Below, one piece after another: positions 1-47,047 of a stretch of 47,047 nt of DNA (positions within the stretch are counted from its first letter, which is position 1; each line of letters opens with the position of its first letter). Position numbers and translations under genes: made by a program. This stretch comes from an uncultured Candidatus Saccharibacteria bacterium (lineage in GTDB: Bacteria > Patescibacteriota > Minisyncoccia > Phycocordibacterales > WO2-35-19), in assembly GCA_964534305.1 (NCBI GenBank), contig CAZHPR010000004.1, positions 1,980 through 49,026 on the forward strand. The letters run 5' to 3'. The notes below the pieces were generated by a model. It worked only from the letters and a program-made list of their open reading frames with translations, was not told the DNA's origin and made no database searches.

Positions 1-245
1 TTCTTTGCGAGGCGAGATTTCTTTCGGTCTGCGTTGTTGCCCTTGATCACTCCTTTCTTTGAGGCCTTGTCTATCGCCTTCTGGACCATCGGCATTATTT
101 TGTTTGCTTCGTCTCTTTTGTTTTCAGAAATAAGCTTCTTGTACTGCTTGATCAGATCCCTCATTTCATTAGCTCTTCTTAGATTAAAAACCTTCTTCTT
201 TTTTGAAGATCTTAGGGCCTTTTTTGCTGATTGTGTTATTGGCAT
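1..245 (-). CDS. rpsT: 30S ribosomal protein bS20 (3' end cut by window edge)
   Basis: Not in the ORF track. The reverse complement from ATG (245..243) reads MPITQSAKKALRSSKKKKVFNLRRANEMRDLIKQYKKLISENKRDEANKIMPMVQKAIDKASKKGVIKGNNADRKKSRLAK. This fits the bS20 pattern: a basic MPxxxSAKKxxR N-terminus and a ...RKKSRLA C-terminal region. The listed + ORF 34..252 is its antisense shadow. Confidence 0.85.
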   Translation of the reverse strand, partial: MPITQSAKKALRSSKKKKVFNLRRANEMRDLIKQYKKLISENKRDEANKIMPMVQKAIDKASKKGVIKGNNADRKKSRLAK

Positions 246-367
246 TTTATAGTTAAGAGATTACAGACTACAGACCGTAGTCATGTCAATAGGATAGCAG
301 AGATTTCAAAATTAAGCAAATCTGGTATATTACTAATGACTATGGACTATAATCTAATTACTATCAA

Positions 368-937
368 ATGATTGGCTCAATAAAAGGAAAAGTTTTGGAA
401 AAGAGGGTCTCTAGCCTACTTTTAGACACTGGCAGTATAGGATATATAGTACGCACAACAACAGATTTGATAAGCAAGACTAGAGAAGGTTCGGAAGTTA
501 CCCTATTTACCTACCTTGCGGTTAGAGAAAACTCTCTTGATCTGTATGGTTTTAAAGATAATGAGGATCTTTCTGTCTTTGAACTTTTGTTAGATGTCTC
601 TGGTATAGGGCCAAAGTCAGCTCTTACAATACTAAGTGTTGCCGGAAAAGAAATTTTGCAAGAAGCTGTTTCTACCGGAGATTCTTCAAAACTTACCAAG
701 ATAGGTGGTGTAGGCAAAAAGACGGCCGAAAAAATAGTAGTAGAACTAAGTGGTAAATTGGTAAGAAGTAGCGAAGCCTCTCTTGGGATGCAAGAAGATC
801 TAGATATTCTTGAAGCCCTCAAAACTCTAGGCTATAGAGAGAGGGACGTTCAAGAAGCAATAAAACTATTACCAAAAGATCTAGACGGAGCGAATTCAAA
901 AATAAAAGAAGCGCTAAAAATCCTAAGTAAAAAATAA
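368..937 (+). CDS. ruvA: Holliday junction DNA helicase subunit RuvA
   Basis: N-terminus MIGSIKGKV...LLDTGSIGYIV. Helix-hairpin-helix motifs are present (VSGIGPKSALTIL, IGGVGKKTAEKIV). Length is 189 aa. Confidence 0.9.
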   Translation: MIGSIKGKVLEKRVSSLLLDTGSIGYIVRTTTDLISKTREGSEVTLFTYLAVRENSLDLYGFKDNEDLSVFELLLDVSGIGPKSALTILSVAGKEILQEAVSTGDSSKLTKIGGVGKKTAEKIVVELSGKLVRSSEASLGMQEDLDILEALKTLGYRERDVQEAIKLLPKDLDGANSKIKEALKILSKK

Positions 938-939
938 AA

Positions 940-2250
940 ATGAAAGAATCAAAGATATTAGAAAAAATATTGGATATAGGTAGAAAGATAATACCAAAAA
1001 AAATATTTTTACTGGCCCAACCTATTTATCACTTCTTTCTTGCTGTGACTGGAGTCTTGATATACCGCTTCCCTGCCCAAAAAATAAAGGTAATCGGTGT
1101 AACTGGTACAAAAGGAAAATCAACAACAACAGAAATTTTGAATGCAATTTTAGAATCGGCTGGAAAGAAGACATCTGTTGCAAACACTATTCGTTACAAA
1201 ATTGGTGATAAAGAGTGGAGAAACATGTTCAAAATGACAATGCGTGGCAGATTCTTCACCCAAAGTTTTTTGAGAAAAGCGGTTAATGCCGAAGTTGAAT
1301 ACGCAATCCTTGAAGTCAGCTCCGAGAGCGTCAAACAGTTTCGACACAAATTTTTGGAGATGGATGCGCTTATCTTTACAAACCTTTCCCCAGAACATAT
1401 TGAGTCTCACGGTTCTTACAAAAATTATGTAAATGCAAAAGTTGCAATAGCAAAAGAGCTAGAAAAAACAAGTAAAAAGGAGCCGGTCATAGTAGCCAAC
1501 ACAGACGATGCAGAATCTGAAAAATTTTTAAGTTTAAAAATAAAAAACAAAATCGGTTATTCAATAAACGACGCCTTTGGTGTAAAAGCGGATGAGAACG
1601 GTTCTTCGTTTCAGATCGATAAAGTAGTGATCCACTCAAAACTCGGCGGATTGTTCAATGTGTACAACATGATAGGTGCAATAAAATGTTTGAATCATTT
1701 TGGTATAACAACAGAAGAAGCAAAAATAGGAATAGAAAAAATAGATATGGTTAGGGGTAGAATGGAGAAAATAGAGATGGGCCAAAATTTTGAGGTAGTT
1801 GTTGATTATGCACACACAAAAGAATCTCTCGAGGCCATCTACAAAACATATCAAGGCAAAAAAACTATATGTATACTCGGCAATACCGGCGGAGGGAGAG
1901 ATAAATGGAAAAGAAAAGTTATGGCAGAGACGGCAGATTCTTATTGTGATCAAATAATATTAACCAACGAAGACCCTTATGATGAGGACCCTGTGAGAAT
2001 AATTGAGGATATGAAGGTTGGAATCAAAAACAAGCCGCTAAAGGTGATCCTCGATAGAAGAGAGGCCATCGCCTTCGCCATCTCTACTGCAAAAACTAAA
2101 GCAGCCGAAGGAGACAAGAAAGTAGCAGTTCTCATCACCGGCAAAGGTACCGACCCTTATATAATGGAAGCAAACGGCAAAAAGACTCCTTGGGACGACG
2201 CGAGTGTAGTCCGCGAAGAAATAGGTAAGATTTTAGATATTAGTAATTAG
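940..2250 (+). CDS. murE: Mur ligase family protein, MurE-like (UDP-MurNAc-tripeptide synthetase)
   Basis: P-loop GVTGTKGKSTT, plus DYAHTKESL and LGNTGGGRDKWKR...ILTNEDPYDEDP, which resemble MurE motifs. The N-terminal domain is short. Confidence 0.7.
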   Translation: MKESKILEKILDIGRKIIPKKIFLLAQPIYHFFLAVTGVLIYRFPAQKIKVIGVTGTKGKSTTTEILNAILESAGKKTSVANTIRYKIGDKEWRNMFKMTMRGRFFTQSFLRKAVNAEVEYAILEVSSESVKQFRHKFLEMDALIFTNLSPEHIESHGSYKNYVNAKVAIAKELEKTSKKEPVIVANTDDAESEKFLSLKIKNKIGYSINDAFGVKADENGSSFQIDKVVIHSKLGGLFNVYNMIGAIKCLNHFGITTEEAKIGIEKIDMVRGRMEKIEMGQNFEVVVDYAHTKESLEAIYKTYQGKKTICILGNTGGGRDKWKRKVMAETADSYCDQIILTNEDPYDEDPVRIIEDMKVGIKNKPLKVILDRREAIAFAISTAKTKAAEGDKKVAVLITGKGTDPYIMEANGKKTPWDDASVVREEIGKILDISN

Positions 2251-2295
2251 ATAACAGTAACTGTTAACTGCTATCTGTAATCTAACAACTTTTTT

Positions 2296-3201
2296 ATGCC
2301 GGAATTACCAGAAGTACAAACAACCGTAGCTGGACTACAAGGCGTCATAAGAGGAAAGACAATAAAGAGTGTCTGGTCTGATTTTTACCTCTCTACCGCC
2401 CATAGCAATAGGCAAACAATAAAAAATAAAAGATATTTTGAGAATTTCAAAAAGAAAATAATTGGTTCAAAAATAGTCGACGTCGAGAGAAGAGGCAAAA
2501 ATATTTTGATACATACAAGCCCCCAATCGAAACTTAAAAAAAGCCCGAAAGGTTCGACCGGGGAAGCCTACACTATAGTCGTACATATGAAAATGACGGG
2601 TTGTTTGATGTACAAAAAAGATTATTCCGATGAAAAATATATCCACCTCATTTTCACCCTTTCAAACAATCACTATTTATTACTTTCTGATTTAAGAAAA
2701 TTTGCGTCAGTAACGATATCCGAAACAGAGAATCTCCACTTGCACGAGAGCATAAAATCATTAGGACCAGAACCTCTGGATCCAGATTTTAAAAAAGAAA
2801 GATTTTTAGAAATAATAAAATCTAGAAAAAATTTACCGATAAAATCGGCTCTCTTGGACCAAAGTGGCGTAGTTGGTATCGGCAACATATATTCTGATGA
2901 GATTTTATTTGAAACAGGCATTCATCCCCTATCAAAACCAGCAAACATTCCAGATAAAAAATTAAAAGAGATGTATGATTTTATGAAAAAAATTCTAAAG
3001 TTCTCCATAAGCAAAGGCGGTGATTCAAAATCAGATTACAGAAACGCTTTCGGAGGAAAAGGAGAATTCCAAAATTTTCACAAAGCTTATGGCAACAAGG
3101 GTAAAAAATGTCCAAAGCGAGGCTGTCTTGGTATAATAGAAAGGATTGTTGTGAAAGGCAGGAGTTCCCACTACTGCCCAGCACATCAAAAACAATATTA
3201 A
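2296..3201 (+). CDS. mutM: Formamidopyrimidine-DNA glycosylase (Fpg/MutM)
   Basis: N-terminal MPELPEV catalytic motif, an H2TH region, and a C-terminal zinc finger CPKRGC...HYCPAHQ. Confidence 0.9.
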   Translation: MPELPEVQTTVAGLQGVIRGKTIKSVWSDFYLSTAHSNRQTIKNKRYFENFKKKIIGSKIVDVERRGKNILIHTSPQSKLKKSPKGSTGEAYTIVVHMKMTGCLMYKKDYSDEKYIHLIFTLSNNHYLLLSDLRKFASVTISETENLHLHESIKSLGPEPLDPDFKKERFLEIIKSRKNLPIKSALLDQSGVVGIGNIYSDEILFETGIHPLSKPANIPDKKLKEMYDFMKKILKFSISKGGDSKSDYRNAFGGKGEFQNFHKAYGNKGKKCPKRGCLGIIERIVVKGRSSHYCPAHQKQY

Positions 3202-3202
3202 A

Positions 3203-4138
3203 ATGGACTCAAAAGGAACAATTTTTTTGATTTTAGGGGTTTTTATCCTAATCGGACTATCATTTCAGCCACTCAAAGAAAACCTTGAGAAACAACGTTC
3301 TATGAACAACTTTGACACTAGAGAGACCTCCATAGGCAACAGTACCACATACAGTCAAAACCAAGATGTTGGTGATCAGGTCAAAGAAGCCGAACAAAGA
3401 ATAAAAAACTTAGAAAAAGAATTGGAAAAAAAGGCAGAGGAAGGTAAAAGATCTCCTTATTACAACAAAGTTGATGCTTCATGGATATCCGGACTAGGAA
3501 GCAACGATCCAAACAGAGAATTTATTAGCCTTTATACTTATCTAAATGATGGTGAGAAGGTAAATATTACTGGTTGGTATCTAAAGAGCGAAGTCACTGG
3601 ATATTTTGCTGTGATTGGCAAAGCCTCCCTACTACCATTCCCATTTACCAAAAATGATAGTGACATTATTTTGCAAAAAGGAGATCGCGCTTATATAACA
3701 AAAGGTTTCTCCCCTATAGGAATTTCTTTTCGCACAAATATGTGTACTGGGTACTTTGAAGAAAACACCGAGTTTGTACCTGGACTAGAACTAGCCTGCC
3801 CAAGAGCAATAGATGAGAAGCTTCCAACCTTTTCTTCGATCTATGACAGAAACGATGAGTGCATAAGAATCATAGAAAATATTCCAAGGTGTACAACAAG
3901 AAACGGGCAATATTTTCGAGACTTACCAGATACTGTCCCCTCTAGTTGTAGGTCTTATATAGAGACCAACGTAAACTATAATGCCTGTGTTGCAAAACAC
4001 TTTGGTGATACAAAATTTCCTGGTAACGAATACAGAATATACCTAAACAAGTTTGGGCCTCTCTGGCGCACAAGTAGAGAAAAAATAAACTTGCACGATT
4101 CAAGCGGCCTTATTGTAGATACTATTACAATATATTAG
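3203..4138 (+). CDS. Membrane-anchored secreted protein with a possible lamin-tail-like domain and a Cys-rich C-terminus
   Basis: N-terminal hydrophobic anchor (IFLILGVFILIGL) followed by a coiled-coil segment. The segment REFISLYTY..EKVNITGWYLKSEV resembles the LTD pattern (EyIEL.N...v.LsGW.L). The C-terminal half contains multiple Cys. Confidence 0.4.
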   Translation: MDSKGTIFLILGVFILIGLSFQPLKENLEKQRSMNNFDTRETSIGNSTTYSQNQDVGDQVKEAEQRIKNLEKELEKKAEEGKRSPYYNKVDASWISGLGSNDPNREFISLYTYLNDGEKVNITGWYLKSEVTGYFAVIGKASLLPFPFTKNDSDIILQKGDRAYITKGFSPIGISFRTNMCTGYFEENTEFVPGLELACPRAIDEKLPTFSSIYDRNDECIRIIENIPRCTTRNGQYFRDLPDTVPSSCRSYIETNVNYNACVAKHFGDTKFPGNEYRIYLNKFGPLWRTSREKINLHDSSGLIVDTITIY

Positions 4139-4142
4139 AGAT

Positions 4143-5246
4143 TTAGTCCCAAAATATTCTTTCGATTTGCTCTACAATGTTTTGTCCTTTGCAATGGGAA
4201 AGTATGCCAGTATACGAGCTTACAACTTGCTCAAGATATTCTTTTCTAACATATCCACTATCAAGACGAGTTTTGAGATCAAATAGTTTTTTAAGTAATC
4301 TGTTTTTAGTTTTTGTACGCAATACTCTTCGATGTGGCAACATTACATACCCAAGAAAATCCATACCTTGATAGGCTTTGCGTAAAATTATTTTATTTGG
4401 ATGCATCTCGATTAATAATTTTTCTCTGCAAAACTTTTTCAAATTTTGAATACAATTTTCTAAAAATTTTAAAGAATCAGAAACAATAACAAAATCGTCA
4501 CAATACCGAACATAACACCTCGCCTTAAGTGTATGTTTTATGTATTGATCAAGTTGATTTAAATAAACATTCGAGAATAGTTGACTTGTAACATTTCCAA
4601 GAGGTAAACCTTTGCCCGATGTAAATTCGAAAGAAAAAATGATTTGTTTTATTAAATATAGAAGTCTCTGGTCTATAATTTTTTTGGATAAAAGATCAAA
4701 CAAAATTTTATGATCTATAGAGTCAAAGAACTTCTTGATATCACATTTTAAAATGTAGCAGGATTTAGTATTATTTTTACTAACCTTGCTTAAATATTTT
4801 TCAAACGAAAATATTCCCGCATAAGTTCCTTTGGAATTTCTGGAGGAGTAGGAATGAAATATAAAACTTGGATCAAAAATTTGATACAATTTTCGATATA
4901 CAGCTTGGTAAAGAACCCTATCCCTTACACTGGCTTCATGAATTTTTCTTAGTTTTGGATCATTCTTGAAAAACACCTTATACTTATCGGGTTTCCAAAT
5001 CCCAGATACAAGCGAATTATGGAGAATAAATAAATTATTTTCTAGATTCAATTCAAATTGGGCCACATCTGGTTTTGATCGCTTCCCTTTTCTAAATTCT
5101 TTCCACGCATCCAATAAATTTTCAATACAAATTACATCATAAAAATTACAATTATGAGTACCCCCCCCCCGACACAACTCCTCCTGTTGTTCATAAGATA
5201 AGAATACTCCATCAGGATATTTATCGCACTGGTGAAAAATTTTCAA
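4143..5246 (-). CDS. Diversity-generating retroelement reverse transcriptase
   Basis: N-terminal DGR-RT pattern ENLLDAWKEFRKGKRSKPDVAQFELNLENNL...DPKLRKIHEASVRDRVLYQAV. Motif 4 is LPLGNVTSQLFSNVYLNQLD, the (I/L)GxxxSQ DGR hallmark. The catalytic motif is YVRYCDDFVIV (YxDD). It lies adjacent to a TR/VR pair. The start is uncertain: TTG at 5246 or 5177 as assembled, or ATG at 5194 if the G tract were 11 nt. Confidence 0.9.
   Translation of the reverse strand: MKIFHQCDKYPDGVFLSYEQQEELCRGGGTHNCNFYDVICIENLLDAWKEFRKGKRSKPDVAQFELNLENNLFILHNSLVSGIWKPDKYKVFFKNDPKLRKIHEASVRDRVLYQAVYRKLYQIFDPSFIFHSYSSRNSKGTYAGIFSFEKYLSKVSKNNTKSCYILKCDIKKFFDSIDHKILFDLLSKKIIDQRLLYLIKQIIFSFEFTSGKGLPLGNVTSQLFSNVYLNQLDQYIKHTLKARCYVRYCDDFVIVSDSLKFLENCIQNLKKFCREKLLIEMHPNKIILRKAYQGMDFLGYVMLPHRRVLRTKTKNRLLKKLFDLKTRLDSGYVRKEYLEQVVSSYTGILSHCKGQNIVEQIERIFWD
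5161..5170. repeat. C10 (+) / G10 (-) homopolymer inside the RT 5' coding region and the avd-frame upstream region
   Basis: Ten consecutive C at 5161-5170, bounded by a (5160) and g (5171). It encodes RGGG in the RT frame. Confidence 0.95.
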
Positions 5247-5524
5247 AACGAGATAAACTTGGTATTCACGCGGTTATAGAATCTCTATGTATAGAAATAC
5301 TATCTCTTTCAATTGGGGCAGCTTTAAAACCAAAGGGTTTAAAGCTGTACACCTTGGAAGTATTGCGTATAAAAATTGGAGTTATACAGAATTTAATAAG
5401 ATCAGAAAACGAAATTGGTATTATTGACCCAAAAACTTATATAAGAATCTCCGGGCAATTAGTAGAAATTTCAAAGATGGTAAACGGGTGGATAAACTTT
5501 GTATTAGGGAAAGAGTCTCCATAA
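5171..5524 (+). CDS. avd: Avd-like accessory variability determinant (four-helix-bundle family); no canonical start codon with the tract as assembled
   Basis: Not in the ORF track. The + frame is open from 5096 to the stop at 5522-5524 and reads ...VVHKIRILHQDIYRTGEKFSKRDKLGIHAVIESLCIEILSLSIGAALKPKGLKLYTLEVLRIKIGVIQNLIRSENEIGIIDPKTYIRISGQLVEISKMVNGWINFVLGKESP*. It matches Avd / 23S-IVS four-helix-bundle patterns as I recall them: F(P/S)KxxKxxLG, and a C-terminal E(I/V)xKMxxGWI. The first in-frame ATG/GTG/TTG is TTG at 5354. ATG at 5154 becomes in frame only if the C tract is 11 nt (or 8). Confidence 0.6.
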   Translation, partial: DTTPPVVHKIRILHQDIYRTGEKFSKRDKLGIHAVIESLCIEILSLSIGAALKPKGLKLYTLEVLRIKIGVIQNLIRSENEIGIIDPKTYIRISGQLVEISKMVNGWINFVLGKESP

Positions 5525-5550
5525 AATATGAAGACTCTTCTGACCCAGAA

Positions 5551-5666
5551 ATTTCCAGGCGAGCACCCCCGTTCGGATTCTTGTAGTCCGGATTGTTCCA
5601 GCTGAACCTCACCTTGTGGTTGTCGGGGTTCCAGTTGCCGTTCGCGACCTTGCCGGAAGGCAGACG
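5551..5666 (-). repeat. DGR template repeat (TR)
   Basis: 116 bp aligning without gaps to 5968-6083. The 17 mismatches are all T on the + strand here, which is A on the - strand. In the VR frame it encodes LPSGKVANGNWNPDNHKVRFSWNNPDYKNPNGGARLEI, with 8 Asn AAY codons. Confidence 0.95.
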
Positions 5667-5945
5667 CCCATATTAGCACCGCACTTTGTCCTTATCACCG
5701 GAAATCATTTATATTTTAAATAATTTCTTGAGTTATCTTTTCATGAGTAGAGGTATCACGAGTATATTCGTGCATAGTATAAAATGTGGCACGCAATTTC
5801 TTTATTTTGGCAAATTGTTATCCTGTTTTTGATAGAATCAATTTAACAGCCAATTTTTATTATATAAAAAGAAGTGACGGAGACCAAACGAGATCTCCGC
5901 CACACCGCTTCCCTCTTGCAGAAAAATTGAACAATGGAAGAAGAT

Positions 5946-6743
5946 TTAAGCAAGAAGGGGAACTTGGATTGCCAGGCGAGCACCCCCGCACGGATTCCCG
6001 CAGTCCGGATAGTCCCAGCTGAACCCCACCCTGCGGCTGCCGGGGTGCCAGTCGCCGAACGCGACCTTGCCGGAAGGCAGACGATTGTTTGGAAACCAGG
6101 TAAAAGTCCTGGGGTCCAGATATTGCCGCGTCACCGAATAATGGAGACCAAGAGCAAAGGCGTACCCACGCTGACTTAGCCAGTTTTTGCCCCTTGCAAC
6201 CAACTGATCAGGCGACATATTCATCGTGTCTTCGTCCGGCTCGATTGAATTGTTGATGAAGTGTAGTGTCGGTCCATCATTTGCTCCCGAGCCGGAATAA
6301 TGCACCACATCCATCTCTTCATAAACCGCAAGTCCAAGGCTTTTCAGGGCCTTTTCGACAGCATCCCGATTGGTGAGTCCGCCCGGATCAAAGACCGGGA
6401 TCACACTCCTCCAAGGAAGGGTGTCGGGAATAGCAAACCGTTCGCGAAAACGGATTTCAACTCCGAGATAATCCTTCGCAAACTTCTCTGCCTCCCTGAG
6501 CCACTGATCCGGGTCGGTATCTGTCGTACTGAACATGATGGGCGGGGCGACAATTGACGGCTCCACACTTTCCGACTGTGGGAGAACGAACCCGCGACAG
6601 ATAGCCGCCGGAAGTTCTTCAAGATGCTGCTCGTACCAGAAGATTTCAGCTTCGGTCAGAGCGAGAAAATTGGGGACTGCTTTGAGTCCCAAGTTATAGG
6701 CACGTTTGACTAAGGGTGTGTCCATTGGACGTTTCCTTTTCAC
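5946..6743 (-). CDS. DGR target (variable) protein with a C-terminal VR, probable C-type-lectin-like fold
   Basis: 265 aa with a GTG start. The last 45 aa or so, ...LPSGKVAFGDWHPGSRRVGFSWDYPDCGNPCGGARLAIQVPLLA, are encoded by the VR. The VR ends 7 codons before the stop, which is the canonical position. The gene is visibly GC-rich relative to its neighbours. Confidence 0.85.
   Translation of the reverse strand: MKRKRPMDTPLVKRAYNLGLKAVPNFLALTEAEIFWYEQHLEELPAAICRGFVLPQSESVEPSIVAPPIMFSTTDTDPDQWLREAEKFAKDYLGVEIRFRERFAIPDTLPWRSVIPVFDPGGLTNRDAVEKALKSLGLAVYEEMDVVHYSGSGANDGPTLHFINNSIEPDEDTMNMSPDQLVARGKNWLSQRGYAFALGLHYSVTRQYLDPRTFTWFPNNRLPSGKVAFGDWHPGSRRVGFSWDYPDCGNPCGGARLAIQVPLLA
5968..6083 (-). repeat. 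DGR variable repeat (VR)
   Basis: Counterpart of the TR. 14 codons are altered by 17 substitutions (A to G x11, A to T x4, A to C x2 on the coding strand). The 3'-terminal 16 nt on the coding strand (GGGGGTGCTCGCCTGG, + 5972-5987) are identical to the TR at 5555-5570 and contain no A, which is IMH-like. Confidence 0.95.
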
Positions 6744-6828
6744 AAAGAATTTTGCTGGTTTATAGGTCCAGCAATCTTTATTAAGTATATCATATTATTA
6801 GTTAAAATACAAGGATAAGATTTAAAAT

Positions 6829-6845
6829 AGCCTTAAAGTAAGGCT
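6829..6845 (-). terminator. Hairpin after the trmH-family gene
   Basis: AGCCTTA-AAG-TAAGGCT is a 7-bp stem. On the - strand it is followed by ATTTTAAA. Confidence 0.4.
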
Positions 6846-6848
6846 TAC

Positions 6849-7331
6849 TTAGTATAAAATACTATACAAAATAATACCTACAGTAACGGCTACATTCAAA
6901 GACTCCTTCTTACCTTTCATTGGTATCTCCACAATCAAATCACAAAGCTCTAAGTCTTCCTTACCAATTCCATCTACTTCATTACCAAAGACAAAAGCAA
7001 GATTCTTGATTCCAGATTCTTGAATCTCTTTTTTTAGGGATCTGTAATCAATAGCATTTTTATCTTGTTCCACTGCAATTATTTTAAATCCCTCTTCTTT
7101 TAATTTTTCAGTTAAATTTTTTAATTTTTCTACCTTCTCCCACTCTACAAAATTTTCTGCCCCCAAAGAAGATTTCTCTAACTTACTATTTTTTCTTCCA
7201 AACCGATCGACGGGAGCTGGGGTGATACCAACCAAATAAACTTTGCTGACACCGGAGGCGTCGGCAGTGCGAAATATAGAACCGACGTTTTCCATACTTC
7301 TTATGTTGTTTAGAATGACAACCGTATTCAT
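6849..7331 (-). CDS. SpoU/TrmH-family RNA 2'-O-methyltransferase
   Basis: SpoU motifs ENVGSIFRTADASG, FGNEVDGI and SLNVAVTVGI. Length is 160 aa. Confidence 0.8.
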   Translation of the reverse strand: MNTVVILNNIRSMENVGSIFRTADASGVSKVYLVGITPAPVDRFGRKNSKLEKSSLGAENFVEWEKVEKLKNLTEKLKEEGFKIIAVEQDKNAIDYRSLKKEIQESGIKNLAFVFGNEVDGIGKEDLELCDLIVEIPMKGKKESLNVAVTVGIILYSILY

Positions 7332-7350
7332 AAACTGCTATAATACACGT

Positions 7351-7755
7351 ATGTTAAATCCATTTCCAGAACTACTCGTATATTCAATGATCGCCCCTTT
7401 TATACTTAGGGTTGTTGTTGGTTTTATCTTTATAGACTTAGGCATCCTGCTTTTCAAAGGAGAGAAGCAAAGATGGATACTTTCTCTACAAACTCTAAGA
7501 GTTCCAAACCCAAAAATTGTAGTAAAGATTATCGGAATAATAGAGATTGCTGGTGGCGTTGCCCTCTTGGTCGGTGCCTACACCCAAATTGCAGCTCTTG
7601 TACTCGCTCTACTTAATTTCATAGAAACATATATTGAATACAAAAATCCAGAAGTAATAAAGAGGACTTTTGTTTTTTATGCATTAATATTTGCAATAAC
7701 CCTCTCACTTCTCTTCTCCGGCGCCGGCGCCTTTGCATTTGACCTCCCGCTATAA
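7351..7755 (+). CDS. DoxX-family membrane protein
   Basis: The start is taken at the internal ATG 7351 (MLNPFPELLVY...), because the longer ORF overlaps the trmH-family gene on the opposite strand. It has four hydrophobic helices and a DoxX-like pattern (ILRVVVGFIFIDLG...IEIAGGVALLVG). Confidence 0.6.
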   Translation: MLNPFPELLVYSMIAPFILRVVVGFIFIDLGILLFKGEKQRWILSLQTLRVPNPKIVVKIIGIIEIAGGVALLVGAYTQIAALVLALLNFIETYIEYKNPEVIKRTFVFYALIFAITLSLLFSGAGAFAFDLPL

Positions 7756-7806
7756 AAACTATAACTTTGATTTTTAGTATTTTTGTGTTAGATTATTTTG
7801 GTATTT

Positions 7807-7879
7807 GCGCCCGTAGCTCAGTCGGTAGAGCAGCTCCCTTTTAAGGAGATGGTCGAAGGTTCGATTCCTTCCGGGCGCA
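7807..7879 (+). tRNA. tRNA-Lys (anticodon UUU)
   Basis: Manual cloverleaf: GCGCCCG TA GCTC AGTCGGTA GAGC A GCTCC CTTTTAA GGAGA TGGTC GAAGG TTCGATT CCTTC CGGGCGC A. Length is 73 nt. Confidence 0.9.
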
Positions 7880-7906
7880 CAAAAATTTGTGCAACACAAT
7901 TTTTAT

Positions 7907-8055
7907 GCGCCCGAGCAAGCAAGCTGCTTTGCTTGCGGGGAGGAATCGAACGGCGGAGTATAAAATTTTGACCACAAAATTTTACGAGCCGGTGCCCAGA
8001 CAAATTTTGCGGGTAGCAAAATTTAGTCGAGGGAGATACTCCTTCCGGGCGCACA
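7907..8055 (+). other. tRNA-Lys-derived remnant / tRNA-like element
   Basis: It starts with the same 5' acceptor arm, GCGCCCG. It ends with a 16-nt perfect copy of the tRNA-Lys 3' end (TCCTTCCGGGCGCACA: 7866-7881 and 8040-8055). It contains an inverted T-arm-like GGAGGAATCGAAC and an 8-bp hairpin GCAAGCAA/TTGCTTGC. No canonical D or anticodon arm could be drawn. Confidence 0.5.
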
Positions 8056-8150
8056 GCGTTAAGAAAAATCTGCACTGCTGAATATTTTTAAAAGAAAACC
8101 GGGTGCACCCGTAGGCAACCCGATTCATCTTTTCGAACTTGTTTTGTGCT

Positions 8151-8585
8151 CTAGTTTTTGCGAGCAATGAATTCCTTGGCTTCTTCCAGTGTAGCAGGTC
8201 TACGGTGACCATAAGGATCATTTAGGCAAACAACCCATCTAGTGCAGCCACCAAGACAAATGGTCATTATTCCAGACTGGTCATGAGGACACCGATCCCC
8301 GACACCAATTCCTTCTGGTATTTTGTATTCTTCTGGTTTTTGAGTACCACCCTGATCGTTGAGTAAACTCTCCGTAACTGACTTCCTCTTGAATATCCGT
8401 CCTAAGGGAGATGCATATTCGAGGAGTATAAAATAAACCAATAAAACGGACGGGACCACACAAACTAACCCAGACACGAAGTAGAGAATCCCGTACGGAA
8501 AACCAAGCTCAAAAACTCTGTGCCAAATGGCAATGTTGCCAAAAAGCAAACCAAAAACAACCAAGATCAGAAAAACAAAAGTCAC
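8151..8585 (-). CDS. Hypothetical membrane protein with a Cys-containing C-terminal domain
   Basis: Two to three N-terminal hydrophobic helices, and a C-terminal CPHD...CLGGCTRWVVC cluster. A hairpin plus T-run lies just downstream on the - strand (about 8110-8140). Confidence 0.5.
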   Translation of the reverse strand: MTFVFLILVVFGLLFGNIAIWHRVFELGFPYGILYFVSGLVCVVPSVLLVYFILLEYASPLGRIFKRKSVTESLLNDQGGTQKPEEYKIPEGIGVGDRCPHDQSGIMTICLGGCTRWVVCLNDPYGHRRPATLEEAKEFIARKN

Positions 8586-8630
8586 AGCAAAGCCCCTTTC
8601 TGTTTTATATATAATATACTATCTTAGTTA

Positions 8631-9068
8631 TTACAACCCCAACAACACCTTCTCCAACGCAACATCGAGCTCCTCACCCCCCATACGAGCCTTGTGATAA
8701 ATTTCTACAAGTTTAGAGTAAGTTTTTTCTAGTTCCCCCTCCTTCCAGTTCTTGGCGTCCCACTTCGCCTTTTTGTATACAAAAGGATGCATAGTCGTCT
8801 CTTCCTGTTTTTCTTTGCTAGCAATTATTATGTCTCGCACCTTACCGAGGGCTCTTGCATGAAGCTCTTCACTCTCGCCACCTTGAAGCCTCGCTACTGT
8901 ATACTCTATCCAAGATTCTTTCGCTGATTTTTTGCCCACAGCATCAGCAATAGCAAAAGGATTGTAAGCTTCTTTTTTTCTCGGTTCTTTTGTTTGAGTC
9001 TCCTCCTCCCCTTCTAACCACTCATCAAAGACCCCCTCATATTGTTTAAACAAATTTTGCTGATCCAT
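8631..9068 (-). CDS. Hypothetical acidic cytoplasmic protein
   Basis: 145-aa ORF, same strand and closely spaced with polA. No recognisable motif. Confidence 0.45.
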   Translation of the reverse strand: MDQQNLFKQYEGVFDEWLEGEEETQTKEPRKKEAYNPFAIADAVGKKSAKESWIEYTVARLQGGESEELHARALGKVRDIIIASKEKQEETTMHPFVYKKAKWDAKNWKEGELEKTYSKLVEIYHKARMGGEELDVALEKVLLGL

Positions 9069-9075
9069 ATTTTTA

Positions 9076-11454
9076 CTATTTCATATTACCCCAGTTGTCA
9101 CCCAGGCTACTATTTACCACAATCGGTACTCCTAGGGTTTCTTCTTTAGTCAGCGCCGTTTCCATTATTGATTTTATCTTCGGTATCACTTCTTCCACAA
9201 CACTATTATCAACCTCATAAATAATTTCATCATGTATTTGAAGTATCAGATTCACTTTTTCTCGCAAACCATTACTTTCTACAAAATTATCTACATCTCG
9301 CATTGCAATCTTTGTAAGATCGGCACTTGTCCCTTGGATCGGAGCATTGATCGCCATCCTCTCAGAGGCAGCCTTTATAAAAGGTATCTTTGATTTTATA
9401 CCCTCAAAATATCTACGCCTACCAAAAAATGTTTTGGTAAAGCCAAGTCTCTCAGCCTCGACTTTTGTATTTTCCAAATACTCTGCCAGACCAGAAAAAG
9501 TCTCAAAGTATTTGTTGTAAAACTCCTGAGCCGTCTTCCTGTCGGTGCCGAGGTTTTGTTGCAAAGCGGTTACTCCCATACCATAAAGTATCCCGAAGTT
9601 TATCACCTTGGCCTGTCTCCTCATCTCCTTGGTCACATCCTCTTCTTTTACATTATAAACCTCACTTGCCACCGCCGAATGCACGTCCTTACCGCTTTTA
9701 AATATTTCTACAAGTTTTTTGTCTTTTGATAGGAAAGCAGCGATACGAAGTTCAACCTGAGAATAATCAAAAGCAACAAGTTTTTTGTCTTTATCAGCAA
9801 CAAAGGCATTTCTTATCACTCTACCTCTCTCCGTACCGATTGGAATATTTTGTAAATTTGGATTTTGTGATGCCATCCTGCCCGTCGTACTCCCGGAGAG
9901 AACAAACCTCGCATGAAGCCTGTTATCAGTTCCTACGAGAGTTTGCATCGGCTCAAGATAGGTAGAAATAAGTTTTGATATTTCTCTGTACTCAAGGATT
10001 AGAGGTATGATCTGGTGAGTATCTTTGAGTTTTTCTAGCTCTGATTCTCTAGTAGATCGCGCTCCACCGGAAGTCTTTTTCAGATTCTTTGCATACAACC
10101 CCAATTTATCAAAAAGTATTTCTCCGAGCTGTTTTGGTGAAGAGATATTAAACTCTACTCCAGCTTCTTTCCAAATACTTTTTTCTATTACCCCAAGCTC
10201 CTTTTTGTATTTGTCTGCCAGACTTTTGATAAAGACGGTGTCTAGCTTTACCCCATACTCTTGCATCCTCCTTACAACCGGAATTAACGGTTTCTCTATT
10301 TGTTCAAAAACCTCCAAACTTTCTCTTCTTTTTAATTCTTCAAAAACAACCTCTCTCGCTTCTTTAAAGTTTTTTGTGTTGGCAAAGTTTAGTATATCCT
10401 CTAGTTTGGGATCTGTTATGTTTGAGTCGGCAACCCAAAGAGCTAGAGAAGTTTCGGCTATCTCATCTTCTTTTATGTCTTCTTGTGTTTGTTCCTGTAT
10501 TTCTCTACCGTTCTTTTTTAGCACCTCTTGAAGTTTGCTGAGCATATTACGAAACTGCAATTCTCCAAAGAGTCTCTGGGCTTTATCTAGATCAATACCT
10601 TCTTTCCAACTTTTTTCTGGTAACTCAAAGTTGATCGGGGCATCTTTTCTTATTGTCGCAAGCATTTCACTAAACCTTGCCTCTTCTTCCCCTTCTTTGA
10701 GCAATTCAACAATCCTTTTCTTTATCCCCTTTTTTATAAAAACATCTTCATCTTTTTTAAGGGTTTTGTATATATTTTCAATGCTACCAAAATTGACTAT
10801 CAAATCTGTTGCTGATTTTTCTCCAATACCCTCTATGCCGATTATGTTGTCAGAAGGGTCTCCCCGCAAACCTTTAAAACTTGGCAAAAGCTTCGGTCCA
10901 AAACCAAACCTTTCTATCACCGCCTTCTCATCATAGAGAATCGTATCGTTCAAACCTTTTTTCAAAGTGTAAACCCGAACCTTATCATCATCTACCAGTT
11001 GCATCGTGTCCATATCCCCCGAGGCGATTATAATCTCTATCTCTTTATCCAATCGATCTTTGAGTTCTTCAACTATCGTCCCTAGGATATCATCAGCTTC
11101 AAATCCAGGATGAGAATAGATAGGGATACCGAGAGCGGTGCAAACATTTTTTGATTTTTCCATTTGAGAAACAAGCTCTGGATCAGACTTGGCTCTGCCG
11201 GCCTTGTAGTTTTCGTACACTTCGTGCCTATAGGTCGGCTTGGGCAAATCGTAACAAGCAATAATATGATCTGGTTTAAGATCAGAGGCAATCTTGAGTA
11301 TCATTGTAGAAAGTCCATAAAGAGCCCCAGTCGGCTCTCCGCTACTAGTCGCAAAGTCAGGCAGAGCGTGGTAGGCCCGATGCAAAATCGCATGGGCATC
11401 AAGTAATACCAGCCTCTCCTTAATACTTTTTGCGTTTTTAGAAGTCTTTACCAT
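9076..11454 (-). CDS. polA: DNA polymerase I (5'-3' exonuclease + polymerase domains)
   Basis: The N-terminal FEN domain shows LLDAHAILHRAYHA and GIEGIGEKSA. The polymerase domain shows motif A (LVAFDYSQVELRI), motif B (RRQAKVINFGILYGM) and motif C (LQIHDEIIYE). The start is taken at ATG 11454; the ORF track's TTG at 11469 is also possible. Confidence 0.9.
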   Translation of the reverse strand: MVKTSKNAKSIKERLVLLDAHAILHRAYHALPDFATSSGEPTGALYGLSTMILKIASDLKPDHIIACYDLPKPTYRHEVYENYKAGRAKSDPELVSQMEKSKNVCTALGIPIYSHPGFEADDILGTIVEELKDRLDKEIEIIIASGDMDTMQLVDDDKVRVYTLKKGLNDTILYDEKAVIERFGFGPKLLPSFKGLRGDPSDNIIGIEGIGEKSATDLIVNFGSIENIYKTLKKDEDVFIKKGIKKRIVELLKEGEEEARFSEMLATIRKDAPINFELPEKSWKEGIDLDKAQRLFGELQFRNMLSKLQEVLKKNGREIQEQTQEDIKEDEIAETSLALWVADSNITDPKLEDILNFANTKNFKEAREVVFEELKRRESLEVFEQIEKPLIPVVRRMQEYGVKLDTVFIKSLADKYKKELGVIEKSIWKEAGVEFNISSPKQLGEILFDKLGLYAKNLKKTSGGARSTRESELEKLKDTHQIIPLILEYREISKLISTYLEPMQTLVGTDNRLHARFVLSGSTTGRMASQNPNLQNIPIGTERGRVIRNAFVADKDKKLVAFDYSQVELRIAAFLSKDKKLVEIFKSGKDVHSAVASEVYNVKEEDVTKEMRRQAKVINFGILYGMGVTALQQNLGTDRKTAQEFYNKYFETFSGLAEYLENTKVEAERLGFTKTFFGRRRYFEGIKSKIPFIKAASERMAINAPIQGTSADLTKIAMRDVDNFVESNGLREKVNLILQIHDEIIYEVDNSVVEEVIPKIKSIMETALTKEETLGVPIVVNSSLGDNWGNMK

Positions 11455-11530
11455 ACCTACAATATACAACCATAATAGCGAATTAAGAAGTATGATTTAT
11501 GAATTATGAAAAAAATTAATTCTTCATTCA

Positions 11531-11989
11531 TTATTCATAATTCAACACGATTTTTCTAGAATTTTCCGACACGTGTTCAAATTTTATATTTATATAATTA
11601 CTTGGAAGAATCTCACTTACTTTCTCCGGCCATTCTATACAAATTATGTTGTCTCTGTTCTCTGCTATTTCTTTCCACCCAAGTTTTAAGAGGTCTTCCC
11701 CACTCTCCAGACGATAAGCGTCTATATGAATTAATTTTTTGAATGCCCCTCCCCCAGCCCCCTCCCCGAAGGGGAGGGGGTAGCTTTTCATAATCACAAA
11801 AGTCGGACTCTGGATTGTTTCCTCTACCCCAAGTGCTTCTGCAAAAGCTTTCATAAAGGTAGTCTTGCCCGCTCCAAGCTCACCCGATAATCCTATTACC
11901 AAAGCGCCATTTTCTTTTTGTTTTAGAGTATCCAATAACCTCTTAGCGACACTTGATGTTTCTTCTACTGAATTTGATGTGTATTGCAT
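11531..11989 (-). CDS. tsaE: tRNA t6A37 biosynthesis ATPase TsaE
   Basis: Walker A GELGAGKTTF, and SPTF...IHIDAYRL as in TsaE/YjeE. It carries an extra PLPFGEGAGGGAF segment encoded by a GC-rich repeat. Confidence 0.85.
   Translation of the reverse strand: MQYTSNSVEETSSVAKRLLDTLKQKENGALVIGLSGELGAGKTTFMKAFAEALGVEETIQSPTFVIMKSYPLPFGEGAGGGAFKKLIHIDAYRLESGEDLLKLGWKEIAENRDNIICIEWPEKVSEILPSNYINIKFEHVSENSRKIVLNYE
11745..11784 (-). repeat. GC-rich hairpin repeat, solo copy, in frame inside tsaE
   Basis: The - strand reads CCCCCTCCCC-TTC-GGGGAGGGGG followed by CTGGGGGAGGGGC. This is the same hairpin-plus-TTGGGG.GGG-tail layout as the other copies. Confidence 0.8.
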
Positions 11990-12070
11990 ATAAATAATCT
12001 ACCATAAAATTTTATACATAAACGAAAACCGCCGGGGTTGCTGGCATTGCCTAGCAAACCCCGGCGGTTA

Positions 12071-12520
12071 TTACCAAACCCCATTTCCTCCAACCGCCCA
12101 GATCTCTGAGGTAGAGAAGCTTGGGTTCACAGTAAAAATACGTGAACCTATTGCAATTGACTGTCCCGGGCTACACCTCATCACAACACTAACAGATGAC
12201 GGACACACAGATTTCACGGTTGCCGTCACTTGCGTAGTATACGCAAAAGAGTGGTACCCGAATATCATATGACTATGCGGCTTGATAACCGCTTTTGGGA
12301 CCAACTCTCCCGTATCAACACGAGTGCGAAATGGGTATGTATCGTCGTAATACTCCAGTTCCATGTTTGTGTTGTTTGCGACAGTCAACCTCACATTTGA
12401 GGCTGGACCAACCCCAAGACTAAATGACGGTCGACGCCCCTGTACACCAGATCCAGTCACGCTCATCATACAACCTGTGCTAATGAGCGAAAGCAAAAAT
12501 ACAAAAATCACGTTTTTCAT
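12071..12520 (-). CDS. Putative lipoprotein
   Basis: Signal peptide with a lipobox-like LISTGC. Length is 149 aa. Confidence 0.5.
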   Translation of the reverse strand: MKNVIFVFLLSLISTGCMMSVTGSGVQGRRPSFSLGVGPASNVRLTVANNTNMELEYYDDTYPFRTRVDTGELVPKAVIKPHSHMIFGYHSFAYTTQVTATVKSVCPSSVSVVMRCSPGQSIAIGSRIFTVNPSFSTSEIWAVGGNGVW

Positions 12521-12581
12521 AGTACATTCTCCTCCCTATATTATATCATAATTGAATATAAAAAGCAAGCACTGTTTCTTG

Positions 12582-12618
12582 CCCCTCCCTTAATATAAGG
12601 GAGGGTTTGGGGTGGGTT
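12582..12618 (+). repeat. GC-rich hairpin repeat, solo copy
   Basis: CCCTCCCTTA-ATA-TAAGGGAGGG followed by TTTGGGGTGGGTT. Confidence 0.8.
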
Positions 12619-12663
12619 ATAAAAATAAGGATAGTTAGGGGTGGGGTGTGTTATAATTTTCAT

Positions 12664-14340
12664 ATGGTTGTAAATTTCAACGAAGATAAACAGAGACAAA
12701 AATTGGAAGACTTGCGAGAGAGAGAAGAAGAGAGCCTCGCAGAGATGATGTCTTCCAAGTATGGTCTCCCTTATATAGACCTGTCGGTCTCTCCTGTGAA
12801 CATAGATGCCCTTAGAGTAGTCAAAGAAGTTGAGGCCAGAGAAGCAGAAGTTGCCCCATTCAACATAATCAACAAAAAAATTTCTATTGGGATAATCTCT
12901 CCCAACAATTCAAAAACGACTGCTGTAATAGAAGATCTAAAATCAAGAGGTTATCTACCAGTAGTTTATATGGTATCGCACCAGAGTTTGGAAAAAGTTT
13001 GGAGTCGATACAAAGATTTGTCATACTCTCTAGAAACAAAAAGTGGTGCCCTCGATATATCCAATGACGATATTCAAGATCTGATAAAAAAAGTCAAAGA
13101 CATCGGAGATATAAAGTCTTCGATAGAGGAAATCTTGGCACAAAAAAAGAGCTACCGAATATCAAGAATACTAGAAGTAATACTCGCTGGAGCTATTGCC
13201 GTCAATGCCTCAGATATTCACATAGAGCCAGAAGACAGGAGTGTTCGTCTTCGTTTTAGACTTGATGGAGTTTTAAATGATATCCTGGCTTTTGACACCC
13301 AAACATTTAGCCTTTTGTTATCAAGGATAAAATTAACATCAAACTTAAAATTAAATGTTAAAGGCAAAGCACAGGACGGAAGATTTAGTATAAAACTCGG
13401 AGATATAGAAATAGAAATCAGAACTTCTCTACTACCAGGCAATTATGGTGAGTCGGTAGTGCTTAGGGTACTCAATCCAAACGCAATAGGAGTACCCCTA
13501 GAAGATCTTGGTATCCAAGAAGATTTGCTTCAAATACTGATGCGAGAACTAAAAAAACCAAACGGCATGATCCTAAACACAGGACCAACCGGAAGCGGAA
13601 AGACAACCACCCTGTATGCCTTTATGAAAAAGATTTATAGTCCTGGAATAAAAATAATCACGATTGAAAATCCGATTGAATATCACCTCAAAGGGGTAGT
13701 CCAGACTCAAACAGATGAATCGGCTGGGTACACCTTCCTAGAAGGTTTGCGGAGTGCCCTGCGACAAGATCCGGATGTGATAATGGTTGGAGAAATTAGA
13801 GATAGCGAAACAGCCGAGATCGCAGTCAATGCAGCACTCACCGGTCACCTCGTGTTTTCAACCCTTCACACCAACAACGCTGCTGGTACCTTCCCTAGAC
13901 TTATAGACCTCGGAGTAAATCCAAAAGTTATAACCTCCGCTGTAAACATCGCAATGGCTCAAAGACTGGTGAGAAAGCTTTGTACAAAGTGTAGGGAAAA
14001 AATAGAGCCAACTAGCAAAGAAAAGGAGCTGGTAGAAAGCACCCTCAGCCAAATAAAAAACACCAAACTGACTTCTGGTTTAAATACAGCAGATATTTAT
14101 GGCCCTGTCGGTTGTAGTGAGTGCAATTTTACCGGCTTTAATGGTAGAACCGGCATCTATGAAGCAATCCTCACGGATGAAAAGGTAGAAATGGTAGTAA
14201 AAGAAAACCCAAGCGAGAGAGAAATAGAAAAAGTCTCAAAAGATCAGGGTATTTTAAACATGAAGCAAGACGGTATCATCAAGGTTCTCAAAGGTATCAC
14301 TTCCCTAGACGAGCTAGGTAGGGTGATAGATCTAGATTAA
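12664..14340 (+). CDS. pilB: GspE/PilB-family type II/IV secretion (type IV pilus assembly) ATPase
   Basis: Walker A GPTGSGKTTT, Asp boxes, Walker B DPDVIMVGEIRD and a His box LTGHLVFSTLHTN. A tetracysteine cluster is present (CTKC...CSEC). The start is taken at ATG 12664, because the upstream part of the ORF is read-through of the GC repeat. Confidence 0.9.
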   Translation: MVVNFNEDKQRQKLEDLREREEESLAEMMSSKYGLPYIDLSVSPVNIDALRVVKEVEAREAEVAPFNIINKKISIGIISPNNSKTTAVIEDLKSRGYLPVVYMVSHQSLEKVWSRYKDLSYSLETKSGALDISNDDIQDLIKKVKDIGDIKSSIEEILAQKKSYRISRILEVILAGAIAVNASDIHIEPEDRSVRLRFRLDGVLNDILAFDTQTFSLLLSRIKLTSNLKLNVKGKAQDGRFSIKLGDIEIEIRTSLLPGNYGESVVLRVLNPNAIGVPLEDLGIQEDLLQILMRELKKPNGMILNTGPTGSGKTTTLYAFMKKIYSPGIKIITIENPIEYHLKGVVQTQTDESAGYTFLEGLRSALRQDPDVIMVGEIRDSETAEIAVNAALTGHLVFSTLHTNNAAGTFPRLIDLGVNPKVITSAVNIAMAQRLVRKLCTKCREKIEPTSKEKELVESTLSQIKNTKLTSGLNTADIYGPVGCSECNFTGFNGRTGIYEAILTDEKVEMVVKENPSEREIEKVSKDQGILNMKQDGIIKVLKGITSLDELGRVIDLD

Positions 14341-14427
14341 GCAAAACAAAAGTAAATAATAAGAGTTATACACAAAATAAATTGAAGTAGAGAAGGTTTT
14401 GTGAATAATGAGGCTTAGAGATACGAA

Positions 14428-14600
14428 AATTGGGGGCAGAAATCTCTAAACGGCACTTTCAATAGTCATACCAAAAGCAAAACATTAGTCTAAGGATAGT
14501 ATCAGCACTTTTGTGCAAAAGCACAAAGACCAATACGTCCTCGATATAATATCTAAATCCGCATAAAGCGGATCGCCGTTTAGAGATTTTTACCCCCAAT
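14428..14600. other. 173-bp element closed by a 26-bp inverted repeat (candidate structured ncRNA or MITE)
   Basis: AATTGGGGGCAGAAATCTCTAAACGGC (14428-14454) pairs with GCCGTTTAGAGATTTTTACCCCCAAT (14575-14600), with one mismatch and one G-T pair. Internal hairpins are TTTGTGC-AAAA-GCACAAA and ATCCGC-ATAA-GCGGAT. Confidence 0.5.
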
Positions 14601-14685
14601 CCAAGATAAGTAAAACCCTGTTATTTTATACAGCAAAGTATTTAAATTTTCAAATTCATACAGAGTATATCATAAAACAATATTT

Positions 14686-15699
14686 ATGTCAAATATAGAT
14701 GACAAAACCTTAGAAAACAACGATTTTGAGTTTTTGGACAAAACCTTACGGCCATCAAAATGGGATGATTACATCGGACAAGAAAATATAAAGAAAAACC
14801 TCCAAATACTTCTTGATGCGGCCAGAGAAAGAGAACATCCCCCAGAACATCTCCTCTTCTACGGTCCGCCCGGACTTGGAAAAACCACCCTAGCTCATCT
14901 GATCGCAAAAGAATCCAATTCTCAAATGAAAACCACTTCTGGCCCAGCCATAGAAAGGGTTGGTGATCTTGCTTCAATACTTACAAATCTTTCTCCTGGA
15001 GATATTTTGTTTATCGATGAAATACACAGGTTAAACAAAAACATCGAAGAAGTCCTCTACCCCGCTATGGAATCTAGAGTTCTAGACATCATAATCGGCA
15101 AAGGCCCTTCAGCAAGAACCATCCAACTAGAACTTCCAAAATTTACACTGGTCGGCGCAACTACCAGGATCTCTCTCTTATCATCACCACTCAGAAGCAG
15201 GTTCTCAGGTGGTGTATTCAAACTAGAATTTTATAACGAAGATGAAATTGTTGAGATTATAAAAAGATCTTCAAAGATACTCGGATTAGATTTGGATAAT
15301 GATGCAGCAAAAGCAATCGGAGAAAGGAGCAGGTCAACACCGCGCACAGCAAATTATTTACTAAAAAGAGTTAGGGATTACGCCCAGGTACACAAAAGAG
15401 AGGTTGATAGAATCTTGGTCCATGAGGCTTTGGAGCTTTTGGGAGTAGACAGAATGGGCCTTAACCCTTCTGATATTTCTCTAATAAAAACGATTGCCGA
15501 AAAATTCTCTGGGGGCCCGGTAGGGCTAGGTACTCTTGCGGCATCCATGGCAGAAGAGGAGGCCACTATCGCAGAGTTCAACGAACCATACTTGCTCCAG
15601 ATAGGTTTTATAGAAAGGACACCTCGGGGACGTATCTTGACCCGTAACGCTTATACACATCTAAATTTAGAGTTCCTAGAACAAGATAAACTCTTATAA
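14686..15699 (+). CDS. ruvB: Holliday junction DNA helicase RuvB
   Basis: Walker A GPPGLGKTTLA, Walker B ILFIDEIHRL, and the sensor/arginine finger region TTRISLLSSPLRSRF. Confidence 0.95.
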   Translation: MSNIDDKTLENNDFEFLDKTLRPSKWDDYIGQENIKKNLQILLDAAREREHPPEHLLFYGPPGLGKTTLAHLIAKESNSQMKTTSGPAIERVGDLASILTNLSPGDILFIDEIHRLNKNIEEVLYPAMESRVLDIIIGKGPSARTIQLELPKFTLVGATTRISLLSSPLRSRFSGGVFKLEFYNEDEIVEIIKRSSKILGLDLDNDAAKAIGERSRSTPRTANYLLKRVRDYAQVHKREVDRILVHEALELLGVDRMGLNPSDISLIKTIAEKFSGGPVGLGTLAASMAEEEATIAEFNEPYLLQIGFIERTPRGRILTRNAYTHLNLEFLEQDKLL

Positions 15700-16228
15700 A
15701 CCCCACCCGCCCTTATGGGCACCCTCCCCTTGTTCAGGGGAGGGAAAACCACCATAATTATTAGATAGTGAGAATTCATAATTTAAGGAAATTTTTAGAT
15801 CGTAGGAAAGAATTAAGAAAGAAACAAACACCGCAAGAAGAAGTTTTGTGGTGGTATCTAAAGGATAAGAGGTTGGGTTTTAAGTTTAGAAGGCAGCATA
15901 GTGTGGGAGGGTATATCTTGGATTTTTATTGTAAAGATAAAAAACTTATAGTTGAAATTGATGGGGAAATACATAACACTAAAGAAAATCGAGAATACGA
16001 TGAGGTCAGGGATAAATTTTTTACCCAACTAGATTATAAAGTTTTGAGGATTTCAAATAATGAAATTGAAAATAACATAAAAGAAGTGCTCGAGAAAATA
16101 AAATTTTTATTGCGATAATAAATGAAATGGGGTTTTTGTTCTTCCCCCTCCTGCTCAAGGAGGGGGTTGGGGGAGGTGTGTTCCCTCCCCTGAACAAGGG
16201 GAGGGTGGCTGAGAAGCCGGGTGGGGTT
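15699..16228. mobile_element. DUF559 gene cassette bounded by inverted GC-rich hairpin repeats (putative small mobile element)
   Basis: The reverse complement of the left end (15699-15744) is CCCTCCCCTGAACAAGGGGAGGGTGCCCATAAGGGCGGGTGGGGTT. The right end (16183-16228) is CCCTCCCCTGAACAAGGGGAGGGTGGCTGAGAAGCCGGGTGGGGTT. An extra repeat unit sits at 16144-16180. Confidence 0.6.
15768..16118 (+). CDS. DUF559 (Vsr-like) endonuclease-domain protein
   Basis: RKxQTxxExxLWxxLK...GFKFRRQHxxGxYIxDFYC...IVEIDGxxH is the DUF559 pattern. GTG start. Confidence 0.8.
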   Translation: MRIHNLRKFLDRRKELRKKQTPQEEVLWWYLKDKRLGFKFRRQHSVGGYILDFYCKDKKLIVEIDGEIHNTKENREYDEVRDKFFTQLDYKVLRISNNEIENNIKEVLEKIKFLLR

Positions 16229-16271
16229 GGAATAGGGTGTTTTTTAAGGAATAATATTATATAATCGCCAC

Positions 16272-16802
16272 ATGGCAGGACATAATAAGTGGTCAAAAAT
16301 AAAAAACAAGAAAGCTGTAACTGACGCACAGAAGTCAAAAATATTTGGCAAACTTGTAAAACTAATATCGGTAGAATCAAAAAGGTGCAAAGGAGATATT
16401 AACTCCCCCTCCCTTCGTTCTGCAATAGAAAAAGCAAAGAGCGCAAATGTTCCAAACGACAACATAGACAGAGCAATAAAAAAGGGGCTCGGTGTTGGTG
16501 AAAAAGAAATGGAGTCAATAACCTACGAGAGTTATGGTCCTGGCGGCACTGCCATCATCATAGAAGCTCTTACAGACAACAGAAACAAGGCCGCTCAAGA
16601 AATAAAACATATTCTCTCTAGGAACGGATTTGAACTTGCCGTACCCGGATCAGCTCTTTGGGCATTTAGAAAAGAAAATGGTGAGTGGCTACCAAACAAC
16701 ACCATACCGATAAACGAAGAAGATGCTAACAAACTAGAAACAATAATTACTGAACTAGAAGAAAACGACGAAGTTCAGGACGTTTTTTGTAATGCAGAGT
16801 AA
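16272..16802 (+). CDS. YebC/PmpR-family protein (short form)
   Basis: N-terminus MAGHNKWSKIKNKKAVTDAQKSKIFGKL, followed by AIEKAKSANVPNDNIDRAIKKG. It lies directly upstream of ruvC, as is common. Confidence 0.85.
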   Translation: MAGHNKWSKIKNKKAVTDAQKSKIFGKLVKLISVESKRCKGDINSPSLRSAIEKAKSANVPNDNIDRAIKKGLGVGEKEMESITYESYGPGGTAIIIEALTDNRNKAAQEIKHILSRNGFELAVPGSALWAFRKENGEWLPNNTIPINEEDANKLETIITELEENDEVQDVFCNAE

Positions 16803-16834
16803 GTATTTAGCAGCAAGCATCCAGAATCTAGATT

Positions 16835-17362
16835 ATGAAAAAAGAAGAACCAAAAATCCCAACAGATAGAATACTGGGGGTAGATCCGGGTTATGGAAGA
16901 ATTGGTATAGCAATACTAGAAAAAGAAGCTGGTAAAGAAAAGCTTATTCATTCAGAGTGTTTTGAGACAGACAGCAAACTCCCCCACCACCAAAGACTGG
17001 TACTGATTGGCAACAGACTAAGAGATGTTATAGAAGAGTTTGGCCCACAAAAACTAGCCGTAGAAACATTGCTCTTTAGCAAAAACGCAAAAACAGCCTT
17101 GAAGGTAGCCGAATCTAGGGGGGTTGTAATTATGGAAGCAGCAAGAATGGGGCTTTCTATTTCAGAGTTCAACCCAAACTCTATAAAACTTGCGGTGACT
17201 GGTTATGGCAAAAGTGATAAAAAACAAATTATACTAATGATTGATCGTATATTTAATATAAAAAACTTACAGAGTAGCCGACCCAAAATAAAGTTTGATG
17301 ACGAATATGATGCAATTTCTGTCGCTCTTACCTGCGCGGTAACAAAAGAAATAAAATTTTAG
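16835..17362 (+). CDS. ruvC: Crossover junction endodeoxyribonuclease RuvC
   Basis: ILGVDPGYGRIGIAILE (catalytic Asp), and the C-terminal DEYDAISVAL motif. Confidence 0.9.
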   Translation: MKKEEPKIPTDRILGVDPGYGRIGIAILEKEAGKEKLIHSECFETDSKLPHHQRLVLIGNRLRDVIEEFGPQKLAVETLLFSKNAKTALKVAESRGVVIMEAARMGLSISEFNPNSIKLAVTGYGKSDKKQIILMIDRIFNIKNLQSSRPKIKFDDEYDAISVALTCAVTKEIKF

Positions 17363-17454
17363 TTTTCCACACACAAGACCTGTTGCAAAGTTATATGGGT
17401 GTGATAAAAAGTATTTACACACTATTTGTGTGTTTAAAAATAAAAAAATAAAAT

Positions 17455-17625
17455 ATGTACGACGATGATAAAGATTTAGATACAGAAGCAGAAGAAATGA
17501 AAGCAGCTGGGATGCATGCAGTAGGAGAGGATACTGACGAAGATCCTGATATGGTTGAATCTGGAGGAGATGACGGAGAAGACGAGGATGAAGAAGATGA
17601 GGATGATGATGAAGAGGTTGAGTAA
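17455..17625 (+). CDS. 56-aa polyacidic small protein (hypothetical)
   Basis: Below the ORF-track cutoff. ATG 17455 to TAA 17623-17625 reads MYDDDKDLDTEAEEMKAAGMHAVGEDTDEDPDMVESGGDDGEDEDEEDEDDDEEVE. A strong terminator follows about 15 nt downstream. The listed - ORF 17267..17641 is its antisense shadow. Confidence 0.4.
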   Translation: MYDDDKDLDTEAEEMKAAGMHAVGEDTDEDPDMVESGGDDGEDEDEEDEDDDEEVE

Positions 17626-17639
17626 GATATGTAAATAAC

Positions 17640-17666
17640 AAAAGACCGGCACTGCCGGTTTTTTTG
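17640..17666. terminator. Bidirectional rho-independent terminator (small acidic ORF / tyrS)
   Basis: AAAAGACCGGCACTGCCGGTTTTTTT: a GC stem ACCGGCA/TGCCGGT flanked by an A-run and a T-run, placed between convergent genes. Confidence 0.8.
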
Positions 17667-19049
17667 TTAGATTTCTATAACTACAAAAGTCTTTTTGCCT
17701 ATCTTTAGTTTGCGCGTACTGAGAACCATCTCATTTGGATCTTTGATTTTTTTATCAGGAAACTCTGACACCGCTCCAGACTCTACAAGCCTCCTAAATT
17801 CTGACTTTGATTCTACCAGACCATTTGATACCAAAACATCCACAATCTTTTCTGAAGCGGAAGACTTTATCACAACCGCATCTTCTGGAAACTCTTTTTT
17901 ACCAAATACGTTTAAAAAAGCCTCCTTTGCAGAAAGGGCTATATTTTCATCGTGATACATAGAGACTACTTGCCTTGCCAACTCAAGTTTTATATCTCTC
18001 GGATTGGTGCCAGATTGAATAGCGGAAATCATTTTGATTATCTCATCTTGCGGAGCTTCGGTGCACAACTCAAGATATTCCTGCATCAGAGAATCTGGTA
18101 TAGACATAATCTTACCAAACATCTCACTTGCGGGTTCATTTATTGCAATGTAGTTATCAAGACTCTTGCTCATTTTTTCCTTACCATCAGTACCTCTAAG
18201 TATCCTGCAAGAAACAACAGACTGAGGAGCAACACCGTTTATTTTCATAACATCTCTACCCATCAGCATATTAAAGGTCTGATCCGTACCCCCTATCTCA
18301 AGATCACATGACCCGTAGATTTGAGACAATATATAAGAATCAATTCCTTGGAGCACTGGATACAACATCTCATGCATAAACAACTCCTCACCAGATTTTA
18401 TTCTGTCCTGGAACATATCTCTTGAGATAAGTCTTTGGTGAGTTATATGTCTCAATGTCCACAATAGTCCTCTCATAGTAACGGAGCGTATTTCTTGTTT
18501 GTCTAGTATTTTTGATTGCATTCTGGTATTGGTATACAAAACTGATTTACCAACAAAGCTGTTAGAAGGTATCTCCGCATCAAAACTAAACCCAGCTTTT
18601 TTCACAGTCAAAGTAATCCTCTCATCGCCTGGGATTATGTCCTCTACCGCAATAAACCAATCTGAATTCCTAATCCAAGAAAAAACACTTTCATCCGTTC
18701 TTAAAACCTTACCGACTTGCTCTAGGTAGGTTTTCATATTTTCTTCTATTTCTTTTTGATCTATCTCTGGACGAACCTTTGACTTACCTGTTGGGTCCCC
18801 TATTCTTGCAGTAAAGTCACCAACAAGAAAAATAACTTTGCATCCCAAATCCTGCATCTTACGCAAAAACCTAAAAACGATTGCGTGTCCTAAATGTATG
18901 TCTGGTCTAGTTGGATCAACCCCAAACTTTATTACAATATCACCACTGTATTCACCTTTTATTTTCTTTTCTAGTTTGTTGGCAAAAGAATTGTCTGGAT
19001 CAAAAAATTCAGCCACTACTCTGCTTTTTAGTACCTCTTTTTCATTCAT
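17667..19049 (-). CDS. tyrS: Tyrosyl-tRNA synthetase
   Basis: HIGH motif (PDIHLGHAI), GGTDQTFNMLMGRD, KMSKS, and a C-terminal S4-like domain. The start is taken at ATG 19049 (MNEKEVLK), because the longer ORF overlaps the divergent PBP gene. Confidence 0.9.
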   Translation of the reverse strand: MNEKEVLKSRVVAEFFDPDNSFANKLEKKIKGEYSGDIVIKFGVDPTRPDIHLGHAIVFRFLRKMQDLGCKVIFLVGDFTARIGDPTGKSKVRPEIDQKEIEENMKTYLEQVGKVLRTDESVFSWIRNSDWFIAVEDIIPGDERITLTVKKAGFSFDAEIPSNSFVGKSVLYTNTRMQSKILDKQEIRSVTMRGLLWTLRHITHQRLISRDMFQDRIKSGEELFMHEMLYPVLQGIDSYILSQIYGSCDLEIGGTDQTFNMLMGRDVMKINGVAPQSVVSCRILRGTDGKEKMSKSLDNYIAINEPASEMFGKIMSIPDSLMQEYLELCTEAPQDEIIKMISAIQSGTNPRDIKLELARQVVSMYHDENIALSAKEAFLNVFGKKEFPEDAVVIKSSASEKIVDVLVSNGLVESKSEFRRLVESGAVSEFPDKKIKDPNEMVLSTRKLKIGKKTFVVIEI

Positions 19050-19106
19050 ATGAATAAATCTATCATATTTAGGTTTTTTTTGGTATAATGATAAAAATAA
19101 ACTCCT

Positions 19107-21260
19107 ATGTTTAATAACATAAGATTTTTTGCAAAAAAACACAAAGAGGGTCTCCGGACCATTTTTTTGCTTTTGGTCTCTCTTTTTATATTTATTCTAG
19201 GATTAGTAGCTTTATGGACCTCCACCTTTAAAGTTCCAACCCTTGAGTCCATAAGAGAAAGACGGGTCACAGAGTCTACAAAAATATATGACCGAACTGG
19301 CCAAATACTTCTATACGACACAGGAGGAGATATAAGGAGAAGCATTGTCCCAATAGAAGAAATCTCTATAAATATAAAGAACGCGACCATCGCAATAGAA
19401 GACAGAGAGTTTTATGAACATAGAGGTATAAAACCAAAAGCAATCCTTAGAGCCATAATCGCAAACATTCTAACACTTGAGTGGAGTCAGGGAGGCTCAA
19501 CAATAACCCAACAAGTTGTAAAAAATTCTATCCTTACCAACGACAAAGATATATCGAGAAAACTCAAAGAGTGGGTTTTGGCCCTCAAGTTGGAGCAGAT
19601 GATAAACAAGGATGAAATTTTGTCTATGTATCTAAATGAGATACCTTACGGCGGAAATCTCTATGGCGTTGAGGAAGCAAGTAATACATTTTTTGGTAAA
19701 TCATCAAGAGATGTAAGTCTTGCCGAAGCGGCTTACCTGGCGTCTATACCAAAGGCCCCAACTTTCTACTCCCCATATGGAAAAAACAAAGATCGTTTGG
19801 AAGTTAGAAAAAATTTGGTTCTTTCGGAGATGCTAAAAAATAATTTTATAACCGAAGATGAGTACAACCAAGCAAAGTCTGAGGTAGTAAACTTTTTGGG
19901 CAAAAGTGACGCTAGTGTAAAAGCGCCTCATTTTATTTTTTACACTCTCGATTATATAAGAAACAAGTATGGAGAAAGTATTCTTGATCAAGGTGGCCTA
20001 AAAATAATAACTTCCCTTGACTATGAACTTCAGTCTATCGCAGAAGATATTGCCAATGATTACGCGTTAGAAAATAAAAATAAGTTTAATGCAGAAAATG
20101 CAGCGATTGTAGCAGTAGACCCAAAAAATGGAGGGATTATAACCATGGTTGGCTCCAGGGACTATTTTGATAAAGATATTGATGGAGCATTTAATGTAGT
20201 CACAGCAAAAAGACAGCCTGGATCAACCTTCAAACCTTTCGTATACTCACAGGCTTTTATTAAAGGCTACACCCCAGAAACAGTGCTCTTTGATGTAAAG
20301 ACCCAATTCTCTACCACTTGCGCACCAGATAACCTAACAACTGGTAACGGTTGTTATTCACCAGATAACTACGACAATCAATATAGAGGTCCTGTGACCC
20401 TAAGAAGCGCCTTAGCTCAATCATTAAACATTCCTTCTGTAAAAGTCCTTTATCTTGCTGGACTCAACGAATCAATAAGACTTGCTAGAGATATGGGTAT
20501 GCTCTCTCTCACAAACAAAGGAGACTATGGTCTTACATTGGTGCTTGGAGGTGGAGAAGTTACTCCCCTAGAAATAACTTCTGCTTATGGAGTATTTGCA
20601 AACAATGGTATCAAAACGGACATCTCTCCAATAATAGAAATAAAAGATAGAGACGGAAATGTAATACAAAAGCACAACGCTGGAGGATCAGAAGTACTAC
20701 CAAAAGAAATAGCCCTTAAGATATCAAGCATTTTGAGCGATAACGACGCGAGAGCACCGTCTTTCGGACAAACATCAGCATTACACTTCCCTACTAGAGA
20801 TGTGGCAGTAAAGACTGGTACCACAAACGACTACAGAGACGCTTGGATAATCGGTTATACACCAAGCATTGCCGTCGGAGCATGGGCGGGCAATAACGAT
20901 AATAGTCCTATGGAGAAAAAGGTGGCTGGGTTTATAGTAGCGCCTATGTGGAGAGCTTTTATGGATAGAGTTCTTATGAAATATAGTTTTGAAAGCTTTG
21001 AGGAGCCCCTCATTGAGAATGGTCCTGATTTGAAACCAGTACTAAGAGGTATCTGGCAAGGTGGTATCCAACAAGAAAATAGTAATGTTGTAACAGGTGG
21101 AGTACACACAATCCTTAATTGGGTTGATAAAAACAACCCTAGAGGAGAAGTACCAGAAAACCCAAACGAAGATCCACAATTTGAAAGATGGGAATATTCT
21201 GTAAGGATGTGGGCAGAAAACAACAATCTAACTCAAGATAATCCTTTTACTATAAACTAG
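19107..21260 (+). CDS. Class A penicillin-binding protein (glycosyltransferase GT51 + transpeptidase)
   Basis: GT51 motifs EDREFYEHRGI, GGSTITQQ and RKLKEW. Transpeptidase motifs STFK, SLN and KTGTT. N-terminal membrane anchor. Confidence 0.9.
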   Translation: MFNNIRFFAKKHKEGLRTIFLLLVSLFIFILGLVALWTSTFKVPTLESIRERRVTESTKIYDRTGQILLYDTGGDIRRSIVPIEEISINIKNATIAIEDREFYEHRGIKPKAILRAIIANILTLEWSQGGSTITQQVVKNSILTNDKDISRKLKEWVLALKLEQMINKDEILSMYLNEIPYGGNLYGVEEASNTFFGKSSRDVSLAEAAYLASIPKAPTFYSPYGKNKDRLEVRKNLVLSEMLKNNFITEDEYNQAKSEVVNFLGKSDASVKAPHFIFYTLDYIRNKYGESILDQGGLKIITSLDYELQSIAEDIANDYALENKNKFNAENAAIVAVDPKNGGIITMVGSRDYFDKDIDGAFNVVTAKRQPGSTFKPFVYSQAFIKGYTPETVLFDVKTQFSTTCAPDNLTTGNGCYSPDNYDNQYRGPVTLRSALAQSLNIPSVKVLYLAGLNESIRLARDMGMLSLTNKGDYGLTLVLGGGEVTPLEITSAYGVFANNGIKTDISPIIEIKDRDGNVIQKHNAGGSEVLPKEIALKISSILSDNDARAPSFGQTSALHFPTRDVAVKTGTTNDYRDAWIIGYTPSIAVGAWAGNNDNSPMEKKVAGFIVAPMWRAFMDRVLMKYSFESFEEPLIENGPDLKPVLRGIWQGGIQQENSNVVTGGVHTILNWVDKNNPRGEVPENPNEDPQFERWEYSVRMWAENNNLTQDNPFTIN

Positions 21261-21505
21261 TTTAGGTTTTTATTGATACCTGATTTTTTTAACGAATCCA
21301 TTATTTTTTCCATATTCATAAGTATCTCCCCTTTGTATATTGGTTTTGATTTTATATAAATCGAATTTTCTTTTATCTCTATTTGGTTTTCGAATATTTT
21401 TATACCCGTTATTTTATAGATAGTATCGGCTACCAAAAATTTAGTATCCGAATTGTTTTTATCTAATTTTAAAAACTTATCGAAGAAGTTTTTAATCTCT
21501 ATCAT
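21257..21505 (-). CDS. Small hypothetical protein downstream of dnaN (possibly DUF721-like)
   Basis: 82-aa ORF 2 nt downstream of dnaN. The functional guess rests on position only. Confidence 0.35.
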   Translation of the reverse strand: MIEIKNFFDKFLKLDKNNSDTKFLVADTIYKITGIKIFENQIEIKENSIYIKSKPIYKGEILMNMEKIMDSLKKSGINKNLN

Positions 21506-21507
21506 AA

Positions 21508-22605
21508 CTACCTATTCATAGGCATTAACACATAAGTAAAACTATTATCGTTTGCCCCTTTTATTATAAGAGGTTTACCAACACCATTAAAACCAAGATT
21601 TATACTATCTGAGAATATAGACTGGAAACAATCAGATAAATACTTGTTATTGAAATTAAGCTCAACACCATCACCTTCAACATTGGATTTTATAGACTCA
21701 GTGTATTCACCAACATTATTATTTTTTGATTCTATTGTTAGTGTTTTGTTTTTTGAATCAACTTTTAATTTTATTTGATTTAAAGAATCAGAAAAAACAA
21801 CCGATGATTTTATTGCATTTATAAGTTCACTCTTTAATAAAACAACATTTGTTGTCGGCTCCTTGGGTATAATTTGTTTATAATCAGGAAATGACCCGTC
21901 TATAAGCCTAGAAACTAAGTATAAGTCTTTGTACTTGAAAGCAACTTGGTTTTTATCAAACAAAACATCTATTTCACCATCAAAACCCTCTAATATTTTT
22001 ATAATTTCAACTACATTTTTATAAGGTAGTAATATTGGCTGGAAATCACCACCAACCTTAACATGAATATTTTTTTCAGCTAACCTAAACGAATCTGTAG
22101 AGACAAATGTTAAATAACTGTCATTTCTATAAACATAAACACTTGATAGCTCTGGTTTTATTGTTGAATTTGAAGCACTGTACCAGACAGATCTAAACCC
22201 AATTAAAAGATCGTTTATTGGTATTTTTACACTCACAGTATTGTTTATGGATGGTATAGATGGGAAGTCATCCTTAGACATACACTTTATAAGTGCTTTG
22301 TTTTTTAAGGTTGTGATATGTAGATTGTTATCAGAAATCTCAAAATTTATTTTTTCATCCTTTATAGTTGCTATTGTATTGAGTAGTATTGCAGAGGGAA
22401 CAACAAAAGAACCGGTATCTGTTGATTTAACTTTTGTTTTAAATTCAAAACCCAAATCAAGGTTTGTTGATTTTATAATTAAGTCTTCTTTGTTTATTTC
22501 AAAATAAACACAAGATAGTACTGGTAGAGTGAGATGTTTACCAGTTAGCCGACTAGCCTTTTGTAAAATACTTTCTATTTTTGTTTTTTCTGTTTCAAAT
22601 TTCAT
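21508..22605 (-). CDS. dnaN: DNA polymerase III beta sliding clamp
   Basis: 365 aa with a three-domain clamp pattern. The N-terminus reads MKFETEK...LQKASRLTGKHLTLPVLSCVYFEI. It lies immediately downstream of dnaA. Confidence 0.9.
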   Translation of the reverse strand: MKFETEKTKIESILQKASRLTGKHLTLPVLSCVYFEINKEDLIIKSTNLDLGFEFKTKVKSTDTGSFVVPSAILLNTIATIKDEKINFEISDNNLHITTLKNKALIKCMSKDDFPSIPSINNTVSVKIPINDLLIGFRSVWYSASNSTIKPELSSVYVYRNDSYLTFVSTDSFRLAEKNIHVKVGGDFQPILLPYKNVVEIIKILEGFDGEIDVLFDKNQVAFKYKDLYLVSRLIDGSFPDYKQIIPKEPTTNVVLLKSELINAIKSSVVFSDSLNQIKLKVDSKNKTLTIESKNNNVGEYTESIKSNVEGDGVELNFNNKYLSDCFQSIFSDSINLGFNGVGKPLIIKGANDNSFTYVLMPMNR

Positions 22606-22802
22606 ATTTTAAATAAGAAGGTTTTTTATTATATACACTGTGGATTTGTGGATTTCTTTTTATAACCTTATTTTGCAATATTTTTTGGTCTATTAATTTT
22701 ATAACACTGTGAATTATTTATTAATAAGTATTTGTTAAGTTTGATTATTGGTTATATATCCACTACCTTTATACTCTTTATTAACTAATTATCAACAGGT
22801 AA
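22606..22802. promoter_or_regulatory. Candidate oriC (DnaA-box cluster in the dnaA-dnaN intergenic region)
   Basis: DnaA-box-like 9-mers: TGTGGATTT at 22639-22647 and 22647-22655, TGTGAATTA at 22708-22716, ATATCCACT at 22756-22764, and TTATCAACA at 22789-22797. Each matches TTATCCACA at 7-8 of 9 positions. Very AT-rich tracts lie between them. Confidence 0.6.
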
Positions 22803-24146
22803 TTAACCGATGATGGAACGTATTTCCTGAATCTCTCTTGTAAGGGTAGGATCATTTTTTAGATCATTTTTTATTTTTTCACATGAGTGGATGACTGTTG
22901 TATGGTCTCTTCCACCCAATTTCTCCCCTATTGATGGGTAAGATATACTAAAATCTTCTCTCAGAATATACATTATCACCTGTCTTGGTTTTATTATCTC
23001 TTTTTTTCTTGTTTTTTCATAAATACTGTCTTCTTCAATCTTATAGAAATCAGATATTATTTTTACCACCTCTTTATATGAAAGTGATTTTTTGTTTTTT
23101 ATACTATTTTTGATAAGTTCTTTAACCTCATTCATTGATAATATTCTCCCTTTGTTCTCTGTTTGGCATATTATAAGGTTTATAACACCCTCTATATCTC
23201 TAATATTACCCTTGATTGAATCGGCCAAGTAATCAACCATATCTTGGTCCATAAAAAAGCCAACATTTGCGCATTTAGCCTTTATTATGGCAGCTCTTGA
23301 TTCCATATCTGGAGCGGGTATATCAATAACCATTCCCGAAGAAAATCTAGATTTTAACCTATCTTCTAGTCCAACAATCATATTTGGGTGTTTATCAGAA
23401 GAAAATATAACCTGTCTGTTCATTTCTTTCATTGTGTTGAATAGATGAAAGAATTCTTCTTGAGTCTTGTCCTTTCCAGAGAAAAATTGGATATCGTCCA
23501 TTATCAAAACATCATATTTTCTATATTTTTCTTTAAAGAGATTAACCTTATTCTCTTGCATTGAGTTTACATAGTCGTTTGTAAACTTTTCGGATGTTAG
23601 ATAGTAGATCTTTTTTGATGGGTTTGAACTTTTTACTGCATTACCAATTGATTGTATTAGGTGTGTTTTTCCATGTCCGGTGCTTCCGTATATAAAAAGT
23701 GGGTTGTATGCAACGCCTGGATTTTTTATAACTGCTTGTGCCGCAGCAAAGGCAAGCTCGTTGAAAGGCCCAACAACAAATGACTCAAGTGTATATCTAG
23801 GGTTCAGATTATCCTCTTTGTTTACATAGTAATCTGACAAAGGAAGCTCTCTTATAGGCGATATTGGCTTGTTTGGAACGTACTGGTTTTTTGTTTTGCA
23901 TTCTTCTTTTATTACATACTCTAGAGCGTGTACTGATTCAGAGCTACCTCGCAAACCCTTTAGAATTAATGGATGATATTTTTTGATCAGCCATTCTTTA
24001 ACAAAAGTGTTTGGGACACTTAGGAATATTGTTCCATTATCAAAACCGGAGATTTTTGTATCCTTGAACCATGTCGCAAAGTTTGCCTTAGAGACAGTTG
24101 TCTCTAGTTCGGCGAGTACCTTGTTCCAAAGCTCTTTGGTATCCAT
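22803..24146 (-). CDS. dnaA: Chromosomal replication initiator DnaA
   Basis: Walker A GSTGHGKTHL, Walker B VLIMDDIQF, and the C-terminal DNA-binding signature GGRDHTTVIHSCEKI. Confidence 0.95.
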   Translation of the reverse strand: MDTKELWNKVLAELETTVSKANFATWFKDTKISGFDNGTIFLSVPNTFVKEWLIKKYHPLILKGLRGSSESVHALEYVIKEECKTKNQYVPNKPISPIRELPLSDYYVNKEDNLNPRYTLESFVVGPFNELAFAAAQAVIKNPGVAYNPLFIYGSTGHGKTHLIQSIGNAVKSSNPSKKIYYLTSEKFTNDYVNSMQENKVNLFKEKYRKYDVLIMDDIQFFSGKDKTQEEFFHLFNTMKEMNRQVIFSSDKHPNMIVGLEDRLKSRFSSGMVIDIPAPDMESRAAIIKAKCANVGFFMDQDMVDYLADSIKGNIRDIEGVINLIICQTENKGRILSMNEVKELIKNSIKNKKSLSYKEVVKIISDFYKIEEDSIYEKTRKKEIIKPRQVIMYILREDFSISYPSIGEKLGGRDHTTVIHSCEKIKNDLKNDPTLTREIQEIRSIIG

Positions 24147-24257
24147 GAGAGCTATTATATATTCTAATCAAAATTATGGAACTTGTATTTAGCTATAAAT
24201 ATGTTTATAATGTGTTAACAATCAGTGGAAATAAAATTTAAATAGATAAAAATTTTT

Positions 24258-24392
24258 ATGTCAACAACTTATCAACCCAAAAAAAGAAAGAGAGCAAAGA
24301 CACATGGTTTTCTAAAAAGAAAGAAGACTGCTGGTGGTAGCAAGGTCATAAAGAACAGGAGGAGGAAAGGAAGGAAGAAGGTGGCTTTATAA
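24258..24392 (+). CDS. rpmH: 50S ribosomal protein bL34
   Basis: Below the ORF-track cutoff. It reads [44 protein letters not shown] and lies directly upstream of rnpA. Confidence 0.9.
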
Positions 24393-24406
24393 AAGTCTCA
24401 AAACTG

Positions 24407-24733
24407 ATGCTCCCAAAACACAAAAGAGTCTCAAGGGAAGACATGGGTTTTATCAAAAAAGCCAATGTTTTCGGTAGTAATGACCTCTTTTCATTGAGGG
24501 CTATTGAAAAAGGTCTACCAAATTCAAAAATATCATTTTCTGTTTCAAAAAAGGTTGCAAAAAGCGCTGTTGTTAGAAACAGGCTAAGAAGATTTGGATA
24601 CCGATCGGTAGAGAGTATAATAGACAATATAAAAAATTACCTAATAGTTTTTTATTTCAAAAAAATACCGAAGGGTTTTGAGGAAGTAGAAGAAGGTGTT
24701 AAAGATTTATTAAATAAGACCAAAATAAAATGA
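24407..24733 (+). CDS. rnpA: RNase P protein component
   Basis: Basic 108-aa protein in the conserved rpmH-rnpA-yidC order. An RNR-like motif is present (AVVRNRLRR). Confidence 0.85.
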   Translation: MLPKHKRVSREDMGFIKKANVFGSNDLFSLRAIEKGLPNSKISFSVSKKVAKSAVVRNRLRRFGYRSVESIIDNIKNYLIVFYFKKIPKGFEEVEEGVKDLLNKTKIK

Positions 24734-25449
24734 TTTCTTTTTTGAAGACAGTTATATACGAACCTTTATACAACATTTTGGTTCTTATATTGGGTATACC
24801 TTATGTAGATGCTGGTATTGCAGTTATTATACTTACATTGTTTGTAAAGATAGTTCTCTATCCCCTATCCAAAAAAGCAACACAGACTCAAATAGTAATG
24901 AAAGAAAAAGAGTCGGAACTAAAAGAAATAAGAGAAAAATATAAAGACAAACAAGAACAAGCTATAAAAACAATGGAGTTTTATAGGCAAAATAACATAA
25001 ATCCATTTTCTAGTATTCTGACAATACTTATTCAAATACCCATAATTTATGCCCTTTATCACATCTTTCTAAAGTCTGGGTTGCCACTTATACAGACTGA
25101 TATTGTCTATTCTTTTGTAAAAATACCAAGCTCTGTTTCGATGAAGTTTTTGGGATTCTTTGATATCTCAACAAAAAGTATCTTGCTCGCTATTCTCGCT
25201 GCGGTAACGACTTTTATCCAACTTCATCTGTCGTCAAAATCAACAATAAAAGTAAGTTCTGATCCAAAGGATCTCTCTTCTATGATGATGAATCAGATGA
25301 AGTACACCTTCCCTATTGTGGTGTTCTTTATCTCTTGGAGTATTTCTGGTGTTGTTGCTCTATATTGGTTTGTAAGTAACGTACTCGGTATCTTACAAGA
25401 CAGGATAATAAGAAAACAGATAAACTCGCAGACTATTTTTAAAAAATAA
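24730..25449 (+). CDS. yidC: YidC/Oxa1-family membrane protein insertase (short form)
   Basis: Multi-pass membrane protein. The pattern YEPLYNIL...AVIILTLFVKIVLYPLSKK and its position after rnpA support the call. Confidence 0.85.
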   Translation: MISFLKTVIYEPLYNILVLILGIPYVDAGIAVIILTLFVKIVLYPLSKKATQTQIVMKEKESELKEIREKYKDKQEQAIKTMEFYRQNNINPFSSILTILIQIPIIYALYHIFLKSGLPLIQTDIVYSFVKIPSSVSMKFLGFFDISTKSILLAILAAVTTFIQLHLSSKSTIKVSSDPKDLSSMMMNQMKYTFPIVVFFISWSISGVVALYWFVSNVLGILQDRIIRKQINSQTIFKK

Positions 25450-25935
25450 CCCCCTAAATCCCCCTTAAATTAAGGGGGAGTTTAAGGAGAATTAAATAAT
25501 CCAATATCATTTATTTCTTTAGAAATCCTATCTATTATCTGATCAGTTTTATCTATAGTTTCTTTATTAATAAATCGAATAACTCTAACCCCTACTGATT
25601 TCAGGTATAAACTCCTTTCTTGATCATAAGAATACACATCTTTTCTTTTGTGATACTCACCATCTAATTCAATGGCTAATCTAACGAAAGGACAATAAAA
25701 ATCTAAAACATAAGGTCCTATGCTATATTGACGATAAAATTTAAAACCATTGAGTTTTCTTCCACGAAGCAAATTCCACAAAATTTCTTCAAATCTTGTC
25801 TGGTTTCTTCTCAATTCTCTCCTGCGGTTCTTTAAAGATTTAATATTGAAGCGAAATTTTTCTTTCATCTAAATTAAATAGATAAGTGAAGCTTTTCTGT
25901 GAACCCCTCTTAATTTAAGAGGGGTTTGGGGAGTT
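25448..25935. mobile_element. Second DUF559 gene cassette bounded by inverted GC-rich hairpin repeats
   Basis: The reverse complement of the left end (25448-25480) is CTCCCCCTTAATTTAAGGGGGATTTAGGGGGTT. The right end (25904-25935) is CCCCTCTTAATTTAAGAGGGGTTTGGGGAGTT. The tails point outward, as in the first cassette. Confidence 0.6.
25482..25868 (-). CDS. DUF559 (Vsr-like) endonuclease-domain protein
   Basis: RRNQTRFEEILWNLLRGRKLNGFKFYRQYSIGPYVLDFYCPFVRLAIELDGEYH is the same family pattern as 15768-16118. Confidence 0.8.
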   Translation of the reverse strand: MKEKFRFNIKSLKNRRRELRRNQTRFEEILWNLLRGRKLNGFKFYRQYSIGPYVLDFYCPFVRLAIELDGEYHKRKDVYSYDQERSLYLKSVGVRVIRFINKETIDKTDQIIDRISKEINDIGLFNSP

Positions 25936-25942
25936 ATATATA

Positions 25943-27157
25943 CTATTCCACCCTAAGCATCCATAGGTGCTCGTCTATTTTGTTTGTGAATATAAGGTGA
26001 GAGCCGTCGTTTGAGATGTCTATAAAAGATATATCTATATCTTCACCAGATGATTCACTTAGAGATACTATATTTGAATAGAATAGGTTTTCGGTGTCTA
26101 TTCTTCTTATGTTGTCCTTTGTAGAGATCAATCCTTTATACCAAGCGTCCATATATCCAGAAGTGTTGCCTTCTGGGATTGCACAGTACAAATAAACATT
26201 AAACCAGACACATTTTTCAGAAAGTGTGTTTGTATTGAGGCTTGTGCTGTTTAGGTTTTTATCAACTACAGATATATTAAATCCTCCGTTGGAAACAAGG
26301 GTTATATCACCTTTTGGATTAAATGATAAACCAAATCCACTTACAGAAGTTTTTGTTAGTTTGCCTGACACTGTGTCAAATTTGTAGGCAAAGGTCTCTG
26401 CATTCAATGCTGGCTTTGTTTGTATAAAAATGTTTGTGTTGTTAAGCCAGGTGGGAGTTATCTCTAAAATAGGGCTTGTATATATATTTTTTTTGCTAGT
26501 ACCATCGGGATTTGCTACAAACCAGAAAGAAGAAGCGCCTTTGAGATAGTAAAATATTTTTTTACCGTCTGGGCTGATCGACAAACCCTCCATATCTGTA
26601 GGTAGGCTTGAGATTGTTGTTGTATATAATGGCGCGTTTTCGTTTGAAATAGAACTTTTTGAAAGTTTTACAAAACTAGTTTCTATAAAATCGTTGGCCA
26701 CGTCGATTGTTTGTGCTAGGAAACCACTCCCATCCGGCAACCAACTTGCAGAAACAACCTTTGGAATAGTTGTGTTTGTTATCCTTTCTACTCTATTTCT
26801 GTCAGATCTAGCTTCGTAGACATTGCCGGTTCCTTTCTCTACAAATCTTACAAAGGTTGTAGTGCCGACGTTGTATATTACTGCTCCAGCTACTCTATCA
26901 TTCGATATTTTGCGTAGTCTCTTTATTGGGCTATTTTCTTCTGTTGCGACCACCTCTTCTTCTGTATTTGTTTCTGTGTTTCTTGTCTGTTCCCCACTAC
27001 TCCCACTATCGCTGTTGCCAAATGGGAAGTAGTCTCTTATAGAAAAACCAACTCTACTATCCCCTTCTCCATTACCCCCTCGACTAGAGAGCACAAGAAA
27101 GGCAGCAACTCCTATTATCAATATTATTCCTATTATCAATAAAAACTTTTTAGACAT
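25943..27157 (-). CDS. Membrane-anchored PD40/TolB-like beta-propeller repeat protein (last gene of the T4SS-like operon)
   Basis: N-terminal TM anchor. Repeated (S)PDG/NDG motifs (LPDGSGF, SPDGKKIFYY, SNDGSHLIF) are typical of PD40 repeats. Its start lies 1 nt from the upstream gene. Confidence 0.55.
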   Translation of the reverse strand: MSKKFLLIIGIILIIGVAAFLVLSSRGGNGEGDSRVGFSIRDYFPFGNSDSGSSGEQTRNTETNTEEEVVATEENSPIKRLRKISNDRVAGAVIYNVGTTTFVRFVEKGTGNVYEARSDRNRVERITNTTIPKVVSASWLPDGSGFLAQTIDVANDFIETSFVKLSKSSISNENAPLYTTTISSLPTDMEGLSISPDGKKIFYYLKGASSFWFVANPDGTSKKNIYTSPILEITPTWLNNTNIFIQTKPALNAETFAYKFDTVSGKLTKTSVSGFGLSFNPKGDITLVSNGGFNISVVDKNLNSTSLNTNTLSEKCVWFNVYLYCAIPEGNTSGYMDAWYKGLISTKDNIRRIDTENLFYSNIVSLSESSGEDIDISFIDISNDGSHLIFTNKIDEHLWMLRVE

Positions 27158-27158
27158 A

Positions 27159-28067
27159 TTATTTGAAAGTTACGTGCCAGTGTGGAGGACTTGATTCTCT
27201 TAGAAATGTTGCAGTTTGTCCTTCGCCTATTTGAACTGTATATTCTGGGCCCAAAGTTGTTTGTCTAACAGAAATTTGGTTATTAATTATGTAATTATTC
27301 AAGTTTGTATCATTGCTCCTGATATCTACCATTGGCTTACCTTCACCGTGTGTTTTGTGGCCAGCTTCAGTAGCTCCCGTTATTGTTATATTACAAGTTG
27401 GACAATCTAGAGCCAAATTTTTTAGCCCGCTCTGGGCGCTATTGGGTAGTCCGTTTAGGTTTACACAATTTGTTGTTTGTGTACCTTGGCACGGATCAGC
27501 ATAAACTTTAATATTTGGAGAACTTTGCAAAAAAGACCTTATTTGTGCGTCTTCTGTGAGTTGTTGCCCGGATATTGGTGTTCCTGCACCATAACTACCA
27601 GAACTTATTGTTCCCGAGTGTCCAAAAGGGGCGTTTACTTGCGGTAGGCTTAGATCTAAGTTTATGTTAAGTAACTTTGGGTTTATTGTAAAAAGTATCA
27701 ACCAAGCAGCTATCACAAGCACCAAGCCCTGGATTGAGTGCATAAGGCGGGCTCGACCTTCTGATTTTTTCTGTACAGCATCAGTAGAGAGATATTGAAA
27801 ACCACCCCAAACAAGGTTGAGTACCGCAAATGCGGCAGAAAATCCAATAGCGAGGTTAAATATCCCCGGTATGTATTTTTCTAAATTTGTCTCTGTCACC
27901 GGGCTGCTACAAGTACCCTCTCCCCCAACACAGGGTATGGGGGTAAGTAGTGTGTAGTTTTCGGGAACTTCGGGAGCTTGGGCGTTTGCTAAGCCAGGAA
28001 AGACAAAAGCAACAGAAAGTATAAAAATAATGAGTATGGGTATTAATTTTTGAAATCCTTTTTTCAT
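27159..28067 (-). CDS. T4SS pilin-like (VirB2/TrbC-type) protein fused to a C-terminal putative LAS/M15-like zinc peptidase domain
   Basis: Signal peptide (..PGLANA), then a two-helix hairpin IFNLAIGFSAAFAVLNLVWGGFQYLSTDAVQKKSEGRARLMHSIQGLVLVIAAWLILF typical of T4SS pilins. The C-terminus has TGATEAGHKTHGEGKPMVDIR and PPHWHV, which resemble the H..D / H zinc ligand motifs of DD-peptidase-fold enzymes. Confidence 0.5.
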   Translation of the reverse strand: MKKGFQKLIPILIIFILSVAFVFPGLANAQAPEVPENYTLLTPIPCVGGEGTCSSPVTETNLEKYIPGIFNLAIGFSAAFAVLNLVWGGFQYLSTDAVQKKSEGRARLMHSIQGLVLVIAAWLILFTINPKLLNINLDLSLPQVNAPFGHSGTISSGSYGAGTPISGQQLTEDAQIRSFLQSSPNIKVYADPCQGTQTTNCVNLNGLPNSAQSGLKNLALDCPTCNITITGATEAGHKTHGEGKPMVDIRSNDTNLNNYIINNQISVRQTTLGPEYTVQIGEGQTATFLRESSPPHWHVTFK

Positions 28068-28068
28068 A

Positions 28069-29067
28069 CTATTCTTTGAAATTTATATTAAACGAACCCC
28101 TTGGTTGTTGTAGTATCTTTGAGAGGTTCTCAACTGAGAAGTCAATTCTCGATGAGCCACTTACACCTTCAGGTTTTCTAAATATTACAGTCCTTGAGTT
28201 TGCTAGATCACCAGAGCGAGCACCATTTAATCTCCAGCTCAGCGTAGCAGTATTATTTAGAGATGTATAAAACGGAGCGGCCATAATTTCTACTTCCTCT
28301 CCAGATAAGTCTAGGTTGCGAGGGATTGCTCTGTTAAGTATTGGGCCATAAAAAGGACTAATTTCGTAGAAGAGTACCTCTGGTTCTGTTGTTGGTATCT
28401 CTATTATTCCAAAAGCAGCACCACTTTCGGTAGGGCTTGTGACCAACACTTCTACCCGATCTGTTCTACCCAAAAGAGACCCTTCTATCCTCAAAACGTT
28501 TTTACCGTATCCTGATTGTGAATCAAAAGCGTTGGTACCATCTGACCATTTATAAATAAGTTTTTCTTTTGGTATCAAGTCGCCTTTACTGTCCGTAAAA
28601 TCTGGCATTGCAACTATGGTCAAATTGCCTTGTTTTGGATGCAGTGCCTTACCTTTGAAAAATGGTGGTACATAAGAATCCGATTGCCAGATGAGATCTA
28701 CTCCCACCGGCTTTATTTTCATGCTCTTATAAAATGTTTTGCCGTTCGCTAGCTTTACTCTCACCTCTATATTTGTCTCTGTGCCAGAAGGTCCTGAGTT
28801 GAAGCTATAAGTCTTGCGGCCATTTTCTTTTACAAAAATTTTGTTGTCTTGGTTCCAGGTTATCTCGGCTTTGTCCAAGTCTTCGCTGTACATCTCTAGT
28901 TGGATAAAGACGGTACTGTTTGGTTTTGGATATGTCGGTATCACTTCTACATTTAGCTCACTTTGAAGGGCGCCGTCCAGGTTTATGTTGAGTTGAGCAG
29001 AAGTTGCGAGAGGAACCAATAACAGTATTAATAAAATTATGTTTTTATTAAAAAAAGATTTGATCAT
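28069..29067 (-). CDS. Secreted beta-rich protein (T4SS-like operon)
   Basis: Signal peptide (LLVPLATSAQ). The composition suggests a beta-sandwich. No known motif. Confidence 0.5.
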   Translation of the reverse strand: MIKSFFNKNIILLILLLVPLATSAQLNINLDGALQSELNVEVIPTYPKPNSTVFIQLEMYSEDLDKAEITWNQDNKIFVKENGRKTYSFNSGPSGTETNIEVRVKLANGKTFYKSMKIKPVGVDLIWQSDSYVPPFFKGKALHPKQGNLTIVAMPDFTDSKGDLIPKEKLIYKWSDGTNAFDSQSGYGKNVLRIEGSLLGRTDRVEVLVTSPTESGAAFGIIEIPTTEPEVLFYEISPFYGPILNRAIPRNLDLSGEEVEIMAAPFYTSLNNTATLSWRLNGARSGDLANSRTVIFRKPEGVSGSSRIDFSVENLSKILQQPRGSFNINFKE

Positions 29068-29144
29068 TTATAATAATATTATATCAGATATTCACTACGT
29101 GATTGTATATAAGTGTTTGTGGAAATAACGGTTTTAATAAGGAA

Positions 29145-29840
29145 CTACCCATTTGTTTCTTTAGAATTTTGAACACCTTTTATTTTTCTCCTGCTTCCGT
29201 TTATAGCTTTTAGTCCTGCGGAGGCAGCAATCATTGGTAAATTACCAACAATAAACAATGGATTTGATGTAAATACCCCCAAACCTTCTAATAATCCACC
29301 CGAAATACTAGGTTCTTCTCCTTTGTCCTCCATTCTTGTCATTCCTACTATTAGTATCATACCTATGGTCCATGCGAATGAAAGGATTATGGTTGCATCT
29401 TGCCCGGGTATTATTTCAAGTACTCCTTGTATAAAAGCAGTACCAAATTTTTTTGTATTGGATGAGTATGTTACTCCTAGGCTTAAAAACCATATCCAAA
29501 ATACTGTACTTGCACATATAGTTATAAGCGCATTAACTCCCAGAAGACCTATACCAAGCCATTCTAAAATTATTTCTACTATATCTAAAAAAATAGCAGC
29601 TGTAATGAGGAGCCAAGCCATCCAGATTTTTATTCTTTGCTGTTTCTGTACTTGGTTTTGTGTTGCGAGCCCACTACCCTCTTCTGGTAGATAAGAAACA
29701 TTATCCGCGTAGTATTCTGGTGTATCTTCCTCCTCTTCTTGTGTGTCTGCTTCAGCAACTTTTCTCCTACGGGTCATATCTATAAGATAATTCTGTCGCT
29801 GTTTCTGTTCGTATTCATTTTTGGGGATATTATCCGCCAT
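29145..29840 (-). CDS. Polytopic membrane protein with an acidic N-terminal tail (T4SS-like operon)
   Basis: About four hydrophobic helices follow a charged 70-aa N-terminus. Its start codon (29838-29840) lies 2 nt downstream of the VirB4 stop codon (29843-29845). Confidence 0.5.
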   Translation of the reverse strand: MADNIPKNEYEQKQRQNYLIDMTRRRKVAEADTQEEEEDTPEYYADNVSYLPEEGSGLATQNQVQKQQRIKIWMAWLLITAAIFLDIVEIILEWLGIGLLGVNALITICASTVFWIWFLSLGVTYSSNTKKFGTAFIQGVLEIIPGQDATIILSFAWTIGMILIVGMTRMEDKGEEPSISGGLLEGLGVFTSNPLFIVGNLPMIAASAGLKAINGSRRKIKGVQNSKETNG

Positions 29841-29842
29841 CT

Positions 29843-31654
29843 CTATTGATTAGCCTCTTTTTCTAATTGTTTTGCTTTTTTTATTGCAAGTACTTGAGAA
29901 GGGTCAGAAGTTATAATCTGGTCTTCGGTATAAGAAGATATTATTTTAATTGCGACGTGTTTGAGTCCAGCAAAGAAGATCCCCTCCCCCACTCCAGACT
30001 CGAGGAGCAGGTACTTTTCTTCATCGGTGAGATTGAAGGCTTCTTTGAGCTTGTCTATCGTTGTTGGAGATTGCTTTAGAAGTACTTGAATAGAAGAGTT
30101 TGTGATGATAGGTAGTCCATAAGGAGAGTTGAGGAAGTCGCCCACGTCTTGAGTGATTGTCGCAAGGCCTAGGAAATATTTCCTGCCTCTTTTTGCAAGA
30201 GAGAGCAAGAAGGATGCGGTGTCTTCTGATTTCATCATCCACCAAGCTTCGTCCACTACCAGTAGCCTCTTTTTTATATTCTTGCGTATTGCGTTCCATA
30301 TATAATGAGTGACGATATACATCGCGATAGGCTTGAGCTCGTCTTCCATGTCTCTAATTGAGAAGACCACAAATTTCTTGTTTATATCGATGTTTGAAGG
30401 TCTGTTTATGAAGTTTGACCAGGTGCCCTTTGTGTATTTTGAAAGTCTCTGAGCGAGCGACTCTCCTCCTTCCATACCACCAAGCACCAACTCAAAGTCT
30501 GAAAGAAGCGGTGGTTCTATATTTTTGAAGTCAGAATCAGCGGTTATATCTTTGAGTGCATAAGTTTCTGTGATTGCTCGATCTATGATCGCATCCTCCT
30601 CTGGAGTAAGACCACCCATCATTATACGGAAGAGGCCAACGAGGCTTATAATCTGGCTTCTAAGGACGTTTGAACTAGACTCATCTTCGCTAGGGACTGG
30701 TAGTTCAAATGGGTTTATATGATGATCGGAGTTTAGAGATATATTGAAATACCTACCACCCACCGCCTCTGCCATATATTGATATTCGTTTTCTGGATCG
30801 ATAACCAAAACCTCGGTGTCGAACATAAGAGTCCTGAGTATTTCAAGTTTGGTTGCATAAGATTTACCAGCACCAGAACGAGCAAGAGTTACAGAGTTGT
30901 AGTTTTCCAAAGAAAATCTATCAAAGAGGATGAGAGAAGAGTTGTGTCTATTGATACCATAGAGTATCCCCTTGTCCGACGTGAGGTCAAACGATACAAA
31001 AGGAAAGATGCTTGAAAGAGGAGGAGAATTTATCTTTGAATGAACTTCGAGCTCGTCTTTTGATATTGGCAAAATACTTCTAAAACCTTGCTCCTGTTGG
31101 AAAAGAGCCGGCTTTACATAGACTAGCTTCGCTTCCATTATAGACTTTATTTCTGACTCTATTTTGTCTAGCTCCTCGCTTGTGTTGCCATAAATAGAGA
31201 TATAAAGTCCAACCTCAAACATTTTTTCTTGGGCTTGTTGTAGCTGGTCTCTTAGGTTTTCGAGATCTTGATAGGCTGTATCTAGTACTGGATCACGCAC
31301 CAAACCCTTCTCTTCCCTTATCCTTATTTGGCTCTGCACCTCAGCAACCTTTTTTTGGAATGTTCTGAGAACCTTTGCGGTTTCTAGTGGGTGAACAAAT
31401 ATAGAAATATCAAACATTTTGTCCATATTTATGATTGGAGCAAACCAACTTTCTGTAAGGAATCTAGGATAAGAGATCACAAAGAAACTTCTAACCATCT
31501 TTTCCCCCAAGTTTAGCTCCTTTGCATTTATCTTGAGGGCGCTAGGCGCTAAGATATCCTTGAGCTCTAGCTCGGGCGCGTCTGCTACTCCGCTCGGAAG
31601 GATGGATGTGATGGAAACCTTTTTTTCTTCTTTTTTCTTAAAAAAATCAAACAT
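29843..31654 (-). CDS. virB4: VirB4/TrsE/PrgJ-family type IV secretion ATPase
   Basis: Walker A ARSGAGKSYATKLE, Walker B RLLVVDEAWWMM, and the N-terminal VirB4 domain pattern (..GEKMVRSFFVISYPRFL..). Length is 603 aa. Confidence 0.85.
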   Translation of the reverse strand: MFDFFKKKEEKKVSITSILPSGVADAPELELKDILAPSALKINAKELNLGEKMVRSFFVISYPRFLTESWFAPIINMDKMFDISIFVHPLETAKVLRTFQKKVAEVQSQIRIREEKGLVRDPVLDTAYQDLENLRDQLQQAQEKMFEVGLYISIYGNTSEELDKIESEIKSIMEAKLVYVKPALFQQEQGFRSILPISKDELEVHSKINSPPLSSIFPFVSFDLTSDKGILYGINRHNSSLILFDRFSLENYNSVTLARSGAGKSYATKLEILRTLMFDTEVLVIDPENEYQYMAEAVGGRYFNISLNSDHHINPFELPVPSEDESSSNVLRSQIISLVGLFRIMMGGLTPEEDAIIDRAITETYALKDITADSDFKNIEPPLLSDFELVLGGMEGGESLAQRLSKYTKGTWSNFINRPSNIDINKKFVVFSIRDMEDELKPIAMYIVTHYIWNAIRKNIKKRLLVVDEAWWMMKSEDTASFLLSLAKRGRKYFLGLATITQDVGDFLNSPYGLPIITNSSIQVLLKQSPTTIDKLKEAFNLTDEEKYLLLESGVGEGIFFAGLKHVAIKIISSYTEDQIITSDPSQVLAIKKAKQLEKEANQ

Positions 31655-31707
31655 TTTTTGTTTTTACCATAATTCTTGATTCATACTTCATGATTCTAAA
31701 ATTAGCG

Positions 31708-32328
31708 TTAGCTAATTTTTATGGGCTTTTCTGATTCACCTGGATTAAACACTTTATAAAACATCTCTACAACTTCTTCTGTACCCAACTTTGCAACTCT
31801 TATACCGCATCTTGTAAGGCCTTGTTCTACAACCCCTATCCTCTGCTCTAGCTGGTTTCTACTTTCCTCAAAATCTTCTTGTTTTTGTGAGCTACTTCTC
31901 TCTCCCCCAAGACCAAAAGGCAAAACATTTTTTGTTGATATTATTGCATTCTCGTACGGTATGATGATAAAGAAGTTTTTGGTCATTATGCTCGTTGATT
32001 CTGTAAATGTTTTTACGAAATCTATGTATTGTTCTATCTGGATCTTCATCAAATCATTAGTCTGCTCCTTGTATCGCTCCTCAAGCAATGCTACATAAGG
32101 TCTGATATCAAGCCTTCTTGATTGAACTAATATTTGGACAGAGAAATCAAGAGAGTTTAAAAAGTCCTGAAATTGGTAAAGGATAGCCTGTCTCTCATCA
32201 TCTGATTTTAGAGAAAAGTTTATAGATGAGGCCATGAGTACTGCTCGCATACCCCCCTCTTTGAGAACTATTATGCCGTCTCTCACATCTTCTATTGGTA
32301 CAAATTCTTGAGTTGCATTCTTTGTCAT
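31708..32328 (-). CDS. Hypothetical protein resembling a stand-alone VirB4 N-terminal domain
   Basis: EFVPIEDVRDGIIVLKEGGMRAVLMASSINFSLKSDDERQAILYQFQDFLNSLDFSVQILVQS resembles the N-terminal region of Gram-positive VirB4-like ATPases. No P-loop. Confidence 0.4.
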   Translation of the reverse strand: MTKNATQEFVPIEDVRDGIIVLKEGGMRAVLMASSINFSLKSDDERQAILYQFQDFLNSLDFSVQILVQSRRLDIRPYVALLEERYKEQTNDLMKIQIEQYIDFVKTFTESTSIMTKNFFIIIPYENAIISTKNVLPFGLGGERSSSQKQEDFEESRNQLEQRIGVVEQGLTRCGIRVAKLGTEEVVEMFYKVFNPGESEKPIKIS

Positions 32329-32378
32329 AAGGTTTATTTTACCCTGTCTTTTGATTCCTAGCTACTAAATACTGAGTA

Positions 32379-32795
32379 CTAGCTACCTATGTTTTCTTTT
32401 TCTCCCTTCTTTACATCCAATTGCCAGTTTAGATCCTTGAGCTTGCTACTTGAAAGGTTTGGTACCACAAGAGAAGTGTATTTTGTTTCCTTTATACTTG
32501 GATCTTTTTGTTCGATAGGGTTCTTTTTCCATATATATAGCTTTTCTCCCATCAAATATTTGAAAGCGGACTCAACTGCATTTATAAACGGCCTATTGTT
32601 TACTCTATAAAAAGCGAGCGCCAGTGAAAGTATGATTATTGGAGAAGCAACAACAAGCCCAAAGAAAAGCCCAAGAAAGGTTACCGATACTACAGCTACA
32701 CTTGCTCCTCCAGCAAGGTAAATAAACTGTTTTAATGTAAAAGGGCCAAATATCTTGTCTTCTACATCTATAAATTGTGGGACTTGAAATCTCAT
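32379..32795 (-). CDS. PrgI-family (VirB3-like) small membrane protein
   Basis: MRFQVPQFIDVEDKIFGPFTLKQFIYLAGGASVAV followed by two TM helices. This is the PrgI family pattern as I recall it. Confidence 0.65.
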   Translation of the reverse strand: MRFQVPQFIDVEDKIFGPFTLKQFIYLAGGASVAVVSVTFLGLFFGLVVASPIIILSLALAFYRVNNRPFINAVESAFKYLMGEKLYIWKKNPIEQKDPSIKETKYTSLVVPNLSSSKLKDLNWQLDVKKGEKENIGS

Positions 32796-32880
32796 ATTAG
32801 CTTAGAGCTCAGAGCTTAAAGCTAAGAGCCATACAAATTATATCTTTTATTCCTCTAAGCTCAAAGCTTTTAGCTAAAAG

Positions 32881-33417
32881 CTACTCTGCGGGTTCTCTAT
32901 AAGGATCCGATCCGCTGTACCCTATTGAATTATGTATTACCCCTCGGTTATTATTTTCCTCTGTTGGCAAATTGTGTGGAACCTGGCTACTAGATGCTTG
33001 CTGCTCGGTACTGATTCCAATCGGTCTCATCGCCTTTGCTTGATTCACAAGTATTTGTTCGTAGGAGTTTGGAGCAAACTTCTCTGTCTCCTTTGTTTCG
33101 ACTGTGTTTTCTTCAGGAAATAATTCGCTATACGGTTCCAAAATATCCTTCTCTATACTTTCTGTAATCCATTCTGCGATATTTCTGTCTATCCCTAATT
33201 CTCTTATGATGTTCTCTGTTAGGTCTTCATAAGGTGTTAATCCGATTAGTACATTGAAAACATGATATTCTAGTGAGATAATTTTATCTTCTTCTAATTT
33301 AAATTGAGAAACACTTTCTTTTAAAGTTTTCACCCACAATATGTCCAAGACAAATTTCCTCGCCTCTCCCGGTAGATTATCCAGCTGATCCTTTATTATT
33401 TTTTGAGAGTCATCCAT
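32881..33417 (-). CDS. Hypothetical soluble protein (T4SS-like operon)
   Basis: 178-aa ORF with no TM segment or signal peptide and no known motif. Confidence 0.45.
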   Translation of the reverse strand: MDDSQKIIKDQLDNLPGEARKFVLDILWVKTLKESVSQFKLEEDKIISLEYHVFNVLIGLTPYEDLTENIIRELGIDRNIAEWITESIEKDILEPYSELFPEENTVETKETEKFAPNSYEQILVNQAKAMRPIGISTEQQASSSQVPHNLPTEENNNRGVIHNSIGYSGSDPYREPAE

Positions 33418-33429
33418 AATTATTTTTTA

Positions 33430-35556
33430 TTACTGGCTTGGCTCAGTTTTTTCCTTCTTGTCTTCTTCTTCTTTCTCTAACAAACCTTGATCCCTTAAGA
33501 ATTTTTCCATTTCTTTTTTACTTTTCTTGTCTTTACCCTCAGCTGCTTCAATGATTTTTCGTGCTGCCTCTTGATTCCCCTGCATTCTACCTATAAAACC
33601 AATGCCCAAAGGTCCTCTCTTTATTCTTGCGGCAAATTCTTTCATTCTGTTTTTACCAGCATCTTTATTTGATTCCCACTCCTTCTTTTTCTTTATAGTC
33701 TCTTCGTCGTATTCAGCGTCATCAAACTTATTATCTTTATTCTTTTTCCTTAGATCAGAATTTATATTATTTATTTGAGACAGTCTGTTTCTGGATTCTT
33801 TTATTTTATCACTGTACTCCTTTTGTTTTTGTAAAGAACCACTCGAAGCTTTTGCGTTATTTTCGTTCTCTTCTATTTCTTTCTTTATTTTCTCTATTTC
33901 TTCCTCATTTTTCTTTATTTCTAATTCCCTTTGTTCTTTTATTTTTACCTCATCATTTAATTTTAATTTGTTGTACTCAGCTTCAGCAGTCTTTGACATC
34001 TCACCCTCTAGTGTTGTTTGTCCATAATATTTCTTTGCATAATCAACCTCAGCTTTAGCTTTTTCTTCAATTGCCTTACTGAAGCCGCCCTTTCCTCCTG
34101 CTTTGCCTAGTATATCCATACCCTTGTCTAATCCAAGAGCTTTTCCTGCACCTGTTCCGCCGATAGACCTCATATCAAAACTACTTCCAGCGGCTTGGCC
34201 AGCTGTCCAAAGTTTCATTCTTGCACCAATATTTCCTGCAGCAGCCTTGTCTCTCAAGTCCTTATCGTTTGCAATACTCAGAGCTTTTCTTCCTATAGTA
34301 TTTCTACCTGCCCAAGCTACTGTACCAACAGCGGCACCACCTAGCGCTGTTGAGACGGCGGTAAAACCAGCGACAGAGGAAGCCATTTTTTTGGCGGTGG
34401 TGAGGGCAAAGATTGAGAAACCGATGATGATAAAATAGTTTATGACCAGGCCCATGGCACTTTTTGGCTCTGTTATGATTTGAGTAAAAGGATATGGGCT
34501 AGACCGTACTCCATTCAAAAAGTTTTCACTCCCACCTATCTTGAACACAACCCATGTAAGCGCAAAGAAAACCGGGGCAAAGAAAGATTGATTTATAAGC
34601 GCGTTCAACCATTCTCTAAACCTCCCATTCATACCAGGGATAATAAACATAACAAAGGCGACAGGAGAGAGGATCATTATAAAGATAAGGATCACAAACC
34701 TGGAGACAAACATTATGCTGGCTATAAATAGTATAATTGCAAAAATAAGTGAGAATATAGCAGTCATTATACCGATTAAGAGTATATTTGAAGCACCATT
34801 CACATTTGCTGCGGGGCTCCAGAAACTATGAATACCAAGCATTCTCATATAACCAGCAGAGATTCCACTAAATAGGAAAGGAGTACCCGCTTCTTTTTTT
34901 TCAATACCACCATCCTCAGTGAGGTTTATTGTGTATTGCCCTGAATTGATTATTGCTCTATAAAACCCAAGGGAGACGACGTTGGAAGCATCTATCACAA
35001 CTTTTGAGAAGAAAAGACTGAAGTTAATGACTAAGGCAATTATTATTATCCAAACAATATTGCGCCCAACATTACCAACACTACTCGTAAACATAGCATT
35101 GAATGCTGTGTAAAGTAGTACAAATATAAATACCATGTTTGCGATGTCTCGGAGGGTCGTCCATGCCGATGTGATACTTACCCCTATACCAGAGTCTGGG
35201 CCAAGGTTTTTACTCATGTCCCTTACTGTAAACTCTATGACTCCATCAAAAAACAAGCCAGATATAAGAACAAAAAAACCAGAAATTCTTTGCAGTATCA
35301 TTCCTTGCCACTGTGCCCACCATTCAAATAAGAAGAAGTTATCAGCAATATTAAAAAGTCCTTTCGCAACTTCTTTTGCTGTAGTGGCTCTTCCTCCAGT
35401 TCCAACAGCTCCATTACCACAAATTTCTTGACCAGTTTCTGGCGCTAATGTACCTTGACTACCATCCGGACACACTGCCCCAACTCCAACAGGAACAACA
35501 GAAGTTGCCAGAATTACAAACAATATTCCTGCTGTTATTATTTTTTTTATCAACAT
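33430..35556 (-). CDS. VirB6/TrbL-like polytopic membrane protein with a long Lys/Glu-rich coiled-coil C-terminus
   Basis: Signal/anchor, at least 6 hydrophobic helices over about 400 aa, then KE-rich low-complexity sequence. The size, topology and position next to the PrgI-like and VirB4 genes fit VirB6/TcpH-type channel proteins. Confidence 0.55.
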   Translation of the reverse strand: MLIKKIITAGILFVILATSVVPVGVGAVCPDGSQGTLAPETGQEICGNGAVGTGGRATTAKEVAKGLFNIADNFFLFEWWAQWQGMILQRISGFFVLISGLFFDGVIEFTVRDMSKNLGPDSGIGVSITSAWTTLRDIANMVFIFVLLYTAFNAMFTSSVGNVGRNIVWIIIIALVINFSLFFSKVVIDASNVVSLGFYRAIINSGQYTINLTEDGGIEKKEAGTPFLFSGISAGYMRMLGIHSFWSPAANVNGASNILLIGIMTAIFSLIFAIILFIASIMFVSRFVILIFIMILSPVAFVMFIIPGMNGRFREWLNALINQSFFAPVFFALTWVVFKIGGSENFLNGVRSSPYPFTQIITEPKSAMGLVINYFIIIGFSIFALTTAKKMASSVAGFTAVSTALGGAAVGTVAWAGRNTIGRKALSIANDKDLRDKAAAGNIGARMKLWTAGQAAGSSFDMRSIGGTGAGKALGLDKGMDILGKAGGKGGFSKAIEEKAKAEVDYAKKYYGQTTLEGEMSKTAEAEYNKLKLNDEVKIKEQRELEIKKNEEEIEKIKKEIEENENNAKASSGSLQKQKEYSDKIKESRNRLSQINNINSDLRKKNKDNKFDDAEYDEETIKKKKEWESNKDAGKNRMKEFAARIKRGPLGIGFIGRMQGNQEAARKIIEAAEGKDKKSKKEMEKFLRDQGLLEKEEEDKKEKTEPSQ

Positions 35557-35606
35557 TTTTTAAGAACCAACCCTCTCCCCTTCTACCTGCTTCTCACCCT
35601 CAGGTC

Positions 35607-37166
35607 TTATCTGTTTATTGCAAGTGGAAGATTTGGAGAGATTATTACGGTGCATGTATCTGTGTTTGTGCCATCAGAAACTGTGATCTGGTAAGTGCCG
35701 TTTTGGGAATAAGAAGTACTAAACTGGGTGCCCGCTCCGGAGACCTTGGTGCTCCCTGTCGCTGTCCAGCTGTAGCTGCCACTACCACCGGAAGCAGTTA
35801 GGTTTGGAATTACAGAATAAGTGTTGAACCATCTTGTACTCTTTGGAGAACAAGATACTGTTGTAGGCGCAGTACAAGCCTTTACATCAAAGCTGGCTGA
35901 CTTGAGCGTGCCACCTACATTTGCCTGTTTTTTCCAAGTACCGATGTGTCCGCTGTTCCAGGTCCATCCGTAGTCGCTCCAACCAGAACCTGTGCCTTGT
36001 GCTGTCATCTTGAATCCATAATCAGCGTCAACTTCTTGGGTGATAACGTTGTTTTTGTAAGAAGTCCAAAGTACTTTGTATCCGACAAGTCCTAGGCCCC
36101 CAGTTATTGAATATTTTGGAGTTTCGCCTACGCAGTAGCTAGCTTTGTCTGAGGTTAGGTTGCCTAGAGCGTAATAGTTTGGATCTGTTGTGTTGGTAGG
36201 TGGTGTTTGGGTGTTGGGTGTAGTGTTTGTTGGTACGTAAGTAAATCCAGAAGTGAGTTTGTTGTAATCTGCAATAATTTTATCCATTATGGATTTTATA
36301 TTTGCAAGGAATGTTTGTAGATCGGTGCTTACTGTTGTTTTTGTACCTGCTCCTCCGGTTGTGGCCCCTCCACCAGTTGTTGTCCCAGCACTTCTATTGT
36401 TTGCGCTGATGTCTGTTGAAGTTCTTCTTATTGTTGTAGTTGGGGTCCGTGGGCTCCAAGAAGAAGGGTTTGAACTGCCGAAATAGTTGCTTGCACCTAT
36501 TGCGCAGTTTGCAGATCCGGCTGTAACTCCAGATGTTCCTGCGGCGGTATTTGCAAGGTCGCAAGGTAGTATGTTCCAACCAGCACTTCTTTGGTAATTG
36601 CTTCCAAAGATATAATCATTTGCATCATAGCCTGTCTTGCCTGGGTATCTTTGTACCGGGGCTCCTGTGCCTGTATAACCTACAAGGTCTAAGTCATAAA
36701 AACCAGAAACTCCGTTTATCGTACAAGCTCCATAATACGCATTAACTGTCTCTCCAGTAGGTGTTGAGTTTAGGGATAACTGTTCTGATCTTGTTTCTAC
36801 ATTACAGTCTATATTGTACCCAAGCGCCTTACCTTGAGCTTCTGCCAAGTCAGCACAAGCCTTTGCTGCGGCTGCATCGTATCTTATGTTGCCAGTACAT
36901 TGTTGCCCGAAGGAACTATTGTTGGTGGAAGGAGGGGTGACAGTGCCTGTCCCCCCAGAGCTCGTACCTCCTGGGTTTGTGTTGAGTCCTCCTCCCCAAG
37001 ACTGATCACAGAGCGCGGCGTCATTAGTACAAGATCCGTTGTTGCACCTGTATGGAGCAATACTTGGACAAGTGCTATCTGTCTGTGCGCTTGCGCCAGT
37101 ATCAAAACTTAGAAACGATACCGCTATTAAAATGACGAGCAATAAAATTGTGGTTATTTTTTTCAT
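35607..37166 (-). CDS. Secreted Gly/Thr/Ser-rich surface protein with a C-terminal PKD/Ig-like domain (candidate adhesin)
   Basis: Signal peptide (..DTGASAQ), paired Cys, and T/G/S tracts. The C-terminal SGGSGSYSWTATGSTKVSGAGTQFSTSYSQNGTYQITVSDGTNTDTCTVII is PKD-like. Confidence 0.55.
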   Translation of the reverse strand: MKKITTILLLVILIAVSFLSFDTGASAQTDSTCPSIAPYRCNNGSCTNDAALCDQSWGGGLNTNPGGTSSGGTGTVTPPSTNNSSFGQQCTGNIRYDAAAAKACADLAEAQGKALGYNIDCNVETRSEQLSLNSTPTGETVNAYYGACTINGVSGFYDLDLVGYTGTGAPVQRYPGKTGYDANDYIFGSNYQRSAGWNILPCDLANTAAGTSGVTAGSANCAIGASNYFGSSNPSSWSPRTPTTTIRRTSTDISANNRSAGTTTGGGATTGGAGTKTTVSTDLQTFLANIKSIMDKIIADYNKLTSGFTYVPTNTTPNTQTPPTNTTDPNYYALGNLTSDKASYCVGETPKYSITGGLGLVGYKVLWTSYKNNVITQEVDADYGFKMTAQGTGSGWSDYGWTWNSGHIGTWKKQANVGGTLKSASFDVKACTAPTTVSCSPKSTRWFNTYSVIPNLTASGGSGSYSWTATGSTKVSGAGTQFSTSYSQNGTYQITVSDGTNTDTCTVIISPNLPLAINR

Positions 37167-37181
37167 AATATTTTTGTTAAT

Positions 37182-38537
37182 TTATCTTGGCTGACAATCC
37201 AAATTTCTATAAGCGTCTGCGAAGGGAATACCCTGACTCGAAGACACTTCGTTTGCCATTTGATTTAATTCTGAATCCGAATAGTTGGTACAATCCGGGT
37301 CCAAGGGCCTGTTTGCTGTGCCACCCCCAATAAACTGACTAACATCCGACGGGGTAACTAGAGTACTATTTGTTGGTACTCCAGAGGTAGGATCTGGGGC
37401 TGGGGTATTTTGTGTTTGGACGGCTGTATCTATATTTTCATCAAAATATCCGCAGAACTTGACTGCTGGATCGCAAGAAGAAGAATTATCTGCTTGTTGC
37501 GCTGCGGTGTTGCTTTTTTGGTTTAATATATCTGTAAATACTCTGCCTCCTGTGCCGCTGGGCTGACTTGCTCCAAAGAGACCATTACCAACTCCTCCTA
37601 TAACCCTGTTTAGCATCTGGTTGAGCAGGGCGCTTACTATCTCATTTATTTCATCAGCAACAGCGAGTTTTTCGTTACCGATACCGAGTACATTGTTTAG
37701 TTGGTCTTCAATCACGCTTCCTGGGGTTACTATCTTTTCCTCTATACATTTTGGAGGAACATCAGGTAGAGCTTGGTTTATTGGATCCCCATAGATTTCA
37801 TTGCCCTCAGCGTCTATACCTATTAGCTGCCTTTCGCCTGTTATCGTCTCACCTTGTACTGCTTCAGAATATCTTGCACAAGTCTTTTTGGACAAGAATC
37901 CAGTACCCCAACCGAGTTGCATTCTAGCACTCTCTGATCTTGAGTTGAGTTGGGCGCTCAGCTCACTCTGAGCTTGAATATAAGCACCTATTGGGTTGTT
38001 TTGTTGTCTCTGGGTTACCTCAAAGAAGTTGTCCCAACCTCCTTGACTAAAGTCGTTCATGAAGTTTTCGAGATTGTTCCCGACCTGGCTTAGAGTACAA
38101 GACCACTGCCTTTCTCCTATATAGTTTTGTGTCAGCGCAAGCCTGACCCTTGCTGATATTGGTCCGCAGAGACTACCAAGTCTAGGGTCTTTCATTATAA
38201 AGTCGCCAGCTATCTTATCCCCAAGGTCTAGGAAGTACTTTTCTGGATCCTGGACGTAAGCTGGAGAACCTTTGAAACCACTGTTTATCCAATTGACAGT
38301 AGATGCAGTTACCCTCTCGATGATCATATTTACTGTCTGTACCGCTACTGCGTCTAGAGCATACTCTTTCATAAAGGTACTCCAATCAGCTGTTGAAGAA
38401 ATAGCATTTGGGACAAAGTTTCCTGGGTCCCAAGTTACCCATTGCGCTTCTGCCTTTCTGCTAAAAAATGGCAAGAAAGAAGAAGTAAACATAACCGCTA
38501 TGATTGCAAAGGAGAATAGTTTTTTATGTTTTTCCAT
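37182..38537 (-). CDS. Secreted protein (possible VirB5/TrbJ-like minor pilus component)
   Basis: Signal peptide (..SRKAEAQ), then WVTWDPGNFVPNAISS and helical Q/N-rich segments. The functional analogy is weak. Confidence 0.35.
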   Translation of the reverse strand: MEKHKKLFSFAIIAVMFTSSFLPFFSRKAEAQWVTWDPGNFVPNAISSTADWSTFMKEYALDAVAVQTVNMIIERVTASTVNWINSGFKGSPAYVQDPEKYFLDLGDKIAGDFIMKDPRLGSLCGPISARVRLALTQNYIGERQWSCTLSQVGNNLENFMNDFSQGGWDNFFEVTQRQQNNPIGAYIQAQSELSAQLNSRSESARMQLGWGTGFLSKKTCARYSEAVQGETITGERQLIGIDAEGNEIYGDPINQALPDVPPKCIEEKIVTPGSVIEDQLNNVLGIGNEKLAVADEINEIVSALLNQMLNRVIGGVGNGLFGASQPSGTGGRVFTDILNQKSNTAAQQADNSSSCDPAVKFCGYFDENIDTAVQTQNTPAPDPTSGVPTNSTLVTPSDVSQFIGGGTANRPLDPDCTNYSDSELNQMANEVSSSQGIPFADAYRNLDCQPR

Positions 38538-38546
38538 TTTATAAAA

Positions 38547-39419
38547 TTATATCCCGTAAAATAGATAGTATCCACCACTACCCTGTTTATATGTAATACC
38601 TTTTGACATCAAATATTCTGCAGTTGACCTCATTGCTGTTATAAAGGTTATTGCCCCTTCCTGGTATCGCTTCATACCTTCAAGACCGAGTACCGGATCT
38701 TTCTCAATACTAGCCATATCTAAAAGAGCAAAACTAACCCTTCTTAGGCTATTTGCCATATCTAGATGTGCATCAGCAAATCTGAGGGGAACCCCCATCA
38801 TCATCAGATTGTAGGACATTTTTTCGTATGTTTTTGCTACTCCTTCCAACTTTGAAAGCTCCTTTATATTGCCGCCGACCATCGCCTCTTGGAGTACCGA
38901 AAGCTCATTGGTAAAGCCATTTTTTTTGTTTGCTTTTATAAAACTCCCCAAAACTTCACCATATTCTTGCATTTGTTTTGTATCACTGTCAGGCAACAGA
39001 GAAAGCTGGCTTCTTCTAAATGTTTTAAAATCTTCTTTTTCTACAAGCTCTTGGGTCTGATCCACTAAGTTTTGAGCAGAAGCTACGCTTACTTGGTTGT
39101 TTTGTTTTAAAACAAGGTAGTTTGATATAAGAGTTTCTGATACCTTATCGGTATAGCTGGTTTGGGTATCTTCTTCTGCCACTTTGTTTTCAACTATGTT
39201 TACCTGAGCATTGTCGCTTACGGTGTCAAGCTCGTCTTGCCAAGAATTCCTCTCTGGTATTGTTACCTTTGAACCGCTGACGATGTTGCCCAAAGAACCT
39301 ATTGTTTGTTTACTCTTTCTTTCTCCTGCTACGATTACAATCGAAATAACTAGGGCAACTGTAACCACTAGCATGCTTATGATTTTTCTACTAGGCAATT
39401 TGCTCTGTTTTGGATCCAT
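38547..39419 (-). CDS. Bitopic membrane protein, first gene of the T4SS-like operon (possible VirB8-like role)
   Basis: Start taken at ATG 39419 (MDPKQSK...); the ORF track's TTG at 39446 is also possible. It has a single TM (IISMLVVTVALVISIVIVA) followed by a roughly 250-aa extracytoplasmic domain. Confidence 0.45.
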   Translation of the reverse strand: MDPKQSKLPSRKIISMLVVTVALVISIVIVAGERKSKQTIGSLGNIVSGSKVTIPERNSWQDELDTVSDNAQVNIVENKVAEEDTQTSYTDKVSETLISNYLVLKQNNQVSVASAQNLVDQTQELVEKEDFKTFRRSQLSLLPDSDTKQMQEYGEVLGSFIKANKKNGFTNELSVLQEAMVGGNIKELSKLEGVAKTYEKMSYNLMMMGVPLRFADAHLDMANSLRRVSFALLDMASIEKDPVLGLEGMKRYQEGAITFITAMRSTAEYLMSKGITYKQGSGGYYLFYGI

Positions 39420-39479
39420 ACACCGTAAATAATAGCAAGAAAACAAATTTTATTTATTTATTTTGGGGGAAAAATAACC

Positions 39480-40238
39480 TTAAATATTTTTTGCCAGCTC
39501 AAACCATTGATCCAAGCCAATATCTTCAGCTCTTATCTTTTCTGAAATACCCAACCTTTCAAAAACTTTTTTGTCTGCAGCCAGGTTTTTTATCAGAAAC
39601 TTTCTTTTGTGAGAAAACCCAAGCTTTAGTATTTCAAAGAAATGCTCTTCTGAAACCTGGTTTTCCAAAAATTTATCTTTGTTTATATTTTTTATTGTAA
39701 GGATTGCCGAATCTACCTTGGGTCTAGGGAAGAAACTCCCCTTTTTTATCACTCCTCCGTATTTTGGCTCGCCATAAGCCTTTATTGAGATACTCAGGAT
39801 ACTTTCCTTTTTATTTTTTGCGATTATCCGCTCGGCAACCTCTTTTTGGATTACAAAAGTAATAGATTTTGGTTGGTTGCTGCTCTCCAGAAACTTTCTA
39901 AAAATCTCCCCAGTTATGTAGTAAGGGATGTTGCCTACCAATTTAAAATTTAAAATTTCAAATTTAAAATTTAGGATATCTCCGACTATTATCTCTAGTT
40001 TGTTGTCTGTAATCTCTTTGCTAAAAATTTCTTCTAAATTTTTAGCAAGCAACTCGTCTTTTTCTACTGCGATTACCTTTTTTGCAATCTTTAGGAGTTC
40101 GAGAGTGAGGCTCCCCTTCCCGGGGCCTATCTCAATTACCGTATCATTCTCGTTTATTTCTGCGCTGTCAGCAATCTTTTTTAGTATCTTGGGGTCGCTA
40201 AGAAAATTCTGCCCCAATGATTTTTTGGCTTTCATCAT
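39480..40238 (-). CDS. rsmA: 16S rRNA (adenine1518/1519-N6)-dimethyltransferase
   Basis: LGQNFL and the SAM-binding motif VIEIGPGKGSLT. Length is 252 aa. Confidence 0.9.
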   Translation of the reverse strand: MMKAKKSLGQNFLSDPKILKKIADSAEINENDTVIEIGPGKGSLTLELLKIAKKVIAVEKDELLAKNLEEIFSKEITDNKLEIIVGDILNFKFEILNFKLVGNIPYYITGEIFRKFLESSNQPKSITFVIQKEVAERIIAKNKKESILSISIKAYGEPKYGGVIKKGSFFPRPKVDSAILTIKNINKDKFLENQVSEEHFFEILKLGFSHKRKFLIKNLAADKKVFERLGISEKIRAEDIGLDQWFELAKNI

Positions 40239-40239
40239 T

Positions 40240-42198
40240 TTAAAATTCTATATGAAGCAGGGGTTTATGGCGAGGGGCATACTCTAGAAACTCCTTGTTC
40301 AGATATTCTTCCGGAATTTCAAGCACAAACTCAGAAGGAATATTGACTCCTTTTGATCCAAAAATAGTTCTTGTTTGGGCGTAAGACAAGAAAAGCTTTT
40401 TTCTTGCTCTGGTTATCGCCACATAAAACAGTCGCCTCTCCTCCTCCGCTTCTTCAGCACTTACATTTTCATCATTATCTCTGTCGTATGGGAAAAGCCC
40501 TTCTTCTAGTCCAACAATAAAAATATATGGAAATTCAAGGCCTTTTGAGGCATGGACAGTCATGAGTCTCGCCGAATCCAGCTCCTCTTTGTCGCTATCT
40601 TGATCGCTCGCAAGAGAGGAATCTTCTAAAAATTTCTCCACCGCCTCTCCTCTATCCATATTGTCATACCTGGAAGCAAGCACGGAGAGCTCTTTTATAT
40701 TTTCCTTTCTCTCAATCCCCTCTTCTGTTTTATCTAAGTCTGTATTTAGACCAGTTTCTTCGGCGATAAACACTATCGTAGAAGAAAGTTTGTTTTCTAG
40801 GGCGTATTCTTTTATTTTTTCTGTTAAGTTTCTAAAACTTTGTATTTTAATTTTCATCGCATGGGGTAGCTCTGTCTCCTTGCCCTCAACTATTTTGAGG
40901 ATTGTTGTTTTGCCGATGCCTCTAGGGGGAGTATTTATAATTCTTTTTAGATCACTTATGCTTTCTCTGTTGAAGGCATATCGGAGAAAAGAAATAACAT
41001 CTTTGATTTCTTTTCTTTCAAAAAATTTTGTACCAAGAACTTGATAGTCTATATCGTTTTTTATACAAGCTTCCTCAAGTGCTCTCGATTGGAAATTAGC
41101 CCGATAAAGTACCGCAATATCTGAAAGTTTGGCACCATTTTTTACAAGACTTTTTATTTTTTGAGCAACAAATTCCGCCTCATGACTCTCGTCTAGGGCT
41201 TCAAATAGAGTTACTTTGTCGCCTACGGCGTTTCTGGTGACTAGTTTCTTTTCTCTTCGGAGCTTGTTTTTTTCTATGGCTCTGTTTGCTATGGCGAGTA
41301 TGGTTTGCGTTGATCGATAGTTTTCTTCAAGCACCACTATCTTTGCGTTTGGATAATCCTTTTCAAAACCAAGCATATTTCTTATGTTTGCCCCTCTCCA
41401 GCTATAGATATTTTGGTCAATATCGCCAACAACACAAATGTTTTTGTGCCTTGATGCGATCGCTTCGGCTATTTTGTACTGGACCTTGTTTGTATCCTGA
41501 TATTCGTCTATATGAATATATTTAAATCTTTCTGAATACTTTTCTCTCATATCCTCTCTTTCCAAAAGTTTTGCTGAGACAAGTAGCAAATCATCAAAGT
41601 CTAGAGCATTTTCTTTTTTCAAGATTTGTTCATAATTTTTCCAGACAGAACTTATAACTTTTTCAAAATATTCACCAGAACTATTTGCTTCATAATTTTC
41701 TGCGGTTACGAAATTACCCTTCTCTCTAGAGATGATTCCTAATATTTTGTTCGGCTCAAATTCCTTTGGGTTGTAGCCGGCCTTTTCCAAAGAATCCTTG
41801 ATCGCCTTCTTTGAGTCGGATCTGTCATAGATAGTAAAGTTTCTTGTTAGACCAACCTCTTTTGCATTTTCTTTTATTATTTGAACCCCCAGACTATGAA
41901 ATGTTGCGACGAAAGGTTTGCCGGTTATTGAAATTGGTCTGTTTATTTCTTTGTTTTGATGGAGCATATTCTCAATCCTCTCTCGCATTTCCTTCGCCGC
42001 CTTGTTTGTAAAGGTGACCGCAAGTATATTTTCTGGGCTAACACCTTTGTATATCAGGTTGAGTATCCTATAAACCACGGTTTTTGTTTTGCCGGCACCA
42101 GCTCCAGCGAGTACGAGCAGTGGCCCTTCGGTGTGTTCAACCGCTTTTCTCTGGGCGTCGTTTAACTCTTCAAGAAAGCTTAAATTATTTTGACTCAT
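40240..42198 (-). CDS. pcrA: UvrD/PcrA-family ATP-dependent DNA helicase
   Basis: Motif I AGAGAGKT, motif II HIDEYQDT, and motifs V/VI (MTVHASKGLEFP, LFYVAITRARKKL). Start taken at ATG 42198. Confidence 0.9.
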   Translation of the reverse strand: MSQNNLSFLEELNDAQRKAVEHTEGPLLVLAGAGAGKTKTVVYRILNLIYKGVSPENILAVTFTNKAAKEMRERIENMLHQNKEINRPISITGKPFVATFHSLGVQIIKENAKEVGLTRNFTIYDRSDSKKAIKDSLEKAGYNPKEFEPNKILGIISREKGNFVTAENYEANSSGEYFEKVISSVWKNYEQILKKENALDFDDLLLVSAKLLEREDMREKYSERFKYIHIDEYQDTNKVQYKIAEAIASRHKNICVVGDIDQNIYSWRGANIRNMLGFEKDYPNAKIVVLEENYRSTQTILAIANRAIEKNKLRREKKLVTRNAVGDKVTLFEALDESHEAEFVAQKIKSLVKNGAKLSDIAVLYRANFQSRALEEACIKNDIDYQVLGTKFFERKEIKDVISFLRYAFNRESISDLKRIINTPPRGIGKTTILKIVEGKETELPHAMKIKIQSFRNLTEKIKEYALENKLSSTIVFIAEETGLNTDLDKTEEGIERKENIKELSVLASRYDNMDRGEAVEKFLEDSSLASDQDSDKEELDSARLMTVHASKGLEFPYIFIVGLEEGLFPYDRDNDENVSAEEAEEERRLFYVAITRARKKLFLSYAQTRTIFGSKGVNIPSEFVLEIPEEYLNKEFLEYAPRHKPLLHIEF

Positions 42199-42460
42199 GA
42201 TAAGTATCTTATCAGAAAAATTGAATGTGGATTTCTGATTGACCAAAGTGCCAAATTTGCTACAATTATGCCCGTTAAGTTAGGTTACAGAAAGACAAAA
42301 AATGGCTAAGTAGAGCCATAAAAATCAGAAAGGCGGAATTACCATTAATCTTAGGCTTATTTTAGAAACTGGACAGCAACCCAACCCCAAAAAACCTTAT
42401 TTTTGGCGACTAATCAGGGTAAATAGTGGTAATGAACGGAAGGGTCCTTTAAAGGGCTAC

Positions 42461-43450
42461 TTGCTCGCTGCCGTAATTTTGCTATTGCCAATTTCTGTTT
42501 CTGCTGGTCTGCTTAGTACTATTGGAAACATCTTTTCCAAGACAGCTGATGCGGATTCTCTAAGTTCTGGAAATAATTTACAGAACATGAGACTTCTTGC
42601 GGCAGCCAATACCCCCCTCTCTCTTAAAGAAAGTGGTTTTGATCAAATCGTAAATGATAGTGCTCTTGTTGCAAACAATGGTCCAGAAGGAACTATACTT
42701 GATACGATTGAGCACCGACCAAACAGTGACCAGATCAGTGTCTACGTTGTAAGAGAAGGTGACACAATATCACAGATAGCGGAAATGTTTGGGGTGGATA
42801 CAAATACTGTAAAGTGGAGCAATGATCTAACCTCAAATGTCCTAAGAGAAGGACAAACTCTAGTTATCCTTCCGGTCTCAGGAATAAAACATAAGGTAGT
42901 AAAAGGAGACACCCTTGATTCTATTGCAAAAAAATATAAGGGCGATAAGGCAGATATAATTTCTTACAACAGTTTGGATCCAGAATCACCGCTTTCTCTC
43001 GGTAGTACTATAATAATTCCTGATGGTGAGATAGTGCCGAGTGTTTCTTCTGGTTCAAAGACCTCAGTTTCCTCCGGATCAAAATCATCTACACTCAAAG
43101 ATGTCCTAGGTTTCTTTATTAGACCTCTTTCTGGAGGTAAGAGAAGCCAGGGTTTGCATGGTTATAATGCCGTCGACATTGCTGCCCCTATTGGTACTCA
43201 TATATATGCCGCAGCTTCTGGAGAAGTTATTGTAAGTAGGGAGGGTGGTTGGAATGGTGGTTATGGAAGCTATATTGTTATAAAGCATAGTAATGGCACT
43301 CAGACCCTTTATGCCCACAACAATAGCAACAGCGTTTCAGCTGGCGATACTGTAAAACAAGGAGATATTATCGGTACGGTTGGAAAGACTGGTAAAGTAA
43401 CAGGCTCACACTTACACTTTGAGGTTAGAGGAGCAAAAAATCCTTTCTAA
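42461..43450 (+). CDS. LysM-domain M23 peptidoglycan metalloendopeptidase
   Basis: Two LysM repeats (YVVREGDTISQIAEMFGV.., HKVVKGDTLDSIAKKYKG..). M23 motifs HGYNAVDIAAPIGT and GSHLHFEV. TTG start and an N-terminal signal/anchor. Confidence 0.85.
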   Translation: MLAAVILLLPISVSAGLLSTIGNIFSKTADADSLSSGNNLQNMRLLAAANTPLSLKESGFDQIVNDSALVANNGPEGTILDTIEHRPNSDQISVYVVREGDTISQIAEMFGVDTNTVKWSNDLTSNVLREGQTLVILPVSGIKHKVVKGDTLDSIAKKYKGDKADIISYNSLDPESPLSLGSTIIIPDGEIVPSVSSGSKTSVSSGSKSSTLKDVLGFFIRPLSGGKRSQGLHGYNAVDIAAPIGTHIYAAASGEVIVSREGGWNGGYGSYIVIKHSNGTQTLYAHNNSNSVSAGDTVKQGDIIGTVGKTGKVTGSHLHFEVRGAKNPF

Positions 43451-43526
43451 ATATTTTTATAATTTATTGATTTGTATAGCTTTTTCTGATAAAATAGTAT
43501 TTTATTAGAAGTTAACGAAATTATTT

Positions 43527-44039
43527 TTGTCTAATTTTTTTAGAATCAATAACCAAATTAGGGCAGCTGAAGTAAGACTTCTCGGCCTTTCTGGTGAAAA
43601 TCTCGGTGTTGTATCAGTTGAGGAGGCGCTTAGAGTAGCAAAGGAAAACAATACCGACTTGGTAGAAATATCTCCAAATGCCGTCCCTCCTATTGTGAGG
43701 GTTATAGACTATGGCAAGTTTCTTTATAACGAAAACAAGAAACAAAAAGCCAGCAAAGCAAAGGTTCATACAGTAGAAATAAAGGGTATCCAGATAAAGG
43801 TTGGTACTGGTGATCATGACCTCGCCTTGAAAGCCAAGAAATCAAGTGAATGGTTAAAAGAGGGCCACAGAGTTAGAATTGACCTCTTTTTGCCTGGAAG
43901 GACAAAATATATGGATGAGAAGTTTTTGAAGGAGAGAATGGATAGGTTTTTTATGCTTTTGTCTGAAGAATACAAGGTTTCTGAGGGCCCCAAGAAGAGC
44001 CCAAAGGGCTTGACAGCAATAATAGAACGTGCAAAATAG
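43527..44039 (+). CDS. infC: Translation initiation factor IF-3
   Basis: INNQIRAAEVRLLG..GENLGVVS..EALRVAKENNTDLVEISPNAVPPIVRVIDYGKF. It has a non-ATG (TTG) start, as is usual for infC, and the order infC-rpmI-rplT is conserved. Confidence 0.9.
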   Translation: MSNFFRINNQIRAAEVRLLGLSGENLGVVSVEEALRVAKENNTDLVEISPNAVPPIVRVIDYGKFLYNENKKQKASKAKVHTVEIKGIQIKVGTGDHDLALKAKKSSEWLKEGHRVRIDLFLPGRTKYMDEKFLKERMDRFFMLLSEEYKVSEGPKKSPKGLTAIIERAK

Positions 44040-44050
44040 TATAGCCTAAT

Positions 44051-44236
44051 ATGAAAACAAACAAATCATTTCTAAAAAGGATAAAAGTGACAAGGAACGG
44101 CAAGTTGGTTACCAGAAAGATAGGCCAAAATCACTTTAACGCAAAGGACAGAACAAGAACAAGCCTTAAAAAGAGGGCTACTGTTTCTATAGAGATGAAA
44201 AACAAAGATAGAGGCAGATTTCTAAATAATGCTTAA
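44051..44236 (+). CDS. rpmI: 50S ribosomal protein bL35
   Basis: MKTNKSFLKRIKVTRNGKL..., 61 aa, located between infC and rplT. Confidence 0.9.
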   Translation: MKTNKSFLKRIKVTRNGKLVTRKIGQNHFNAKDRTRTSLKKRATVSIEMKNKDRGRFLNNA

Positions 44237-44282
44237 TTTGTTGAATTTTACATTTTTAATTTTAAACTTTTAATTTGAAACC

Positions 44283-44627
44283 ATGGCTAGAGTAAAAAGA
44301 GGAGTTAATGCGTTAAAAACACGCAAAAACGTACTAAAACAAGTAAAGGGATATAGATTTGGTAGAAGTACCAAGGAAAGAATGGCCTATGAAGCGATAG
44401 TCCACGCTGGATCGTATGCTTTTGCTCACAGAAAGGACAAAAAGAGTGATATGAGAAAGCTTTGGAACGTAAGAATAAATGCCGCTTTGGAGCAGAATGG
44501 TTTATCTTACAGCAAGTTTATCGGTTCCCTATCAAAGAAAAACATAAAACTAAATAGAAAAATGCTCTCCGAAATTGCTCAATTAAATCCTGGTTCGTTT
44601 AGCAAGGTGATAGAAATGGCAAAATAA
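44283..44627 (+). CDS. rplT: 50S ribosomal protein bL20
   Basis: MARVKRGVNALKTRKNVLKQVKGYRFGRS... Confidence 0.95.
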   Translation: MARVKRGVNALKTRKNVLKQVKGYRFGRSTKERMAYEAIVHAGSYAFAHRKDKKSDMRKLWNVRINAALEQNGLSYSKFIGSLSKKNIKLNRKMLSEIAQLNPGSFSKVIEMAK

Positions 44628-44629
44628 AC

Positions 44630-44658
44630 AAAAAATCCGACATGAAGTCGGATTTTTT
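44630..44658 (+). terminator. Rho-independent terminator after rplT
   Basis: AAAAAATCCGAC-ATGAA-GTCGGATTTTTT. Confidence 0.85.
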
Positions 44659-44800
44659 GTTTATTTTGCCTATCCACAGCTAAGTAGTCAACCTATTGCG
44701 TAAAAAATGGCTTATTATATACTTGGGTCTAGGAGGATGCTTGATTTATAACAAGAATCAAGCACGTGGAGGTATTGGAATTATAAACTAAATTAAAAAA

Positions 44801-45073
44801 ATGAATAAGCAAGATTTGGTAAATGCTATCCATGAGAAGTTGGGTGGTACAAAGGTTCAGGCAGAAGAAGTTGTGGAAACAATCATAAACTCAATAGTTA
44901 AAACTCTAAAGAGTGGTGGTGAAGTTTCTATTGCTGGCCTTGGTATCTTCTCAGCAAAGACTAGAGCTGCAAGAACAGCTAGGAATCCTAGGACTGGAGA
45001 AACTGTAAATGTTCCAGCTATGAAGGTTCCAAAATTCAGAGCTGCAAAGGCTTTGAAAGACTCTGTTAAATAA
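44801..45073 (+). CDS. hup: HU-family DNA-binding protein
   Basis: MNKQDLVNAI...GLGIFSAKTRAARTARNPRTGETVNVPAMKVPKFRAAKALKD. Confidence 0.95.
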   Translation: MNKQDLVNAIHEKLGGTKVQAEEVVETIINSIVKTLKSGGEVSIAGLGIFSAKTRAARTARNPRTGETVNVPAMKVPKFRAAKALKDSVK

Positions 45074-45123
45074 GCTTAGAGCTTTTAGCTAAAAGCTTAG
45101 TGGTTCAGAAAATTTTCCACTTA

Positions 45124-45158
45124 TCAAAATGCCCCGAGCTTTGCGAGGGGCATTTTGA
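45124..45158 (+). terminator. Hairpin terminator after hup
   Basis: 12-bp stem TCAAAATGCCCC / GGGGCATTTTGA with an 11-nt loop, followed by T-rich sequence. Confidence 0.65.
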
Positions 45159-45192
45159 TTTATGTATGTTTTTTGATAGCATACATAAGTAA

Positions 45193-45263
45193 GCGGGATT
45201 AGTTAAATGGTATAATATCGGTTTTCCAAACCGAGGTCGGGAGTTCGATTCTCCCATCCCGCA
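45193..45263 (+). tRNA. tRNA-Gly (anticodon UCC)
   Basis: Manual cloverleaf: GCGGGAT TA GTTA AATGGTA TAAT A TCGGT TTTCCAA ACCGA GGTC GGGAG TTCGATT CTCCC ATCCCGC A. Length is 71 nt. Confidence 0.9.
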
Positions 45264-45273
45264 CAATAAGAAC

Positions 45274-46155
45274 ATGGAAGGTCTAAAAAATGAGGGGGAC
45301 TTATATAAAACAGAAGTAAAAAAGTTTATAGATGAACAGCTTAATAAATTTGTAAATACCGAAGAGGACAAAGTATGGTCTGGCCTGTTAATGGCTCTAC
45401 CCGATCAATATTACGATTACGGTCTCAAAAAAGAATATCTTGAAAATTTTTTTGCCAATCTTGAAAAAAGCAATGATTTGCTTATGGCTTTACGGGAAAG
45501 TCCAGAGATATTTAATATTATTTTTCATTACACTTCACACGGGATACTAGAAAATCAGGATGAATTTGAATCATTAATATTTAATGCTAGGGAGAGAGGC
45601 AGGGAAAAACAAAGGAACGACCAAGAGAAACATCAGAGAATCTTGGAAAACCCATTTGCTACAGACCAGGAATATCGATTAGGTACTTATAAAGAGTCTT
45701 TAGAGAATCAGGTCCGTGATGCTGTACTAAAATTGCAAGAAAAGGGCTATCTTCCTATGGGTTCAGGGTTTGATAATTTAGTTTTAGGGTCCCAGCTTAT
45801 AGCGTTAAACAAAGAAGATGGTGTAGCGCAAACAATCACTGATGCGTTAAGGCAACACAATTTAAACGCTTTGGTTAAAACAAGTCGCGATCAAATACAT
45901 ATAATTTTTTTACCAAAAAACAGAAAAATGTCCTTAGAGGAATGGAAGAGATTGTGGGACAGTCTGGCTTACTGTTTGCCGGATATAAGTGTTGTAAAAG
46001 GTAAAAGAAATAGTGACAACGGGAATCAGGGTACTATATTCAGGGAAATTCAAGACAAAATAAAAGAAGGTAAAAATTCGAGGCTTGGTTCTGGACTCGC
46101 GTTTGTAGACGGCAAGGTGGTTCCGATGACCTACCAAGAATCTAAAAACCTATAA
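45274..46155 (+). CDS. Hypothetical protein
   Basis: 293-aa ORF with an ATG start 10 nt after tRNA-Gly. No recognisable motif. Confidence 0.5.
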   Translation: MEGLKNEGDLYKTEVKKFIDEQLNKFVNTEEDKVWSGLLMALPDQYYDYGLKKEYLENFFANLEKSNDLLMALRESPEIFNIIFHYTSHGILENQDEFESLIFNARERGREKQRNDQEKHQRILENPFATDQEYRLGTYKESLENQVRDAVLKLQEKGYLPMGSGFDNLVLGSQLIALNKEDGVAQTITDALRQHNLNALVKTSRDQIHIIFLPKNRKMSLEEWKRLWDSLAYCLPDISVVKGKRNSDNGNQGTIFREIQDKIKEGKNSRLGSGLAFVDGKVVPMTYQESKNL

Positions 46156-46176
46156 ATCTGTAATCGGCGATAAGGT

Positions 46177-46479
46177 CTACTGGTTCTTTTTTATACTGAC
46201 CAGCTTATCAAAACTGTCATTAGTTGAAAGTTTGTTTTTCTTGATCTCGCCGCATTTCTGGCACTTTTGGACCACTCTCCACTCCCCCGCCTGCTCTTCT
46301 GTCCCTATAGGCTCCATAAGGCCACAGCAGTTGTTTGCGCGGTCTCCGGGGTGAATATCTACGTGTTTGCTCCAAAGACAATGCGGACAATGATTTGTGT
46401 AGCCATTGCCATCTACGTTTTCACCGCAATTTTCACAATTGAAATTTTCTACTACTTTTTTAAACTTCTGGTCGCTCAT
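46177..46479 (-). CDS. RNHCP-domain zinc-ribbon protein
   Basis: FNCENCGENV..GYTNHCPHCLWSKHVDIHPGDRANNCCGLMEP...CQKCGE matches the RNHCP domain pattern as I recall it. Confidence 0.7.
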   Translation of the reverse strand: MSDQKFKKVVENFNCENCGENVDGNGYTNHCPHCLWSKHVDIHPGDRANNCCGLMEPIGTEEQAGEWRVVQKCQKCGEIKKNKLSTNDSFDKLVSIKKNQ

Positions 46480-46921
46480 GGTGTGGTAAGTGCATATGAG
46501 AAACTATTCCCAACGCTGCTGCAATAATAACTAAATTTTTAATAATATACTGCCCTTCTAGGGTTGGCACAAATGCTCTCTGCCAAGCTACCTCTGGGAG
46601 CAGCACAAGAGGCAAGAAGGTTGTGACCATATGAAGAGCAAGCATTGCGATAGAAACCCTTACAAGTTTGGGAAACAAGAACGACAATCCAATGATTGCT
46701 TCAAATAACCCAAAAAGGAATATAAAAGTCTCAAAACTTATAAACGGCATTGTTTCTTCAAGGAGCTTGGAAACCAGTGGGTTTGCGGGGCTCTCATCAA
46801 TAACCTTAAGAGCACCAAACCAGAAGAATACAACAAAGAGAGAAAACCTAGCAAAAGGTATACTACAAGCCCTGGCGCACCTTATAAATATTCTGTCACA
46901 AAAATCCAATATCGATTGCAT
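46460..46921 (-). CDS. Hypothetical four-helix membrane protein (DoxX/DUF417-like)
   Basis: 153 aa with four hydrophobic segments. It overlaps the downstream RNHCP gene by 20 nt. Confidence 0.45.
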   Translation of the reverse strand: MQSILDFCDRIFIRCARACSIPFARFSLFVVFFWFGALKVIDESPANPLVSKLLEETMPFISFETFIFLFGLFEAIIGLSFLFPKLVRVSIAMLALHMVTTFLPLVLLPEVAWQRAFVPTLEGQYIIKNLVIIAAALGIVSHMHLPHHERPEV

Positions 46922-46971
46922 GTTTTGAGATTGGCTTAATTAATGATTTTATTGTATCATCTTTTAATCAT

Positions 46972-47042
46972 CGGAGTGTAGTATAGTGGTAGTATAAATG
47001 CTTTGGGAGCATTAGGTCCGAGTTCGATTCTCGGCACTCCGA
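46972..47042 (+). tRNA. tRNA-Pro (anticodon UGG)
   Basis: Manual cloverleaf: CGGAGTG TA GTAT AGTGGTA GTAT A AATGC TTTGGGA GCATT AGGT CCGAG TTCGATT CTCGG CACTCCG A. The D-stem has two G-U pairs, and G37 is as expected for Pro. Confidence 0.85.
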
Positions 47043-47047
47043 ACGAA

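Follow-up and report, generated by a model that had tools for sequence, protein, structure and literature searches.

The locus described here is a genuine chromosomal diversity-generating retroelement (DGR) of the CPR type TR-(avd)-RT, and a homopolymer of ten C/G pairs lies where the 5' ends of its avd and RT genes overlap. The element is probably a DGR of the ordinary kind whose activity is gated by slipped-strand switching at this homopolymer, and the switch would be in its off phase in the population that was sequenced. For the broader reading, in which a large clade of CPR DGRs has conserved the tract as a dedicated contingency switch, so that most cells have a frozen target and a minority diversifies, we hold a slight preference. 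The window, that is, the whole stretch of DNA analysed, comprises 47,047 nt of a contig from an uncultured Candidatus Saccharibacteria bacterium; its features are listed in Table 1.

Table 1. Features of the DGR locus, in window coordinates
Feature	Position	Strand	Remarks
RT ORF	4143..5246	-	367 aa from TTG 5246 as assembled; Pfam RVT_1 2e-24
avd	5154..5524	+	Opposite in orientation to RT, TR and target; ATG 5154-5156, tract, body 5171-5521, stop 5522-5524
C10 (+)/G10 (-) homopolymer	5161..5170		Within the head-to-head avd/RT overlap; proposed slipped-strand switch
Hairpin directly downstream of TR	5507..5546	-	Across the avd stop codon; MFE -21 kcal/mol
Motif GGAAATTTCT	5547..5556	-	TR 3' boundary; family consensus [GA]GAA[AG]TTTCTC
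TR	5551..5666	-	31 adenines, 17 of them different in VR
12-bp GC-rich hairpin, then T run	5874..5903	-	43 nt past the target stop; terminator scan
Target gene	5946..6725	-	259 aa from ATG 6725 (gene caller); ORF open to GTG 6743
VR	5968..6083	-	Codons 221-258 of ORF 5946-6743 (215-252 of the 259-aa product)

Components of the retroelement

A repeat search of the window aligned TR with VR over 116 nt at 85% identity and without gaps. When the alignment was recounted base by base, the 99 identities and 17 mismatches reported in the initial annotation were obtained again. All 17 mismatches were located at a T of TR on the + strand, which is an A on the coding - strand, and the letters found opposite in VR were C (11 times), A (4) and G (2). 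These changes, every one of them at codon position 1 or 2, affected 17 of the 31 TR adenines and altered 14 codons; the probability that 17 mismatches would all fall on 31 of 116 positions was 2.6e-12. The TR and VR peptides quoted in the same annotation were reproduced by recomputation, as was the number of AAY codons in TR (8). VR was indeed located at the C-terminal end of the target ORF, with seven codons between its end and the stop. No additional VR copies were found within the 47-kb window. Across 77 related loci, 1363 of 1431 TR/VR mismatches were at TR adenines, these loci sharing ancestry, so that counts of them are not independent.

The block GGGGGTGCTCGCCTGG, which had been described as the A-free last 16 nt of the repeat, was A-free and the same in TR and VR, but it was not strictly the end of the repeat because one further A-to-C mismatch, followed by AAT, comes after it. 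The block is GC-rich and is a candidate for the IMH/IMH* by which DGRs tell recipient from donor. Beyond the repeats the two sequences diverge: TR continues into TTCT and a hairpin, and VR is followed by unrelated sequence, in which a hairpin occurs at a distance of 65 nt. A motif of the GGAAATTTCT type was present at the TR 3' boundary in 59 of the 64 related loci examined. Of 57 related loci, all but one also have a hairpin at this place after TR (56 loci; z < -2 in per-sequence folding against shuffles), with 42 different inner-arm sequences; RNAalifold returned no structure from a MAFFT alignment of this hairpin because the variable arms misalign. It is likely that this hairpin is a bidirectional terminator and/or an element of the DGR RNA. 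The hairpin downstream of the target gene may be the terminator of that gene or the inverted repeat that is found downstream of some VRs.

The RT ORF contained both DGR-type motifs ascribed to it, LGNVTSQ and YCDD. Its affinity to DGR RTs rather than to group II RTs was borne out by the comparison with solved structures, in which the best sequence match was 8ub7_A, a 328-aa RT (2e-37, 132 bits), as against 4e-21 (79 bits) for a group II RT. A literature search for PDB entry 8UB7 found no paper. The RT also matched the phage RT family phrog_1423 (1e-96). Its phage matches, with ~34% identity over 96% of the RT length, included RTs of Vibrio phage VP585 and of Bordetella phages, and known DGR phages were among them. 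Judged by sequence similarity, the RT groups with DGR RTs. The identification of the locus as a DGR was therefore upheld by adenine-only divergence, by the position of VR at the 3' end of a gene and by the affinity of the RT.

The element had also been called complete. This was correct in that all defining parts are present, but the avd gene had not been located. It was found between RT and TR, in inverted orientation, with an intact body of 117 open codons. When the tract was set to C11, the resulting 123-aa Avd matched Pfam bAvd (1e-9, positions 4-106 of 107), NCBIfam DivGenRetAVD (9e-10, positions 2-103 of 104) and phrog_3206, "Avd protein of DGR" (5e-14). These matches span the full profile length, and their scores fall slightly under the curated cut-offs. 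The bAvd profile was matched by all 14 relatives checked, and the Avd bodies were open frames of 116-123 codons in the 14 loci checked. A search of PDB sequences with the Avd profile gave no meaningful match, and a scan of viral contigs with it found no member of this Avd clade.

The target gene encodes a member of an unannotated CPR protein family: 54 homologues carried no Pfam domain, and the variable columns of the family coincide with VR. The AF2 model of the target had a pLDDT of 89. Foldseek searches of PDB and BFVD with this model gave no significant fold match, the weak matches obtained (E > 0.1) being to C-type lectins, FGE and Mtd. A C-type lectin or Ig fold is typical of DGR targets, though it does not define them. 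One target homologue (P0014) is an orphan: neither RT nor avd was called less than 2.6 kb from it. The GC content of the target gene is 54%, versus 30-34% for RT and avd. Because the same contrast was found in 10 of 10 loci checked, it is a family trait, and recent horizontal transfer of a GC-rich target was ruled out.

The relatives of the locus were all from CPR MAGs (Saccharibacteria, Taylorbacteria and Parcubacteria). The same order of parts, namely target, TR, inverted avd and RT, was found in 77 of them.

The homopolymer between the avd and RT start codons

The avd and RT genes start head-to-head with an overlap of ~40 nt, and the ATG of each is the antisense of a His codon in the other. 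The C10 tract, which is uninterrupted, begins 4 nt past the avd ATG and is the sole G/C run of at least 7 nt in the window. Because the tract lies between each ATG and the body of its gene, its length sets the reading frames of avd and RT together. In the assembled sequence, the tract puts the start codon of avd and the conserved ATG of RT out of frame with their gene bodies, by one base in each case. The locus had been described as intact, and this is not literally so: with C10, avd has no usable start codon, and RT is left with weak TTG starts alone, at 5246 and, as a second in-frame candidate, at 5177. In simulations of tract length, C8, C11 and C14 gave an Avd of 122-124 aa starting at ATG 5154 together with an RT starting at an ATG. 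The conserved RT ATGs at 5194 and 5212 were in frame with G11 or G8 and out of frame with G10.

A homologous tract was found in 83 unique related loci, with lengths of 5-12 nt and a mode of 10. A ceiling at G10, which the first 15 loci had suggested and which would have hinted at an artefact, was ruled out by the presence of C11 and C12 among 80 metagenome loci. The pure homopolymer has been retained in ~80 loci of AT-rich genomes across ~45% protein divergence, and the RT frames of related loci are mostly open (310-366 aa). The avd ATG was in frame in just 11 of 67 loci, one nucleotide having to be removed in 39 and added in 17. The conserved RT ATG and the avd ATG required the same phase in all 20 loci that could be scored for both. 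Where avd was in frame, the Avd protein began at the ATG upstream of the tract, with the N-terminus MSTPPAS.. or MSTPPDK.. (M-S/T-(T)-P-P).

The frequency of in-frame avd genes differed with tract length, being 9 of 18 among short tracts and 2 of 49 among tracts of at least 9 nt. The latter is far below the one third that would be expected under free drift of the phase (P = 1e-6). The distance from the ATG to the end of the tract peaked sharply at 16 nt, which is one base too many, and this distance was preferred whether the ATG lay 6 or 7 nt before the tract (Fisher 7e-5). In one locus (L010), the tract is interrupted and still out of frame by one extra base. The out-of-frame ATGs are a conserved design feature of the clade and not decay.

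The length of the tract is polymorphic among otherwise nearly identical sequences. Tract lengths and VR alleles were taken from assemblies; one locus (L126) was left out, its contig having 2.5x coverage and being full of indels. Two loci with C10 (L071 and L073) differed from one with C9 (L072) by 0 and 1 substitutions in ~1385 nt. Another pair with different tract lengths, L013 and L111, had 0 substitutions in 1677 nt, the contig name of L013 suggesting a long-read assembly. A third pair, L053 and L054, also differed in tract length and was otherwise identical or nearly so; both members are out of frame, and their VRs differ at 12 positions, every one of which is a TR adenine. In six further pairs of independent assemblies, the tract lengths were reproduced.

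The window strain carried C10 in all four of its assemblies, three per-run assemblies included, together with one VR consensus. No in-frame Avd of this strain was found in the protein collection. Both phases were found in a sibling strain (target P0009, Avd P0059), for which 15 target variants differing in VR alone were collected. The in-frame C10 was present in six assemblies with four VR alleles, and the out-of-frame C9 in five assemblies, four of which had one common VR allele. Both C9 and C10 were present in each of three projects. Together with the VR differences between L053 and L054, the 15 target variants show ongoing diversification of VR in sibling elements. This VR pattern fits a switch at the DNA level that matters.

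Alternative explanations

It is possible, though rather unlikely, that the frame is corrected during expression of the same DGR: slippage of RNA polymerase, or of the ribosome by +1/-1 on CCC-C (Pro)/GGG-G (Gly), would put some of the molecules back in frame, out-of-frame genotypes would make Avd and RT constitutively at a low level, and changes of DNA length would merely tune that level. If slippage is efficient on long runs but not on short ones, in-frame genes would be expected to be rare in long tracts and common in short ones, as was observed. The predominance of one extra base (39 of 67 loci) with its preferred 16-nt distance is also consistent with slippage, as are the adenine-position differences between the VRs of L053 and L054, both out of frame, and the retention of the one-extra-base state in L010 with a non-slippery, interrupted tract. 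Moreover, CCC-C is a +1-prone site for tRNA-Pro. On the other hand, corrections would be needed in both directions (by -1 nt in 39 loci and by +1 nt in 17), unlike in a single programmed frameshift, and the best-documented cases of transcriptional slippage are at A/T runs rather than G/C runs. The sibling strain argues against slippage as well, since 6 of its 11 assemblies have the in-frame length as the majority state, with a larger number of VR alleles, and a single VR is common to four of the out-of-frame assemblies. That the frame problem is due to a miscalled homopolymer length, the true sequence being in frame, or to a dead avd in a decaying element is very improbable. Homopolymers are error-prone, and the indel-ridden low-coverage contig of L126 and the apparent long-read origin of L013 are reminders of this. 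However, C10 was obtained in four assemblies of the window strain, lengths recurred in the six other assembly pairs, and each length in the sibling strain was backed by 5-6 independent assemblies; the open, conserved Avd bodies and mostly open RT frames, together with the long retention of a pure homopolymer in AT-rich genomes, do not agree with decay.

On the model of the poly-C/poly-G promoter spacers of Bordetella fim and Neisseria porA, the tract could act as a spacer or as part of a UTR and modulate two divergent promoters, with the Avd start downstream of it and no frame switch. Divergent genes do flank the tract, a hexamer resembling a -10 box (CATAGT/CATAAT) follows it on the RT strand, and many relatives have a TTG three codons past the tract, a possible start of a slightly shorter Avd. 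This TTG is absent from the window, where no canonical start occurs after the tract before codon 61 of the 117-codon avd body. Furthermore, a promoter scan and manual inspection revealed no promoter-like hexamer pair around the tract, counts being no higher than in shuffles, whereas the ATG before the tract is precisely where the proteins of in-frame relatives begin, and the two ATGs demand the same phase wherever both could be scored. The promoter-spacer idea was rejected as the main explanation on the scan against shuffles, and we give it little credence. As for the reading that the RT belongs to a group II intron or a retron and has a chance repeat beside it, the top NCBIfam model for the RT was a group II intron RT/maturase (group_II_RT_mat), and no DGR RT model was among the NCBIfam matches. 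Nevertheless, its score of 135 bits is far under the 300-bit cut-off, the retron St85 RT model reached 65 bits against a cut-off of 235, and an Rfam scan of the window returned three tRNAs only, with no intron or retron RNA. Considering also the probability of the mismatch pattern given above, the avd gene that accompanies the RT and the TR/VR signature seen throughout the family, this reading is effectively refuted.

Comparison with known systems and implications

CPR/Patescibacteria DGRs were reportedly the subject of work by Paul et al. in 2017. Architecture B3 of CPR DGRs is given as TR-(avd)-RT in the Figure 5 legend of Wu et al. 2018 (PMC5758913). B3 elements resemble the window locus in having a target with a C-terminal VR, TR, an opposite-strand avd and RT in the same order and orientation, and in being chromosomal, amid housekeeping genes, with a target without a recognisable domain. 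The head-to-head avd/RT overlap, the G:C homopolymer and the conserved hairpin after TR are features of the window that go unmentioned in that survey as far as it could be searched.

The DGR of Bordetella phage BPP-1 shares with the window the adenine-specific flow from TR to VR, the AAY-rich TR, the VR at the 3' end of the target, the GC-rich A-free 3' boundary and the pairing of Avd with RT. In BPP-1 (mtd-avd-TR-brt), however, the genes all share a single strand and avd is upstream of TR, whereas the avd of the window is inverted. The target in BPP-1, a phage tail fibre, clearly has the C-type lectin fold, in contrast to the weak fold match of the window target. We know of no homopolymer in the BPP-1 DGR.

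The poly-G/poly-C contingency loci of Campylobacter, Neisseria, Haemophilus and Helicobacter are similar in that a pure G:C run of ~8-11 nt lies just past a start codon in an AT-rich genome, varies in length between otherwise identical sequences and decides translation by its length modulo 3. Known loci of this kind switch surface structures, restriction-modification enzymes or methyltransferases, whereas the tract of the window would switch a targeted mutator; also unlike them, it is a single tract common to two overlapping divergent genes. Control of two divergent genes by one repeat tract is known from the TA repeat of Haemophilus influenzae hifA/hifB. That tract, however, lies in overlapping promoters and alters the -10/-35 spacing, while the tract of the window lies in overlapping coding 5' ends and alters the reading frame. 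No description of a tract switch in DGRs was found in the literature that could be searched.

By analogy with the Bordetella phage DGR, TR would be transcribed from the - strand, RT and Avd would make a cDNA of it while misreading template adenines, and this cDNA would replace VR, so that 14 codons or more of a binding surface at the C-terminus could be recoded. The tract would most likely change its length through slipped-strand mispairing when the DNA is replicated, and the length change would turn the mutagenesis machinery on or off stochastically. To our knowledge, a requirement for Avd has been established solely in the Bordetella system; Avd is presumably required in this clade too, and the switch presumably controls retrohoming rates.

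One practical consequence is that avd and RT in these genomes will often be overlooked or cut short by gene callers and DGR finders, and both outcomes were seen in several of the related loci. As far as we know, the cellular regulation of DGR activity is largely unknown, and it matters because a working protein that is mutated without restraint should come at a cost. If the proposed switch is real, a targeted hypermutator has both its proteins switched by a single hypermutable tract. Such an on/off gate encoded in the sequence would be a concrete mechanism of DGR regulation and would exemplify second-order evolvability, in which a mutable switch governs a mutator.

Repeat pair, reverse transcriptase and class of the element

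The initial annotation had proposed a diversity-generating retroelement (DGR) with adenine-directed divergence between a template repeat (TR) and a variable repeat (VR). A repeat search returned the same two copies, 116 nt aligned without gaps at 85% identity. Base-by-base comparison reproduced the 17 mismatches, at which the TR copy always had T on the + strand (A on the coding - strand), whereas the VR had C (11), A (4) or G (2). Of the 31 TR adenines, 17 were changed in the VR, touching 14 codons and only at codon position 1 or 2; the probability of all 17 mismatches landing by chance on the 31 adenine positions of 116 was 2.6e-12. The TR and VR peptides quoted earlier and the eight AAY codons were also correct. 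No further VR was found across the 47-kb window.

Features of the DGR locus (window coordinates)
Feature	Position	Strand	Remarks
RT	4143-5246	-	Pfam RVT_1 (2e-24), phrog_1423 (1e-96), 8ub7_A (2e-37)
Homopolymer tract	5161-5170	C10 + / G10 -	inside avd/RT overlap
avd body	5171-5521	+	intact
AGGAGG	5178-5185	-	perfect, Shine-Dalgarno-like
Post-TR hairpin	5507-5546		-21 kcal/mol
TR end motif	5547-5556		GGAAATTTCT
TR	5551-5666	-
Terminator hairpin	5874-5903	-	12 bp + T tail, 3' of target gene
Target gene	5946-6725	-	259 aa, collection's gene call
VR	5968-6083	-

The adjacent ORF was confirmed to be a reverse transcriptase (RT). In a solved-structure search its top match was 8ub7_A, a 328-aa RT known here by name and length; group II intron RTs followed at 4e-21, and retron or Drt RTs scored lower. 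Phage RTs, including those of Vibrio phage VP585 and Bordetella phages, were ~34% identical to it over 96% of the length. The NCBIfam group II and retron models remained far under their cut-offs against this RT, and an Rfam scan of the window returned three tRNAs and nothing else.

A search with the target profile yielded 23 genome loci, all in CPR MAGs (Saccharibacteria, Taylorbacteria, Parcubacteria), and the Avd profile yielded 80 metagenome loci and none in viral contigs. TR/VR pairs arranged as in the window could be recognised in 77 loci, with 1363 of 1431 mismatches at TR adenines. This layout, TR-(avd)-RT, is the B3 architecture, reported for 90% of the CPR DGR set of Wu et al. 2018 (PMC5758913). 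Therefore, the window element, taken as a DGR, belongs to a known group and is ordinary within it, in agreement with the earlier statement that the class is not new.

Target gene and surroundings of the repeats

The target family comprised 54 metagenomic proteins without a Pfam domain, and its variable columns were concentrated in the C-terminal VR. The AlphaFold model of the target was confident (pLDDT 89); in Foldseek it weakly resembled C-type lectins, FGE and Mtd, all with E > 0.1, and no match was found in BFVD. In the window and nine other loci (L001, L002, L004, L006, L013, L017, L018, L020 and L024), the GC content of the target was 50-60%, versus 29-43% for the adjoining avd and RT and 33-51% for the flanks. 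Recent transfer of a GC-rich target was considered and dropped because the same contrast was consistent across the family. Adenine was not specifically depleted on the target coding strand (22% A).

The first ~45 residues of the target (6590-6725) form a helical module (MDTPLVKRAYNLGLKAVPNF...) that was 60-78% identical in other CPR proteins of 210-260 aa (P0045-P0054). Most carriers had a different C-terminal part without the VR domain, and the module may serve them in common for anchoring or interaction. An orphan target homologue, P0014 (loci L112-L121), was identical on 23 contigs from many samples, with no RT or avd calls within 2.6 kb; this relative does not vary and has no DGR next to it.

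The TR ends in the motif [GA]GAA[AG]TTTCTC, and ~10 nt after the motif start lies a hairpin that straddles the avd stop codon. A hairpin far more stable than shuffled sequences was present at this site in 56/57 related loci, with a median z of -3.85 and a median of 13 pairs. Its inner arms had 42 different sequences, so the fold is conserved and the sequence is not. Most of these hairpins combined an A-run with a GC stem and a U-run, resembling a bidirectional terminator placed between avd and the TR, which are convergent units; the template RNA may also use the hairpin as a handle. Should it end the TR transcript, the RT would be transcribed apart from the TR.

Upstream of the RT, a 311-aa protein (3203-4138) with an N-terminal hydrophobic segment had a weak Lamin-tail-domain match (E 0.005) and was exactly conserved in three other run assemblies.

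The avd gene and its overlap with the RT gene

The DGR had been called complete on the basis of the repeats and the RT, which stood, but avd had been overlooked. An Avd reading frame was found between the TR and the RT, on the strand opposite to both. The first in-frame ATG, GTG or TTG of its body occurs only at codon 61. Upstream, an ATG at 5154 is followed by AGT A and then by the ten C of the tract, and as assembled this ATG is one base out of frame with the body. With C11, C8 or C14 in silico, it reads into a 122-124-aa Avd. The C11-frame product matched Pfam bAvd (positions 4-106 of 107, 1e-9), NCBIfam DivGenRetAVD (positions 2-103 of 104) and phrog_3206 'Avd protein of DGR' (5e-14), each covered over its full length. 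Avd calls of in-frame relatives start with MSTPPAS, MSTPPDK or MTPPP, which agrees with ATG AGT ACC CCC in the window.

On the opposite strand the tract reads as G10 and falls within the 5' part of the RT gene. RT has a conserved ATG at 5194, 24 nt before the tract, whose frame is broken by G10 and would be restored by G11 or G8; the G10 state offers TTG start codons only (5246 and 5177). The positions of the two ATGs around the tract indicate that the genes overlap head-to-head by ~40 nt. Each ATG is antisense to a His codon of the other gene: that of RT to the His of Avd 'IIH', and that of avd to a His in RT. Just upstream of the tract on the RT strand, AGGAGG is followed by a TTG, which fits the frame of G10, and by a GTG, which fits that of G9 or G12. 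Some RT, unlike avd, may therefore be translated in every tract phase. Similar purine-rich motifs occurred in only some relatives.

Tract length variation and its interpretation

A pure G:C run was present at the homologous position in 83 unique loci, with lengths of 5 (3 loci), 6 (1), 7 (6), 8 (10), 9 (22), 10 (31), 11 (9) and 12 nt (1); in the 47-kb window it is the sole G/C run of at least 7. Avd bodies were open over 116-123 codons in the 14 loci checked, and most RT frames of relatives were also open (310-366 aa). Both conserved ATGs needed the same tract phase in 20/20 scorable loci. Among the 67 loci with an ATG beside the tract, which are kin sequences and not independent, the avd ATG was in frame in 11, had one base too many in 39 and one too few in 17; in-frame states made up 9/18 of tracts of up to 8 nt versus 2/49 of those of at least 9 nt (Fisher 5e-5), the latter below one third (P = 1e-6). 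Spacing between the ATG and the end of the tract peaked at 16 nt, both where the ATG lies 6 nt away from the tract and where it lies 7 nt away (Fisher 7e-5).

The window strain had C10 again in three per-run assemblies beyond the window, with an identical VR consensus in those spanning the VR, and tract length agreed within six further pairs of independent assemblies. In three locus pairs, tract lengths differed with few or zero differences elsewhere. L071/L073 (C10) showed 0 and 1 substitutions against L072 (C9) over ~1385 nt, and L013 (C10), whose contig naming suggests a long-read assembly, showed none against L111 (C9) over 1677 nt. L053 (C9) and L054 (C10) differed at 12 VR positions, each a TR adenine. 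Clearest of all was a sibling strain with target P0009 and Avd P0059, whose 15 target variants were identical at residues 25-246 and differed in the VR alone. Three projects supplied 11 usable assemblies of it. Six had C10, with both ATGs in frame, and carried four VR alleles; five had C9, four of them with one common allele. Both states were found in every project. Some alleles differed only in the 3'-most variable codons, as expected if retrohoming begins at the VR 3' end.

Per-run assemblies of the window strain broke near the VR (L108 at 5937, L110 at 6150, L107 at 6458), possibly owing to reads that are heterogeneous in the VR, or simply to low coverage. Otherwise identical contigs also differed in clustered patches of 7-19 SNPs per 11-250 nt (L053 3286-3342 versus L054; L122 4051-4061 versus L123 and L127; L002 versus L003 at original L002 coordinates ~9158-9407, a DHH/RecJ-like gene). 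These were unrelated to the TR, were often spaced by multiples of 3 and look like small recombination or gene-conversion tracts.

The favoured interpretation is a slipped-strand contingency switch; the DGR cycle itself is inferred by homology with the Bordetella system. Slippage at the tract would put avd and the ATG-initiated RT in or out of frame together, and the window population, having C10 where C11 or C8 is needed, would be in the off phase. The main rival is frame correction on the slippery run as it is transcribed or translated, which would give constant low expression. Such correction explains why the state with one extra base dominates, why long tracts are almost never in frame and why the VRs diverge between two samples that are both out of frame; however, neither the sibling strain nor the need for corrections of both signs among the loci fits it well. 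DNA switching and slippage during expression are not exclusive, and expression could be high, low or off depending on tract length. Readings of the tract as an artefact, as decay or as a promoter spacer are weak. In L010 (5330-5362), whose tract is interrupted (GGGTGGTGGGGG), the one-base frame offset of the avd ATG persists; this element may be locked off or initiate Avd at a TTG, or it may hint at ribosomal frameshifting.

The accessible portion of Wu et al. 2018 (PMC5758913) describes the inverted avd of CPR DGRs but mentions neither the avd/RT overlap nor the tract. A literature search on DGRs with homopolymer, phase variation, frameshift or overlap returned nothing relevant, although earlier mention elsewhere is possible. 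A shared homopolymer gate would be new to DGR organisation. Gene callers missed avd in L001, L003 and L125, called a 58-aa fragment of it in L122-L124 and shortened the RT to 277-322 aa in L002/L003 and L122-L125. Therefore, automated DGR surveys may under-count Avd in this clade.

Follow-up and report, generated by a model that had tools for sequence, protein, structure and literature searches.

The window analysed here, a stretch of 47,047 nucleotides, carries a diversity-generating retroelement (DGR) whose reverse transcriptase (RT) is encoded on the minus strand (4143..5194) with a conserved start at ATG 5194. The RT matches Pfam RVT_1 with an E-value of 1.8e-24, and its translation shows the DGR-type motif LGNVTSQ ([LIV]GxxxSQ) and the catalytic YCDD. 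The template repeat (TR; 5551..5666, minus strand) is a 116-nt repeat of the variable repeat (VR; 5968..6083, minus strand), which lies at the 3' end of the target gene (5946..6743, minus strand; 265 aa from GTG 6743 or 259 aa from ATG 6725) and encodes the C-terminus of the target protein. The target gene gave no match in Pfam or NCBIfam. An intrinsic-terminator-like hairpin with a T run is located 3' of the target at 5874..5903 on the minus strand (12 pairs, 7 of them G-C, tail TTCTTTTTAT). The TR and VR differ by 17 mismatches, all 17 of which fall at T on the plus strand of the TR, corresponding to A in the minus sense. The TR, RT and target are therefore minus sense and avd, the gene of the DGR accessory variability determinant, is plus sense, as had been deduced in the original prediction.

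The avd gene (5154..5524, plus strand) runs from ATG 5154, through a homopolymer tract, to the TAA at 5522-5524. With 11 C in the tract it encodes a 123-aa protein beginning MSTPPPDTTPPVVHKIRILH. Avd matches Pfam bAvd PF22296 (E=1.2e-9, 39.0 bits against a cut-off of 40, profile positions 4-106 of 107) and NCBIfam DivGenRetAVD (NF033474; E=9e-10, 38.8 bits against an equivalog cut-off of 80). Forty homologues were found at 51-79% identity, 37 of them with PF22296 already assigned, and their N-termini follow the pattern M(S)TPP(P)D.T.P.IIHKIRILH. When the Avd alignment was run against the PDB as a sequence profile, nothing was found. The AlphaFold2 model of the protein (pLDDT 93.7, pTM 0.85) consists of four long helices; in Foldseek it matches the Avd of Bordetella phage (4dwl) with TM-scores of 0.79-0.81 by query length and 0.84-0.87 by target length and an rmsd of about 1.7-2.3, and it also matches chains of the DGR ribonucleoprotein 8ub7. 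Judged by the HMM matches, the 40 homologues and the structure model, the plus-strand frame 5154-5524 is a true Avd. What had been called merely Avd-like can be named as such, and the conceptual 123-aa product is predicted to form a four-helix bundle like that of the Bordetella phage protein.

The avd and RT genes overlap head to head (5'-5') at 5154..5194, 41 nt as assembled. The overlap is antisense and codon-aligned, such that the avd Met ATG is an RT His CAT and the RT Met ATG is an avd His CAT. Within it sits a homopolymer tract, C10 on the plus strand and G10 on the minus strand, at 5161..5170 between A5160 and G5171, 7 nt past the avd ATG and 24 nt past the RT ATG. Its codons are CCC, for Pro, in avd and, codon-aligned on the other strand, GGG, for Gly, in the RT. 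A base count gave exactly 10 C, and the tract is as conspicuous in this AT-rich DNA (38% G+C) as had been remarked, being the sole C/G run of at least 7 in the 47,047-base window; by an arithmetic estimate a C10 is expected about 0.006 times per 47 kb at the composition of the window. No A/T run of at least 9 was found in the 47,047 bases.

With 10 C, ATG 5154 is out of frame with the body of avd. The avd frame is open from 5096 to the stop codon and its earliest ATG, GTG or TTG is TTG 5354, which gives an ORF of 56 aa. The RT as assembled is open only from TTG 5246 (a 367-aa ORF, 4143..5246) or TTG 5177, so that neither gene has an in-frame ATG start. A single added C brings ATG 5154 on the plus strand and ATG 5194 on the minus strand both into frame, and removal of two C, leaving 8, has an equal effect. 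From ATG 5194 the RT then begins MNNRRSCVGGGGTHNCNFYDV, which is joined to the RT body only with 11 or 8 G; a further in-frame RT ATG is present at 5212. The in-frame (ON) lengths in the window are 8 or 11, and the assembled length of 10 is ON-1, equivalently ON+2. The original account of these frames, including the arithmetic for one extra base, holds throughout. A Shine-Dalgarno motif precedes 3 of the 26 long ORFs of the window genome and, as it is almost never used, the bare ATG 5154 is a normal start. TTG 5177, which has AGGAGG before it, was considered as the true RT start and given little weight, since the spacing is 2-3 nt and Shine-Dalgarno motifs are so rare in these ORFs. All three independent Logan assemblies of the locus have 10 C, so that no difference in tract length was seen in the window's own lineage (3/3). 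A variable-gap scan for the flanks of the window tract, in a genome contig collection that lacks the window's species, gave no match.

Comparison with homologous loci shows that both the orientation of avd and the tract recur. In total 298 + 121 relatives were detected, and in the related loci with RT data, from candidate-phyla-radiation (CPR) bacteria, the RT is divergent from avd and overlaps or abuts its start in 153 of 153. More than 140 independent loci have a C run at the position homologous to that of the window; among 149 loci its length is C7 in 10, C8 in 16, C9 in 40, C10 in 58 and C11 in 14. The mode of C9-C10 is within the length range of known poly-G contingency loci. For the first 80 loci together with the window segment, the homologous run is present in 68 of the 81 sequences and makes up 68 of the 69 C/G runs of at least 8 in 428 kb. 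Its position is conserved down to 40% Avd identity, in A+T-rich genomes. This persistence and the share of runs in the 428 kb suggest that the tract is selected at the nucleotide level. In 144 of the 149 loci a single frame correction is enough to give avd and the RT alike an in-frame ATG, and homologues that are in frame begin with M(S)TPP(P)D, as expected from the 11-C frame. In the 125 lineages compared, the avd ATG precedes the tract by a median of 7 nt and the RT ATG is a median of 29 nt beyond it, with a median ATG-to-ATG overlap of 54 nt (range 21-99). The original prediction was aware of no described case of phase-variable control of a DGR. No published account of the tract was found, with an earlier mention possible, for example in Paul et al. 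2017 or a 2026 preprint; the inverted avd is already known as architecture B3.

The length of the tract varies between sequences that are otherwise the same. In six lineages with 100% identical 850-nt flanks it differs by one C (L141/L143, L139/L140, L128+L134/L136, L088/L089, L016/L108 and L121/L132), and in the closest species pairs, at 72-84% nucleotide identity, tract length and frame differ too. Frame states were counted over 130 dereplicated related entries, of which 75 are ON+1, 25 are ON+2 and 30 are ON (chi-square p=2.5e-8), so that about 77% are out of frame as assembled. The in-frame fraction is 16/32 for tracts of up to 8 C and 14/98 (14%) for those of at least 9 C (chi-square p=9e-5; binomial p=2e-5 against one third). 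The modal length tracks the frame class, being C10 where the ON length is 9 and C9 where it is 8.

The reading frames beyond the tract are intact. The avd ORF after the tract spans at least 111 codons in 144 of 144 loci, and an RT ORF of at least 300 codons is present in 63/70 loci that need two more C, 26/27 that need one more and 25/30 that are in frame. That the out-of-frame copies are pseudogenes was rejected, since the post-tract ORFs are equally intact in out-of-frame and in-frame loci and the VRs turn over. Between L128 on the one hand and L134 and L136 on the other (tracts of 10, 10 and 9, none in frame), there are 12 differences in the ~1.6-1.9 kb downstream of the tract and none in the 1.3-1.5 kb upstream. 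L088 and L089 have 20 differences in the VR plus 2 mismatches elsewhere in ~2.9 kb. The VR differences fall at TR adenines in 12/12 and 20/20 cases, respectively, and this adenine specificity indicates that the DGR is active in these two lineages. For the lineage of the window, L082 is the sole assembly that spans the VR and is identical to the window there.

Since the same run, unstable in length, is conserved in more than 140 related loci, a shared and reversible on/off gate is probable. We put at roughly 55% the probability that the C run acts as a slipped-strand, phase-variable gate common to avd and RT. Both genes would begin at an ATG on the far side of the tract and have to read through it, and the joining of ATG to body in both would consequently be set by tract length modulo 3. 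Slipped-strand mispairing in replication would alter that length, presumably at a high rate in vivo, and OFF lengths would, to judge from the frame, abolish rather than merely reduce the synthesis of Avd and RT. Competence for mutagenic retrohoming would then be a heritable and reversible ON/OFF trait. Most natural populations would be at an OFF length, with ON variants frequent enough to hold both genes under selection and keep the VR diversifying, and switching would be adaptive. The geometry, its conservation, the length polymorphism of otherwise identical sequences, the intact ORFs and the turnover of the VRs are observed. The original prediction had offered either a 1-nt homopolymer error in the assembly or a slipped-strand contingency tract. 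The former is unlikely with 10 C in three assemblies and most relatives out of frame, and the latter is favoured by the conserved position of the tract, the one-C differences, the restoration of both frames by one correction, the intact ORFs and the diversifying VRs. Against the gate, the frame states are non-random and ON+1 may itself be a selected, decodable state.

The wider proposal, which we hold at about even odds, is of a master switch in which a hypermutable poly-C/G run in the avd/RT overlap gates targeted hypermutation by the DGRs of CPR (Patescibacteria) and some DPANN. At the ON length Avd and RT may both be made; at ON+1 there may be RT only, from a second ATG, or leaky decoding; at ON+2 neither may be made. 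An alternative RT ATG is open in the ON+1 frame in 48 of 125 lineages, so that the RT may partly escape the gate, which may then act mainly on Avd.

The main rival to switching at the DNA level is slippage at the level of RNA or the ribosome, which we consider unlikely. An out-of-frame length, typically ON+1, would be the normal genotype, with Avd and RT made at a throttled level and the DNA length polymorphism tolerated as noise, and the system would be likened to transposase or gag-pol frameshifting, or to the slippage-rescued poly(A) frameshifts of insect endosymbionts. RNA polymerase might slip on the run, perhaps aided by its position ~10-17 nt from a leaderless 5' end, or the ribosome might shift by +1 on CCC-C in avd and GGG-G in the RT. 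The excess of ON+1 (75/130) would be accounted for and, as the modal length follows the frame class, state rather than length looks favoured. ON+1 is also kept where a substitution interrupts the run (C9-10 then T in L016/L108; CCTCCCCCCC in L119/L123), and lineages never seen in frame have intact ORFs and VR turnover. With tRNA-Pro, CCC-C is the textbook example of a sequence prone to +1 shifts, and ribosomes stall at successive Pro codons. However, all three frame states exist and change between otherwise identical sequences, where a dedicated site should be fixed, and loci without the run are mostly just in frame. The signature of a programmed +1 shift or shifty stop was looked for and not found, a 0-frame stop lying within 6 nt of the tract in only 3 of 75 ON+1 loci. 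In 27 of these 75 the 0-frame codon that follows is CGA, for which the conserved Asp/Glu of Avd is also an explanation. The window, as ON+2 or equivalently ON-1, is the least compatible with a +1 shift. Moreover, known poly-G/C contingency genes show clear null phenotypes at OFF lengths, and the best-documented cases of transcriptional slippage are at A/T runs, not C/G.

It is improbable that the true tract is always in frame and that C/G runs are miscounted through sequencing, PCR stutter or assembly. Long homopolymers are error-prone on all platforms, so the one-C differences of identical lineages could in principle be technical. Some of the loci come from Nanopore assemblies (MFD MAGs), the assembly breaks or has N gaps at the tract in L033, L069 and L071, and the in-frame fraction drops with longer tracts. 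Set against this, the three window assemblies agree on 10 C, and an out-of-frame share of about 77% of the 130 dereplicated entries, from many projects and assemblers, is well in excess of plausible consensus error for runs of 9-11 nt. Most often the departure is by one C too many, whereas stutter in PCR or sequencing mostly shortens runs. Several lineages that were observed again repeat the same length, some of these being one contig in two collections.

Nor is the run readily explained as a by-product of dual coding, a reading to which we give very little credence. As the frames are codon-aligned, Pro-Pro-Pro in Avd and Gly-Gly-Gly in the RT together need CCCCCCCCC, which would force pure C/G with no regulatory role and leave the out-of-frame copies as broken or breaking DGRs. 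TPP and PPP do recur in the in-frame homologues and L131/L133/L135 retain PPP as CCC CCG CCA. Loci that lack the run, however, replace PPP/GGG (TPSD in L022, TPTPS in L025, TPRG in L042) and stay intact, so that the peptide motifs appear dispensable. The tracts often exceed the 9 nt required for three codons, with lengths that are not multiples of three, and most are out of frame, with intact ORFs and diversifying VRs nonetheless. Dual coding as the sole cause was rejected because most runs are out of frame and the run-less loci have also lost the motifs.

Signals for transcription and RNA structure were also considered. A hairpin surrounds the avd stop codon at 5507..5546 (MFE -21.0 kcal/mol, z=-5.9) and adjoins the 3' end of the TR in the minus sense. 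It is a candidate for a terminator, possibly bidirectional, or for a 3' structural element of the TR RNA. The corresponding hairpin between TR and avd stop has z < -1.5 in 104 of 125 distinct loci, with differing stem sequences, and is followed by a T-rich tail in the TR sense in 42/91 loci and in the avd sense in 19/91. A simple terminator scan of positions 4900-6000 of the window did not flag it. This conserved hairpin between the end of the TR and the avd stop makes it doubtful that, as had been supposed, a TR-to-RT transcript runs antisense to avd. A sigma-70 promoter scan of 4900-6000 returned 3 sites against 2.9 expected, none of which suits either start. That the run serves as a promoter spacer or roadblock, or in the structure or processing of a long TR-RT RNA, rather than through frame, would fit its conservation at the nucleotide level and its place between two divergent starts with very short or absent leaders, but is most improbable given that it lies downstream of both ATGs inside both coding frames, that the promoter scan is at chance level, that the conserved hairpin argues against a long TR-RT RNA and that its length varies freely by single nucleotides.

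In its gene order the locus belongs with architecture B3, TR-(avd)-RT, which makes up 90% of the CPR/DPANN DGR set described by Wu, Gingery, Zimmerly et al. (Nucleic Acids Res 2018, PMC5758913). The window has the order target/VR, TR, reverse-strand avd and RT, and B3 fits all 153 loci with RT data. Cassettes of this type need at least two transcription units (PMC5758913). The passage on B3 in that paper covers gene order and strand, and in it neither a 5'-5' overlap between the avd and RT coding sequences nor a homopolymer nor out-of-frame starts are mentioned. The Bordetella phage BPP-1 DGR (avd-TR-brt, B1) is similar in its [LIV]GxxxSQ RT, the four-helix bundle of its Avd and its adenine-specific transfer from TR to VR. 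In BPP-1, in contrast, avd is co-directional and upstream of the TR, with neither an overlap with brt nor a homopolymer. No obvious equivalent of its RNA spacer between TR and brt, which primes cDNA synthesis, is seen here; what follows the TR is the hairpin and, on the opposite strand, the 3' end of avd.

The tract itself is closest to simple sequence repeat (SSR) contingency loci such as those of Campylobacter jejuni, Neisseria and Haemophilus, with which it shares a poly-G/C run of ~8-11 nt in a 5' coding region of an A+T-rich genome, ON and OFF frames in close relatives, one-unit differences and an intact downstream ORF. Both the frame-shifting placement of the tract and length polymorphism among near-identical genomes, the latter in related lineages, are found here. 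Unlike those loci, one tract is read simultaneously by two genes on opposite strands, the product under control is a mutagenesis machine and not, as there, a surface structure or restriction-modification enzyme, the hosts are CPR bacteria from the environment, and OFF dominates (86% for at least 9 C). In hifA/hifB of Haemophilus influenzae, TA repeats between divergent promoters alter the -10/-35 spacing, so that control is transcriptional. There too a single repeat tract controls two divergent genes together, whereas here the run is in both coding sequences, past both ATGs, and sets the reading frame. The excess of ON+1 resembles the pattern of homopolymer frameshifts that are rescued by slippage (PMC1088944). 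In the poly(A) frameshifts of Buchnera and Blochmannia, as in IS elements and dnaX, orthologues keep the apparent homopolymer frameshift and the ORF remains selected. Those cases involve A/T runs in one gene each; here the run is C/G, affects two genes and varies in length between identical strains.

For annotation, in most of these loci gene callers cut short or wrongly place the avd and RT starts, giving in the window a 56-aa avd fragment and an RT started at TTG, and surveys of CPR DGRs may for this reason under-call Avd or flag pseudogenes.

To our knowledge, little has been described of what controls or limits mutagenesis by DGRs. If the proposed gate is real, a conserved homopolymer that sets the frame of two essential proteins would be a built-in regulator of the DGR, at well over 100 independent loci. 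The ability to diversify the target would itself be stochastic, heritable and reversible, in effect a contingency locus placed over a diversity generator. With a repeat switch set over the retroelement by which a binding protein is rewritten, tiny symbiotic cells would pay the cost of hypermutation in only a subpopulation. The range of contingency loci would then include uncultured lineages from the environment and a new class of function under their control.

The window carries a compact DGR read on the − strand, comprising a target gene (6743..5946) with the variable repeat (VR, 6083..5968) inside it, a terminator-like hairpin downstream of the target gene (5903..5874), the template repeat (TR, 5666..5551) and the RT (~5194..4143). 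The TR and VR differ by 17 mismatches, all 17 at adenines of the − sense TR, and the RT contains an RVT_1 domain (Pfam, E=1.8e-24), its translation showing the DGR-type LGNVTSQ motif and YCDD. Neither Pfam nor NCBIfam yields a match to the target protein (259-265 aa), whose C-terminus is formed by the VR region, where the G+C content is far above that of the surrounding genome. Of the three independent Logan contigs that cover the locus, two end close beside the VR, one on each side (L081 at window position 5937 and L083 at 6150), and these breaks may stem from VR heterogeneity in those samples or from confusion of the TR and VR repeats. The third contig spans the VR, which is the same as that of the window.

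Between the TR and the RT a + strand frame is open from 5096 to the TAA at 5522-5524, with no ATG, GTG or TTG before 5354. At 5161-5170, some 800-900 nt from the VR, there is a run of exactly ten C, the sole C/G run of at least seven in the 47-kb window. With one C added or two taken away, ATG 5154 comes into register with the + frame, giving a protein of 123 aa beginning MSTPPPDTTPPVVHKIRILH, and ATG 5194 of the − strand comes into register with the RT, which then begins MNNRRSCVGGGGTHNCNFYDV. With ten C, where the length that connects both ATGs to the protein bodies (ON) is 11 or 8, both avd and RT are without an in-frame ATG start. The frame arithmetic of the original prediction, namely a 10-C run within an open frame and one extra C joining both ATGs, is correct in every detail. 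Shine-Dalgarno-like motifs lie within the 20 nt before the start of only 3/26 long ATG-started ORFs in the window (the 26 include those at 12664, 38537, 29067 and 24146), and TATAAT is found 7-10 nt ahead of the ATG in several of its genes. This suggests that the organism's mRNAs are leaderless or very short-leadered. With Shine-Dalgarno sequences so rare, a bare ATG is the normal start signal, and the AGGAGG preceding TTG 5177 probably reflects nothing more than the complement of the avd Pro-Pro codons.

The Avd-like + frame does encode Avd. Pfam bAvd aligns with the conceptual 123-aa protein over almost the whole length (E=1.2e-9; a score of 39.0 bits, marginally short of the cut-off of 40), and NCBIfam DivGenRetAVD matches it with E=9e-10. 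Its 40 homologues are 51-79% identical, most of them ~120-125 aa long and nearly all already assigned to PF22296, and their N-termini read M(S)TPP(P)D.T.P.IIHKIRILH, the same peptide as predicted from the 11-C frame. An AlphaFold2 model (pLDDT 93.7) is a four-helix bundle that superposes on Bordetella phage Avd, 4dwl, with a TM score of 0.79-0.81 normalised to the query length and 0.84-0.87 to the target length, and also on the Avd chains in the DGR ribonucleoprotein structure 8ub7. ATG 5154 is therefore the genuine avd start and is followed by Pro codons supplied by the C run.

Related loci were taken from Avd-alignment scans as the best 80 of 121 matches in species-representative genomes and the best 80 of 298 in metagenomes; their hosts are CPR/Patescibacteria nearly throughout, with a single Nanoarchaeia. 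RT sequence is present for 153 of the listed loci, and in every one of them avd and RT face opposite ways with their 5′ ends overlapping or abutting. Among the matches listed the avd ATG precedes the run by 7 nt and the RT ATG follows it by 29 nt (medians), with a median ATG-to-ATG overlap of 54 nt. Nearly all listed loci have a C run at the homologous place (C7 in 10, C8 in 16, C9 in 40, C10 in 58 and C11 in 14), and among them it is retained down to 40% Avd identity and within A+T-rich DNA; over the first 428 kb of locus sequence this tract accounts for 68 of the 69 C/G runs of at least eight. The two frames are codon-aligned antisense, with CCC opposite GGG and the Met codon of each gene complementing a His codon of the other. 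Scaffolds or assemblies seem to break at the tract: in L033, L069 and L071 the exact position expected for the run is taken up by N gaps or by an odd CCGGT repeat, and L033 has C12 beside an N gap.

For each locus the number of added C (0, 1 or 2) that opens an ATG start was determined. Among the matches listed one number serves avd and RT alike in 144/149 loci, and therefore both ATGs are real starts, with translation from each passing through the run. These matches dereplicate to 129 flank lineages (135 entries). Of the entries, 30 are in frame as assembled, 25, including the window, need one more C, and 75 need two more, that is, they have one C too many (ON+1); the three states depart from a uniform distribution (chi-square p=2.5e-8). 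Among these entries 14/98 with runs of at least nine are in frame and 16/32 with runs of eight or fewer; most loci that have lost the run (examples are L022, L025, L042 and L131) are in frame. The genes beyond the run are intact in every frame state: avd extends for at least 111 codons in 144/144 loci, and the RT for at least 300 codons in 25/30 in-frame loci, 26/27 needing one more C and 63/70 needing two more.

In six lineages that were recovered repeatedly the flanks are 100% identical and the run differs by one C: L141/L143, L139/L140 and L016/L108 have 9/10, L088/L089 has 10/9, L121/L132 has 8/9, and L128 and L134, both with 10, differ from L136 with 9. Over ~2.9 kb L088 and L089 differ in the run, at 20 VR positions and at two positions elsewhere, and L128 differs from L134 and L136 at 12 positions, all of them within the VR. 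In these two lineages all 32 VR differences are at TR adenines and the TRs are identical. The VR, through DGR activity, and the run are thus the two hypervariable features of these loci. None of the three assemblies of the L128/L134/L136 lineage is in frame, and DGR activity continues in lineages with an out-of-frame consensus run.

The geometry of the two genes makes the run a common gate for both, tract length modulo 3 setting whether both ATGs would connect to Avd and RT. Conservation at the nucleotide level, the C9-C10 mode, the 5′ coding position, the mixture of ON and OFF states among relatives, the single-unit differences between otherwise identical sequences and the selection on the genes all argue for a slipped-strand contingency tract shared by avd and RT, which is the most likely reading; at this comparative level the second of the two readings offered in the original prediction is supported.

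The main rival is slippage at the RNA level or on the ribosome, which may act on its own or make that same switch leaky. In its favour, ON+1 is over-represented, beyond what length equilibrium explains, and the modal tract follows frame class (C10 where ON is 9, C9 where ON is 8 or 11) rather than a fixed length. Two non-exclusive explanations of the excess remain: ON may be costly and seldom dominant, with a mutational bias parking the run one unit above it, or ON+1 may be partly decodable. On the RT strand, 2-30 nt past the tract, the ON+1 frame has a second open RT ATG in 48/125 lineages (7/125 for ON+2, two C beyond ON), created by avd codons of the form xxC ATT. An open NTG start of any kind is found in 96/125 (37/125 for ON+2). 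Alternative avd starts in shifted frames are almost absent from the 125 lineages, so the commonest state could be one in which RT is made without Avd. In two pairs of loci, L016/L108 and L119/L123 (CCTCCCCCCC), a substitution in or ending the run leaves total length unchanged and the ON+1 frame kept; in L016/L108 the run is followed by TGA, the L016 ATG frame reading CCC CCC CCC TGA. CCC-C is the classic +1-shift-prone sequence. No shifty-stop signature was found at the tracts. The window encodes tRNA-Lys(ttt) (7807-7880), tRNA-Gly(tcc) (45193-45264) and tRNA-Pro(tgg) (46971-47044); the Gly and Pro anticodons are other than full complements of the run's codons, GGG and CCC, and a tRNA-Pro(ggg/cgg) or tRNA-Gly(ccc) elsewhere in the genome would bear on frameshift propensity. 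Several results contradict decay, a pure dual-coding constraint and pure artefact, including the 1-nt assembly error that had been offered as an alternative; three independent Logan assemblies of the window lineage are identical to the window, with ten C in 3/3.

A stable hairpin at 5507-5546 (MFE −21.0 kcal/mol, z=−5.9) encloses the avd stop and adjoins the 3′ end of the TR. A homologous hairpin has z < −1.5 in 104/125 distinct loci among the matches listed, with differing stem sequences, and is followed by a T-rich tail in the TR sense in 42/91 loci and in the avd sense in 19/91. It may be a terminator, possibly bidirectional, or it may structure the 3′ end of the DGR RNA in cassettes with avd inverted between TR and RT (architecture B3). 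It had been argued that a TR-to-RT transcript would be antisense to all of avd; the TR is indeed − sense and avd + sense, but if the hairpin terminates or processes the TR RNA such a long transcript would not be the rule, and transcription of either gene would begin inside the 5′ end of its partner.

The original prediction of an inverted avd and a shared tract framing both genes holds in the window and in related loci. The inverted avd is already known: it is architecture B3 of Wu et al (2018; PMC5758913), to which 90% of their CPR set belongs. Full-text literature searches found no description of a 5′-5′ avd/RT coding overlap, a conserved homopolymer within it, predominantly out-of-frame consensus states or tract-length polymorphism there. 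The locus is classified as joining two known kinds of system, a DGR and a probable simple-repeat contingency switch. The switch is unusual in that two genes on opposite strands share the run, and in that a mutagenesis machine is what it would control.

Follow-up and report, generated by a model that had tools for sequence, protein, structure and literature searches.

The cluster of twelve genes at positions 25943-39446 of the window (the whole stretch of 47,047 nucleotides that we analyzed) is very probably, in this Paceibacteria/Zambryskibacteria genome, the Paceibacteria form of the chromosomal Patescibacteria type IV secretion system (T4SS), which is derived from MPF-FATA machines, vertically inherited and uncoupled from conjugation. 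According to previous work (Quiñonero-Coronel 2025, Microb Genom, PMC12102498), the Patescibacteria VirB4 forms a clade inside MPF-FATA that comes with TrsD, PrgI, VirB6 and VirB2 and with no relaxase, and in Paceibacteria this T4SS adjoins dnaA, dnaN, rnpA and ksgA. A homologous cluster, SEML1_0006-0019 (PMC10633639), is shown in two further papers to be essential for the epibiotic growth of Southlakia epibionticum (Wang 2023, Cell, PMC10633639; PMC12857230); these essentiality data come from another class, Saccharimonadia, in which the gene arrangement differs and includes pilin arrays. An earlier note on this DNA had framed the locus as uncharted biology, a framing that goes too far, since these papers already present the system as the Patescibacteria T4SS (PMC10633639, PMC12102498, PMC12857230).

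Organization of the gene cluster

The twelve open reading frames, numbered g1 to g12 in transcription order, all lie on the minus strand in one direction and are separated by 9, 15, 50, 12, 85, 50, 53, 2, 77, 1 and 1 nt. These coordinates agree with the earlier description of 12 co-directional genes with gaps of mostly 1-85 nt, and hydrophobicity topology matched the membrane, secreted or soluble character that had been assigned to all 12 products: cleavable signal peptides (A-x-A followed by Q) were found in g2, g3 and g10, and g5, g7 and g8 were soluble. The span of 25943-39446 given before is correct for these coordinates, except that the g1 reading frame starts with TTG and could equally well begin at an ATG nine codons further on (MDPKQ...), so that the 5' limit of the cluster may be 39419.

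Upstream, ksgA (39480-40238, minus strand; Pfam RrnaAD) and uvrD/pcrA (40240-42246, minus strand; Pfam UvrD-helicase) are found on the same strand, with gaps of 33 nt between ksgA and g1 and of 1 nt between uvrD and ksgA, and both genes may be co-transcribed with the cluster. Close by lies the gene of a separate M23/LysM peptidase (42461-43450). The downstream flank is the origin region, where Pfam identified yidC (24730-25449, plus strand), rnpA (24407-24733, plus strand), dnaA (22803-24146, minus strand) and dnaN (21508-22605, minus strand).

Chromosomal location and absence of conjugation genes

The order uvrD-ksgA-g1 to g12-yidC/rnpA-dnaA-dnaN was seen in about 45 related Paceibacteria loci from different species. 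Since this gene order recurs in about 45 related genomes, the cluster is a core chromosomal operon beside oriC, vertically inherited, and not an ICE. As the earlier note had stated, no VirD4 coupling protein, relaxase, integrase or VirB11 was found in the window; no VirD4, relaxase or integrase gene lies on the contig of about 49 kb, and no VirB8-like protein was recognised. The sole T2SSE-family ATPase (12607-14340), considered as a VirB11, was of the PilB/GspE type (470 bits versus 49 bits for VirB11).

It is hardly credible that the cluster represents the MPF module of an ICE, or of a degraded one, with a relaxase, coupling protein and integrase encoded beyond the window, despite the fact that the CD1110 family of its VirB4 is typical of Gram-positive conjugative elements and that Patescibacteria genomes commonly encode VirD4 homologues elsewhere (at least one in 2,918 of 3,035; PMC12102498). 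The ksgA-to-yidC/dnaA order occupies the same chromosomal site in these species, the identity of VirB4 (about 80%) exceeds that of DnaA (62%) across one set of genomes, and no integrase, relaxase or flanking repeat was found, nor was there a marked GC discontinuity at the cluster borders. Of 3,035 Patescibacteria genomes, moreover, only 103 are reported to contain relaxases, with only 15 of 109 relaxase genes close to virB4 (PMC12102498).

The VirB4 motor and PrgI

g8 (29843-31654, minus strand; 603 aa) is a VirB4 ATPase of the CD1110/MPF-FATA type without the N-domain. It scored 375 bits against NCBIfam conju_CD1110 (cut-off 325), covering model positions 183-733, and 92 bits against Pfam P-loop_TraG; the closest solved structure was VirB4 PDB 4AG5 (E = 6e-41), and residues 225-772 of pCF10 PrgJ were 26% identical. 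The Walker A (GAGKSY) and Walker B (DEAW) motifs noted before were found in the sequence, which was of the CD1110/MPF-FATA type and did not group with FtsK/HerA. Identity to VirB4 of the best 80 of 581 related Patescibacteria stretches was 77-88%, and the closest plasmid relatives, from Bacillota and Actinomycetota, were 27-36% identical.

g7 (31708-32328, minus strand; 206 aa), described earlier as VirB4-N-domain-like, matched in NCBIfam TrsD (36.5 bits), positions 100-236 of the Mbov_0397 VirB4 model (E = 1.5e-11) and positions 2-119 of CD1110 VirB4, all under the whole-protein cut-offs, and has a precomputed match to the TraC-like family PF26593. It is present in 77 of the best 80 of 581 loci, at 63% identity. 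The matches of g7, together with the lack of this region in g8, support a VirB4 motor that is split into a detached, TrsD-like N-domain (g7) and an ATPase (g8). g6 (32379-32795, minus strand; 138 aa), a transmembrane hairpin by hydrophobicity, scored 38 bits against PrgI PF12666 (gathering cut-off 27), which bears out its proposed PrgI/VirB3 identity, and was present in 75 of the same 80 loci at about 52% identity.

A weak match to CedB (33.8 bits) could point to a ComB-like or Ced-like machine that imports DNA, supplying nucleotides or genes to an auxotrophic cell. ComB and Ced likewise work without a T4CP or relaxase, T4SS genes adjoin comF, recG and radA in the class ABY1 (PMC12102498), and a UvrD/PcrA helicase gene lies directly upstream of the cluster. 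However, the 34 bits of CedB compare with 375 bits for CD1110, uvrD and ksgA belong to the housekeeping genes around the origin, and competence in Southlakia needs ComEC and type IV pili, the deletion of comEC abolishing competence with no effect on viability whereas the T4SS is essential (PMC12857230). We consider DNA uptake improbable.

VirB6-like and candidate VirB5-like proteins

By hydrophobicity topology, g4 (33430-35556, minus strand; 708 aa) has a signal peptide, crosses the membrane about 5-6 times and carries a K/E-rich tail of about 220 aa. The VirB6/TrbL-like character claimed for it found no direct Pfam match in g4 itself and gained transitive support from remote homologues, 12 of 40 of which matched TrbL/VirB6 PF04610 (best E = 6e-5); one matched TrbL_4, one carried PF19590 and one was annotated by NCBI as 'type IV secretion system protein'. 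With hhalign, g4 aligned to its positional equivalent in the Pontibacillus CD1110-type T4SS locus with 86% probability and to PrgH with 2%, and its place upstream of PrgI-VirB4 is like that of prgH in pCF10. The Gram-positive-type core that the earlier note had recognised was thus upheld by a CD1110-type VirB4, by PrgI and pilin proteins above their cut-offs and, transitively, by VirB6.

g2 (37182-38537, minus strand; 451 aa) is a secreted, Cys-containing and mostly helical protein with an N-terminal DUF4141 motif (PF13605; 23 bits, below the cut-off of 30) for which many homologues have a precomputed match. A weak NCBIfam match to the TrbJ N-terminus was also obtained (E = 0.07), and the AF2 model, which was poor (pLDDT 61), gave no fold match. 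DUF4141 proteins adjoin traJ in Bacteroides conjugative transposons (PMC10434189), and in relatives a median of 4 nt separates g2 from the VirB6-like gene. A motif of a Bacteroides transfer protein encoded beside VirB6 makes g2 a possible VirB5 analogue, and from this sub-threshold motif and the gene position we propose it as a candidate VirB5/TraI-like partner of VirB6. In the R388 T4SS structure of Macé et al. from 2022, VirB2, VirB3, VirB4, VirB5 and VirB6 are reportedly the components implicated in pilus biogenesis, and the set present here (VirB2, VirB3, VirB4, VirB5-like and VirB6) would correspond to them.

The pilin fusion

g11 (27159-28067, minus strand) carries a signal peptide and two transmembrane segments by hydrophobicity topology and joins a VirB2-type pilin hairpin (residues ~36-135) to a C-terminal domain (residues ~160-302). 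The pilin fusion proposed before was borne out by a score of 37.9 bits against T4SS_pilin PF18895 (cut-off 26.6), and g11 also matched the Mbov_0395 pilin-like family (E = 2.5e-5). In the AF2 model, helices 62-94 and 98-128 make the hairpin, and the C-domain has a pLDDT mostly above 90. Invariant residues E234, H237, H240, D248, E291 and H296-W-H298 and non-significant profile matches (E ~0.2), among them that of the TEGGH...H..G.AVD segment to the Hedgehog zinc site (E = 0.23), suggest that the C-domain is LAS/Hedgehog-type zinc-peptidase-like (peptidase M15/Hedgehog-N-like); the full-length model had no significant match in Foldseek.

Among the 48 syntenic g11 orthologues examined, all kept the pilin hairpin and 47 had a variable C-terminal domain, including Peptidase_M15_4, VanY or SLT domains, and many carried non-enzymatic tails (coiled-coil, Ig-like) in the same place. 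The globular head of 167 aa might prevent pilus polymerisation. It is possible, though we lean against it, that g11 does not polymerise and that its VirB2-like hairpin anchors a VirB1-type hydrolase which would open the cell's own wall for a pilus-less channel of Gram-positive type. A membrane-anchored hydrolase follows VirB4 both in pCF10 (PrgK) and in the Pontibacillus locus (an M23 endopeptidase), g11 itself lies three genes after VirB4, the C-terminal domains of the orthologues are large and several are hydrolases, and no second pilin gene was found in the window. On the other hand, the non-enzymatic tails are better explained by a displayed head than by a wall hydrolase with a housekeeping role, a further peptidase (M23/LysM) is encoded close by, and the pilin module is never lost among these orthologues.

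Accessory genes

The first gene, g1 (38547-39446, minus strand; 299 aa), encodes a bitopic protein with one transmembrane segment (residues 22-40), had no Pfam or NCBIfam family and gave only spurious matches in a PDB profile search; orthologues with about 24% identity occupy the same position in 32 related loci. g3 (35607-37166, minus strand; 519 aa), a secreted G/T/S-rich protein with 14 Cys, had no family or PDB match in Pfam, NCBIfam and PDB profile searches, which left its earlier 'PKD-like' label without support. It was detected in only 2 of the best 80 of 581 loci, g2 adjoining g4 elsewhere, and is a lineage-specific insertion outside the conserved core.

Two small proteins without a Pfam or NCBIfam family are g5 (32881-33417, minus strand; 178 aa), which is acidic and soluble with no transmembrane segment, and g9 (29145-29840, minus strand; 231 aa), which is polytopic with an acidic cytoplasmic N-terminus. 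Among the best 80 of 581 loci, sequence homologues were found in 18 for g5 and in 12 for g9; the VirB6-PrgI interval was gene-sized (540-1939 nt) in all 53 loci measured, and the VirB4-g10 interval had a median of 499 nt (interquartile range 333-644) in 70 loci measured.

g10 (28069-29067, minus strand; 332 aa) is a secreted beta-rich protein present in 77 of these 80 loci, whose repeated W-x-x-N/D-G motif and weak family-profile match to the Ig domains of phage T4 Hoc (E = 0.007) mark it as Ig-like in sequence. For the last gene, g12 (25943-27157, minus strand; 404 aa; in 64 of the 80 loci), an anchored PD40 propeller had been claimed: the N-terminal anchor was seen (residues 5-23), and a TolB-like propeller is suggested by weak matches to PD40 (E = 0.006) and, with the family profile, to TolB structures (E = 0.01-0.16), PD40 or DUF5050 being matched by 5 of 38 orthologues.

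Discussion

Like the Patescibacteria-clade T4SS of PMC12102498 and PMC10633639, the cluster is chromosomal, has no relaxase or T4CP nearby and combines a VirB4 of MPF-FATA ancestry with adjacent TrsD, PrgI/VirB3, VirB6 and a VirB2-like pilin. In Saccharimonadia, short pilin genes form arrays of 2-11, and peptidase and lysozyme have genes of their own downstream of virB4, whereas the single pilin of the Paceibacteria operon studied here is fused to a hydrolase-like head. The pilin C-terminal domains, the g2 DUF4141 motif, the TolB-like g12, the Ig-like g10 and the g3 insertion are what the present analysis adds; no description of the DUF4141 protein, the Ig-repeat protein or the TolB-like propeller was found in the examined excerpts of the two papers.

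The MPF-FATA prototype, Prg/Pcf of pCF10 from Enterococcus faecalis, shares the gene order, in which a VirB6-like protein (PrgH) is followed by PrgI, a CD1110-type VirB4 (PrgJ) and then a function in cell-wall hydrolysis. It differs in having the coupling protein PcfC, the relaxase PcfG, the adhesins PrgA/PrgB/PrgC and the VirB8-like PrgL, in having no pilin and in its single VirB4 of 796 aa; the present cluster has a split VirB4 and a pilin and lacks DNA-processing genes. Other comparators are Trs of pGO1/pSK41 (the TrsD-containing MPF-FATA subclass) and the Mycoplasma ICE/Bacillota loci with an Mbov_0395 pilin-like protein and an Mbov_0397 VirB4, such as that on the Pontibacillus sp. ALD_SL1 chromid (L081). 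In these loci, too, a TrsD-like N-domain protein is encoded separately and directly upstream of VirB4, a large polytopic protein precedes a PrgI-sized one, a hairpin protein of pilin-like type belongs to the cluster, and a metallopeptidase comes after VirB4. However, their VirB4 is only about 35% identical, they are carried by mobile elements or chromids, and their short pilin-like proteins, of 151 aa in Pontibacillus, have no enzymatic head.

Bordetella Ptl, Brucella VirB, Helicobacter ComB and crenarchaeal Ced likewise need neither a VirD4 coupling protein nor a relaxase; substrates or building blocks reach Ptl after Sec export, and in ComB and Ced DNA moves inwards. With the exception of the archaeal Ced, they differ in that they are diderm systems built around a VirB7/9/10 core, usually with VirB11, and none of the four is a core origin-proximal operon or has been shown to be essential for growth.

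For the operon studied here, the pilin hairpin would enter the membrane by way of Sec and YidC, which would also export g2, g10 and g12; these three and g1 are the Sec-exported or membrane-anchored accessory proteins. A VirB4 hexamer anchored by the PrgI/VirB3 adaptor g6 would pull pilin from the membrane and feed it to the VirB6/TrbL-like channel or platform g4, with g2 as a possible VirB5-like cap. The product would be a short surface filament or conduit assembled without a coupling ATPase, and its variable pilin head, here LAS-type zinc-peptidase-like, may cut peptidoglycan either in the cell's own wall, in a VirB1-like role, or in the wall of an attached host cell.

A VirD4 homologue is probably encoded elsewhere in the genome, so that substrates could be translocated through a distant T4CP. 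A translocator of protein effectors into a host bacterium or archaeon, possibly of this kind, is unlikely in our view: the window contains no candidate effector, chaperone or T4CP, every exported product has a Sec signal, by which a cytoplasmic entry gate would not be needed, and in Southlakia the T4CP homologue is non-essential whereas T4SS genes are essential (PMC12102498). What speaks for it is that protein export is offered as an alternative by Wang 2023 (PMC10633639), that T4CP homologues are near-universal though distant from virB4 (PMC12102498), and that g2, g3, g10 and the pilin head change rapidly, as host-facing proteins are expected to.

The purpose of this T4SS is likely to be host contact and exchange during episymbiosis, and not DNA transfer. 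The locus is thus a real and important system of an already described type, and its one unusual detail is a pilin fused to a putative cell-wall-cutting domain.

Organization and predicted topology of the cluster

Positions 25943-39446 are filled by twelve minus-strand ORFs, designated g1 to g12 in transcription order, with a spacing of 1-85 nt between genes. Simple hydrophobicity analysis reproduced, for all twelve products, the topology that had been proposed in the earlier note. According to this analysis g1 is bitopic, g9 is polytopic, g12 is anchored at its N-terminus, g6 forms a membrane hairpin, and g5, g7 and g8 are soluble. Sec signal peptides with an A-x-A ending followed by Q were predicted on g2, g3 and g10. 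g4 combines a signal peptide with 5 or 6 membrane helices and a K/E-rich tail of ~220 residues, and in g11 the signal peptide precedes two membrane helices. A scan for promoters and terminators gave nothing exceeding shuffled expectation, so that the operon boundaries are not set by it.

Conservation of the cluster beside the replication origin

When one genome of each GTDB species was scanned, 581 stretches were retrieved that encode a relative of g8, the VirB4 ATPase. The best 80 of these 581 relatives were 77-88% identical to g8, and every taxon-named one among them belongs to the Patescibacteria, under the labels Zambryskibacteria, Paceibacterota/Paceibacteria, Parcubacteria or, loosely, 'Saccharibacteria'. 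Judged by this similarity, not by phylogeny, g8 is placed in the Patescibacteria VirB4 clade. The exact g8 sequence was found in Logan only on contigs of 5-10 kb.

Gene order in the window matches that of about 45 related loci with full flanks, which reads uvrD, ksgA, g1, g2, g4, (g5), g6, g7, g8, (g9), g10, g11, g12, yidC/rnpA, dnaA, dnaN. Identity to the window proteins, expressed as the median across the compared loci, was 80% for VirB4 (g8), 63% for TrsD (g7), 62% for DnaA and 52% for PrgI (g6), and about 45% for DnaN (loci L001-L080). Since VirB4 was 80% and DnaA 62% identical in the same genomes, the motor is under tighter constraint than DnaA, in a comparison that mildly favours VirB4 because the loci were ranked by VirB4 similarity. 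Few proteins of this origin region are as conserved as the T4SS motor. Median identity was 35% for g11, 33% for both g2 and g10, 30% for both g4 and g12, and 24% for g1, and the exported parts of the cluster diverge fast across the compared loci. A constrained motor together with fast-diverging exported parts is the pattern expected of a host-facing organelle.

The products g3, g5 and g9 were detectable by sequence in few loci only; nevertheless, gaps of the size of g5 and g9 are conserved among the loci. g3 lies between g2 and g4 only in the closest relatives of the window (L002 and L005). The other loci lack it, g2 and g4 abutting there with a median gap of 4 nt, which identifies g3 as a lineage-specific insertion. 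With g5 and g9 represented by conserved gaps and g3 inserted, the conserved core comprises eleven genes.

Genes absent from the window

The scan covered every ORF of at least 100 aa, read along the forward strand of its gene block, and detected no relaxase, VirD4/TcpA coupling protein or integrase. The ORF scan agreed with the absence of VirD4, relaxase, integrase and VirB11 that had been reported from the sequence, and no VirD4, relaxase or integrase lies adjacent to the cluster on the source contig of ~49 kb. The other sizeable ORFs are housekeeping or unrelated genes. They include replication and repair functions (RuvA/B/C, Fpg, PolA, UvrD, DnaA, DnaN), cell-wall proteins (a Mur ligase, PBP1, an M23/LysM peptidase), translation and RNA functions (TsaE, TyrRS, IF3, L20, KsgA, RnpA, a SpoU methylase), and YebC, YidC, a reverse transcriptase and two DUF559 endonucleases.

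The possibility that a VirB11 is hidden in the T2SSE-family ATPase at 12607-14340 (plus strand), the only one in the window, was discarded, given that the protein scored 470 bits as PilB/GspE-type and 49 bits as VirB11. It is a solitary type IV pilus ATPase with an MshEN N-domain, flanked by an unknown 149-aa ORF and ruvB, and no other pilus genes are adjacent to it.

An origin from an ICE or a plasmid was likewise dropped in view of the conserved chromosomal synteny and of the missing relaxase, T4CP and integrase genes. The same observations make a degraded ICE extremely unlikely as the source of the cluster. The operon is chromosomal, lies next to the replication origin and has been inherited vertically; it is not a mobile element.

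Some other features of the window were recorded. A tRNA-Lys (7807-7880) has its 3' end (7852-7881) repeated 174 nt downstream, at 8026-8055, with 80% identity, and this repeat may be what is left of the attachment site of an integrated element since lost. One DUF559 (Vsr/MTES_1575-like) endonuclease gene lies directly downstream of g12 and before yidC (25482-25868, minus strand), and another at 15768-16118 (plus strand). Homologues occur inside the cluster at varying positions in two related loci (L045 and L057), a distribution that points to a small mobile or selfish gene. The reverse transcriptase (4143-5246, minus strand; RVT_1, E = 2e-24) belongs to a complete diversity-generating retroelement at 4143-6743 (minus strand). 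Its template repeat (5551-5666) and variable repeat (5968-6083) each span 116 nt, with 17 mismatches between them, every one at a template-repeat adenine; the variable repeat lies in the 3' end of a 265-aa ORF (5946-6743) that matches no known family.

The VirB4 motor and PrgI

As regards the motor, g8 scored 375 bits against the NCBIfam model conju_CD1110 (curated cut-off 325), covering model positions 183-733 only, followed by Mbov_0397 (263), TraC-F (180), VirB4_CagE (119), Bacteroides TraG (65) and TcpF (21). It also matched the VirB4 crystal structure 4AG5 (E = 6e-41), aligned with residues 225-772 of pCF10 PrgJ at 26% identity, and retains intact Walker A (GAGKSY) and Walker B (DEAW) motifs in its sequence. 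The best plasmid matches were from Bacillota and Actinomycetota. By HMM scores and plasmid matches, g8 is assigned to the VirB4 ATPases of the CD1110/PrgJ type, MPF-FATA class, and not to the MPF types T, F, I, G, C, B or FA. A HerA/FtsK-type ATPase was dismissed on Pfam, NCBIfam and PDB scores, Pfam P-loop_TraG reaching 92 bits and the HerA DUF87 model only 28 bits.

The product of g7 matches TrsD as well as two VirB4 models over their N-terminal 120-240 positions, and has a precomputed 'TraC-like' Pfam match; on these matches it is taken as the source of the N-terminal domain absent from g8. g6, two genes upstream of VirB4, matched PrgI/VirB3 (PF12666) with 38 bits (cut-off 27). With VirB4 above the CD1110 cut-off and both PrgI and T4SS_pilin above their thresholds, the core of Gram-positive-type, T4SS-like character that the first reading had recognized was borne out. 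Of the Pfam families named for checking it, PF12666 and PF18895 were matched, whereas PF04610 had no direct match in g4 and was reached through homologues of that protein.

The VirB6-like protein and the accessory products

g4 itself had no direct match in Pfam or NCBIfam, and a profile search of the PDB gave no usable match. TrbL/VirB6 (PF04610) was matched by 12 of 40 more distant g4 homologues (best E = 6e-5), and others matched TrbL_4 or PF19590, one of them being named 'type IV secretion system protein' by NCBI. When the g4 family was compared by hhalign, the positional equivalent in Pontibacillus gave 86% probability and PrgH 2%, the latter template being a single sequence and too weak. 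Given the matches of its distant homologues, the assignment of g4 as VirB6 is supported transitively and also by position and topology, the window protein alone being no proof.

The DUF4141 motif scored 23 bits in g2, below the cut-off of 30, and is recorded in many homologues; a faint match to TrbJ (E = 0.07) was also obtained, and in relatives g2 lies directly next to the VirB6-like gene. In Bacteroides conjugative transposons, traJ is the VirB6 homologue and traG encodes a VirB4-type ATPase. DUF4141 proteins adjoin traJ, and lie near traG, in these elements (PMC10434189). The motif, the traJ neighbourhood and the TrbJ match make g2 a candidate VirB5-like protein. This idea stays at the level of a hypothesis because the AF2 model, though helical, is of low confidence (pLDDT 61) and found no Foldseek match with E < 1 in the PDB; a profile search of the PDB gave no usable match to g2 either.

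No match to a VirB8-like bitopic NTF2-fold protein was found in g1 or any other product with Pfam and NCBIfam, nor, for g1, with the PDB, where its profile search gave no usable match of any kind. According to a recent survey, VirB8 is rarely detected across Patescibacteria (Quiñonero-Coronel et al., 2025, PMC12102498). The same source associates a VirB1-type hydrolase with virB4 in Paceibacteria; a protein with two LysM domains and Peptidase_M23 (42461-43450, plus strand), divergent from uvrD and three genes from g1, could be that hydrolase.

For the g10 family there was a weak match to the Ig domains of phage Hoc, and the g12 family profile gave repeated matches to TolB propellers (E = 0.01-0.16). 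g3 (35607-37166) is a secreted, G/T/S-rich protein of 519 aa with 14 cysteines. Family and PDB searches lent no support to the 'PKD-like' label that had been given to it, a single-sequence search of the PDB found no match, and no homology was detectable beyond L002 and L005.

A pilin fused to a probable peptidase-like domain

The T4SS_pilin domain of g11 scored above threshold, and the protein also matched the Mycoplasma/Bacillota 'Mbov_0395 pilin-like' family; TrbC (PF04956) was matched by 5 of 43 g11 orthologues. The AF2 model (pLDDT 79) displays a VirB2-type hairpin (helices 62-94 and 98-128) followed by a disordered linker and a confident alpha/beta fold, with pLDDT mostly >90 over residues 170-300. 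This C-terminal domain of 167 aa is atypical for a VirB2/TrbC pilin. Residues E234, H237, H240, D248, E291 and H296-W-H298 are invariant in 21-36 homologues, and so are the zinc-binding/catalytic LAS motifs H-x(6,7)-D and [E]...H-x-H. A profile of the domain aligned TEGGH...H..G.AVD to the zinc site of Hedgehog-N, a LAS fold (E = 0.23), and syntenic orthologues had matches to Peptidase_M15_4 (three), VanY (P0040) or SLT. The domain of the window protein had no significant Pfam match. Foldseek with the full-length model gave nothing significant, the helical hairpin producing spurious histidine-kinase matches, so that a LAS-type zinc-peptidase-like domain is probable, short of proof.

Local HMM searches found the pilin module in all 48 syntenic g11 orthologues examined and a C-terminal tail of at least 71 residues in 47 of them. 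The window-type C-domain is common to only 16 of the 48; the remaining orthologues have heads of another kind, among them coiled-coil, Ig-like and further peptidase-like domains. No second pilin gene was found in the window. In an alternative reading g11 would be a non-polymerising, membrane-anchored hydrolase, a tentative but appreciable possibility.

Discussion

The cluster belongs to a biologically important system that is already published, its Paceibacteria context included. Wang et al. (2023, PMC10633639) describe in Southlakia epibionticum an 'apparent T4SS' that is most like Gram-positive conjugative systems. It possesses pilins and no recognisable coupling or relaxase protein, and it is essential for epibiotic growth. 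In a survey of 3,035 Patescibacteria genomes, 2,425 VirB4s formed one clade nested in MPF-FATA, with TrsD, PrgI/VirB3, VirB6 and VirB2-like pilins near virB4, relaxases almost absent, and T4CP homologues common, yet distant from virB4 (PMC12102498). The window shares with this clade TrsD, PrgI/VirB3 and a VirB2-like pilin near virB4, and no relaxase or T4CP nearby. Its context is identical to the Paceibacteria arrangement in the same survey, where the T4SS cluster lies near dnaA, dnaN, rnpA and ksgA (PMC12102498). The interpretation in the earlier note is correct but not new, and what the locus contributes is detail of annotation, not another kind of biology.

Outside Patescibacteria, the closest VirB4 found, about 35-36% identical to g8, is encoded at 350-362 kb of the Pontibacillus sp. 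ALD_SL1 chromid NZ_CP062975.1. This locus shares the core order, namely a pilin-like gene, then genes for a large polytopic, a PrgI-sized and a TrsD-like protein, VirB4 and finally a metallopeptidase, and therefore a split VirB4 and a pilin-like gene are not unique to Patescibacteria. No relaxase or T4CP was present among its annotated neighbours. The chromid locus is annotated as non-mobilizable and is situated directly upstream of a flagellar gene cluster.

The predicted parts support a membrane machine built of VirB4, VirB3 and VirB6, with a single pilin and accessories that depend on Sec, and with no DNA-processing or coupling module in cis. A DNA import machine is very unlikely. A translocator of protein effectors that works with a distant T4CP is, in our view, rather improbable. 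We propose instead that a PrgI-anchored VirB4 would extract the pilin from the membrane, that the pilin would be assembled on the VirB6 platform, where g2 may serve as cap, and that a surface filament or conduit would result. The head domain of the pilin would cleave peptidoglycan, either of the own wall, in a VirB1-like role, or of the host's wall. In classical systems pilus biogenesis is independent of VirD4, and, to our knowledge, VirB11 is absent from Gram-positive-type systems; the proposed mechanism is consistent with both.

The modular pilin-head fusion is the one feature of the locus worth following up, and a term search of PMC12102498 returned no mention of such fusions in the text it covered. 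It is conceivable, albeit unlikely, that the Paceibacteria pilin is a modular fusion, in which a VirB2 hairpin polymerised by VirB4, VirB3, VirB6 and the DUF4141 (VirB5-like) protein displays a species-variable head on the filament, giving an enzyme-studded pilus that drills the host wall for the episymbiotic junction. The displayed head would be a LAS zinc peptidase in this species; in others, a VanY, SLT, Ig-like or coiled-coil domain would take its place. If true, this would add a previously undescribed type of T4SS output, in which the pilin is its own cargo carrier and no coupling protein is needed.

Patescibacteria, which appear to live on other cells, account for a large part of bacterial diversity, and we know of no other T4SS than theirs that has been shown, in Saccharibacteria, to be essential for growth. 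The locus displays the full Paceibacteria version of it, an 11-gene conserved core plus one lineage-specific gene, and the pilin-hydrolase fusion and the DUF4141 protein provide concrete, testable handles on this T4SS.
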